Shown: positions 1-42,129 of the stretch, piece by piece | How positions within the stretch are numbered: position 1 is the first letter of the stretch | Layout of the letters: every line of letters starts with the position of its first letter | UHGV virus genome: UHGV-0179013 | Length of the DNA stretch: 42,129 nucleotides | Origin: a virus | Direction: 5' to 3' (one strand) | Translations under genes and position numbers: made by a program | The notes under the pieces: model-generated | The model's input: only the letters and a program-made list of their open reading frames with translations | Database searches by the model: none | What the model was told of the DNA's origin: nothing

Positions 1-333
1 TCAAAACTGCGCCAATGCCGCCTCAAGAGATATCGCAGCATCAGTGCTGTTGATAAAGTGCGTCACCCGCCTCATAACCTCAGCCTCTTCAGCTGCATCA
101 CCTTCGATCGCTTCGCCGTCATCCGTGATTAACGCTTTCCCCCTAAGCTTCGCAAACTGCGTCCGACCTCCGGACAGAATCAACAGCGCATCACCCTGCT
201 GTGGGCGCGTGACCGGGACGATGATCGCATAACCCGCCGACGTCTCGAGGATGCGACTGTCGGGAGTCATGCAGACACTGGCTGGCGTAACCCGCTGCTC
301 TATATAGTCGGTAGATGGTGAAGGAAAGCCCAT
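1..333 (-). CDS. Hypothetical small protein (110 aa from ATG at 333; stop codon at 1-3); N-terminus MGFPSPSTDYIEQRV resembles the N-terminal arm of UmuD'/MucA-family proteins but no Ser/Lys peptidase motif is visible
   Basis: ATG at 333 preceded by AGAGGG Shine-Dalgarno; divergent from DinI-like gene with a LexA-box-like palindrome in the shared 78-bp intergenic region. The longer ORF-track start at 582 overlaps the dinI-like gene and is not favoured. Confidence 0.4.
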   Translation of the reverse strand: MGFPSPSTDYIEQRVTPASVCMTPDSRILETSAGYAIIVPVTRPQQGDALLILSGGRTQFAKLRGKALITDDGEAIEGDAAEEAEVMRRVTHFINSTDAAISLEAALAQF

Positions 334-376
334 GTTTACGCCCTCTCTTGAATGCTGGATAAAAACACAGTATAAA

Positions 377-396
377 TACTGTATATGCATCCAGTA
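377..396. promoter_or_regulatory. Candidate LexA (SOS) box TACTGTATATGCATCCAGTA
   Basis: Matches the CTGT-N8-ACAG LexA consensus (TACTGTATATATATACAGTA) at 17 of 20 positions with the CTG...CAG core intact; lies 16 bp upstream of the DinI-like start and 44 bp upstream of the divergent ORF. Confidence 0.5.
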
Positions 397-411
397 AAGA
401 GGAAATGAGCA

Positions 412-654
412 ATGTTCGTGGAACTCGTTTATGACAAAAGGAATTTTGATGGGCTGCCTGGTGCAAAAGATATCATTCTGGGCGAATTGACTAAGAGGGT
501 TCACCGGGTCTTCCCTGATGCTGATGTCCGGGTGAAACCGATGATGACGTTGCCGGCGATCAATACTGACGCCAGCAAGCATGAGAAGGAGCAGATTAGC
601 CGTGTGGTTCAGGAAATGTTTGAAGAAGCAGAGTTCTGGTTAGTGAGTGAGTAA
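412..654 (+). CDS. DinI-family DNA-damage-inducible protein homologue (80 aa)
   Basis: Length and sequence pattern (GELTKRVHRVFPD ... KEQISRVVQEMFEEAEFWLVSE) parallel E. coli DinI (GELSRRIQYAFPD ... QRISEILQETWESADDWFVSE); AGAGGA RBS; LexA-like box upstream. Confidence 0.75.
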   Translation: MFVELVYDKRNFDGLPGAKDIILGELTKRVHRVFPDADVRVKPMMTLPAINTDASKHEKEQISRVVQEMFEEAEFWLVSE

Positions 655-668
655 AGTTTTCAATATCC

Positions 669-698
669 GCCACAGTTACGTTTTGATTACGCTGTGGC
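669..698. terminator. Inverted repeat GCCACAG-N16-CTGTGGC between convergent dinI-like and tail fibre assembly genes (possible bidirectional terminator)
   Basis: 7-bp perfect inverted repeat in the 68-bp gap between two convergent stop codons. Confidence 0.3.
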
Positions 699-722
699 AG
701 ATATTCATTTTCGTAAACGTTC

Positions 723-1313
723 CTATGCGGGGATCGCGGGCCATTCAATTGACGGAGCCGTTGAAACGTCCACGGCTTCCAGTGCGTCGATATAATCCAT
801 CCAGATATTTAACTGGTTGGATTCGTTTTCAGTCAGTTTTCGCCCCATTAACAGTTTTGTCTGCCAGACAGTAATGCGCTGTTGTGCTACTACCAATAAC
901 TGTTGTCGTTGCGCTTCTGCTGCTGCAATGTCAGCTGCGTGAGCAGCGGTGTTATCAGTCACCCACATCCCACCATCCCATTTATCAAATCGGGTTACGG
1001 GCATCAGTTGTGTAAATCCTGACTTTATCTCACCGATGTAATCAACAACCGATTCAAGCCCATCAGCTGTTGAATAAACAACGGTGCCGCGATGATCTTC
1101 CTGTTGTATCCATGCGCCACCGGTGAAGACAGCAACCTCTCCAGCCACCTCATCGCCAGGGTTAATATCAGTTGAATACCCCGGCATGCTAACGCCTAAA
1201 TGGATATATTCATCAGACCATCCAGTATATTCAGAAGTGAATTCATCAAAGTAAAAACAACGCATTTCACCAGGTTCTGTTGCCAGTCCGTTTTCATCAA
1301 ATACAGGTTTCAT
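723..1313 (-). CDS. Tail fibre assembly protein (Tfa-like chaperone)
   Basis: 196 aa, immediately downstream of and start/stop-overlapping the tail fibre gene; N-terminal region typical of Tfa proteins. Confidence 0.65.
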   Translation of the reverse strand: MKPVFDENGLATEPGEMRCFYFDEFTSEYTGWSDEYIHLGVSMPGYSTDINPGDEVAGEVAVFTGGAWIQQEDHRGTVVYSTADGLESVVDYIGEIKSGFTQLMPVTRFDKWDGGMWVTDNTAAHAADIAAAEAQRQQLLVVAQQRITVWQTKLLMGRKLTENESNQLNIWMDYIDALEAVDVSTAPSIEWPAIPA

Positions 1314-2314
1314 TATTTTGCTCTCACCAGTAGGTTGAACGCCACGTTGCGGGGGCGATTTTCAGATGCCGTAGGAACGACTTTCGAAGCATCAAAAGTG
1401 GCGTAAGCATTTGCCCCGCCCCCTGATATTGGGTTATTTTTATTCGATGCTGATGGGCCAAGAGAAAAAGCACCTGATGCGTAAGTTAATAATCCATCTG
1501 AATAAACTCCAACATTACCAGTAATGTTACGAATAGCATCACTCTGCGCTGAAAGTAATGCGCGTCCACCATCAACACCTCGCCCGTCATCCCAGATACG
1601 CAGAAACTCACCGCGACAGTCAGTTAATTTCAGGCCTGGCCATACACGCGCAAGTGCTGGATATGTTGACGCCGAGAACGTAGCGTCATTCATTTTTAGG
1701 AAAACATTAGACGACCATTCTGGGACAACTGTGTTGGGCATTGCTGACACGGGCCAGAAAAATGGAATACCAATAGGCGGTGGTGCTGACTGAACTGAGT
1801 TACTGACATCATCCAGAAGAGCCATTGTTCCATATTTTGTCGGTATCTGGATTGAGTTGTTATACTTCCCATCGATATAGACAATTAGTTCGTAGCCAGT
1901 ATCAGATACAAACAGGTTTACCCTCCTGCTCCCGTCACTGGATGCTGCTGACACTCCTTTTTTAGACGCGACCACTCCGTTGAACATTTGTTCATTTGAG
2001 CTGTTTTTATCTGCGAAATTAGTCAAACCAAGGTTTGCGAGAGCCGTAGAAATCGCCGCTGCACCATCTGATTTGATATCGGCAAATGGGTTTGCACGGC
2101 TCAGTGTGAGTTTTTGAATGGCTTTTAAAACCTGAGTCATATCGTTAATGTCGAGCGCCAATCCTGCTGACTCTACGATATGCGCTAACTCTTCCTGCAT
2201 GGCGTTAAACGCTGCTGCCCGCAGCCTCGTTGCGGCAATACCACCAGCAACACTTCCATCAGTATATTTGCCATCCTGCGTTGCAGTGGCTTCGACTTGC
2301 CCGATTCGGAGCAT
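1313..2314 (-). CDS. Tail fibre protein with C-terminal phage tail-collar-like region
   Basis: 333 aa; C-terminal segment GEFLRIWDDGRGVDGGRALLSAQSDAIRNITG resembles the phage tail collar motif; position after baseplate genes and before tfa. Confidence 0.65.
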   Translation of the reverse strand: MLRIGQVEATATQDGKYTDGSVAGGIAATRLRAAAFNAMQEELAHIVESAGLALDINDMTQVLKAIQKLTLSRANPFADIKSDGAAAISTALANLGLTNFADKNSSNEQMFNGVVASKKGVSAASSDGSRRVNLFVSDTGYELIVYIDGKYNNSIQIPTKYGTMALLDDVSNSVQSAPPPIGIPFFWPVSAMPNTVVPEWSSNVFLKMNDATFSASTYPALARVWPGLKLTDCRGEFLRIWDDGRGVDGGRALLSAQSDAIRNITGNVGVYSDGLLTYASGAFSLGPSASNKNNPISGGGANAYATFDASKVVPTASENRPRNVAFNLLVRAK

Positions 2315-2365
2315 AGTTAATCCTCACTTAGTGTTAAGCGATAAAATCAGAGGGGGAAATATCAG

Positions 2366-2959
2366 TTATGAATAATTGAAAATGATGTTCAGATGGGATG
2401 GGGCAATTTTGTTGATTGAACACTCCAGTTGTTTATTGCCCCACGATGCGAGCGGATCTCCGCAGTAGGACGCGCCAGCAAGCGAATACTTGATCGTTGT
2501 TTGTGGCGCATTTATCCGCCAGGTAAATGGCCACTCGTCACCGTTAAGCGCATCACCGCATACTGACATGCCACTCATAGCGGGCCGGAACTGTGTGATA
2601 GTGATGGTATAACCAAGAGCTGCAGCCACCCGGATGTAATAATCGCGGTTCAGGCCGCCGGTGCTGATTAACTTTGCCACCACGGCGCGCTGGCGATCGC
2701 TGACGCCACCGGATTCACCAATCGCACAATCATCTGGTAACCCCAGAGAGCTTTCCCATTCTGACAACATTACCGTCGCTGTAGGGGGAAAAGCACCAGT
2801 AATCAGGCTTTGCGCATCGTTGTCAGAACGCTGAAACGCGCTGCCCAGTGCCCGTAATACCGCAGCCTGTACCGTTTTTTGCGATCTGGGCCACGCCCTG
2901 CCCGTCGGCAGCAACGCGCCAAGCGCACCGGCATAATCATTTTTTGAAAAGAGGCTCAT
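2366..2959 (-). CDS. Mu gp48-like / YmfQ-like (DUF2313) tail protein
   Basis: 197 aa; position directly after baseplate J-like gene and before the tail fibre; sequence pattern as in e14 YmfQ / Mu gp48 family as I recall it. Confidence 0.55.
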   Translation of the reverse strand: MSLFSKNDYAGALGALLPTGRAWPRSQKTVQAAVLRALGSAFQRSDNDAQSLITGAFPPTATVMLSEWESSLGLPDDCAIGESGGVSDRQRAVVAKLISTGGLNRDYYIRVAAALGYTITITQFRPAMSGMSVCGDALNGDEWPFTWRINAPQTTIKYSLAGASYCGDPLASWGNKQLECSINKIAPSHLNIIFNYS

Positions 2960-4098
2960 ACAAAATTCACCCCGCCAAGCACCGGAATTTCGCCAACAGC
3001 AAAGGTGATATTGGCCATCGGAGAGTTAAGGATATAGCCCGTCGTGCCACTAACACCGCCGATACTCCCGTTAATATCAGAGAGGTAAACTTTCCCGGAA
3101 CCATCAGGGTTAGCCTCATCAAAAAACAGCGCCGTCAGCGCGTCTTTTATACCCTGAACTGTGGTGCTGTCGGCATTTTTGATACCAGAGATTTCAATAT
3201 TGATGACTTTCTTGATCGGGGAACATACGAAAACAATGGCAGTGTCTGTCTGCTGCGGATAGATGTGGTCGGCGACAGCGAGCTGGTCTCCGGTGGCTTT
3301 AACAGCCCCCCAGTCCTCAAGTTGGGATATTCCATCGGTACCGACCGGAAACCCACCATTGTCATTCCGATCACACATGATATACACGCCAACGGTCCCG
3401 GCCCCGTTCAGACGCCGCTTTACCCACGCGCGGGTGACGCCCGAAACCTCAAGCGCCCATTTTTTATAATCGGCGTCGCTTCCACCCTGAGGCGGATTCT
3501 GCCATGCCAGCAAGCCACGACTGCGAAAGTCCTCTTCCGTTTCAATATCGGCTCCGCCGGTCGCAGCGGACAGTAACGTTACCTGTGGATCCACGCCAGC
3601 AATATTCGCGTCCAGGGTCATTATGGTCCCGGCATCAGCGTTACCGCGCGCGCCTCCACCCGTTACATCACTGGTAATATCCGGCAGGATGGCCGTCACC
3701 GCGACGATACCAAATCCATCTGCCTGAATTTTAAGATCTGCATCCGTCCGGTACTGGTATCCGTCCCCGCGGTTAATGATCGAGCCAACAGGGATAATAC
3801 TGTCAACACTGCCACTAGCCTGTACCGCAGGCGACTTCGCCGCTGCAGCTGGTTTTCTGAATACCTGCTTAAGGGCCATCCACCCGGCGAGATACTCATC
3901 GGTAGAGGTAAACGGGTTTGTCTGCAGGGCAATATAGTCAAGGTAGGCGTAATGCAGATGCCCCATCCCCGCATCCATGTCAGCCAGTACCTTCAGGTTC
4001 GCGAAGCGCAGGAGCGCACCAACATCCTCAAGCTCCGCCTGCATAAATTTCCGGTTTCCGTCGCGGAGTTCGCTCAGCGTCGGTCGTTTAAACGGCAT
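2956..4098 (-). CDS. Baseplate J-like protein (Mu gp47-like)
   Basis: About 380 aa from the ATG at 4098 (ORF-track start at 4236 overlaps the upstream gene); synteny W-J in a Mu/P2-type baseplate cluster; stop/start overlap with neighbours. Confidence 0.55.
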   Translation of the reverse strand: MPFKRPTLSELRDGNRKFMQAELEDVGALLRFANLKVLADMDAGMGHLHYAYLDYIALQTNPFTSTDEYLAGWMALKQVFRKPAAAAKSPAVQASGSVDSIIPVGSIINRGDGYQYRTDADLKIQADGFGIVAVTAILPDITSDVTGGGARGNADAGTIMTLDANIAGVDPQVTLLSAATGGADIETEEDFRSRGLLAWQNPPQGGSDADYKKWALEVSGVTRAWVKRRLNGAGTVGVYIMCDRNDNGGFPVGTDGISQLEDWGAVKATGDQLAVADHIYPQQTDTAIVFVCSPIKKVINIEISGIKNADSTTVQGIKDALTALFFDEANPDGSGKVYLSDINGSIGGVSGTTGYILNSPMANITFAVGEIPVLGGVNFV

Positions 4099-4099
4099 A

Positions 4100-4537
4100 T
4101 TAACGTTGCTCCCATATCCAGTAAAACCTGAATTCCTGCCAGTCCTTCCCCGGTGCCTGATAGCGGATAATGAGATTGAGCCGGTCACGCAGGACGATCC
4201 TGGCAACAGGAATAACCTCGCTGACAACGCCATCAACCTTTAACCAGTTGAGCGCTTCACTCGAGTATTCCTCCGCTTTTTTTGCTACATCCGGGGTCAG
4301 TTTTTTCCGCCGTAGCAGCCACAGCCGGGATCCCAGTTGGGATTCCTCCCCAGAATCCCCCCACCAGCCGCGGCGATCGCTATCCTCATAATCATCGTCA
4401 GCGCGCGCCAGCCTGTCAGTAAACAGGCTGTCCAGTATTGCAGTCTGTAAATCGTTCCCCGTGGTGAGTTCGCCCAGCCCTTTCTGCCAGTCAGCAAACA
4501 TCTCATCCACATTCCAGAATGAAGCGATGTCACTCAT
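4100..4537 (-). CDS. Baseplate wedge protein, GPW/gp25-like (Mu gp46-like)
   Basis: 145 aa, size and position between V-like and J-like genes. Confidence 0.5.
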   Translation of the reverse strand: MSDIASFWNVDEMFADWQKGLGELTTGNDLQTAILDSLFTDRLARADDDYEDSDRRGWWGDSGEESQLGSRLWLLRRKKLTPDVAKKAEEYSSEALNWLKVDGVVSEVIPVARIVLRDRLNLIIRYQAPGKDWQEFRFYWIWEQR

Positions 4538-5118
4538 GTCACCTGATCCTCTGTTTTTTGGCTGCGGATATTGTCATTGCCACTCTGGGCATTTTTAACC
4601 ACATGATCATGGTCATTATGTGCATCCCGCAGCTCTTTCAGTGTTCGGGTATTGGTTTCACAGTTATCAACAATGTCACCCGTGCACCTCAGGATCGGGG
4701 TATTTGCAAGAATCCCCTGGCTGGCATTGATGGTCACGTTAGTGGCGTTATTGACCTCAACATTCTGGCCCTTTGCATCCAGGAAGATCCCCTTCTCCGT
4801 CAGGAGAATATTAAGACCCCACTGGTTATACATGACCGTTTCGCCCGCTTTCAGGCCTGTATGACGGAACCCCTGATGGTTGGACGCAATTACCACCGCG
4901 CTGGAACGATCACCGCCAATAAAAGCCAGAACCACGTCAGTCCCTGACGGCAGGCCGGATGAAAAACCAAATTCAGCCATCCGCGGTGCGCTGGCCACCT
5001 CCAGCGGAGTCTGGTACTGGATTGACTGCACCACCCCACCATCTTTCATAGCCGTGATCCGGCCAATCCCCAGCATGCCGGCGATCCTAGTCGCTGCATG
5101 TTTAAATAGTTGCTTCAT
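4534..5118 (-). CDS. Baseplate assembly protein V / spike-like (Mu gp45-like)
   Basis: 194 aa; position in baseplate cluster; overlapping stop/start with flanking genes. Confidence 0.5.
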   Translation of the reverse strand: MKQLFKHAATRIAGMLGIGRITAMKDGGVVQSIQYQTPLEVASAPRMAEFGFSSGLPSGTDVVLAFIGGDRSSAVVIASNHQGFRHTGLKAGETVMYNQWGLNILLTEKGIFLDAKGQNVEVNNATNVTINASQGILANTPILRCTGDIVDNCETNTRTLKELRDAHNDHDHVVKNAQSGNDNIRSQKTEDQVT

Positions 5119-6200
5119 GTATTGAATCCCGCCAGGTTCTGGTAGAAGGCATATGGCTGAACGGCGAATGCTTCAGGCGGCATCAGCGTCATGCGTGCAT
5201 GGGTGCCGTAGTCATCGCGCATATAGGTGACTTCTGCCAGTAGCAATTCAGTCTCCGGCAACCGTAAGGTGGGAAGATCAACGGGGATCAATGTGTTTGG
5301 TTCCCACAGTTTCCCGTCTTTATCCCGCCAGGAATCGATGGTTACCGAGAGCTGTTTTGAACGTCCGTACCGCCGGTTCATTTCCCAGTCGATCGCACTT
5401 TGTGCCTGTTGAGTAGCCATCAGGGTACTTTCCACAATCGATATATGTTTTCGGTACCGCATACGGGCGGCCTCCGGATCTCTCGCCGTTGCCAGAGTCA
5501 CAGCGTCATAGGCCGTATCAGGCGAATACCCTGCAATTGGAGAAACGCTCATTGATACACCGACATAATCTGAAAACCTGTCAGCCATCGATTTGCGGTA
5601 GTATGCCTGCTCGACATTTACCCCTTCGGCTATCCCACTCGCCGCACGACGTGTTCCCACCCGGGTCAGTAACAGGTTTCCATCGGGCTGATCGTAGTAA
5701 AGCAGAGCAGACCATCTGGCCACCCGATCGATGACTTCTTGCGGAGACTCACCCCAGTTCAGAGTGAACTGGGGTACCTTCACAAGCTCATCAACATCCG
5801 TGGTTACGGTGATGCCGTAGTAGGATGCCAGGCGAGAAGCAATTTCAAGTGCATTACTGGCATTAATGACGTTGTTAGGCCACTCAGCTGAGCAATCCAC
5901 CAGGTCCTGACATTTGCTCCTGCCCGTGGCGCGGACCTCATGGCGGGAGCGCGATAGTGCGGGTTCCCAGTCATCAACATATCCCGTCAGTGTCAGATCA
6001 TCTCCGATACGAACTTCACAAGACATTCCCTCTTCAACGAGTTGACGATCTTCGTTGCCAGGGAAGTAATCCATTAGCCCAAGATCGAAATCAGAGGGAA
6101 AACGCTCAATACCCCGCGTTACCCGGACAGAATCCCACCCCTCGATGATTTTGCCGTCGACCGTCAAAGAAACAACATCCAGATCGCTGTCTGCATTCAT
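5115..6200 (-). CDS. Baseplate hub / tail protein (Mu gp44-like, P2 gpD-like)
   Basis: 361 aa; synteny between DNA-circulation-like gene and V-like gene. Confidence 0.45.
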   Translation of the reverse strand: MNADSDLDVVSLTVDGKIIEGWDSVRVTRGIERFPSDFDLGLMDYFPGNEDRQLVEEGMSCEVRIGDDLTLTGYVDDWEPALSRSRHEVRATGRSKCQDLVDCSAEWPNNVINASNALEIASRLASYYGITVTTDVDELVKVPQFTLNWGESPQEVIDRVARWSALLYYDQPDGNLLLTRVGTRRAASGIAEGVNVEQAYYRKSMADRFSDYVGVSMSVSPIAGYSPDTAYDAVTLATARDPEAARMRYRKHISIVESTLMATQQAQSAIDWEMNRRYGRSKQLSVTIDSWRDKDGKLWEPNTLIPVDLPTLRLPETELLLAEVTYMRDDYGTHARMTLMPPEAFAVQPYAFYQNLAGFNT

Positions 6201-7597
6201 TGCCTCAGTACCTTCATGGTTGTCGGCATAAACGCCGGATGCGGTACGCGCGCTTCCTGTACCAGTTCATCTGCACGGGTGGCATCCTGGTATAATCGGT
6301 TTGCCAGCGTCAGCGCCGGAAGCGGCTGAGCGGTAGTAACCTGCAGAAGCTCGCTCAGACCAGAAGCACGCTCACTCATCGTAGAAAGGAATGCCGATCT
6401 GACGGCGAGAAGCGCGTTATACATATCATCGTCCGCGCGGTCTCCAGCCAGAACCAGCGCCGTATCAAGTTGCACAGAAACTCGTTGAGTTAACTCTTCT
6501 GCCTCGTCTGTACTGGCAGGTCTGGAGTCCGCAGCGGCACTGGTCATGGCACCAGTACATAGCACAACAATCAGCGTGCTCATGGTCGCCGAAATCGCTT
6601 TACTGCTGTCGGACTGCTGGTACTCCGTGCTGATTGAATTAGCCAGTTTTTCCAGCGCTGTAATTCGGTCATTAACGCTGCCGGCGCTGTTAAGAATTGC
6701 GTTTACCACGTCGGCGACGCCCTGGACAAACTCATCAGGGGTGTTGGAGCTGCTAAGCTGGCTCGACCTGTCGGTAACATTTTTCCGGTCCATTACCGAC
6801 TGGGCTGTTACCTTGTCAGCCAGTGCTCTCTCATCATCCACATCAGCAACTGACAATTTGCCAGCAACAGCAGAGGAACTACCGCCCACAGAGCCTTTAC
6901 TGTAACGTCCGTACCGGGTATTCCCGAACGTGGAGTTCAGGACATTACTGAGATTCGTTACCTGGCTGATGGTATTGTTAACCATGTTAGTCCAGAACGT
7001 GACCGTGCCTCTGATGGTGTTTATAGCCTGTGTGACACCGCGGATTTCACTTTTAACCCTGGCAATCGTACTCAGCACAGCAGTGCTTACCAGTTTCAGA
7101 TAGTTGGTTTTCACCGTGGCGCCTGCAACGGTACTGCCCGTGACGGCAAACACTTTAAGCCCTGATTCAATTGCCATCAGAGTAAATTCAAATACTCGCC
7201 CGTTCTCCATCGACCCGGAAATACGCAAACCATTCTCAGGGATGGAAACCGTTAATTCTCCCAGTGTAGGATGGACAAGCGTACCGCTTCCTTTTTTTTC
7301 ACAGGCAGCAATGAGCGACTGACGTTGAGTGATAACATCACCACCACCGTAAACCTGACTGTTCTGGATGATAAATCCGCGGAGAACAAAGCGCCGGGTT
7401 CCCCGACCAAGATCCTCTATCCAGGCCGTATCCCGATAAGGGTATTCATGTACAGCCTGACGTCTGCCGTGGCTACCTTCTTCCATCACCATGGCGAAAG
7501 GCACACCACGAAAGGAACTGGATCGTATTAATCCCCGCCAGTCATCGTTGTCACCGCCCCCCATCAGTGCAGTTATTGCATTCTGGATAATTGGCAT
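6197..7597 (-). CDS. Mu gp43-like DNA circulation protein (tail-associated)
   Basis: About 466 aa from ATG at 7597 with AGGAG RBS (ORF-track start at 7627 lies inside the terminator hairpin); position directly after the tape measure gene. Confidence 0.45.
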   Translation of the reverse strand: MPIIQNAITALMGGGDNDDWRGLIRSSSFRGVPFAMVMEEGSHGRRQAVHEYPYRDTAWIEDLGRGTRRFVLRGFIIQNSQVYGGGDVITQRQSLIAACEKKGSGTLVHPTLGELTVSIPENGLRISGSMENGRVFEFTLMAIESGLKVFAVTGSTVAGATVKTNYLKLVSTAVLSTIARVKSEIRGVTQAINTIRGTVTFWTNMVNNTISQVTNLSNVLNSTFGNTRYGRYSKGSVGGSSSAVAGKLSVADVDDERALADKVTAQSVMDRKNVTDRSSQLSSSNTPDEFVQGVADVVNAILNSAGSVNDRITALEKLANSISTEYQQSDSSKAISATMSTLIVVLCTGAMTSAAADSRPASTDEAEELTQRVSVQLDTALVLAGDRADDDMYNALLAVRSAFLSTMSERASGLSELLQVTTAQPLPALTLANRLYQDATRADELVQEARVPHPAFMPTTMKVLRQ

Positions 7598-7612
7598 CAG
7601 GTCTCCTGAAAT

Positions 7613-7634
7613 AAAAAAAACCGCCACCTGGCGG
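7613..7634 (-). terminator. Intrinsic terminator between tape measure gene and baseplate genes
   Basis: Hairpin CCGCCAGGTGGCGG followed on the minus strand by a run of 8 T. Confidence 0.6.
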
Positions 7635-7665
7635 TTACCGTATATACAATGACAGTTGAAAATGA

Positions 7666-9603
7666 TCAGTAAGACATGGGTAACGTTATTCTTCCGCCAT
7701 CTTCGGCGCTGTATTCCCTTCGCCCTCCCTTCCCGTCGATCATGGTGATCTCAAGTTTCAATTTTTGCTCAGCCATCGCACTCATGAAGGAGCGCGTAAT
7801 ATTATCGGTAAGGGTCTTATCTGGTCCCGAACGCTGCAACTCTGGCTGAATGATTCCGTCTCCAGAGGATTGTTCGTTCACCGGACTGTCAGGGAAAGCA
7901 TCACTTTTCCCTTGTTGTGTTCTGAGTATCGTGGGTTCTTGATCCACGCCGCGTGATCCAGAGATAATGTCATACCGCTGCTGGGCCAGCACATCCGGAT
8001 TTCTCTTCCCTGACCACCGATCATCAGTAATGGCGGTCTGGATGGCGTTTAGCAGTTGTTCCTCAGTATAAGGTTGTGCGCCATTCTCATGTTTAATCAT
8101 GGCTGCCATTATCGTTTTTAATGTTTCCGGATCGTGCAGATTTACTTGCTCTTTGGCTCCATATCCAGTGGCTTTTGAGACGGAGTCAATATATGCACGA
8201 GTCTTATTCTCTGATTGCGGAGCATAGGTATGAATAATCCCATCCAGAGTATTATTCCCCCTGTCACCATACAACATCAGCTGTCTCGCCATTGCAGTTC
8301 TTCCGTCGGCATCATTCGCAAAGGTAGAAAATCCGCCATTTTTACCCGTTGCGTTTGCTGCAACCCTCAAATTACCGGGATTATTATTTCTGAAGCCAAT
8401 TGCGTTATTCCTTGTTTCCCCGTAAGGAACATTGCCGCGTGCAACGTTGGATTGTGGCTGGCTGATAGCGGATAAGTCATTCTGCAATTGAATCGCAGAA
8501 TCGGTCGCGCGGTAATTCGCATCGTACCGCTTTCTTACAGCATCAGTCATGAAACCCGCGTCAACCTGCCCACGTTCACTGCGGGGTAAGCTGTTATAAA
8601 GTTCCTTATCGTTCTGAATGCGCCGTAGTTTCTCAGCATCATTGCTGTTGATAAAACCGAGAGCATGAGACAGCCCAGTAAAATCACCATTAGTGAACAG
8701 ATCGGTAACACCTTCAAGGCCGTCTTTGACTGAACCATCCGAAAGAATGGTCTTAAGTGCCTTGTTTTTTGAACGTTGCCACAGACCATCCCAGGATGCG
8801 CTGAGCTCATTCATCGTTCCATTGATGTCGCTTAGTTCTTTATTAAGTTCAGGATCAATTGTTAGCCCAAACTCATCAGATTTAGCCAGCAGCGTTTTCA
8901 TGCGCTCACCTTCACGCATTAACGCCAACATTTCTGGCGTCAGCCCAAGAGCATCCGCTACGGACTTTTGTTGCTCAGGCCGCAACGAAGGGAAGACACG
9001 AGCAATCTCCTGTAATGTTTTTAGCGTATCAACAGAACCATCATTGTTTTTCTGTATCTGGACACCAATTTGTGCGAGAGCACCGAGCACCTGACCATTA
9101 GCGCCACTGGCAGCTTCTTTCAGCGTCTTAGCCATGCCATCAATAGAAGCATTTGCGCTTTCACTATCAGCACCGAGGATGCGCATAGCTCCAGCAAGAC
9201 GAGAATAGTCGTCTACACGCATTCCAGCATTTTTTGATGAAACGTCCAGGTTATATGCCTCCCTGGACGCTTCACGAAAGCCATAGGCAACTTGTTTGAG
9301 ACCGTACCCGGCTGCACCAACAATACCTAGTGACCCGAGTTTACCAGATAGCTCCCCTACCATTTTCAATGGAGGGACTATATCCCCGATAAACTGCACG
9401 TTATCCCTGGCACTTTTGGACAAATTTTCAAAACGTGAAATAAAGCCATTCAGCCCGTCAACTGTCTCCTGTCCACCTAACTGAAGCCCTTCTTTAGTTT
9501 TATCAAGCTTAGGTTCAAGACCTCGGATAGCTTCATTAATACGGTCAATAACATCACTGACCTGATCATTAGCCACCAGCTCAAAATCAAAGACATTACT
9601 CAT
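7666..9603 (-). CDS. Tail tape measure protein
   Basis: 645 aa, largest tail gene, located between the frameshifted chaperone and baseplate genes; low-complexity Ala/Gly/Ser-rich segments. Confidence 0.65.
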   Translation of the reverse strand: MSNVFDFELVANDQVSDVIDRINEAIRGLEPKLDKTKEGLQLGGQETVDGLNGFISRFENLSKSARDNVQFIGDIVPPLKMVGELSGKLGSLGIVGAAGYGLKQVAYGFREASREAYNLDVSSKNAGMRVDDYSRLAGAMRILGADSESANASIDGMAKTLKEAASGANGQVLGALAQIGVQIQKNNDGSVDTLKTLQEIARVFPSLRPEQQKSVADALGLTPEMLALMREGERMKTLLAKSDEFGLTIDPELNKELSDINGTMNELSASWDGLWQRSKNKALKTILSDGSVKDGLEGVTDLFTNGDFTGLSHALGFINSNDAEKLRRIQNDKELYNSLPRSERGQVDAGFMTDAVRKRYDANYRATDSAIQLQNDLSAISQPQSNVARGNVPYGETRNNAIGFRNNNPGNLRVAANATGKNGGFSTFANDADGRTAMARQLMLYGDRGNNTLDGIIHTYAPQSENKTRAYIDSVSKATGYGAKEQVNLHDPETLKTIMAAMIKHENGAQPYTEEQLLNAIQTAITDDRWSGKRNPDVLAQQRYDIISGSRGVDQEPTILRTQQGKSDAFPDSPVNEQSSGDGIIQPELQRSGPDKTLTDNITRSFMSAMAEQKLKLEITMIDGKGGRREYSAEDGGRITLPMSY

Positions 9604-10023
9604 CGTCTTCAGAGTTCCTGAGTTTGTTGATTCGGGCTGCCTGGGCTACCCACCATTTCAATCGGGCGCGGGTCATTCCCCACGCCCTGTCCTCTGTCCA
9701 TCGGAAGTAATACGTGACATCAGCTGCCGCTTCCTGCCAGGCCGTCAGGCCTTCCAGGTCAAAAAACTAAGCAGATATTCCTCACACTTACGGAAGTCGA
9801 GAAAATCCATCGGCTGCAGTACGCTTTCACGCGTACCGGAAACCAGCGCAATAAGCAGGCGCATCGCCGCGAGCGACGTTGACGCAGCCTGTTTCTCGTA
9901 AAACTGCTCAGCCTGGCTTAGCGTGGGTGCTTTCAGCTCCAGCTGCGTATAAGTGGTCTTCTCCGCAGCATCATCCAGCGCTACGGTTAATGGAATGGTT
10001 TTAACGCGTTCAATCTCAGCCAT
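9596..10023 (-). other. Predicted -1 programmed ribosomal frameshift product of the tail chaperone (GT-like fusion); slippery site T-TTT-TTG at 9760-9766
   Basis: After the heptamer the -1 frame stays open for 46 codons and ends at a TAA (9596-9598) that overlaps the tape-measure ATG, exactly filling the otherwise non-coding 140-nt gap. Confidence 0.6.
9745..10023 (-). CDS. Tail assembly chaperone (short, unshifted product; G-like)
   Basis: 92 aa between tail tube and tape measure genes; contains slippery heptamer near its 3' end. Confidence 0.6.
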   Translation of the reverse strand: MAEIERVKTIPLTVALDDAAEKTTYTQLELKAPTLSQAEQFYEKQAASTSLAAMRLLIALVSGTRESVLQPMDFLDFRKCEEYLLSFLTWKA

Positions 10024-10024
10024 C

Positions 10025-10396
10025 TTAGTTCTCCGTTACGTCGCGGCCTTCCCAGCGAACATCAAATACTGCATCTTCGCTTTCCACTTCCTGGACGTTG
10101 ACCGTCCAGAGTGAACGGCCAATGATAGTTTTCCCGTTAGCCAGCTCGGCGATCACGTTGACGTTCGTCTGCTGGTTAAAGCCCTGCACATTCGTTCCGC
10201 CACTGTCACGCAGTCGGGCAGAAATGTATGGCGCCACAGGTTTTTCCTTATATCCGTGCACACCATCCATCCCTGTCAGGGTGGTACGGTTTACGGTGGC
10301 AGCCTGGTATTTAAACGAGCCCTCCACCATTACCGTCACACCGTTAACAGTGACATAGGCGGTTCCCGCCAGGCGGTTAGTAGTATCACCTGCCAT
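10025..10396 (-). CDS. Tail tube protein (contractile tail)
   Basis: 123 aa directly downstream of sheath gene; conserved sheath-tube-chaperone-tape measure order. Confidence 0.6.
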   Translation of the reverse strand: MAGDTTNRLAGTAYVTVNGVTVMVEGSFKYQAATVNRTTLTGMDGVHGYKEKPVAPYISARLRDSGGTNVQGFNQQTNVNVIAELANGKTIIGRSLWTVNVQEVESEDAVFDVRWEGRDVTEN

Positions 10397-10399
10397 CGT

Positions 10400-11902
10400 T
10401 TAAGCTCCTGTTGATTCAGCCCGAGTGCGGAACTGATTGAGCAGCGCGAAAATGCGCAACTGGTTCATGAGGGTTCCCGGCCACAGCACATCGACGCGGT
10501 TCGGATTTTTGGCGTTCTGCTCGACGATGATATTTTTTGCGAATGCCTCCGCATCCTGCGCATAACCGTTCCATACCAGAGTCTGGTACTCGGCAATCTG
10601 ATCGGCCTTGATAATGTTTGGCGTGACGATCGCCGCGCCAGGTGCAAATCGGGTTCCATCCGCAGCAAGCTTCATACGGCCAAACTTGCTGGTCACCGCT
10701 GTGCGCAGGTAGCGGGTCACAAACATCAGGCTGAACAGCGTCTCCACTTCCAGATAACTGTCATCTGCATCGCCATAGCTGTTTTTCTGGTAGGTGGTGA
10801 TCAGGTTTTCAATGCGCACCGTGCCATCGTCATCGACCGTAAATGTCGAAATGCCGCTGTACAGCAGATTGTTACGCTCGGTCAGCTCAAAGCGATCCTG
10901 CAGTTCTGGCGCAAGCACCCCCTGAACAGCGAGCGACTGTAGCGGGCGGCCGGGGTCATTACGCAGACTCACCGCAGCTGCGCCGGTGTAAGCTGCAGAC
11001 CATGCCCAGGAAGGGGACGGCGATTTATTTACGCCCAGCAGGGTCTCATGCTGGTTATTGCGCAGCTCACCTTTGGTACCGAGCTGGGCGTAAGTCCCGG
11101 TGGTGGTACCAAAGGAATGGCCATAAAGCTGCTTGTCCCATGCCCAGCGACCGCCAGTGTCTGACAGGAACTCCTTCATCACATTCAACGAGGTTGTATC
11201 GTCGTAAGGGTTGATGATGAAATCGAATGTCCGATCCTGCAGGTTTGCCAGCGCGCCGGTAATATCCGGAGCCCCGACTCCGTTAGACATAGCAGTAATC
11301 GTCAGTTCCAGGCCTGCAGGTGTGGACTCGCCTCCAGGTAAGCCGAGGAAGTTCAGGCGAATGTCGATCCCATTACCCGTAGCACCAAGATTCTTCGCGG
11401 TCAGGGTTACGGTATCCGTAGTCGCACTGGCGGTTACAGGTAGCGTGGTTTTTGCGTTAATCGCCGCGGCCAGAGAGGTGGCGATCGCTGCCACCGTATC
11501 TGTTGCTACAACGGTCAACTGAATGCGCTCACCAGCAATATAAAGGGAGATCACTCCGGTTGCCGTCGGTGCGCTGCTCACTTTAATGGTGCCGGTTGCA
11601 GCCACCATGGAATCGGAGTCTTCCTCCAGCGGCAGGATCCAGACTTCGGCTGCGGTATCATTTTTCTGATACGCCGCCATCATGGCCTGCAGAATTCCCC
11701 CTTTTCCTGTCAGCTCACCGACGGTATCCGAAGAGGAAACTCGCTGCGGAATACCAGGGGGGGTTGAGCCGGTACTGAGCATCCCACCGATAAGCAGGGT
11801 GCGCTGCGTGGCAGTGGCGTTATTCGCCATTGAGTTATCAAACTCAACGAAGAAAAGCCCTACCCGCAGGTTATCGGGAACACGAGCGAAAGGTACGGTC
11901 AT
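10400..11902 (-). CDS. Tail sheath protein
   Basis: 500 aa; position upstream of tube gene; size typical of contractile sheath. Confidence 0.6.
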   Translation of the reverse strand: MTVPFARVPDNLRVGLFFVEFDNSMANNATATQRTLLIGGMLSTGSTPPGIPQRVSSSDTVGELTGKGGILQAMMAAYQKNDTAAEVWILPLEEDSDSMVAATGTIKVSSAPTATGVISLYIAGERIQLTVVATDTVAAIATSLAAAINAKTTLPVTASATTDTVTLTAKNLGATGNGIDIRLNFLGLPGGESTPAGLELTITAMSNGVGAPDITGALANLQDRTFDFIINPYDDTTSLNVMKEFLSDTGGRWAWDKQLYGHSFGTTTGTYAQLGTKGELRNNQHETLLGVNKSPSPSWAWSAAYTGAAAVSLRNDPGRPLQSLAVQGVLAPELQDRFELTERNNLLYSGISTFTVDDDGTVRIENLITTYQKNSYGDADDSYLEVETLFSLMFVTRYLRTAVTSKFGRMKLAADGTRFAPGAAIVTPNIIKADQIAEYQTLVWNGYAQDAEAFAKNIIVEQNAKNPNRVDVLWPGTLMNQLRIFALLNQFRTRAESTGA

Positions 11903-12096
11903 TCATTTTCTCCCGCTTTTTTAGGTAATGATTGTTTCTCTGGCGCGCCCTCATCCTTTTTAGAGAGGATCACGTCCCCATCGCTCAGACGGCGACGCCA
12001 GAAAATATTATCAGGTACTTCAGCACCCTCTTTAGGCAATGGGATGCCCTTGACGGGGCAGCGAACGCTGAGCCCGTTGTTCGGCTTAACAAACAT
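11899..12096 (-). CDS. Small conserved tail-cluster protein (DUF2635-like)
   Basis: 65 aa, stop/start overlapped with sheath gene. Confidence 0.35.
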   Translation of the reverse strand: MFVKPNNGLSVRCPVKGIPLPKEGAEVPDNIFWRRRLSDGDVILSKKDEGAPEKQSLPKKAGENE

Positions 12097-12099
12097 GGA

Positions 12100-12645
12100 T
12101 TACTCCTGAAGATTGAGGCTGATACCCGGTTTAACTGTGCCGTCTGGCATGTCGACCGCAATATCCATGCCCTCAAGGGGAACCGACTGGACAGGATAAA
12201 AATCTTCCGGCCCCTGGTAATGCTCTATGTCGATCTCGAAAAGAAGCTGCCCCATATGGGCCTCTCCTTCTGAATCAACATTGATGGTTGAACGAACTTC
12301 CGCGTATTTCTGAATATTCCGCGTCAGTTCGTAGCTGTTGATCACCGCGCGCTCCACCTGCTCGCGAAGGCTTTCAAGCGCCAGCTCTGCCCGCATGGCT
12401 CCATCATCCACTGTATCGCCGTCATACTCCTGAACGCGCCCAGTGATCCTGACAGTGGTGAGGGTGGTAAAAGCAGGGGTATTACGCCCCTGTGATTTTT
12501 TCTGTTCAAAAGGCGTCTGAACCAACAACACAGGATACATATCTGGTGAAGTTGACCAGTCGCGTGGAGAGAATACGCGGTCGCCCGCGCTGGTTGTCCC
12601 GGTTAGTGCAGTGACAACCATTTGCCGTATCGCTGCTGAATTCAT
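12100..12645 (-). CDS. Putative tail completion / neck protein
   Basis: 181 aa, sits at the head-tail junction of the gene order; no recognisable motif. Confidence 0.3.
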   Translation of the reverse strand: MNSAAIRQMVVTALTGTTSAGDRVFSPRDWSTSPDMYPVLLVQTPFEQKKSQGRNTPAFTTLTTVRITGRVQEYDGDTVDDGAMRAELALESLREQVERAVINSYELTRNIQKYAEVRSTINVDSEGEAHMGQLLFEIDIEHYQGPEDFYPVQSVPLEGMDIAVDMPDGTVKPGISLNLQE

Positions 12646-13001
12646 CGCGGTTTTACCACATTGAGGACAAGACGAGATCCGCCATGACTGTCGGGTTCGA
12701 CATTTGACACAACAAATAACTGATTGATGATGTGACCACCGACCGTCTTTATAAATACCCGGTCAGATACAGCAGGTTGCGATTTACCCAGCTTGCGAAA
12801 TTCAGCATCGCGCACACCCAACATCGGGCTGGAGGTGTTAATTTCTGAATCGCCATCAAGGTTTTCAGCAACCTGCGCATAACCACGGTCAAAAATCCCG
12901 TTAATTGTAAAAGGAGTACCGTTACGTGGACGGTACTCGTGCTCATCGCCAAAGACATCATGCAGCGGACTCAGAAGATGAGAATCCCAGTCCACGCCCA
13001 T
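12642..13001 (-). CDS. Head-tail connector protein (lambda FII position)
   Basis: About 119 aa from ATG at 13001; the ORF-track start at 13106 would overlap the upstream gene by 100 nt. Confidence 0.35.
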   Translation of the reverse strand: MGVDWDSHLLSPLHDVFGDEHEYRPRNGTPFTINGIFDRGYAQVAENLDGDSEINTSSPMLGVRDAEFRKLGKSQPAVSDRVFIKTVGGHIINQLFVVSNVEPDSHGGSRLVLNVVKPR

Positions 13002-13005
13002 GTCA

Positions 13006-13386
13006 TTACCCTGTCGTAACTGAAACTGATGGCTGAGAAGCAAGAACTCGCTTACGAAGCACATCAACATCAGCAATAACGCCGGACTGCAGAAGACGCT
13101 CAGCATCTTTGCCGGTTACAGGGATGCGCATATTTTCGCGGTACATCTCCCCGTCATGACGAATGCAATTCCCTTTCAACACCACATACTCCTGCGATTC
13201 AGTGTCTCCGGATTTTTCGTCACCACCATCGTCATCAACAGACAATTCGGCATCATCTGTTTTGCTCAAAGGCTGTTTTTCCTGGGTGTTATCGCCAGCA
13301 TTCAGGTCGTCAACGCTCAGGCCGTCTTTGGCAGATCCTTCTGCATTCAGATCATCAGCCAGCCCGGTATTAGGTTGTTTTGCCAT
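13006..13386 (-). CDS. Acidic head-associated protein (lambda FI position)
   Basis: About 126 aa from ATG at 13386, immediately after capsid gene stop; Asp/Glu-rich. Confidence 0.35.
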   Translation of the reverse strand: MAKQPNTGLADDLNAEGSAKDGLSVDDLNAGDNTQEKQPLSKTDDAELSVDDDGGDEKSGDTESQEYVVLKGNCIRHDGEMYRENMRIPVTGKDAERLLQSGVIADVDVLRKRVLASQPSVSVTTG

Positions 13387-13387
13387 A

Positions 13388-14437
13388 TCAGACCACCGTT
13401 GCGCAGAGGGATGCATTTACCCGGCTCGGAATAACCAGCGGGGAGGATTGCATCAGGATAAGACGCTGGGCTGGATCTTCTTTCACCCAGGATTTTGGCG
13501 CATAAGCCAGCGGACCGTAGTTGAAAGCCGGGTCCAGGATAACGCCAAAGGCGCGGGTACCCATCAGATCGGCACCACTCATAATGACAGCGCCATCGGG
13601 GATCATAGGCTTCTCGACGTTGTCCAGCGGGTCAATAAACCAGTCGTTATATAACCAGAGGTCAAAGTTACCCCAGCGCCCTTTATAAATTGCGCCCTTC
13701 ATTACCTGTGGGCCGGCGTTAATCTGGTTACCAAACGGGCTCAGCGCCGGGAATGTAATGGCGTTATCCTTGATGGTGGTATCCAGTCGGAATGCACGCC
13801 ATGACTTATTCGTAAAGACCAGATCCGTGGCGACAGAGCCGGACTCTTTCAGGAAAGTAGTCTGCCAGATTTCAATGTCATCTGATGGCTGGGTATTGGT
13901 AGCGCCAGCTGCAACGGTCAGTGGCCATTTATCCGAGCCGCTAAGAGTGATGGTCAGATCCGAAGCACGCCCGAAATCCACCACCTTAGTTTCATAGCCC
14001 TCCCCGGCGACGGTTACGGTCCCAGACACCAGCGCACTCGCCGCCATCCATTCCAGACGACGGTTGATCATGTCAATCTGGTCAGTCATTTCAAACTGAA
14101 GGTTCAGCATTTCGCGCTCGGCAGCGGTATATTCCCCGCCAATACGCTCACCAATCTGGCGGCGGATAGGTTTGCGCAGGTCCGGCGCGCGCTTATCTTT
14201 GATGTATGCCGGTTTGAAGGTATTGGTCTGGTATTTACGGGATTCGACCAGCTTACCTTCCACCAGCGGGGAGACGAACGGCGCCATACGACGCAGGCCG
14301 ACATCAACATCAATCGCCACTTCTTCAGTCTCGTAAGTCACGACATTCGGGAAGAAGCGATCGAGCAGCCAGTTCTGACTGGTTTTCAGGTTAGGAACAA
14401 CCTGCACCAGCACGCTGGTATCAAAAATATTTTCCAT
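13388..14437 (-). CDS. Major capsid protein, lambda gpE family
   Basis: C-terminus KSWVKEDPAQRLILMQSSPLVIP parallels lambda E C-terminus KNWVTTGDPAREFTMIQSAPLMLL; about 349 aa from ATG at 14437. Confidence 0.8.
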   Translation of the reverse strand: MENIFDTSVLVQVVPNLKTSQNWLLDRFFPNVVTYETEEVAIDVDVGLRRMAPFVSPLVEGKLVESRKYQTNTFKPAYIKDKRAPDLRKPIRRQIGERIGGEYTAAEREMLNLQFEMTDQIDMINRRLEWMAASALVSGTVTVAGEGYETKVVDFGRASDLTITLSGSDKWPLTVAAGATNTQPSDDIEIWQTTFLKESGSVATDLVFTNKSWRAFRLDTTIKDNAITFPALSPFGNQINAGPQVMKGAIYKGRWGNFDLWLYNDWFIDPLDNVEKPMIPDGAVIMSGADLMGTRAFGVILDPAFNYGPLAYAPKSWVKEDPAQRLILMQSSPLVIPSRVNASLCATVV

Positions 14438-14534
14438 ATTCAGTCTCTTGATAGTGCCAGCCGCAGCTGGCAAAAAATTTAAACGAGCCAGCCCCTGCCG
14501 GTTAAAGCATTCGTCAGGAGAGCCGTGGGGGAAA

Positions 14535-14939
14535 TCAGGAGGTGGTTACAGGTGCCTGGTCACTGTCTTTCAGGAAGATAGCCAGCGGTCGGAGCGCTTT
14601 TTTCAGGTCAGCGGTCGTCCAGGAGTTATCAAAAATAATTCGGTGCTGGTTGAATTCCCCCATCAGATACAGGCCGCCGTTCTGATCGGAAGACGATGCA
14701 TCAACATCATCAACCAGAATAGCAACGGGTAACTGACTGCCATCTTCAGCCGTTTTCACACATTGCGTGTATTTCCCGCTGGCAGCCACCAGGCCCAGGA
14801 CAGTACCACGCTTAAAGGCACCGCCCGTAATGATCCCGGTGTCAGTCACCAGCTGGAGCGTGCCAGCGACAAGCTGATCCGGAACAAACAGCGCGCTCTT
14901 CATGCCAGGCGCAAACGCATTCTGACCAAACTGATCCAT
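14535..14939 (-). CDS. Head decoration protein (lambda gpD-like)
   Basis: 134 aa between scaffold-like and capsid genes; Gly/Ala-rich pattern as in gpD. Confidence 0.5.
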   Translation of the reverse strand: MDQFGQNAFAPGMKSALFVPDQLVAGTLQLVTDTGIITGGAFKRGTVLGLVAASGKYTQCVKTAEDGSQLPVAILVDDVDASSSDQNGGLYLMGEFNQHRIIFDNSWTTADLKKALRPLAIFLKDSDQAPVTTS

Positions 14940-15529
14940 TATTTCTCTCCTCTTGTGGAGTTGTAGAGGCCGGTCATTTTACTTACCAGCGCAGACTTTC
15001 CGGTCTCTTTCTGTCCGCTATCCGGATTAAGCCGGACCTGGTGGCTTTCCTGCATACGCTGATCGAGAGAGCGTTTACGGGATGGCTGAGATGCGGCTGC
15101 GGCCGGAGCCGAAGAGGCTAGGACATTAATTGCTGCCGCAGAACTCATCCCGGTATTGAAAGCCAGTGACGCGGCCAGTGAAGGATTCGCAGCTGCATGC
15201 TTACTGCCGAAAATACGGGCGCAGCGTTTACGCTCAGCAGCGCGTGCATTTTTTACCGCCTTACTCTCTTTGCGATCGTCGTCGCCGTCGTCTTCAGAAT
15301 CATCATCTTCTGACGCATCCGGATCATCGCCGTCATCTTCAGCATCATCGTCGCGTTCGTCTTCTTCCGCGTCGTCGTCGCGCTCATCATCATCGGCATC
15401 ATCTTCGCGCTCGTCCTCTTCCGCGCGACGGGCTTTCGCTTTTTTGGCTTTTTTATCCTCTTCTTCCTCAGAAGCGGAAGGGCCAAGACCAATGAGGTGA
15501 GCAAAACTAAACGTCTTTTTCTTTGCCAT
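14939..15529 (-). CDS. Acidic scaffold-like protein (lambda Nu3 position) with internal tandem acidic repeats
   Basis: ATG at 15529 with AGGAG RBS, overlapping the protease stop; contains about three degenerate 30-33 nt tandem repeats encoding DDAEEDERDD-like units. Confidence 0.45.
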   Translation of the reverse strand: MAKKKTFSFAHLIGLGPSASEEEEDKKAKKAKARRAEEDEREDDADDDERDDDAEEDERDDDAEDDGDDPDASEDDDSEDDGDDDRKESKAVKNARAAERKRCARIFGSKHAAANPSLAASLAFNTGMSSAAAINVLASSAPAAAASQPSRKRSLDQRMQESHQVRLNPDSGQKETGKSALVSKMTGLYNSTRGEK

Positions 15530-15530
15530 T

Positions 15531-16397
15531 TCAGGCTCCTGTTTTTTCAAGTAAGTTTTTGAACGCAGCGTCAGGAGGACACACCTCATCAGCCAGTCCA
15601 ATTTCAACGCCATCAGCAGCCATAAAACAGGCGGCCTGGGTACTTTTTATAACCTTTGCGCTAATCCCCCGGTTTCTGGCAACAGTGTTCACAAACAATT
15701 CGCCCATGGTGTTAATGTCCTGCTGGATGGCGGCCAGCGCTTCATCTGACAACTCTCTCAGCGGCGAACCTTCAGCCTTGCGGGATCCATAGGTGATGAT
15801 AGTAACTTTAAGACCGTCATCTTTAATCCGCTGCGTCCAGTCAAGGTGCATGGTGATCACACCCACAGAACCCACTCCGCCGGTGCGCGGAACAGAAATC
15901 CGGTCCGCTGCACTGGCAATGGCATACGCAGCGGAATAAGCGCTTTCCGTCAGAATGGCATGGATAGGCTTTTTCCCCCGGGAGCCGTAAATGACATCAA
16001 CCAGATCGAAGCATCCAGCGACCTCGCCGCCGGGTGAGTCGATATCCAGGCAAATGCCCGAAATGTCGGGATCTTCCATCGCAGTAAGAAACGCCTGACG
16101 AATGCCGTCATACCCTGTCATTCCACTGTACGGACGCAGACTGCCCAGTTTTTGCACCAGCGTTCCGCATATCGGGATGACGGCGACACCCAGCACATTG
16201 TCATAACCCGGATCACTACGGGATTCACGTCCCCGGTTATCGTCATATCCGTACCAGTCATCCTCCATGGCAAGAGAAGATTCGATTTTACTGATACCAA
16301 ATCGGTCCATTACGGATGCCATGATGACTTCGGCTTTACTCGGGTGCAGCGCCAGCGGGGTGTTAAATAATCGCTGGGCCAGATGGGGTAGATTCAC
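15531..16397 (-). CDS. Prohead protease, S49 (SppA/ClpP-like) family, lambda gpC-like
   Basis: Motif DSPGGEVAGCFDLVDVIY ... SAAYAIASAADRI typical of S49 peptidases; position after portal gene. Confidence 0.75.
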   Translation of the reverse strand: MNLPHLAQRLFNTPLALHPSKAEVIMASVMDRFGISKIESSLAMEDDWYGYDDNRGRESRSDPGYDNVLGVAVIPICGTLVQKLGSLRPYSGMTGYDGIRQAFLTAMEDPDISGICLDIDSPGGEVAGCFDLVDVIYGSRGKKPIHAILTESAYSAAYAIASAADRISVPRTGGVGSVGVITMHLDWTQRIKDDGLKVTIITYGSRKAEGSPLRELSDEALAAIQQDINTMGELFVNTVARNRGISAKVIKSTQAACFMAADGVEIGLADEVCPPDAAFKNLLEKTGA

Positions 16398-18031
16398 TTT
16401 TCCTCCGGATCGGTAATGGTCTGGCTCGCAAACTGGTCAGCCTGTGCCCAGCTCGGAAGCGGTAATCCGCGTTTAAGACATGACTCAATTTCTCTCTGGC
16501 GCTGATCAAGCACTTCTTCCCAGTCTTCACCGACGTTTTCACCCACCTCAATCTCGAGGGTGGAAAGTCCGGCATCCAGACCAAGAATGGCGCCTTTTTT
16601 CTCTGCAACCGGATCCACCCAGCCGCGCCCTGGCCCCATCCAGCGCGCGCGAGAATACGCGGCTCTGGCGTCAACAAAATCAGGTGCGCCTGCGGGCAGG
16701 GGTAAATCCTCATTGTCGTGAACTTCTTCAACAAAGGCGGTGAGAATGGGCTGAGCGAAGCCGGTAGAAAAATCATCCCGGCGGCGAGTCAGTGTTTTCC
16801 ATGCCTCCAGCAACGAGGAGCGTGCAGAACTGTAGTTAACGTCAGACCAGTCCTGGGTGACCTGCTGTGGGGACAACCCTGTTCCTGAAGAAAAATTACG
16901 GAGAACAGCAGATTCGAAGACTTCAAAATTGCTGTAGGGCCGCGCCGCGTTAACCGTCGTGATTTTCTCACCAGGATAAAGAATGGGCATTCGGGCACCA
17001 TTCTGAAGTGTCAGACGCCGATCGTTATGGAACTCAACACGCCCGTCCTGATAAGTGCCTAACTCCGACTCGTCATAGGTCTCGCCCAGGGCAGACTGAA
17101 CCATCGCAGGGTCATAGGGTGACTCAATGTAAGCGGCGAATATGGCATTAAGAATTGCTGCCTCAAGCTCACTCTGGTCATACTTCACCAGCATTTTCAG
17201 ACGCTGAATAACCGGAGTCAGGATGCCGTTACCGCGGTGCTGCGCGCCACGCTCATGATCAAAATCGTGAACCACATGCGGGCGGCCCCAGTCAGTTTCA
17301 CGCGGGATACGCTGCCACGTCATGGTTTTAGCCCCGCTCCACCAGTCACCGATATGAGCCTCCCTGATGTGGTAAGCAACCGGCGCACCGTCCGCATCAA
17401 TTTCAACGCCACCACGGACATTTGGCATATCGAAATTCTGCTGAGGATTACTGAGGCGGTCAGGATCGACAATCTGTACCGTGGTGGCGTAACGCCCTCT
17501 TCCGGGACCAAGCCTGTCAGTTCTGTACTGGAGAATGGCCAGAGCATCCCCGTCAATAAGCTTGTGACGAAATCCCAGGCGTAACATCTGCGACACGGTG
17601 AGTTTTCGTTCAACATCACAATACCGGCCAGGATCGTTACTCCAGGTCCGCCAGTGCCCGTCCAGTGCTTTTCCGTACTCTTCCGCCCAGGACGCATCAA
17701 ACGCCTTGTTTCCGGTGATCATTCTGAGAACACGGTAATCGGGTTTCATGATGGGGCGGAAGTTGGCACCAACCGCATTATCCAGCAGACGTGTGACCGC
17801 ACCGTTTGCCCAGCCGTCATTACGGACCAGATCGCGTGCGCGGGACACGATGCGATCCCGGTAAATGTTAATTTCATTGTCCGGGGACCACAGCGCGGGT
17901 TGCCAGTTCGCCAGTTGATCGCTGAAAGAGTCAGCTGCGTCATAAGGTACGCGGCTCCCCCCCACCAGCATAGAGGGACGCTGCTGTCGCAACGGCTGCC
18001 CATCAGAGCCCAGTATCTGTACTTTATTCAT
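16394..18031 (-). CDS. Portal protein, lambda gpB family
   Basis: 545 aa; segment NYSSARSSLLEAWKTLTRRRDDFSTGFAQPILTAFVEEV parallels lambda B MSYSTARASANESWAYFMGRRKFVASRQASQMFLCWLEEAI. Confidence 0.85.
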   Translation of the reverse strand: MNKVQILGSDGQPLRQQRPSMLVGGSRVPYDAADSFSDQLANWQPALWSPDNEINIYRDRIVSRARDLVRNDGWANGAVTRLLDNAVGANFRPIMKPDYRVLRMITGNKAFDASWAEEYGKALDGHWRTWSNDPGRYCDVERKLTVSQMLRLGFRHKLIDGDALAILQYRTDRLGPGRGRYATTVQIVDPDRLSNPQQNFDMPNVRGGVEIDADGAPVAYHIREAHIGDWWSGAKTMTWQRIPRETDWGRPHVVHDFDHERGAQHRGNGILTPVIQRLKMLVKYDQSELEAAILNAIFAAYIESPYDPAMVQSALGETYDESELGTYQDGRVEFHNDRRLTLQNGARMPILYPGEKITTVNAARPYSNFEVFESAVLRNFSSGTGLSPQQVTQDWSDVNYSSARSSLLEAWKTLTRRRDDFSTGFAQPILTAFVEEVHDNEDLPLPAGAPDFVDARAAYSRARWMGPGRGWVDPVAEKKGAILGLDAGLSTLEIEVGENVGEDWEEVLDQRQREIESCLKRGLPLPSWAQADQFASQTITDPEEK

Positions 18032-18258
18032 CAGAATCTAAACCTCGCTGGTTTCCGGGGACGAGAGATAATCCCCAGTTGCGCCTGCAGAAGTTGAATC
18101 AGGGCCAGCAGATCAGCCAGGGTGCTTTGCTGATAGGACACTGATCGCGTCCCGTCTCCCTGCGTATAGGAAAACGAAACACCGTGGCTCCCGGTTGCTA
18201 AATCAATGTACGCCTGCTGAGCTTTCGCAAGCGCATCCCTGAGCTGATCGTCAGTCAT
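18031..18258 (-). CDS. Head-tail joining protein, lambda gpW-like
   Basis: Small protein between terminase and portal; C-terminal RPRKPARFRF resembles gpW C-terminus RRRGPAGFYV. Confidence 0.5.
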   Translation of the reverse strand: MTDDQLRDALAKAQQAYIDLATGSHGVSFSYTQGDGTRSVSYQQSTLADLLALIQLLQAQLGIISRPRKPARFRF

Positions 18259-18302
18259 TGCGCCGGCAAGCAGGCTGGTGTTCCGGTTGAACATGATTTT
18301 CC

Positions 18303-20432
18303 TTATTTCGGCAGGAGTTGCGATATTCGCTTACGTTTGACCGGCGCTGGTTCTTCAATAACCGCACCCGGCAGCTCGTAATTGATTTTTTCTTCCTGTC
18401 CAACTGGCGCTGGCAGGAACTTATCCGGATCGGCTTCGAGGTTGGCGGCCCGGACGTTGAGTTTTAACCCCATATGTTTGAGACCGCACAGCGCGGCATA
18501 GCTGTAAACGAGGCAGTCAAGCGCTTCGTTAGCTCGTCCTGGTATTGCTTCCCAGATACTGTACCGCTGCCCGGAAATGACTTTGTAAACCAGTCGCTCC
18601 GCCAGCAGCTGATTGAAGTACCCGAGATCGCGATCGTCAGGAAAATGCATATAACCCGCAGCGGCGGCGCCAGGTTTGGGTGGCTCAAGATGCAGGCGAC
18701 CGCGTATCACGTCTTTCGCTGAGTTAACCCCCAGAATGACAGGGCGGAAACTGGCTTTGCTTTTCGATGATGGTCGTTTGGTCGGCCAGACAGGATTGCG
18801 TTTGCCTCCCTGTGCAGACTCCCCCTTAATTGCCCAGACACGACGGCCAAGACGCTCTTTGGCGAATTCGTATACCTTCTGCGTATGGTGGCCGCCGGAG
18901 TCCATGCACGTTGCCATGATATTCAGGCCGCGCCCGTCACCACGTCGCCAGATCTGTTTCAGGTATGCATCCAGTCGCTTCCAGGGTTCTTCCGTCTCAA
19001 GGTCACCATAAATAACGTCATGCGCGACCGACCACGATTCTTCATCTCTCCCCCAGCCGGTGATCGTAATTTCGAAGCGATCGTCCTGGGTATCAACTCC
19101 AGCTGTTAACAATGCCACCCCGTCCGGAACGACGGCCGGAAATATTTCCCGGCGCGCCAGCAGAACATCAACAGGGAGCTGTTTCCCATGATTAGGTCGG
19201 TGCGGAAGCCCCATCTGGGTATTCCACCACGCCTGTTCCTTATCCGGATCGCCCTTCGCATCGATATATTTTTTCGCAATATCCGACGGCTTATCTTTTT
19301 GCCAGGGGCTGAAAAGCTTGGATGCCTGGTACCCCACGTGGTGGTTATCGACTGCCTCCTTTCCACAGGAGGGGCAGATTGCGCGATAGACCGCATGCCG
19401 TTCCGACTCTGACCATTGCCAGACCTTTTCAACGCTGCCCTCGTCTGCCGCCCGCCAGGCAAGGTCATAATCCATCAGCGGTGAGTGCCGCTCCCCGCAG
19501 CACTCAAATGGGCGCGTCTGATGCCATCGAATAGTTTGCAGAGCTCTGAGGCGCTGTCCTTCGGACCAGCCACTACCACAGCATTCGCAATAGAGCATCG
19601 CCGATTTAGTCAGGTGTTTATCTCCCTCTTTCGGCCACTGAACGTGTTTGAAAAAGTCGGGGAACTGGCGGTGGCCACAGTGCGGGCAAACCACAGATGC
19701 CCGGCGCTGATCGGAGTCGGCGTAGCTGTCAGCAATGCGGCTCTCATCCTCCACCGTCGGCGAACAGGCGCGTACAGACAGCCAGGTCAGGCCAAATGTC
19801 GCTGTACGCTCTTCGGCCAGCGCAATTGGATCGCCTTCGCGGGTTATCGGGTACTTGTCCACTTCATCCGCCAGCAGGACACGAATCGGACGACGCGCAA
19901 GGTTATCAGGGCTACCAGCACCCGCCAGCGCCAGAAATCCGCCAGTGAACGCCTTGTAAAGAATGGTTTCTTTCGAGCTTTTCTGTTTCGAATCACCGAT
20001 GATTTTACGCAGTACCGGCGTCACCCTTACCAGCGGGCTAATACGCTCTTTCGAAAACTGTTCAGCGGCTTCTTCTTTCGGCTGCAGCAGCAGTATCGGA
20101 CAAGGATCGAGGTGGGCAAAATAGCCAAAAAGGTTTTCCAGCAGTGCTGTCTTCATCAACTGGGTACAGCACATTACAGTGATGATATGAACCCCGGACT
20201 CCGTCGCGGCAAGCATCGGTCCGCGGGCAATTTCTACCGTCGATGTTTCCCAGTTTCCCGAAGTGCTCCCAGCCTCTTTTGCCAGCTTACGATAGTCATC
20301 TGCCCACTGCGGCACACTGATACGCGGCGGGGGTGTCCAGCCTTTGCGGACGCTTAATTCAAGACGCTCAATCTTCTGCCGGGTTAAACTCTGGCTCTCC
20401 GAGGACTGAGATGTGTTTGTGGACATGTTCAA
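18303..20432 (-). CDS. Terminase large subunit, lambda gpA family
   Basis: 709 aa; N-terminal WADDYRKL and C-terminal NEALDCLVYSYAALCGL parallel lambda A (EWADANYYL ... NEALDCFVYALAAL). Confidence 0.9.
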   Translation of the reverse strand: MNMSTNTSQSSESQSLTRQKIERLELSVRKGWTPPPRISVPQWADDYRKLAKEAGSTSGNWETSTVEIARGPMLAATESGVHIITVMCCTQLMKTALLENLFGYFAHLDPCPILLLQPKEEAAEQFSKERISPLVRVTPVLRKIIGDSKQKSSKETILYKAFTGGFLALAGAGSPDNLARRPIRVLLADEVDKYPITREGDPIALAEERTATFGLTWLSVRACSPTVEDESRIADSYADSDQRRASVVCPHCGHRQFPDFFKHVQWPKEGDKHLTKSAMLYCECCGSGWSEGQRLRALQTIRWHQTRPFECCGERHSPLMDYDLAWRAADEGSVEKVWQWSESERHAVYRAICPSCGKEAVDNHHVGYQASKLFSPWQKDKPSDIAKKYIDAKGDPDKEQAWWNTQMGLPHRPNHGKQLPVDVLLARREIFPAVVPDGVALLTAGVDTQDDRFEITITGWGRDEESWSVAHDVIYGDLETEEPWKRLDAYLKQIWRRGDGRGLNIMATCMDSGGHHTQKVYEFAKERLGRRVWAIKGESAQGGKRNPVWPTKRPSSKSKASFRPVILGVNSAKDVIRGRLHLEPPKPGAAAAGYMHFPDDRDLGYFNQLLAERLVYKVISGQRYSIWEAIPGRANEALDCLVYSYAALCGLKHMGLKLNVRAANLEADPDKFLPAPVGQEEKINYELPGAVIEEPAPVKRKRISQLLPK

Positions 20433-20937
20433 TCAGCACCTCTGTCATCCTGTCCGCCGGTACATCCAGATCAGCAGCCATTAGCGGCGCCACCCTGGAC
20501 GGCCAGTTAAGCCAGGCATCACGCTGTTGGCGAAAGGCGTTGAATAAAACCTCCTCGGCTGCTGTCAGCTCAATAAGCTGGCCGCTGTCTTTTTCATACT
20601 GCAGCTTTGCCTGCAGGGCCATGTAATTCTCGCGGATACGTCCCGCTTCCTCTCTCGAAAGATCTGCCCCTTCAGTGAGCATTATCTGGCGGACAGTTTT
20701 ATTGATTTCATCACCGTCATCATCGTTATCGCTAACGACGGGAGTTTTCTTTTTCTTCGCGTTCGAGGCGCGCGGGTCTTTGCCATCGCGGTTTTTCTTC
20801 AATGCCGCATCGCTGGCCTCTACGTCAATCAGGTCTCCGTCCATCACAATGAAGCGCCCGGCTTTAATCCACCGGCCAATTGTTTTGCGATCCACACCTG
20901 AATGTTGTGCGTACTGACTCTGGTTCATCGTGGTCAT
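20368..20937 (-). CDS. Terminase small subunit, lambda Nu1-like, N-terminal HTH
   Basis: 189 aa; N-terminal MNQSQYAQHSGVDRKTIGRWIKAG parallels Nu1 VNKKQLADIFGASIRTIQNWQEQG; upstream TGGGACA repeat array. Confidence 0.7.
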   Translation of the reverse strand: MTTMNQSQYAQHSGVDRKTIGRWIKAGRFIVMDGDLIDVEASDAALKKNRDGKDPRASNAKKKKTPVVSDNDDDGDEINKTVRQIMLTEGADLSREEAGRIRENYMALQAKLQYEKDSGQLIELTAAEEVLFNAFRQQRDAWLNWPSRVAPLMAADLDVPADRMTEVLIEHVHKHISVLGEPEFNPAED

Positions 20938-21084
20938 GGGACATCACCTGGGACATTTTCTGGGGTGGGACATTCGCCTGGGACATTTTCGCAATGTCCC
21001 ACCAGAATGTCCCACTGGAATAAACTGGAATAGCCAGAGCTGGCGAGGTGTCCGTAATGATCGCCAGAGGTGGGACATGGGACA
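20937..21084. repeat. cosB-like repeat array: six direct TGGGACA heptamers and two inverted TGTCCCA copies immediately upstream of the terminase small subunit gene
   Basis: TGGGACA at 20937, 20949, 20966, 20979, 21071, 21078; TGTCCCA at 20995 and 21008; the 14-mer CCTGGGACATTTTC occurs twice. Confidence 0.55.
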
Positions 21085-21227
21085 CAAATCTGAAAGTTGT
21101 AGCTAGGAAAACACCGCGGCGCGCAATGCCCGTACCTTACAAAAGTCTCAGGAAGGACCCATTTTTTTAATGGCTTCGACCATTCGCTCCGACTATGATT
21201 ATTCCTATTCAATACAAGGAGAATGTA

Positions 21228-21731
21228 ATGGGTAACAATATAATCAAAATAACTTTCGTAGCCGCAGTGCTGGCATCACCAATTGCTCATGCCCAGTGGG
21301 TAACTAATACTGAAGATGACCTTTTCTCTGGTGGTAAGAAAGCAATGATGCTTGGCGAGGTTTCATCCGACAATGGCGCCATTGTGTTTGACTGCACTAA
21401 AGAAAAGCTATCGGCGGCATACGTTGAAATGGATAAAAGCACCGAATCACTATCAGAGGTACCAATGGACCTGATAATGAAGGTCGACGGGAATACCGCA
21501 GCGAAGCTCGATGCTACCCTTTCAAGACGTAATGTTCAGAGCCTCCAGATTCAATCGGATGACACGGACCAACTAAAAACAGTGCTTAAGCAGCTTCAGG
21601 GGGCGAAATCCAAAGTGTTAGTTGGTGTGCAAACAAAGGATGGCGGAAACCAGCATTCCATGTCAGCCAATGTTTCTGGATCGACAACTGCAGTAAACAG
21701 CTTCATAAAAGCTTGCGAAATTAGCTTATAA
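21228..21731 (+). CDS. Secreted/periplasmic protein of unknown function (moron); Sec signal peptide
   Basis: ATG at 21228 with AAGGAG RBS; N-terminus MGNNIIKITFVAAVLASPIAHA-QW has n/h/c regions and an AHA cleavage motif; plus strand within a minus-strand late region; AT-rich. Confidence 0.6.
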   Translation: MGNNIIKITFVAAVLASPIAHAQWVTNTEDDLFSGGKKAMMLGEVSSDNGAIVFDCTKEKLSAAYVEMDKSTESLSEVPMDLIMKVDGNTAAKLDATLSRRNVQSLQIQSDDTDQLKTVLKQLQGAKSKVLVGVQTKDGGNQHSMSANVSGSTTAVNSFIKACEISL

Positions 21732-21741
21732 GTTACTGCTT

Positions 21742-22389
21742 TTATTTTGCCGTCCTGATGGCTTCTGCTATCGCCTGATTTAAAGCAGACGGTAGCAGTG
21801 CGTTCGCCATGGTATGGGACCTATCCATATACCCCAGCACTGGAGTCACAGGTAGCGCATCACCAAACCGGATCAAAAGCTTTGGAGAACGCTGTTTGCG
21901 TTTCGGTCTTCGCGTCCCGTTAGCGGAACGTTTGGCCCGTCGCTTCTTAGCTTTCATCGGCTTCTTACGCTGCCAGACAGCGTTAACGCCATCAACCTCA
22001 CCTACGAATACATTTTCCTTTGTTTTAAGCTGTGAGAGCTTATTACGCGGCATGTTGCCGTATTTGTTTAGCTTAACGTTCTTGGGATTTAATAGAGCCT
22101 GGCTATTGAGCTTGTGCTCTCCGCCAAACTCGAATGGTTCCAGATAACCAGCAGCGGTATCGCGGACAAAAACCTTTGCGGTCAGATTGTTCTTTCTTGC
22201 CGCCACCGAACCAACTGATTTAACGGTAAACGGCGTGGGGCTCTCCAGATGTCGTTCGAATGCCGTCTTCTGAGCCAACTCAATCTGGCGTACAACTTTT
22301 GTCATCGCCTGAGCTGTGGCAAACGGGATTTGCTTTTGCAGTTGCTTTAACTGGTTTGATAAATCCTTCAGTGTTGCCATATCAGTCAC
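21742..22389 (-). CDS. Hypothetical phage protein with basic Lys/Arg-rich C-terminal region
   Basis: 215 aa ORF; KKPMKAKKRRAKRSANGTRRPKRKQRSPK tract; function not recognised. Confidence 0.4.
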   Translation of the reverse strand: MTDMATLKDLSNQLKQLQKQIPFATAQAMTKVVRQIELAQKTAFERHLESPTPFTVKSVGSVAARKNNLTAKVFVRDTAAGYLEPFEFGGEHKLNSQALLNPKNVKLNKYGNMPRNKLSQLKTKENVFVGEVDGVNAVWQRKKPMKAKKRRAKRSANGTRRPKRKQRSPKLLIRFGDALPVTPVLGYMDRSHTMANALLPSALNQAIAEAIRTAK

Positions 22390-22557
22390 CTGTATTTACT
22401 GCCTATTCTTCAGCATTATCGATTACAGTTACTGTCTGAATATCAGGATGTTACTTATCGTTGAGTCTGGGTAAGGTAATGGCTCAGCCCGTCAGCGGTG
22501 GGACGTTGGCGTACCAGCCTTGAGAGGAGTGCTGATTGCCTCTTGATAAGGAGACTT

Positions 22558-22827
22558 ATGCAATTTCTTCACAAACGAATGCACCTGAATGCAGGTGATG
22601 TCGTTGTTGTTGACTGCTCGCACCAGTGCAACATCCTTCTCACTACCGACAGTAACTTCAATAGTTATAAAAATAACCGGGGTTTTCATCATCATGGTGG
22701 TGGTGGTTTCTTCGAGAGACTTCCGACCCGGTTGGTTGCGCCTCATATGGGATACTGGAACGTTACGATTGATTTAGGTGGTGGCTCAGGAAATGTCACT
22801 CACAGCATCAGAGTCATTCCAGCATAA
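22558..22827 (+). CDS. Hypothetical small protein (89 aa), plus-strand moron
   Basis: ATG at 22558 preceded by AAGGAG with 8-nt spacing; overlaps antisense ORF 22492-22746, which I consider the shadow. Confidence 0.4.
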   Translation: MQFLHKRMHLNAGDVVVVDCSHQCNILLTTDSNFNSYKNNRGFHHHGGGGFFERLPTRLVAPHMGYWNVTIDLGGGSGNVTHSIRVIPA

Positions 22828-22983
22828 TAACTCACCCTTTGCCTGAGCTAAGGCATCCTCAAGGGCGGCAATAATCTTTTGCTGTACGCCGTCCTTAATA
22901 TAACTCCTGCAGGCCACACCTTCAGATGTTTCATTATCACGCATCCAGATAACTTTGGAGTTGTGTTCAACTAAAATTTTCAT
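22786..22983 (-). CDS. Hypothetical small protein (65 aa)
   Basis: ATG with GGGG-containing RBS; 3' end overlaps the convergent plus-strand ORF by 42 nt, so one of the two may be wrong. Confidence 0.3.
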   Translation of the reverse strand: MKILVEHNSKVIWMRDNETSEGVACRSYIKDGVQQKIIAALEDALAQAKGELLCWNDSDAVSDIS

Positions 22984-23022
22984 GATTTTTACCCCGTCGT
23001 TAACAATGATAATAAAGCATTA

Positions 23023-23054
23023 TCGCAGACACTCAGGGAATGCCTGCTGTAATG
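23023..23054. repeat. 32-bp direct repeat copy R1 (TCGCAGACACTCAGGGAATGCCTGCTGTAATG)
   Basis: 30 of 32 identical to copy R2 at 24041-24072; both lie 2-6 nt downstream of a minus-strand stop codon. Confidence 0.7.
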
Positions 23055-23060
23055 TCGCGA

Positions 23061-23585
23061 TCAGCCAATCAACAATTCTGGCTGCGTCACCTGCATGATG
23101 TGCTCATGCTCCAGTGCCAGGACGCGCTTTTCCTTCTTGCGTTCGTTCATTAAACGACTGCCGATCGTGCCTTTCAGCTTCGAGCGTGTTTCTTTGATGG
23201 CATAGCGGTGCTGCATTTCTTCGCCCATCGCCATGCGTCGGCTAAGTTGTTCGGACATCCAGTTGAATGCTGAGATATAACTCTCTTTGATTGCTGCAGC
23301 AGCTCTCCCAGTGAATCCCATCACAACCATGATCCAGCCATCTCTTGTCAGGCTGTACATCGGGCGAACCTTACCCTGCTCATCGATATAATCAGCCGAC
23401 GCAAAATTGCGTTGGCCAAACTCACTCGAGCAATCGGACTTAACCTGCTCGATTTTCCTGAGCACATCGCCGTGTCGCTTGCCGAAGTACTTGGCAACTT
23501 TTCTGGAAGTGGTGACGACCTCTCCGTTTTTGGCTTGCACCATTTCGCGGAAGTCGAAGGCCGGAATAACTGACGGATTATTCAT
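23061..23585 (-). CDS. Rha-family phage regulatory protein
   Basis: About 174 aa from ATG at 23585 (MNNPSVIPAFDFREMV ... TSRKVAKYFGKRHGDVLRKIEQ), pattern typical of the Rha N-terminal domain. Confidence 0.65.
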   Translation of the reverse strand: MNNPSVIPAFDFREMVQAKNGEVVTTSRKVAKYFGKRHGDVLRKIEQVKSDCSSEFGQRNFASADYIDEQGKVRPMYSLTRDGWIMVVMGFTGRAAAAIKESYISAFNWMSEQLSRRMAMGEEMQHRYAIKETRSKLKGTIGSRLMNERKKEKRVLALEHEHIMQVTQPELLIG

Positions 23586-23730
23586 AGCGTTTTTACCTTT
23601 TAGAAAGATGAGCCTGTTCGCACAGAAAAGCCGCCCCGAGATGGTCGCCACCATATACGGCAGTTCTCAGGCTCAGCTTTCTGAAAGACTCGGGATTGTC
23701 ATGCGCTGCGATGCGCGGTTTACTGCTGGT

Positions 23731-23756
23731 ATAAAAAAGCCTCGCAATTGCGAGGC
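23731..23756 (-). terminator. Intrinsic terminator (hairpin GCCTCGCAATTGCGAGGC followed by T6)
   Basis: Perfect 7-bp stem with 4-nt loop followed on the minus strand by TTTTTTAT; 26 nt downstream of the zinc-ribbon ORF stop. Confidence 0.7.
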
Positions 23757-23781
23757 CTGGGGTTATTTGTATCGCGACCCA

Positions 23782-23946
23782 CTACCTGTGAATGACAAAC
23801 AGAGATTTACATTTAGGGCAAAGTAACGCCTGTTGTTGGCGTACTTTCGTGGTCGAGTGTGTGGATTTATGTCCGCATATCGGGCACATGACAGTCGTAT
23901 TGGCTGCAAGCCCAACACGCTGCATTGCATAATCGAAAAATGACAT
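23782..23946 (-). CDS. Unannotated small zinc-ribbon protein (54 aa): MSFFDYAMQRVGLAANTTVMCPICGHKSTHSTTKVRQQQALLCPKCKSLFVIHR
   Basis: Hand-translated ORF below the 60-aa cutoff of the ORF track; CPxC-N18-CPxC motif; followed by a strong intrinsic terminator. Confidence 0.45.
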   Translation of the reverse strand: MSFFDYAMQRVGLAANTTVMCPICGHKSTHSTTKVRQQQALLCPKCKSLFVIHR

Positions 23947-24040
23947 GGTGGTTAACCTTTCAATGAATGGGGCTTATTATACCATGCATAGCTCAATTAT
24001 TAATCAATCATCATCGCATGCTTGATGCCATTTAGCTTTG

Positions 24041-24072
24041 TCGCAGGCACTCAGTGAATGCCTGCTGTAATG
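24041..24072. repeat. 32-bp direct repeat copy R2 (TCGCAGGCACTCAGTGAATGCCTGCTGTAATG); contains internal inverted repeat CAGGCA-N9-TGCCTG
   Basis: See R1; copy lies 2 nt after the stop of the 24075-24368 gene. Confidence 0.7.
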
Positions 24073-24074
24073 CC

Positions 24075-24368
24075 TTACTCTTCAACCGCCGCACCTTCCG
24101 GCAACTCAACACAACCAAAGACAGGCATACCCGGCGAACGGTCATCTTCCACCGCTACCAGTTGCGATTCGGAATACCAGCGCTCAGTCGCACATTTATT
24201 GGCGGCCTGGTAGTAAATAAAGTACTGGTTCTCACCTGTCACATGCTGGGAGCGGGCCTGTACCTCGCCGAACTCATCACTAATGCGCAAGTTCACTAGT
24301 TGCCCAAGACAGAATTTAAAGTCTTTTGCTACAGGAAAGATTGCAGCGCCGTTTTGTTCTTTTTCCAT
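24075..24368 (-). CDS. Hypothetical phage protein (97 aa) downstream of lysis cassette
   Basis: ORF with start after the Rz terminator; function not recognised. Confidence 0.4.
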   Translation of the reverse strand: MEKEQNGAAIFPVAKDFKFCLGQLVNLRISDEFGEVQARSQHVTGENQYFIYYQAANKCATERWYSESQLVAVEDDRSPGMPVFGCVELPEGAAVEE

Positions 24369-24380
24369 TACTCCCTCTCT

Positions 24381-24409
24381 TATTGTTAAAGAACCCCGCT
24401 ATTGCGAGG
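24381..24409 (-). terminator. Intrinsic terminator at end of lysis cassette (hairpin CCTCGCAATAGCGGGG plus T-rich tail)
   Basis: Hairpin shares the GCCTCGCAAT core with the terminators at 23739 and 25877; Rz stop codon lies inside the stem. Confidence 0.5.
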
Positions 24410-24941
24410 CTCTTACGTTCTCTATTTCCCGTATTCCGGAAAAATTGCCATTACCCTTTTCTATCGTTGCCAGCAAAGGTTCAATCCAGAGGACGGCCTG
24501 GCAATACGTCATTGAGCTGGCGGCAGCGGTACTATCATCGGTTGCGTTAGTGTTCCCGGTATCGGGGTGCATTGCGCTGGCACGTAAACGGTACGCGTAT
24601 TTGAGCAGCCCACCAGCGACATCAGCAGGAACAGGCAGATCACAGGTCTTTTCACGTCGGAGAATCTCCCGGTATTCGATGACAGTTTTCTCAGTACCGG
24701 CATCGATCAGCGAGTTAAGGCGGTTGGCGTTCTCTGCTATCTGGTTAAACCGATTGAAGTTGAAAGCCTGTGTAGTTATCACCGTCGCCTGCAGCGCGTT
24801 ATCATTACGTAATACCCGATTCTCACTCTGTTCTGTTTCAAGAGCTGAGCGGCTACGAACCAGTAATACGCTAAGCACTGCAATAATGATTACGACAGCC
24901 ACCAGCAGAACCGCAACAATCGTAATTTTTCTGGGTTTCAT
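24399..24941 (-). CDS. Rz-like i-spanin
   Basis: 180 aa; N-terminal transmembrane segment IVAVLLVAVVIIIAVLSVLLV; start overlaps endolysin stop; embedded lipoprotein ORF in another frame. Confidence 0.7.
   Translation of the reverse strand: MKPRKITIVAVLLVAVVIIIAVLSVLLVRSRSALETEQSENRVLRNDNALQATVITTQAFNFNRFNQIAENANRLNSLIDAGTEKTVIEYREILRREKTCDLPVPADVAGGLLKYAYRLRASAMHPDTGNTNATDDSTAAASSMTYCQAVLWIEPLLATIEKGNGNFSGIREIENVRASQ
24509..24703 (-). CDS. Rz1-like o-spanin lipoprotein embedded within Rz
   Basis: Signal peptide with lipobox LVGC followed by proline-rich mature part (VYVPAQCTPIPGTLTQPMIVPLPPAQ); entirely inside Rz in a different frame. Confidence 0.6.
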   Translation of the reverse strand: MPVLRKLSSNTGRFSDVKRPVICLFLLMSLVGCSNTRTVYVPAQCTPIPGTLTQPMIVPLPPAQ

Positions 24942-25513
24942 CAGAATACCCCCGGAACTGATACCGGAATGCCAGGGTTAAGCGGCCCGAGTCCATCCCC
25001 CAGAACCTGAGGTTTCTCTGCCCACAGGCAAACTTCACGCTCAATCTCACGCCTCGTGATTAAACCCTTCCACTGTTTGTCACCAGCATAGATCCAGCGC
25101 CGCAGTTGTTCGCATGCGCCTTTCGAATCACCCTGGTTGATTTTTCGTAACAGTGTGGAGGTTTTGAAGTTTCCCGCGCCTACGTTATACGCAAATGAGT
25201 ACAGCGCCCCTCTCATCGTTTCGGGGATCGGAGCATTGATATATGGGTTAATCTGTCGGGCGACAATATTCAGGTCTTTATCCAGCAGCGCCTGGCACTC
25301 TGCTTTGGTGTAGGTCTTGCCGAGGATAATATCTTTACCAGTATGGCCCCAGCATACAGTCCACACTCCAACAACATCCCGATAAGGCTGATAGCGTACA
25401 CCTTCAAGGCCATCATTACCCGTTGGGCCAGTAATCAACGCCGCAGCGATAGCAATAGCGCCAGCGGGTATCGCTGCAATAACGCTATTCTTCAGCTTTG
25501 GTGGCATAGCCAT
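24941..25513 (-). CDS. SAR endolysin (T4-lysozyme-type muramidase, phage 21 R21-like)
   Basis: N-terminal signal-anchor-release segment [16 protein letters not shown] followed by [10 protein letters not shown] ... [11 protein letters not shown] catalytic region; pattern closely parallels phage 21 endolysin as I recall it. Confidence 0.85.
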
Positions 25514-25763
25514 TGCGCCGATCCTCCCGTTCTTTCCAGCGGAAATACCAGTTCACTGCACACGTAATAACAGTGCATGCGATACCGACAATAATTGCCC
25601 AGTCGCTCAGGCTTAACCCTGCAATTCTGTCGGCCAACATCCAGGACACCTCTTTTGCTGTTTTAGCTGTTTCGGCATATGCCTTCGCTGATACACCGCA
25701 GCCGGTCAGCGTGGTTCCTGTTCCATATGAAAGTCTGCTGTAAATGGTGCTCATTCTGGTCAT
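25485..25763 (-). CDS. Pinholin (phage 21 S21-like) with dual-start motif
   Basis: Two in-frame ATGs three codons apart (M-T-R-M) behind a GAGGTGAGG RBS; transmembrane segment [25 protein letters not shown] then charged tail REDRR, as in S21. Confidence 0.65.
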
Positions 25764-25870
25764 AGCCTCACCTCGCATAGTTAGCGGGTGCTGTTTGAGT
25801 AAGGGATCAGGCTTCACGGGCTGGATTTATCAACAAAGCACGCAGTGAGTGATACCCGTGAGCCTGAAAT

Positions 25871-25896
25871 GAAAAAGCCCCGCAGAATTGCGAGGC
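25871..25896 (-). terminator. Intrinsic terminator-like hairpin upstream of holin (candidate tR'-like element)
   Basis: Minus-strand hairpin GCCTCGCAATTCTGCGGGGC followed by TTTTTC; third member of the GCCTCGCAAT hairpin family. Confidence 0.45.
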
Positions 25897-25985
25897 TTTA
25901 TATTTTTGGAAGATTAGATCGACGATATGACAGGGGTACTGGTGCTATGCACCTCGCGAATACCCCTGTCGTATCGCCGGAAAGC

Positions 25986-26010
25986 AAAACCCCCGCACTG
26001 GCAGGGTTTT
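25986..26010. terminator. Bidirectional terminator-like hairpin (AAAACCC-N11-GGGTTTT) at the left edge of the accessory cassette
   Basis: A4/T4 tracts flanking a short GC stem, between the holin-proximal region and the cassette promoter. Confidence 0.3.
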
Positions 26011-26063
26011 GATGATTAAGCTGTGTGACGTAGTAACCACTCTTAACAGATTACGATAGTTTT

Positions 26064-26092
26064 TGCGTACGCGTTAGAGATTTCGTATGCTG
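26064..26092 (+). promoter_or_regulatory. Candidate sigma-70 promoter of the accessory cassette (TTGCGT-17 bp-TATGCT)
   Basis: -35 at 26064-26069, 17-bp spacer, -10 at 26087-26092; about 36 nt upstream of the ATG at 26128. Confidence 0.35.
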
Positions 26093-26127
26093 CAATGAAT
26101 AACATGCTAATAAGCAAGGATAAGGCG

Positions 26128-27213
26128 ATGGCGAGTGTAGACTTTAGCTTTGAAGGACTTCTAATAGAGAGAATTATCGCACACAGAGTTTTTCCTAAAA
26201 GTGCTGATAAAACCTTAACTCCCCCAAAAACCAGCAAATTTTTAATGGCATTCAAACAAGATGCATTAGATGCTTTTCAGGTGAGGATTACTGAGGCCTT
26301 AGCAAGTAAATCTCATGGAATTGAAATGTCTATTGGTGGTGTTGGTGATGATTGTTTTTTGAATCTGTCGGCTTCAACGTTTTCTAATGATACAGAGCAC
26401 TTCATCAAGGTTACAGAACGACTTGCAAGTAAACTTAGCGAGGCACAATACAACAGTTCTGCCCCTGGTGGGATATTGGCTGTATTGTCAGGGCGCGTAG
26501 GAAATGACTCACTTCCATTCCTTGCGGTAATAAAAGCTGAAACCCAAAATGGTTTTAGAACTATTGAAAATGATGAGCAGGTGACAATGGAGTTTATTGC
26601 TGAGCTTCTTTTAACTCCAGCGCAACGTTTTTATAAGATTGGTTTTATAGTCCAAACTATTGCTTTACCTCCTGATAGTGATGGTAATTATAGCAGCTCA
26701 TCTTATCGTGCATTTTTGTTTGACCATTTAATGACATCGACAGAAACAAAAAACGCCGCCGGATATTTCTACTCTCGATTTTTAGATATGGATATAAGCA
26801 AATCATCAAAAAAACTTACTCAAGATTTTTTTGAGAATACTAGGGACTTCATTAATACCGCACAAATAGAGGAAAGTAATAAACTTGCGCTGCATGAGGC
26901 TTTAAGAAGTGAAATGCGCTCAAGAAAGACCACATTAAGCACTGCGGATTTCGCAGAAACCAACCTCCCAGAAGAAATGCAGGGGGAGTATTTGGATTTT
27001 ATGAAGAACAAAAGCTTCCCTGCTGCCGCAGTAACTAAAGACAATGGTTATATTGAATCCAAATTAAAAATAAGAAGCAAGCTCGTATTCTCCAATGATG
27101 TATGGGTTTCCGTACCGCCAGATCAATTAAAAAATCTTGTGGAAATTATCCCGTCGGATGATAATGAATCAACGATTTTGAAAATAAAAGGGCGACTTAA
27201 AAGTCAACAATAA
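26128..27213 (+). CDS. Cassette gene A: 361-aa protein with YejK/NdpA (NA37 nucleoid-associated protein)-like features
   Basis: ATG at 26128 behind AAGGATAAGG RBS (ORF-track start 26095 lacks an RBS). Segments SAPGGILAVLSGRVGNDSLPFLAVIKAE and C-terminal ESTILKIKGR parallel E. coli YejK ([40 protein letters not shown]). Very AT-rich; stop overlaps gene B start (TAATG). Confidence 0.45.
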   Translation: MASVDFSFEGLLIERIIAHRVFPKSADKTLTPPKTSKFLMAFKQDALDAFQVRITEALASKSHGIEMSIGGVGDDCFLNLSASTFSNDTEHFIKVTERLASKLSEAQYNSSAPGGILAVLSGRVGNDSLPFLAVIKAETQNGFRTIENDEQVTMEFIAELLLTPAQRFYKIGFIVQTIALPPDSDGNYSSSSYRAFLFDHLMTSTETKNAAGYFYSRFLDMDISKSSKKLTQDFFENTRDFINTAQIEESNKLALHEALRSEMRSRKTTLSTADFAETNLPEEMQGEYLDFMKNKSFPAAAVTKDNGYIESKLKIRSKLVFSNDVWVSVPPDQLKNLVEIIPSDDNESTILKIKGRLKSQQ

Positions 27214-28205
27214 TGGATATCAATGAGTTCCGTGAGTTTTTACAGGCAAACCAGGATGCTTACGCAGCTTGGGGGCAGTTTGTGTCTGAAGAAATTTACA
27301 GTACTCTTTGTAGCTCTCTAGGGGATGACAAAGCCAAGCTCTTTCTAAAGATCCACTCAGAACCAAGACTAAAAAGTATAGCCTCGGCATTAGGAAAGGT
27401 CAGCCGTAAAGGATATGACAATCCAGTAGTGCAAATGACTGATTTGATTGGTGTACGCTTTGTAGTTCTACTCTCTGTTGAAATCAGAGCTATCAGTGAA
27501 ATAATTGAAAACTGTGATAAATGGGATGCGACTGTTTCTAAAGACTATTTATCAGAGATTGATGTTAACCCCAAAATTTTTGACTATCAATCGCGGCATT
27601 ATGAGGTAAGGCCTAAAGCTCAATTCGATTACTGTGGACAAAGCATAACGCCTGAAATGTGCTGCGAAGTTCAAGTTAGAACATTGCTTCAGCATGCCTA
27701 TGCTGAATTAGTCCATGATAGCGTCTACAAGCCTTCCGGTGATGTACCAAAATCTGCTGAAAGGCAAATAGCGCGTAGCATGGCCTTAATGGAAACAACG
27801 GATGATCTTTTTTGCAAAACAATGGAAATCTTGGCTGACAATAGCAAAGAGAGAAATGAGCTTTTAGAATTTCTTTCAGGATATTACGCAGAAAAAATAG
27901 GGAGGCAGTATATTGATGAAGATTTGCATGTTAACTTCTCCGTCATTGACACCTTTAAAGACCACATTGACGACAACTTACCAAATAAAATACACACACT
28001 TCTCAGTGAGAAAAAATACATCTCTGCACGGATAATTAATAGAGTTGAATACAATCCTCTATTCACTCAACCATGTATATTATTTGTGTACTGGTTAGCA
28101 AGCCAGATAGACTCAGGGGAAATGCTTTCAACATGGCCCCTGCCGGGCAATATTAGTGGGCTGGAGATGGTGCTAAGTGATTTAGGGAAAAGTATTTCTC
28201 GTTAG
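27213..28205 (+). CDS. Cassette gene B: RelA/SpoT-type nucleotide pyrophosphokinase (synthetase-fold) domain protein with about 150-aa C-terminal extension of unknown function; candidate toxSAS-like effector
   Basis: Synthetase motifs in order: RLKSIASALGKVSRK, DLIGVRFVV, DYQSRHYEV, EVQVRTLLQHAYAELVHDSVYK; compare RelQ RVKSPESIIEKLERK, DIAGLRVV, GYRSYHLVV, EIQIRTLAMNFWATIEHSLNYK. Translationally coupled to gene A. Confidence 0.7.
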   Translation: MDINEFREFLQANQDAYAAWGQFVSEEIYSTLCSSLGDDKAKLFLKIHSEPRLKSIASALGKVSRKGYDNPVVQMTDLIGVRFVVLLSVEIRAISEIIENCDKWDATVSKDYLSEIDVNPKIFDYQSRHYEVRPKAQFDYCGQSITPEMCCEVQVRTLLQHAYAELVHDSVYKPSGDVPKSAERQIARSMALMETTDDLFCKTMEILADNSKERNELLEFLSGYYAEKIGRQYIDEDLHVNFSVIDTFKDHIDDNLPNKIHTLLSEKKYISARIINRVEYNPLFTQPCILFVYWLASQIDSGEMLSTWPLPGNISGLEMVLSDLGKSISR

Positions 28206-28229
28206 AAAGCCAATCTTCCAACTGGCTTT
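28206..28229. terminator. Hairpin (AAAGCCA-N10-TGGCTTT) between convergent cassette gene B and Q gene; probable bidirectional terminator
   Basis: Perfect 7-bp inverted repeat in the 39-bp gap between two convergent stop codons. Confidence 0.4.
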
Positions 28230-28244
28230 CCTGAAGTTTAATAT

Positions 28245-28673
28245 TTAAAAGTCTAACATGGCAATGCATCCATCTACGAACCCCATTGCCGTCTGTAGTT
28301 CCTTTCTTATAGTCCCATCAGAGCACTTTCGCTTTTTAGCAATGGATCTCAACGAGATACCGATAACGAAGTGGGCAACAATCAATTCATATTCATCAGG
28401 CTTATATTTACGTAAGCGAGCCACACATCCATCAATCATGATTCCCTCATCGTCATCACACTGAAGTCGTGATTTCTTACCATGAGGTAAAAGTCCCTTG
28501 AATCCAGCTGCAATGGGTTGCCAGTCGACACCACTACTATCGGCTGCCGCCCATGCTCCCCATAAATCCATCACTTCATACATATCACGCATTGCAATTT
28601 CTCTTTCGTCTTCTCTGCTTAAAGGGTTAGCTCCCTGAGGGCTGAAATGTTTGAGTGATGCTTCCAGTTTCAT
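28245..28673 (-). CDS. Q-like late-gene antitermination protein
   Basis: About 142 aa from ATG at 28673; C-terminal region LIVAHFVIGISLRSIAKKRKCSDGTIRKELQTAMGFVDGCIAM resembles the region-4-like HTH of phage 82/21-type Q proteins; last gene of the early operon after replication genes. Confidence 0.55.
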   Translation of the reverse strand: MKLEASLKHFSPQGANPLSREDEREIAMRDMYEVMDLWGAWAAADSSGVDWQPIAAGFKGLLPHGKKSRLQCDDDEGIMIDGCVARLRKYKPDEYELIVAHFVIGISLRSIAKKRKCSDGTIRKELQTAMGFVDGCIAMLDF

Positions 28674-29005
28674 TGGATAGTGCCTCCCTTCTCGGCAGTG
28701 CCAAACCAGCCAGGATGCGCCCACTGAATATCGGTAACTTTATGGCCTTTCCCCCATAGCGATATCGAACGCATTGCAACGTAGTGCATAAATATTTTTT
28801 CCCGCTCAAGCCATTCATCCTCAGGCTTATCTTCAAGAAACTCATCGATTGCATCAGCAATAAGGCCAAAGCATTCGGGATAGTCGCTATGACTGATATC
28901 TATGTCTCGTACAGCATCCTGGAGTTCCATGAAGCGCTTTTGGGTGAATAAATAAGACATTTCGTGAATTAGACGATCCATTATTGGTTCCTTAAGCTTT
29001 TGCAT
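28670..29005 (-). CDS. Hypothetical phage protein (nin-region position)
   Basis: About 111 aa from ATG at 29005 (longer ORF-track start would overlap the DnaB-like gene). Confidence 0.35.
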   Translation of the reverse strand: MQKLKEPIMDRLIHEMSYLFTQKRFMELQDAVRDIDISHSDYPECFGLIADAIDEFLEDKPEDEWLEREKIFMHYVAMRSISLWGKGHKVTDIQWAHPGWFGTAEKGGTIQ

Positions 29006-30350
29006 ACCGACGCGGTTGTGATTTTTGCTGCGGGGCTGATTTTGATTTCGCTTCTTCCTGGTCAATCGGCAAAAAATGCCCATTGTAGAAACGGCGGTAT
29101 ACGGTCCCAAGAACGCCGTTACGCTGTTTGGTGATGTTAATTTCCGCGATCCCTTTTGCCGGTGATTCGGGGTTATACACTTCATCGCGATAGAGCATCA
29201 TGATGATGTCAGCATCTGCCTCAATTTCGCCGGAGTTCTTCAGGTCTGAGTTCATAGGACGTTTGTTAGGTCGGGATTCCACGCCTCTCGAAAGCTGGCT
29301 CAGCGCCAAGACGGGAGTGCGGTTTGTTTTGGCGAGGCGCTTTAATCCCTTCGACAACTCACCCACCGCGAGGTCATAGCGTGCCGTACTCTGGATCTTA
29401 ATGAGTAACAGATAATCGATAACTACCAGCGCGGTTTCAGGATGAGCAATCTGATGACTGGTTGCCGTTTGCTGGATCTGTTCAAGCGTCAGATCTGTGG
29501 CATCAACCATCCAGATATTGCGCCCGGTAAGATGCCCGATACCTGTAGATAATCTTGCCCAGTCTTCATCTTCAAACTTCGCGGCCTCTTTGAGCCTGGA
29601 CACTGACATGCCACCAGCAGCAGATACCATTCGCTCGCCAATCTGGATGTTGGCCATCTCCATGCTGAAAAACAGTACGCCATGCCCCTGCTCTGATACT
29701 TTATCGATAATGTCCAGGGCAAACTCGGTTTTCCCCATCGACGGACGGGCGGCGATGAAGACCAGATCTGTCGGTTCAATGCCACCGGTTTTTGCGTCCA
29801 ATTCTTCAATACCGGTCATCAGAGGTTTGGCCTCTTCCAGCCCCTGATTTCTTGCGTCTACCCGGTCAATTACCGCAGGTAAAATTTCATCAATATGCAC
29901 AGGTTGAACGGTATCAGGAGTGAGAGAAATTGCAGCCATAGCCCCCTGTGCGGCCTTCAACGCTTCGACTGCGTTATCACCATTGGCAGCATTGCGAATG
30001 CCAGCCAGCGCTGTCTCGATTACAGCCTCAGCGTCACGAACGGCAGCGTTACGTTCCAGCGTGGAGACGTAATACGTCAGCGCTGATTTAGCCCAGGCGA
30101 TACGGCTTGATTCGAGTATCGTTGCGCTGTGTTCTGGCATGGACTCACAAAGCAACAGTGGATCTATCACTCCGGTTCCTCGAGCCTGACGACAAATGCC
30201 AGAATAAATTTCACGGTACTGACGGACGGAGAATACGCTCGCCGGCATACGGGAAAGAATGCCCAGAACCTCAGGATCGGTATTGCGCAGAAAAATTGCG
30301 CCAATTACCGCACCTTCCAGATCATTATTTTTCCATACCGGAGTCATCAT
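28992..30350 (-). CDS. Replicative DNA helicase, DnaB family
   Basis: 452 aa; Walker A FIAARPSMGKTEF and Walker B-like LVVIDYLLLI; N-terminal DnaB-type domain. Confidence 0.85.
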   Translation of the reverse strand: MMTPVWKNNDLEGAVIGAIFLRNTDPEVLGILSRMPASVFSVRQYREIYSGICRQARGTGVIDPLLLCESMPEHSATILESSRIAWAKSALTYYVSTLERNAAVRDAEAVIETALAGIRNAANGDNAVEALKAAQGAMAAISLTPDTVQPVHIDEILPAVIDRVDARNQGLEEAKPLMTGIEELDAKTGGIEPTDLVFIAARPSMGKTEFALDIIDKVSEQGHGVLFFSMEMANIQIGERMVSAAGGMSVSRLKEAAKFEDEDWARLSTGIGHLTGRNIWMVDATDLTLEQIQQTATSHQIAHPETALVVIDYLLLIKIQSTARYDLAVGELSKGLKRLAKTNRTPVLALSQLSRGVESRPNKRPMNSDLKNSGEIEADADIIMMLYRDEVYNPESPAKGIAEINITKQRNGVLGTVYRRFYNGHFLPIDQEEAKSKSAPQQKSQPRRYAKA

Positions 30351-31228
30351 GCGGTTATCCCTGCAGCAATTGCGCGATAGCTTTCCCAGCCAAACGCCAG
30401 ACGGTTTCGCCCACCATCGGTAACCCTGTCCACAATGCGCTCACCGATGGACTCCTTCAATTGCTCAAAGGTCAGGTTACTTATCAGGATTGTCGGAAGT
30501 ACGCTCTCATAGCGGGCGTTGATAATTTCCTGCAGGATGGTCATTTCCGTCGGACTACCGAATTGCACGCCCACCTCGTCGATAATCAGCAGATCCAGTG
30601 ATGCGAAACGCTCGATAACGTCTTCCTCGGTACTGTCAGCACCATGGCGCCACGTGTTTTTTACGGCACGGGTCAGGCGCATAACATCGGTGATTTGCAC
30701 ACTGGCCAGATACTCACGAACAATGCTCTTTGCCATCGATACCGCCAGATGGTTCTTTCCTGTCCCGCAGTTCCCGGTCATCACCAGCCCCGTTCCTGCG
30801 TTAAGACGCTCCGACCAGCTGTTGACGTAGCGCTGGCAGGCTGCAAGGTTTTTTGCGGCACCCTGATTAACCGCCTGATAATTACTAAACTCACAGCCCT
30901 CAAATCGGCGGGCGATCCCGACGTTGTCCAGCAGGTCAGATACCTGCAACGCACGCAGCCCGGAATCGACTGCTGCCAGCTCATCGCGCACGCACCCCGG
31001 GCACAGGGAATGTTTAACATTTTCGGTACCACGAAACGCTTTACCAGTGAGCGACATGCGCTCATAGTCGCCATGTTTTTCGCACACTACGGTGTGGACT
31101 TCGCCTGACTCCCAACTTCCCCACTGCCACGGTTTTTTATGTTCTACAGCGAACGCCAGTTCTTCGCGAAGTCCTTCGCGTTTCGCCAGCAGAGAATCCC
31201 TTTCTTCGCGTTGTTTGATGTTCAGCAT
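30347..31228 (-). CDS. DnaC-like helicase loader (AAA+ ATPase)
   Basis: ATG at 31228 with AAGGGGA RBS (ORF-track start 31246 is GTG); Walker A GNCGTGKNHLAVSMA, Walker B LLIIDEVG. Confidence 0.8.
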   Translation of the reverse strand: MLNIKQREERDSLLAKREGLREELAFAVEHKKPWQWGSWESGEVHTVVCEKHGDYERMSLTGKAFRGTENVKHSLCPGCVRDELAAVDSGLRALQVSDLLDNVGIARRFEGCEFSNYQAVNQGAAKNLAACQRYVNSWSERLNAGTGLVMTGNCGTGKNHLAVSMAKSIVREYLASVQITDVMRLTRAVKNTWRHGADSTEEDVIERFASLDLLIIDEVGVQFGSPTEMTILQEIINARYESVLPTILISNLTFEQLKESIGERIVDRVTDGGRNRLAFGWESYRAIAAGITA

Positions 31229-31242
31229 TGTGTTTCCCCTTG

Positions 31243-32229
31243 TCACCAGTTGCAGTCTGTTTGTCCGTAATCCTGTTCACTGAAGCCAGATACCGGAAGC
31301 GCACTGCGACGCCCACCTCCGGGAGCGGATGGAGTTTGCCAGGCTTCTTCGAAATGCCGATCAGGTCCAAAGAACGTTGCCGCCTGTTTGACGTATTCAG
31401 TACCAAGCTTGCCCGTCGCACGGATGTAGGCCGCGTAGCGCTGCACACCCGCCAGCAGCTCTGATGCCGTAGCGCCGTCGGCGATGCGAGCCTTCCAGTG
31501 TTTGTAGGCCGTTGCCTTCGGGTTGCCACCAGCGCGTTTTGGGTATGCCTGCCACGCTGTTTCAAATTCAGGTGAATAATCCTGCTTTGCAGAACGAGCT
31601 GGTGCAGGAGCGTCAGCGGATGCGCCATTAGTGTTTTTAATCTTTGTAGTAATCTCTGTTGTATTCTCTGTATACGTCTCACTTTTCAACGTAGGGTCAC
31701 TTACGTCAGGACGTGACAGGGGTTCCACTTCAACGGAGGGGGTATTCCGTTTCAACGTAATAGCTGTTCCAGTTTTGTTATCTTGTGGCGCTTCTTTGAT
31801 GGTGTTAGTGATGTGCGCGATAGCCCCAGGATTAACGCCAATAAACAGAACATTACTCATTACTGAACCTGCGGTGGTGTTAACCGTACGAAGCTCAAGC
31901 GTAATAAGTCCGGCATCACGCAGACGTTTAAGGGCATCGGTTGCTTCGCGTTTGGAGAAGCCAAACTGGTCAGCAAACGCCTGATAGTTACGCTGCAGCT
32001 TGTCGCCGTGGAAACGCTTGCGATAGCCCGTCAACTCCCCGGTAGTCTCATTGCGCACTTCCGCGGGGCGATACCAGTACACAATCTCGGCAAGCAGAGT
32101 TATCGCGGTCTGATCCGGGCGCCCGCTTGGCAGGGTTATATGCCGCCACCAGTTAGCGGGGGTGACGTTACCTGTAAAGCTTATCCGGCCGATAGCCGTT
32201 ACAGCGTCGGTTGGTGCGTGGGTTGTCAT
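31243..32229 (-). CDS. Phage replication initiation / replisome organiser protein (lambda O position)
   Basis: ATG at 32229 overlapping upstream stop (ATGA); N-terminal HTH-like region and C-terminal domain FETAWQAYPKR ... typical of phage replisome organisers. Confidence 0.6.
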   Translation of the reverse strand: MTTHAPTDAVTAIGRISFTGNVTPANWWRHITLPSGRPDQTAITLLAEIVYWYRPAEVRNETTGELTGYRKRFHGDKLQRNYQAFADQFGFSKREATDALKRLRDAGLITLELRTVNTTAGSVMSNVLFIGVNPGAIAHITNTIKEAPQDNKTGTAITLKRNTPSVEVEPLSRPDVSDPTLKSETYTENTTEITTKIKNTNGASADAPAPARSAKQDYSPEFETAWQAYPKRAGGNPKATAYKHWKARIADGATASELLAGVQRYAAYIRATGKLGTEYVKQAATFFGPDRHFEEAWQTPSAPGGGRRSALPVSGFSEQDYGQTDCNW

Positions 32230-32534
32230 TGCCCCCCCTCCCACTGCCATGACGGCATCAAAACAAAGCCCATAGGATCGCTGACCTTTGCACACCTAAC
32301 ATCACCTGGCTGCACAATCTCCATCCCGATGTATCCGGCACAAAGTAAGAGCTCAAGAGCAATGAAAAGCTCATCAACGGAGCAACAGCAGAATTCTGCG
32401 AATTCCGATACACTGAGATAACGAAAACCTGAACAATCGCAGCTACCGGACATCCAGATGCGGCACATAATCAGGCGATGAAGGGCGCTTTCAAAAGGAT
32501 GTTTATTGATAAAATCAGGGATAGACTTACTCAT
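32226..32534 (-). CDS. Hypothetical Cys-rich small protein
   Basis: 102 aa, stop/start overlapped on both sides; multiple Cys (CDCSGF, CCCS); function unknown. Confidence 0.35.
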   Translation of the reverse strand: MSKSIPDFINKHPFESALHRLIMCRIWMSGSCDCSGFRYLSVSEFAEFCCCSVDELFIALELLLCAGYIGMEIVQPGDVRCAKVSDPMGFVLMPSWQWEGGQ

Positions 32535-33379
32535 GCGGCACCTGCCAACTCTTTGTCGTGGGTAAATTCACCTTTCCAGCGCTTCTTCATCGGAAGATGC
32601 CCCTTGAGATAGTGTCGGTAAATCCATACCGCGCCTTTGCGCAGAAGGATCGGTTTGAATGTGTCACGCATCTCGCCGTCGTCCTGTTCTACTTGACCAG
32701 AACGCTCACTGAGGTAGAGATCGCGTGCATAGTGATGAACCCGCCAGCGCGGATATTTAGCCTTTGGCTGGTCGTCGTAGAGCCAGTTATGTTCGAACAA
32801 AAACGCATTAACCTGCTGGACGTTGACGCCGTTCAGCTGCTTACAGAACTGGCAAGGAGACATACCCGGCTGAAAGAGGTTTTCCAGGTGCTCGATGTAC
32901 TTTGCCTGTCGCTCGACGTATCCAAGCGCACGCCGGGCAGCTTCACGTTCGTCAGCCCATGCACGCGCAGCAGCCACCTCATCTGAGAAATCAGGCAGAT
33001 CTGAGTTAACCGCCACCAGCTTACCTGTGCGAAAGTCGAGGAAGGTCTGATTCACCTGCAAGCGGAATACTGGTGAGATCCACCCGGCATACTCAATGGC
33101 CAGCAGTTCGTGAGCGAAAGTGCCGCCATTCCTGCCTTCGTCTGAAACTATGCAAATCTGCACAGTTTCTTTTTCCAGCTCAGCGATTAGCGATTTAGCA
33201 GTTTGAGTGCGCAACCACTGGGCAGGGGCTTTGTTAGCACCAAGCCCACTCGCCTTGTGCAAAGCATTCAGGTTAAAACGCCCCTCAGCATCGGTAGTGA
33301 TTTCCACACCTGCAATAACAGGTAGGCTTTCAGCACCATTACTTGAATTATTCAGATGTTTATTGATATTATTTTTCAC
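32531..33379 (-). CDS. KilA-N domain protein with C-terminal ANT-like antirepressor domain
   Basis: 282 aa; N-terminal VIAGVEITTDAEGRFNLNALHKASG pattern of KilA-N domains; C-terminal region typical of phage antirepressor C-domains. Confidence 0.6.
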   Translation of the reverse strand: MKNNINKHLNNSSNGAESLPVIAGVEITTDAEGRFNLNALHKASGLGANKAPAQWLRTQTAKSLIAELEKETVQICIVSDEGRNGGTFAHELLAIEYAGWISPVFRLQVNQTFLDFRTGKLVAVNSDLPDFSDEVAAARAWADEREAARRALGYVERQAKYIEHLENLFQPGMSPCQFCKQLNGVNVQQVNAFLFEHNWLYDDQPKAKYPRWRVHHYARDLYLSERSGQVEQDDGEMRDTFKPILLRKGAVWIYRHYLKGHLPMKKRWKGEFTHDKELAGAA

Positions 33380-33690
33380 GAATTTACCTCGCCAGGTAGA
33401 TTTATGCAGGTATGAACAGTAGTGAAGTTAGAAAAGGCCGGTGAGGGAACCCATTCTCTTTCCGGCCTTTTTCTTGCCGTCTCTCCGATCTGCTGTTGTC
33501 GTCTGACCTTTAGCCCACTGGCGCGCGTAGTGAAGACAATCGTCATACGCCCTGCCTTTACGGGTTGCCTGCGACATCCGGCGGTAGTGGTCAACGCCGA
33601 TCTGCCCCCCCCCTGACACACCTGCTCAGAAAATCCCTCGGACGCCAGCTGCGCGGCAATATTCTTGCGAATAAAATCTACCGGATTCAT
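33376..33690 (-). CDS. Small early protein in cII position, reading frame ambiguous across a G9 homopolymer
   Basis: ATG at 33690 behind GGAGG RBS; the N-terminal 29 codons run into G9 (33605-33613), where a second frame (ORF 33428-33619) opens; as-is frame ends at an ATGA overlap with the KilA-N gene. Confidence 0.4.
   Translation of the reverse strand: MNPVDFIRKNIAAQLASEGFSEQVCQGGGRSALTTTAGCRRQPVKAGRMTIVFTTRASGLKVRRQQQIGETARKRPEREWVPSPAFSNFTTVHTCINLPGEVNS
33434..33475 (+). terminator. Plus-strand intrinsic terminator antisense to the early operon (oop-like antisense RNA 3' end)
   Basis: Roughly 15-bp interrupted stem (AAGGCCGG ... CCGGCCTT with inner GAGGGAA/TTCTCTT pairing) followed by TTTTTCTT on the plus strand; no plus-strand gene ends here. 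Confidence 0.45.
33605..33613. repeat. Homopolymer tract (C9 on plus strand, G9 in the coding strand) at a reading-frame junction
   Basis: Nine consecutive C at 33605-33613; a +1 nt change would fuse the ATG-initiated N-terminus to the alternative downstream frame. Confidence 0.9.
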
Positions 33691-33694
33691 ACTG

Positions 33695-34174
33695 TTATCC
33701 CCTCCAGAACATCAAATGAGACAGGATATGGAAAACCCGATCGCTAAACTTGCGCTTAACTACTGGTACAAAGTGCTTATTGCTGGCGGATTCTTTGTCT
33801 TCTTGGTGAATGGAACCGGGATCCTCACTGCATACCCGACAGCAGGTACTGGACTCATTTCCCTTGGTTGCGCTTTGTGGGGAGTCGGCGAATGGATTAA
33901 CCACCCCTACCAGGAGGTATTGATCCCCGGAGTTTTTGGCCGACCATCCGGGAAGCTGTCCGGTTACCCCAGAAAAGTCAGCTTGGCCGGTATTGCCTTC
34001 GATGTTATCGGTGGCGCCCTTATCGTCTTTGGAATTGTTAAATTGTTCCAATGACCACCCAATTAGACTTACACCCCCAGTAGCTGGATCGATAACTACA
34101 GACCCAGGAAACTTACGCTCAAGATCAACCAGCATCATCCTTAGCGCCTCAAGGTCAGAATATCGCTGTGGCAT
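33695..34174 (-). CDS. Hypothetical early protein immediately downstream of cro (159 aa)
   Basis: ATG at 34174 behind GAGGTG RBS, 2 nt after the Cro-like stop; low-complexity Gly/Ser/Asp-rich middle; fully overlapped by a membrane-like antisense ORF. Confidence 0.4.
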   Translation of the reverse strand: MPQRYSDLEALRMMLVDLERKFPGSVVIDPATGGVSLIGWSLEQFNNSKDDKGATDNIEGNTGQADFSGVTGQLPGWSAKNSGDQYLLVGVVNPFADSPQSATKGNESSTCCRVCSEDPGSIHQEDKESASNKHFVPVVKRKFSDRVFHILSHLMFWRG

Positions 34175-34175
34175 G

Positions 34176-34415
34176 TCACACCTCTGCGCTTCTATTCCTC
34201 AATGGAGAAAAAATGAGATTTTCTTTTTTCAAACTGAGGTTGGGGGAAACCTTAGATACAGCAACCTCAATACGTGAGGCCATTGCTACAGATGGACGAC
34301 GGAACCCTAAAGCCATTTGATTTAAGTAAGCGACGCTCGTGCCCGATAGTTGAGCCAACTGCTTCCACTCATCTGTAGTCATAACGTCCCTGATTGAGAG
34401 CAATCCTCTATACAT
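34176..34415 (-). CDS. Cro-like HTH transcriptional regulator
   Basis: 79 aa from ATG at 34415 (GGAGG RBS), or 68 aa from ATG at 34382; HTH segment WKQLAQLSGTSVAYLNQMALGFRRPSVAMASRIEV; divergent from repressor gene across the operator region. Confidence 0.65.
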   Translation of the reverse strand: MYRGLLSIRDVMTTDEWKQLAQLSGTSVAYLNQMALGFRRPSVAMASRIEVAVSKVSPNLSLKKENLIFSPLRNRSAEV

Positions 34416-34440
34416 GTTACCTCCCGCTCTGTATTCATTA

Positions 34441-34507
34441 TTAGCAACGTGCTAACATTAGCACACCACCAAACAATGTAGCAATACGCTACAAAGCACA
34501 TTGCTAA
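34441..34507. promoter_or_regulatory. Immunity-region operator cluster with TTAGCA/TGCTAA half-sites
   Basis: TTAGCAacgTGCTAA (34441-34455), TTAGCA (34459), TGTAGCAatacGCTACA (34478-34494), TGCTAA (34502) in the 105-bp divergent cro/repressor intergenic region. Confidence 0.5.
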
Positions 34508-34520
34508 CAAAGGGGCCAAC

Positions 34521-34976
34521 ATGGAAATCAAAGATATTCGATTAAATAACCTACAATCAGTAATTCAACGCAGCGGTTTAACGCAGACTGAATTGGCTTT
34601 GAAATGTGATATATCTCCTTCACTTATCAGCCAGATAATGACTAAACGCAGAAATATGGGGACCGCTTTTGCCCGGAAACTGGAAGGTAGGCTAAATCTT
34701 TCAGAAGGGTGGTTTGACATGCCTCACTCCCTGCTAGACTCGCCGTGGCATCTGGCAAAAATGGGAGAAAAAGACAATCTAGTGGCTGGTCAAGAACAAC
34801 CATTAAACAAAAGAGAGAGCCGTCTTGTAGAGCTATTCAGACAGATGCCTGAAAGCGAAAAAGACAGAATAATAAATGATTTAGCACAAAAAAAACGAGA
34901 TTTTGACAAACTTCTTGATGAACTAATGGCCGTGAAAGCTGCAAAGATGCCAATTGATAAAAATGAAAATGAATAA
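34521..34976 (+). CDS. CI-like prophage repressor, XRE-type HTH, without S24 peptidase (non-autocleavable) domain
   Basis: 151 aa; N-terminal HTH LTQTELALKCDISPSLISQIM; C-terminal part is charged/coiled-coil-like with no Ser-Lys peptidase motif; AAGGGG RBS. Confidence 0.65.
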   Translation: MEIKDIRLNNLQSVIQRSGLTQTELALKCDISPSLISQIMTKRRNMGTAFARKLEGRLNLSEGWFDMPHSLLDSPWHLAKMGEKDNLVAGQEQPLNKRESRLVELFRQMPESEKDRIINDLAQKKRDFDKLLDELMAVKAAKMPIDKNENE

Positions 34977-35001
34977 TAAAAACATTGTGTTATAAAAAAA
35001 C

Positions 35002-35023
35002 AGCAAAATATTAGCATTTTGCT
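35002..35023. terminator. Hairpin AGCAAAAT-ATTAGC-ATTTTGCT after repressor gene (possible terminator; loop carries an operator half-site)
   Basis: Perfect 8-bp inverted repeat preceded by an A7 run; loop sequence ATTAGC matches the TTAGCA operator half-site. Confidence 0.3.
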
Positions 35024-35024
35024 A

Positions 35025-35085
35025 TTGTCAAAATTAACGCGCAGCGCTACATTCACCTCATCCAGTAAATTAGTGAGGTGAATGT
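35025..35085 (+). promoter_or_regulatory. Candidate promoter (TTGTCA-17 bp-TACATT) overlapped by a perfect 13-bp inverted repeat TACATTCACCTCA-N11-TGAGGTGAATGTA that covers the -10, RBS and start region of the downstream gene
   Basis: Inverted repeat arms at 35048-35060 and 35074-35086; right arm contains the GAGGTG Shine-Dalgarno. Confidence 0.45.
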
Positions 35086-35086
35086 A

Positions 35087-35533
35087 ATGTTCAGTACAAA
35101 TCACGACCCAAGATCAATTAATTCTCTTTTGCTTTGTGCTCAGGTAGCGTTATTGAATGGTTCTGTTTCAAATATCGATATTATCAATGTTTTAGACGTA
35201 GCGCAGGACCTAATTTCATTAACCGTCACCAGCTCGGCTGATAATGAAATAAGCGCCACTAATTCAAACAAAGAACAACCCACACCACGATACGCTCCTT
35301 ACACTGGCAGTATTAACATTGGTCAACGCATACGACTGGCACGCAAATACTCTGACCTAAAACAGAGCCATATAGCTAACGCTTTAGGGGTAACCATTCA
35401 AGCGGTGTCCTTATGGGAAAATGACTCAACAGTTCCCACCTGCGACAAAATTATCCCACTGGCTAACGTACTTAAATGCGATCCGATGTGGTTATTATCA
35501 GGTGCTCCTTTAGAAGTCACAGAGGAATCCTGA
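35087..35533 (+). CDS. Hypothetical protein with C-terminal XRE-type HTH domain (148 aa)
   Basis: ATG at 35087 behind GAGGTG (ORF-track start 35078 is GTG); HTH IGQRIRLARKYSDLKQSHIANALGVTIQAVSLWEN; AT-rich locus downstream of repressor (rex-like position). Confidence 0.5.
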   Translation: MFSTNHDPRSINSLLLCAQVALLNGSVSNIDIINVLDVAQDLISLTVTSSADNEISATNSNKEQPTPRYAPYTGSINIGQRIRLARKYSDLKQSHIANALGVTIQAVSLWENDSTVPTCDKIIPLANVLKCDPMWLLSGAPLEVTEES

Positions 35534-35955
35534 TGATGAAAACCCATGTTGAAATGTTGGAAAGCATCGCAGCTGATATTGTGGAAAACACCTCGTTACT
35601 TGAGGTTATTTACCGCATCAATGAATTGCCACCAGAAGCCGATAATGCAATTGCTTGCCTTATTCGCTCAATGCAGAAAACGCTGGATGGTGTTAATGAG
35701 TATGTTTCGATGTTACCCACTACTACTCGAGGTGATAAAGCAAAAGATAGAATCGATATTGATGATATCGCTGATGATGTATTTAATGTGACTATTACAG
35801 TGAACCAGCTTAACGAACTGGCACATATATACAATGAGTCATATTTCACCGATAAAGATAGTGACGATCCAAAATGCCTGATGTCAGCAACAATTTATGA
35901 CTACGCAAGAAAAGTTAAGGATGAACTGAAAACCATCGAAACTAAATTAGGTTAA
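35533..35955 (+). CDS. Hypothetical acidic protein (140 aa), coupled to upstream HTH gene
   Basis: Start overlaps upstream stop (ATGATGA context); AT-rich; no recognisable motif. Confidence 0.4.
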   Translation: MMKTHVEMLESIAADIVENTSLLEVIYRINELPPEADNAIACLIRSMQKTLDGVNEYVSMLPTTTRGDKAKDRIDIDDIADDVFNVTITVNQLNELAHIYNESYFTDKDSDDPKCLMSATIYDYARKVKDELKTIETKLG

Positions 35956-36010
35956 TAAATAAAATTTTTAATAACGCCTTAATCGGTGGGACATCACTCA
36001 CCCTGAGGAA

Positions 36011-36307
36011 ATGCAAATGAATATTATCGTCAGAAATGAAGTCGTGAATAACAAAGCCCATCCAGCCAATCAGGATGACGACATTCTTTACATAAACAAA
36101 GCCCACAAAACAGCAGAGTGTGCCAATAAATATGCACATGAACTCCGTGCTGAATTTACCCAGTTGCTTATGCCAGCAATCACACGCACTGATGTGAAGG
36201 TAGCGGGAAGATTCACCTCATTACTTAATGAGCTTTGCTTCATGACAAAAATGACGATGGAGAACACCTCAAAGGGGGGGGGCAATAATGACGTTTCTGA
36301 AAGATAA
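36011..36307 (+). CDS. Hypothetical early protein (98 aa)
   Basis: ATG behind GAGGA RBS; AT-rich. Confidence 0.4.
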   Translation: MQMNIIVRNEVVNNKAHPANQDDDILYINKAHKTAECANKYAHELRAEFTQLLMPAITRTDVKVAGRFTSLLNELCFMTKMTMENTSKGGGNNDVSER

Positions 36308-36400
36308 AGCAGCACACAAGACAGCAAAACTTTTCGCCTCTTATGGAAATAGTTATCTGCATATTGCAAACCTTTTTCTGCGCAAGGCTTACGGGCGGTA

Positions 36401-36763
36401 GTGACAATGAAAAACAACATCATTGAAATTTATCGCCGCCGCATTGCTATTGCGACATTAAACCGAATGAAGCGCAAGACAGGAGGTTATTGTCTCTCCG
36501 TAAATATGCCCGATGACAATATTCAGGTTATCGAGATTAACGAAGAATCAATGCTGAAACTTTTGCTGCGCTTCGAAAAACAGGCTCGGACTGAATTCAA
36601 CACAGAAGCGGAAACATTTCTTCGCCAGACGTATATGAAAAGCGTCGATATCAATGGACACACCGAATATCTGACCGAAACCGGAAAGATGATTGTTGAC
36701 GAGATTTTTGCGGAATTAATTAAACACGCGAAAGAGAAATACGTATGTGGAGGAATTAACTGA
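36401..36763 (+). CDS. Hypothetical early protein (120 aa)
   Basis: ORF in early-left operon; stop overlaps next ATG (TGATG). Confidence 0.4.
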   Translation: MTMKNNIIEIYRRRIAIATLNRMKRKTGGYCLSVNMPDDNIQVIEINEESMLKLLLRFEKQARTEFNTEAETFLRQTYMKSVDINGHTEYLTETGKMIVDEIFAELIKHAKEKYVCGGIN

Positions 36764-37013
36764 TGGCCTCACAACAAACAATTATTCACGGAATGCAGAT
36801 CCCCCCCCAGTCCTCAACGTGGATCTGCATGTGCTTCCGGATTTCACCGGACGCGTGGTTCTTTACATCGAAAAAGGGCGTGTGACATGCGACCGCCGGC
36901 TGCTCGACGACGAACATATTTGCGCACTGGACACTTTTATCGAAATGGCCCGCGAAGCCGGGTTACGTATACAGGAGCTAACTGGTGGCACTGACAGCAA
37001 TTCGAATACCTGA
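36763..37013 (+). CDS. Hypothetical early protein whose ATG-initiated frame and long ORF are separated by a C8 homopolymer (frameshift or sequencing error or phase-variable)
   Basis: ATG at 36763 coupled to upstream stop; after C8 (36801-36808) this frame stops after 39 codons, whereas a +1 C would join it to the 88-codon ORF 36747-37013, which itself has only a GTG start. Confidence 0.3.
36801..36808. repeat. Homopolymer tract C8 at a reading-frame junction
   Basis: Eight consecutive C at 36801-36808. Confidence 0.9.
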
Positions 37014-37199
37014 ACGCGTACACCTGCAGGCGATGCAGGTCCTGCTGCGATACCGACGGAAGCGAGTATATGCACGACGTATGCGACGCACCGGATTTCT
37101 CAGTCTGAAGGTTAATCCGCGCTGGCGGATGCTATCGAAAGACAATGGCCGCAATTGGGAAGTAATGAGTCATAAAACGTATAACGGAGAATTAAAACG

Positions 37200-37706
37200 A
37201 TGAGTACCAACAAAAACGACAACGTAAAGCAGCTAGTTGCCCGACTGAAAGAAATGCAGGAGCAGTCCGGTACGCACATCCCCGCGTGGATGCTCGATGA
37301 AAATCGTTACGGCAAAGGTGCTCTGACAACTGAAGAACAGCATGAATGGGCTGAAACCGTTTGTCACTCCATGCGCGGAACTGTCGCCCTGCTTTACCTG
37401 ATTGAATGCGAAAAGCGCTGGGGACTTCGTGACGGTGAGTATCAGTTTAAAACCGGTGAGTTTGTTTTTGGCTTAACGCGGCAGCTTATCGAGAACCTGC
37501 TTATTGAACACGTAGAAGGCGCACTGATCGAGAAAAAACCGCAGGAGCGATATCTGGCTGTATTCCAGTTCTACTCCGCCAACGATCAGCGCCTGAAAGA
37601 AGACGGTCATTCGTGGTTCAGCGGTTTTCTCGACGAGATGTTTATGGATCTTGCTGTTCGGTTACGTGTCGGCGAAGCAATACCCGTTCAACACATTTTG
37701 CACTGA
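37200..37706 (+). CDS. Hypothetical early protein (168 aa)
   Basis: Long ORF in early-left operon; no recognisable motif. Confidence 0.45.
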   Translation: MSTNKNDNVKQLVARLKEMQEQSGTHIPAWMLDENRYGKGALTTEEQHEWAETVCHSMRGTVALLYLIECEKRWGLRDGEYQFKTGEFVFGLTRQLIENLLIEHVEGALIEKKPQERYLAVFQFYSANDQRLKEDGHSWFSGFLDEMFMDLAVRLRVGEAIPVQHILH

Positions 37707-37711
37707 GGTAA

Positions 37712-37996
37712 ATGATGATGAAAAACGAACTTATCACTGTGTGGTACATCGTCACATTCATGGTGACTGAAAATGCCGAGCGCCGCGAATATTCAATCTT
37801 TGTCGGCAGTAGTAGCGAAATGGAGGCGGTGGTTTCTGCGACTGCTGGGCTCTGTAAGGGACATGCTGAATTCAGCGAACCAGCATTCAAATCTATCCGC
37901 ATCGCGACCTATGGCGAGGCCGGATCGCTTGATGCAGAACTCGATGCAATTGCCGAACGGGAACAGAAAGAACTGGAGGAAGAAGACAATGAGTAA
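37712..37996 (+). CDS. Hypothetical early protein (94 aa) with acidic C-terminus
   Basis: ORF ending in an overlap with the Bro-N gene start. Confidence 0.4.
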   Translation: MMMKNELITVWYIVTFMVTENAERREYSIFVGSSSEMEAVVSATAGLCKGHAEFSEPAFKSIRIATYGEAGSLDAELDAIAEREQKELEEEDNE

Positions 37997-38747
37997 TCAA
38001 CTGATGAAATTTAACTCGTCGGATCTCGGCATTTCTCTGAGCGGGATGCTTTACCAGGGGAAACCAGTATTTGATGCCGTTGAGCTGGCAAAATCCCTGG
38101 GTTACGCAAATCCGGCTGACGCGCTAAAAACTCACTGCAAGTCATTGATTAAACTTAATTATAGCGAATCGCGAGAATTGGGTTTTAACGACAAAATTCG
38201 TGGCATGCAACTTGCGTCTGAATCTGATGCTTACCGGCTCATTCTCCGTAGCCAGCTTGCTTCCGCTGAACGTGTACAAGACTGGGTATGCGAAGATGTT
38301 CTGCCATCTATCCGCGAAACTGGCAGCTATAGATACCAACGCCCTAAATCTCAGGCGGAGATCATTGCCGAAATGGCTCTGCTGAATGTTGAGCAGGAGC
38401 GTCGCCTTAACCACGTTGAGGACAAGGTCGTTGAGGTTACCGAGCTAGTAGATCATATCGCTCGTGGTGCAACGCCTCCTGGTTGGGCTGGATACTCAGA
38501 ATTGAAAGCACTGTGCGGACTTTCAGATGCAAAGTGTCGCCAGTTAGTATCCGCTTATGACATCGACCATAAGCCTATCCCATTTATTGCGCCTGGAGGA
38601 ACCAAATCCACCATGACCATTGTGCGTGAGCAGCCATTTATGACGGCATTCACCAAAATGATGTTTGAAGCTGAACCTCGAGGCACCCGGTGGTATCACC
38701 CTAAGATGGGGCTGTTCCAGGTGATTGGATGGGATGGTCAACAGTGA
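37989..38747 (+). CDS. Bro-N domain protein (phage antirepressor-like)
   Basis: ATG at 37989 (ORF-track start 37773 is upstream in the same frame); N-terminus MKFNSSDLGISLSGMLYQGKPVFDAVELAKSLGYANPADALKTHCKS fits the Bro-N pattern. Confidence 0.55.
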   Translation: MSNQLMKFNSSDLGISLSGMLYQGKPVFDAVELAKSLGYANPADALKTHCKSLIKLNYSESRELGFNDKIRGMQLASESDAYRLILRSQLASAERVQDWVCEDVLPSIRETGSYRYQRPKSQAEIIAEMALLNVEQERRLNHVEDKVVEVTELVDHIARGATPPGWAGYSELKALCGLSDAKCRQLVSAYDIDHKPIPFIAPGGTKSTMTIVREQPFMTAFTKMMFEAEPRGTRWYHPKMGLFQVIGWDGQQ

Positions 38748-39169
38748 ACAATAATGAAATTTGGGTACCGGTTGGCTCTGTTGAGCTGGCCCACCAGCAA
38801 GCGCTGATATGGGTGTCTGATGCCTACCTGTTCCACTTAGTCAGCATGCATCGTCGCCCGGTGTACCGCCATCAGTACGGGGATATTTCACTAGACCAAC
38901 CAGCCATTAAGAGCTTTATCGATTCGTATTTGGAAGATAAGGGATGGGATATGGAAAAACGCCGTGCCCATTACATCAACATTCTGGACCTCATTAAATA
39001 TATGCACCGCAGTAATTCTGACTTCATCGACTGGGGGACTGTACCAACACTAACCCCAAGGGGCATCCGATGGATGAATGCTTGCTTCTCGCGGCTGGGC
39101 GAAATGGTTAACAGCTATGGTGGATGGGAAAACTACACAAAAGAAACTGCCGGAGATTCAATTTCATGA
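38729..39169 (+). CDS. Hypothetical early protein (146 aa)
   Basis: ORF in operon context. Confidence 0.4.
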   Translation: MGWSTVNNNEIWVPVGSVELAHQQALIWVSDAYLFHLVSMHRRPVYRHQYGDISLDQPAIKSFIDSYLEDKGWDMEKRRAHYINILDLIKYMHRSNSDFIDWGTVPTLTPRGIRWMNACFSRLGEMVNSYGGWENYTKETAGDSIS

Positions 39170-39390
39170 AAATCCAATACCAGGACTATGGCGCCGTAGC
39201 GAACATCGTGATCACCAGCACTGTGTTTGAGTTCCGTAAACATAACCGCGTGGTAGACGCCACGCTGCTCTGCACACCAGGAATAGTTGCAAACCGTAGT
39301 GGAATGTTCTTCATGAAGACGGTTTTGTCCGGAAAATCTCGCGATATGTTACTAGCCTACAAGACAATTCAACGAGAGGCGACACGATGA
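39166..39390 (+). CDS. Hypothetical early protein (about 75 aa)
   Basis: ATG at 39166 overlapping upstream stop. Confidence 0.35.
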   Translation: MKIQYQDYGAVANIVITSTVFEFRKHNRVVDATLLCTPGIVANRSGMFFMKTVLSGKSRDMLLAYKTIQREATR

Positions 39391-39599
39391 GCAAAGGCCA
39401 GCATTCAGCTTACCCATGCCCGCGCATCGATACTCCCCGTGGCATGACCTATCGCCAGCACCTCGTTGTGCAGATAGCGCCAGTAATGCTCACGAATTTT
39501 TTTAGCAATGATGCATGGCAGGATTACGACGACCTAGCCAGAACTCTGGTGATGGCTGTAGATGCCATCATCGAAGCTGAGCGGGAGACGGCGAAATGA
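39387..39599 (+). CDS. Hypothetical early protein (70 aa)
   Basis: Start/stop overlaps with neighbours. Confidence 0.35.
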   Translation: MSKGQHSAYPCPRIDTPRGMTYRQHLVVQIAPVMLTNFFSNDAWQDYDDLARTLVMAVDAIIEAERETAK

Positions 39600-40057
39600 G
39601 CAAAATCACTAACCCTGTCGTGCTTATCTATAAGCGCGAAAACAGTGATACCTACGCTGTCGCGATCACCAATGGCAGCCAGGACTATCACGACGCCGTT
39701 CTGATGGCGACGATGGAACCGGATATGGCCGGTGATGATGTAGATACCTGGAGCAAAACCGGTTACTACATGGCGGCGGAGATTCAGCGCTTACGCCAGC
39801 AGTTGATCGCCCCTTTAAGTATTGGGGAGTTAATTCAGCGTCTTGAATCGCAGACTGGCGACCACTGGGAGAGAGTGGTTAGCGATGTCACTTCTGGTAA
39901 ACCGTTGACCATCACCCTGCCAGATATTACGTCAAAAGCGTTCTGGAGCGATACCGGGAAAAGCGAAGTATTCCATCCGGAAACCTATAAGCGCTGGGTG
40001 AAAGAAGCTATAGAGCGAGCTTGTGTCATTGCCGGGATCGGCGTGGAGGTGAAGTGA
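39596..40057 (+). CDS. Hypothetical early protein (153 aa)
   Basis: Start/stop overlaps with neighbours. Confidence 0.4.
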   Translation: MSKITNPVVLIYKRENSDTYAVAITNGSQDYHDAVLMATMEPDMAGDDVDTWSKTGYYMAAEIQRLRQQLIAPLSIGELIQRLESQTGDHWERVVSDVTSGKPLTITLPDITSKAFWSDTGKSEVFHPETYKRWVKEAIERACVIAGIGVEVK

Positions 40058-40368
40058 TGACCACCACTACACCAATAATGACCGCCTCAGGAAGTGTGCA
40101 GTTTCGCCACTACATGGTGACTGTTCACGCTATTGAACGCTATATCGAACGCATTGGTGGCGATGTAGGAAATCTGATCCTCGATCTCAAAAACGCCTGG
40201 GTATTTGATGTCAGCAAGAAAGGTATTCCCCGCTCTTTGTGCGCCTCAGTCGCACGCTGCGAACGTGAAGGTGGATACGGGCTCAGGCATGACAAGGCTA
40301 TTTTTCTGATAAAACCCAAGGCGCGCCAGCATGTCATTGTGACGACGTTATCTGCAGAGGTGAAGTAA
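40057..40368 (+). CDS. Hypothetical early protein (about 103 aa)
   Basis: ATG at 40057 overlapping upstream stop (GTGATGA). Confidence 0.4.
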   Translation: MTTTTPIMTASGSVQFRHYMVTVHAIERYIERIGGDVGNLILDLKNAWVFDVSKKGIPRSLCASVARCEREGGYGLRHDKAIFLIKPKARQHVIVTTLSAEVK

Positions 40369-40514
40369 TGCACAAAGCATTTGAAATATGGGTGCGCCAA
40401 CGGTACGGGAGCCGTTACGACCTTACGCGAGATTGCGACGGTTTTTACTGTAGGGAAGTGGTAAAGCGGATGTTTGATGTGTGGCGCCACTGCCGTGGCC
40501 TTGACTTGGTGTGA
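40368..40514 (+). CDS. Unannotated small protein (48 aa) MHKAFEIWVRQRYGSRYDLTRDCDGFYCREVVKRMFDVWRHCRGLDLV
   Basis: Hand-translated; ATG overlaps upstream stop (TAATG); below the ORF-track length cutoff. Confidence 0.35.
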   Translation: MHKAFEIWVRQRYGSRYDLTRDCDGFYCREVVKRMFDVWRHCRGLDLV

Positions 40515-40523
40515 GGCGGGTAT

Positions 40524-40760
40524 ATGAGCAATGTTATTCAGTTAGCTCCTAACGATTGGGTTTGTGAAAGCGTTCTTATCGCGGTTACCGGGCTCAAGCC
40601 CGGTACCATCCTCCGGGCCAGAAAAGAGTGCTGGATGGTTGGGAGGGAGTATATCCACGTATCACCTGACGGGAATCCAAAACCTTCCAGTGAGTGCATG
40701 TATAACAGAAAGGCTGTAGATGCCTGGGTAGCTTCGATGAAAAACAAACAGCCAGGGTGA
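40524..40760 (+). CDS. Excisionase-like protein
   Basis: 78 aa directly upstream of integrase on the same strand; GAGGCGGG RBS; sequence resembles the putative-excisionase family found next to lambdoid prophage integrases. Confidence 0.5.
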   Translation: MSNVIQLAPNDWVCESVLIAVTGLKPGTILRARKECWMVGREYIHVSPDGNPKPSSECMYNRKAVDAWVASMKNKQPG

Positions 40761-40815
40761 TTTGATGCCATGAAAAAGGTAAGCTCATATCGCTCTTGGG
40801 CGTCTGGAGGTATCA

Positions 40816-42129
40816 ATGGATAAAATCACATATCCAACAGGCGTCGAAAACCACGGTGGCAGTCTGCGCATCTGGTTTAATTTTAAAGGTAAGCGCGTCA
40901 GGGAAAACCTCGGTGTCCCTGACACCGCTAAGAACAGGAAGATCGCCGGGGAACTGCGGGTGTCGGTATGCTTTGCCATCCGCACGGGAAGCTTTGATTA
41001 TGCTGAACGGTTTCCAGATTCACCTAACCTTAAAATTTTTGGGTTGGGCAAGAAAGAAATCACAGTGAAAGAACTCGAAGAGAAGTGGCTGGATCTGAAA
41101 AAGATGGAAATCAGCGCGAACGCGCACAAACGGTACGAGTCGGTCGTGGCAGTTGTTGTACCGCTGATCGGGGCTACCCGACTAGTGACAGCGATTGAGA
41201 AAGAAGAGTTGCTGTACATCAGGAAAGAGCTTTTGATGGGTTATCAGTGCGCGGCAAAGGGCAGGATCCCTGTTAAGGGCCGGAGCGCGGTCACCGTCAA
41301 TTACTACATGACGACTATCGCCGGAATGTTCCAGTTCGCCGCCGATAATGGGTACATAAAGGCAAATCCCTTTGATGGAATAAAGCCATTAAAAAGGGCC
41401 AGGGTGGAGCCAGATCCGCTCAGCCGTGATGAATTCATCCGTCTGATAGATGCGTGCCGGCATCAGCAGACGAAAAACATGTGGTCACTGGCGGTGTACA
41501 CAGGTGTTCGTCACGGAGAACTGGTTTCCCTGGCATGGGAAGATATAGACCTTGAAGCGGGTACAATAACAATTCGCCGTAATTATACAAAACTGGGCGA
41601 GTTCACACTACCGAAAACGGACGCCAGTACGGATAGAGTGATACACCTCATTCAGCCAGCCATCGATGCGTTAAGGAATCAGATGGAAATGACTAGACTC
41701 GGGCAGCAGTATCACATCAACGTGCAATTGCGTGAATATGGTCGAACAACGCAGCACAGCTGTACATTTGTCTTTAACCCTAAGATAGTCCGTCGAAGTA
41801 AGGATGTGGGGGTTATCTACAAGGTTGATTCGTTTGGTGACTCGTGGGACGCAGGGTTAAAAAAGGCGGGGATCAGGCATCGAAAAGCTTACCAGTCGCG
41901 CCACACTTACGCGTGCTGGTCACTGGCCGCTGGCGCCAATCCAAGCTTTATAGCCAGTCAGATGGGGCACGCTAGTGCGCAAATGGTTTTCAATGTGTAC
42001 GGCGCATGGATGGCAGACAATAACGCAGAGCAGATCGCAATGCTGAATCAGAAGCTGGGTGATTTTGCCCCATTGATGCCCCATAGACCACAAACTAGCA
42101 GTAGAGGATTATTAAAATCAGTAAGTTAA
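40816..42129 (+). CDS. int: Tyrosine recombinase / phage integrase (lambda-type, with N-terminal arm-binding domain)
   Basis: 437 aa; catalytic-region signatures TGVRHGEL, SRHTYACWSLAAGANPSFIASQMGHAS, NVYGAWM (R, H-x-x-R, Y); stop codon is the last three bases of the window. Confidence 0.9.
   Translation: MDKITYPTGVENHGGSLRIWFNFKGKRVRENLGVPDTAKNRKIAGELRVSVCFAIRTGSFDYAERFPDSPNLKIFGLGKKEITVKELEEKWLDLKKMEISANAHKRYESVVAVVVPLIGATRLVTAIEKEELLYIRKELLMGYQCAAKGRIPVKGRSAVTVNYYMTTIAGMFQFAADNGYIKANPFDGIKPLKRARVEPDPLSRDEFIRLIDACRHQQTKNMWSLAVYTGVRHGELVSLAWEDIDLEAGTITIRRNYTKLGEFTLPKTDASTDRVIHLIQPAIDALRNQMEMTRLGQQYHINVQLREYGRTTQHSCTFVFNPKIVRRSKDVGVIYKVDSFGDSWDAGLKKAGIRHRKAYQSRHTYACWSLAAGANPSFIASQMGHASAQMVFNVYGAWMADNNAEQIAMLNQKLGDFAPLMPHRPQTSSRGLLKSVS

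Follow-up and report, generated by a model that had tools for sequence, protein, structure and literature searches.

The stretch of viral DNA analysed here (UHGV-0179013, 42,129 nucleotides, referred to as the window) is very probably an integrated temperate phage of the phiP27 type, about 43.35 kb from core to core, that lies in a Citrobacter chromosome, has been cut out of it at its outermost gene ends, and carries an integrase that targets the host gene yecE. The phiP27-type yecE integration module is already known and the window is a further instance of it. The biological import is small: one more phiP27-type integrase at yecE, which is already catalogued as a hot spot for prophages in enterobacteria. 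The features needed to follow the argument are listed below, in window coordinates.

1..333, − strand: leftmost gene, outward-facing, 110 aa; S24-peptidase-like in relatives; its stop codon (TCA on the strand shown) is bases 1-3
40524..40760, + strand: excisionase gene, 78 aa; DUF1233 (PF06806), 111.6 bits; 55 bp upstream of the integrase
40816..42129, + strand: integrase gene, 437 aa, a single ORF; the window closes on its TAA, 42127-42129
42064..42084, + strand: two tandem candidate arm-type sites, TTTGCCCCAT and GATGCCCCAT, at about integrase codons 417-424
42148-42158 (window-equivalent, beyond the right edge): right core copy TTAACTGCGTG, starting 19 bp past the TAA and followed by yecE from codon 33 onward

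The integrase gene and the two ends of the prophage

The gene at the right edge reads outwards and stops on the last base of the window, as the initial annotation had stated. A GGAGG lies seven bases upstream of its ATG. Judged against Pfam's curated cut-offs, the product has an Arm-DNA-bind_2 domain (PF12167; residues 7-70, 82.6 bits against a cut-off of 22) and a Phage_integrase domain (PF00589; residues 203-395, 61.2 bits against 27.1). Its counterpart in Escherichia coli strain G3/10 is a 1,314-bp gene annotated as integrase, with 99.9% nucleotide identity, and it is clearly orthologous to the integrase L01 of phiP27, which has the same length (437 aa) and is identical at 350 of 436 positions (80%) without a gap. 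More distant matches are XerA, Tn1549 Int and lambda Int, with which the motifs YTGVRHGEL, SRHT and GHAS align; R233, R362, H385 and Y395 (in YTGVR233HGEL, SR362HT, GH385AS and NVY395G) all align to XerA. No catalytic lysine was located. A tyrosine, Tyr359, stands where the HxxR motif usually has its first histidine (AYQSRHT). Because the phiP27 integrase has the same change, this appears to be a family trait rather than a defect, the integrase activity itself being putative. By its domains, the gene is classed as a tyrosine recombinase of the lambda-style, N-terminal arm-binding type, and as an ordinary phiP27-type enzyme. The counterparts of the DUF1233 ORF just upstream are annotated as excisionase in G3/10 and phiP27, and its product would direct excision. 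This integrase/excisionase end matches phiP27-like phages at about 78-80% identity. For window 1-25000, the structural and packaging half, no close relative was found among 50,697 deposited phage genomes, the best of which covers at most 4% of the query, a result that does not affect the attachment-site question.

The DNA beyond both edges can be read from contigs that are identical to one or other end of the window. The right flank is supplied by two contigs, L054 and L055, which match window 29200-42129 at 100% identity (12,930 bp); in it the order is the TAA, the 18-bp spacer CCCCTAACGCCCGTCATG, the 11-bp core TTAACTGCGTG, and then GAGGGCAACACC within yecE. The remainder of yecE, yecN, cmoA and cmoB follow, all host genes, and this flank holds no further phage genes beyond the TAA. 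A third contig (L035), 100% identical to window 1-8314, supplies the left flank. Leftward of position 1 it carries a hemerythrin-domain gene (136 aa), a DinI gene (79 aa) and the P' arm; beyond the DinI gene the sequence runs through ACGCGGTAATTTTTAAAATCAC to a second copy of TTAACTGCGTG, this core ending 1,188 bp from position 1. On its host side lie the first 29 codons of yecE and then yecD, aspS and nudB. The prophage reconstructed in this way is 43,357 bp with both core copies included, of which the window lacks 1,199 bp, with two genes, at its left end and 29 bp at its right end. The two flanks come from separate contigs; in the related G3/10 prophage both junctions can be read from one chromosome, and the same 11-mer stands at each.

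Part of what the initial annotation had expected of these ends has been borne out. The left end had been thought not to be reached, and there is indeed phage DNA and a core copy beyond position 1; a direct repeat had been suggested as the mark of the junctions, and the 11-mer is that repeat. The attachment site had been placed just outside the right edge, which holds for the core and the host genes that follow it, whereas the P arm is probably inside the window (see below). Further phage genes in the flanks had been named as evidence against a junction: the right flank has none and the left flank has the hemerythrin-domain and DinI genes before its junction is reached.

The identical contigs were retrieved with window proteins that had no exact copy in any locus fetched earlier; look-ups with the integrase, a 153-aa protein and a 151-aa HTH protein returned related prophages only, at 88-99% identity. 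Among known hosts, Citrobacter portucalensis comes nearest to the host flanks (about 91.5-91.9% identity), from which we infer a different species of Citrobacter as host. No species-representative genome has an exact match to the final 42 bases of the window; the representative genome of the source species is without this prophage.

Both edges of the window are cuts made at gene boundaries by a provirus-delimiting procedure, and the coincidence of stop codon and edge is an artefact of extraction. Not only do both edges fall on stop codons, but proviruses in IMG/VR are cut at the same bases: the three that include the integrase's final 42 bases all start precisely on the same TAA, and of the 17 that include window bases 1-49, 16 have their last base at the exact counterpart of position 1. 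Provirus pipelines use integrases as boundary anchors. Being trimmed at these same bases, the IMG/VR contigs with the same ends provide no flanks, with the exception of one (L017). A 193-aa ORF at 1..582(−), which overlaps the DinI-like gene on the other strand, was rejected as the leftmost gene; it is an over-extension, since on the identical contigs the called gene is confined to 1..333 (110 aa). For annotation, a stop codon on the edge of such a record signals provirus trimming at a gene boundary and not the end of a genome, and the window holds neither att core: the 11-mer is absent from it, even with one mismatch allowed.

The yecE target and the attachment core

The integration target is the coding sequence of yecE (a DUF72 gene, between yecD and yecN), which the insertion splits at codons 29-32. 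When the left and right host halves are joined they give the uninterrupted yecE of E. coli K-12 (...GCCCGCCACT TTAACTGCGTG GAGGGC...), and the intact, empty site is also present in 10 species-representative genomes of Salmonella, Citrobacter, Kluyvera, Scandinavium, Silvania and Leclercia. In the Escherichia- and Citrobacter-like chromosomes returned by three look-ups (with the integrase and with two early-region proteins, which are widely shared), the integrase is followed by the genes DUF72-MAPEG-cmoA-cmoB in 26 of 26 places. G3/10 likewise has yecE, yecN, cmoA and cmoB downstream of its integrase. A related integrase is found by megablast in 407 of 5,426 complete E. coli genomes, and it abuts yecE in all 20 of the matches listed. 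The gene is a catalogued integration site of Stx phages (PMC8065619), and its locus has been called a hot spot, with a 21-bp att/attB defined there that overlaps the same yecE positions (PMC8112680).

The contiguous phage form of the site was observed in the metagenomic viral contig L017, in the order predicted by joining the two phage halves: an integrase 93% identical to that of the window, 18 bp, TTAACTGCGTG, ACGCGGTAATTTT, the DinI gene, the hemerythrin gene and the S24-like gene. With attP contiguous in this contig, the 1.2 kb that the window lacks on its left is seen to be phage-borne. The source of L017 could be a tandem lysogen instead of free phage DNA; the junction is attP either way. 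The core region of attP reads CGTCATG-TTAACTG-CGTGACG, a 7-bp centre between imperfect inverted repeats, and that of attB reads CGCCACT-TTAACTG-CGTGGAG, at yecE codons 27-33.

Natural junctions set bounds on the region of strand exchange. The spacer between integrase stop and core is 18 bp in all 29 junctions (28 between prophage and host and the phage-form junction of L017), and TTAACTG is invariant across the same set. On its right, host-specific synonymous variants start at core position 8 (TGC>TGT) and position 11 (GTG>GTC/GTT); on its left, the two bases immediately adjoining it differ between attP and attB. The constant spacer, the invariant heptamer and the variation on either side together argue that strand exchange is confined to TTAACTG. 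A 7-bp overlap region is canonical for this class of enzyme. In the mechanism proposed here, exchange would take place within this overlap, flanked by imperfect inverted core-type sites, and would leave the 11-bp direct repeat TTAACTGCGTG at both ends of the prophage; the exact cleavage positions, like the assignment of the proteins to arm-type and core-type sites, are predictions from sequence. The spacer mimics yecE codons 26-28 (Ala-Arg-His) and supplies no new start codon, a mimicry that would fit a role as a core-type site. Comparison of the 28 natural prophage-host junctions is a cheap, experiment-free way to bound the strand-exchange region for this integrase family.

Three other readings of the right edge need to be weighed against integration at yecE. 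Phage integrases commonly target the 3' ends of tRNA or tmRNA genes, and the initial annotation had suggested that such a gene lies just past the window. A related left-arm module (DinI, hemerythrin and S24-like genes) does adjoin ssrA in a prophage of E. coli MS 115-1, although that prophage matches the window only over 1-639 and says nothing on the window's integrase. ARAGORN finds no tRNA or tmRNA gene in the window or in the loci L054, L035, L017 and L001, and 28 of 28 right-hand prophage-host junctions run into yecE; the chance that the site is a tRNA or tmRNA end is next to negligible, and that part of the earlier suggestion has to be given up. With a protein-coding target, a tRNA scan could never have located the site. 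It is extremely unlikely, too, that the window is the record of a complete phage genome whose right edge is a physical or conventional end, either a cos end or a record opened at att. The window's length of 42.1 kb is phage-like and the GenBank layout of phiP27 also puts the integrase at one extremity, but the phiP27 record has both 11-bp att copies and the 18-bp spacer where the window has no core. To the left of position 1, the contigs identical to the window's ends have 1,188 bp more of phage sequence; a cluster of cos-like repeats and the terminase genes sit in mid-window (about 18.3-21.1 kb); and both edges fall on stop codons, as in the IMG/VR proviruses.

A crossover that overlaps the last codons of the integrase, with the att core partly inside the window, might be read from the NCBI annotation of G3/10 and from other gene calls, in which a DUF72 ORF starts 22 bp inside the integrase, and from the presence of a GTTAAC hexamer at the integrase stop (AAGTTAAC) as well as at the core (ATGTTAAC). 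The annotated overlap, however, comes from a gene caller that extends the truncated yecE upstream to a non-canonical ATT start in a frame different from that of the integrase. The DUF72 ORFs annotated over the integrase end are of two types, one with this ATT start and the other starting at the GTG of codon 32, and are gene-caller extensions of the truncated yecE 3' fragment. Identity between the left and right junctions is limited to TTAACTGCGTG, at +19 to +29. The 18-bp spacer differs by phage lineage (CCCCTAACGCCCGTCATG, CCCAACATACCCGACATG and GTTACTATACCCGACATG, with TCTTTAATACCCGTCATG in phiP27) independently of the host, and is therefore phage DNA. An overlapping crossover is thus as improbable as a complete genome record, and exchange at the core beyond the spacer, within yecE, is preferred to all three.

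Candidate arm-type sites and other features of the prophage

Two copies of TGCCCCA within the tandem candidate sites (window 42066-42083) start 82 and 71 bp before the core. They belong to a set of six same-strand copies of TG(C/T)CCCA at −82, −71, +128, +139, +159 and +170 from the core start. The reconstructed 43.3-kb phage has 12 copies on that strand, and half of them fall in this interval of −82 to +170, where 0.16 copies would be expected with both strands counted; the Poisson probability of about 2e-8 is only indicative, because the motif was chosen after the sequence had been seen. Over the whole window, TGCCCCA is no more frequent than chance would give (7 copies against 6.3 expected), and only the clustering on the att side stands out. 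The same arrangement is kept in phiP27, G3/10 and the attP of L017, though for the P-arm copies, which are in coding sequence, such conservation is confounded with that of the protein. The repeats are plausible arm-type sites for the Arm-DNA-bind_2 domain, which would bind them in both arms. The complete attP would then consist of two arm-type sites in the 3' end of the integrase gene, its TAA, the 18-bp spacer, the core with its inverted repeats, and a P' arm with four arm-type sites. As the first two are inside the integrase coding end, attP would straddle the window edge: its P arm is probably within the window, and only the core and the P' arm would be outside. The 3' end of the integrase gene may be dual-coded as the P arm of attP.

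A similar motif forms a second cluster near the middle of the window. Eight copies of (A/G)TGTCCCA in both orientations lie at 20932-21085, including a 23-nt inverted repeat (20965-20987 / 20993-21015), so that the octamer (A/G)TG(T/C)CCCA occurs in two clusters, of six copies in the attP arms and eight here. This second cluster is intergenic, just upstream of the ORF 20368..20937(−), presumed to be the small-terminase gene, which precedes a large-terminase gene of the lambda GpA type, 18303..20432(−). The repeats are probably cosB-like terminase-binding sites. The resemblance between the two motifs might suggest that a single DNA-binding protein of the phage (the excisionase or the arm domain of the integrase) recognises both att and the packaging region and so couples excision to packaging, but this is very unlikely. 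phiP27, with a different terminase, has the att-arm cluster and no terminase-side cluster.

The region downstream of the integrase in the attP form was also considered for a lambda-style sib retroregulatory element, which was rejected: it contains no terminator-like site or sib-like hairpin, and its predicted RNA fold is unremarkable, being no better than that of shuffled sequence (z = −0.47).

Several further features of the prophage may be recorded. Two co-oriented genes at 26095-28205(+), on the strand opposite to their neighbours, encode an NA37-like nucleoid-associated protein (372 aa) and a RelA/SpoT-domain protein (330 aa), the latter with a weak PADLOC match to the candidate defence family PDC-S33. 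The pair looks like cargo, possibly an alarmone-synthetase toxin or a defence module. LexA-box-like sequences of the form CTG-N10-CAG occur at window 379-394 and at L017 4530-4545 (CTGTATATGCATCCAG and CTGTATAAATAAACAG). The one in the window lies between the divergent S24-like gene (1..333, −) and a DinI-like gene (412..654, +); that in L017 lies upstream of the other DinI gene, which is in the P' arm region, within the left arm that is missing from the window. The prophage thus carries two DinI paralogues, which may be under SOS regulation. The end module beside ssrA (tmRNA) in E. coli MS 115-1 (L002, NZ_CP146665; 3440-5654), in a different prophage, contains the DinI, hemerythrin-domain, 110-aa S24-like and DinI-like genes and matches window 1-639 at 97.7% identity. 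Phages that integrate at different sites exchange this cargo module.

Comparison with known integration systems

The closest known system is the integrase and att module of phiP27, an Stx2e phage (AJ298298; Recktenwald & Schmidt 2002, as cited in PMC8065619). Its annotated attL (1-11) and attR (42565-42575) are both TTAACTGCGTG, identical to the core of the window's prophage. The excisionase and then the integrase read toward att, 18 bp separate the integrase stop from the core, a homologous P' arm carries the same TG(C/T)CCCA repeats, and the target is likewise yecE. In contrast, the integrase DNA is about 78% identical and the spacer differs at several positions, and the remainder of the phage is mosaic. 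The terminase of the window is of the lambda GpA type and its portal is lambda-type; the window is without stx genes or tRNAs, has different left-arm cargo (hemerythrin and DinI), and comes from Citrobacter rather than E. coli.

The Stx1a, Stx2a and Stx2d prophages at yecE in E. coli O145:H28 and others use the same hot spot, and the yecE positions covered by their 21-bp att (for the prophage-borne copy, reverse complement CCGCCACTTTAACTGCATGAC) overlap those of the core described here (PMC8112680). Those prophages share 21 bp with attB, whereas the window's phage shares 11 bp, and only 7 bp + 3 bp in the hosts with the TGT variant.

The likeness to lambda is one of organisation. In both, N-terminal arm-binding is followed by core-binding and catalytic domains, xis and int are adjacent and transcribed toward att, a 7-bp overlap core, a predicted one in the window's phage, is flanked by imperfect inverted repeats, and direct repeats are clustered in both arms. 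The similarity in Int sequence is marginal (E = 0.007) and the arm-domain family differs (PF12167). The window's integrase also differs from that of lambda in having no detected sib-like structure downstream. Whereas lambda integrates in the intergenic gal-bio region, the target of the window's phage is inside a gene; and with no more than 18 bp between its integrase stop and the core, its P arm would be accommodated in coding sequence.
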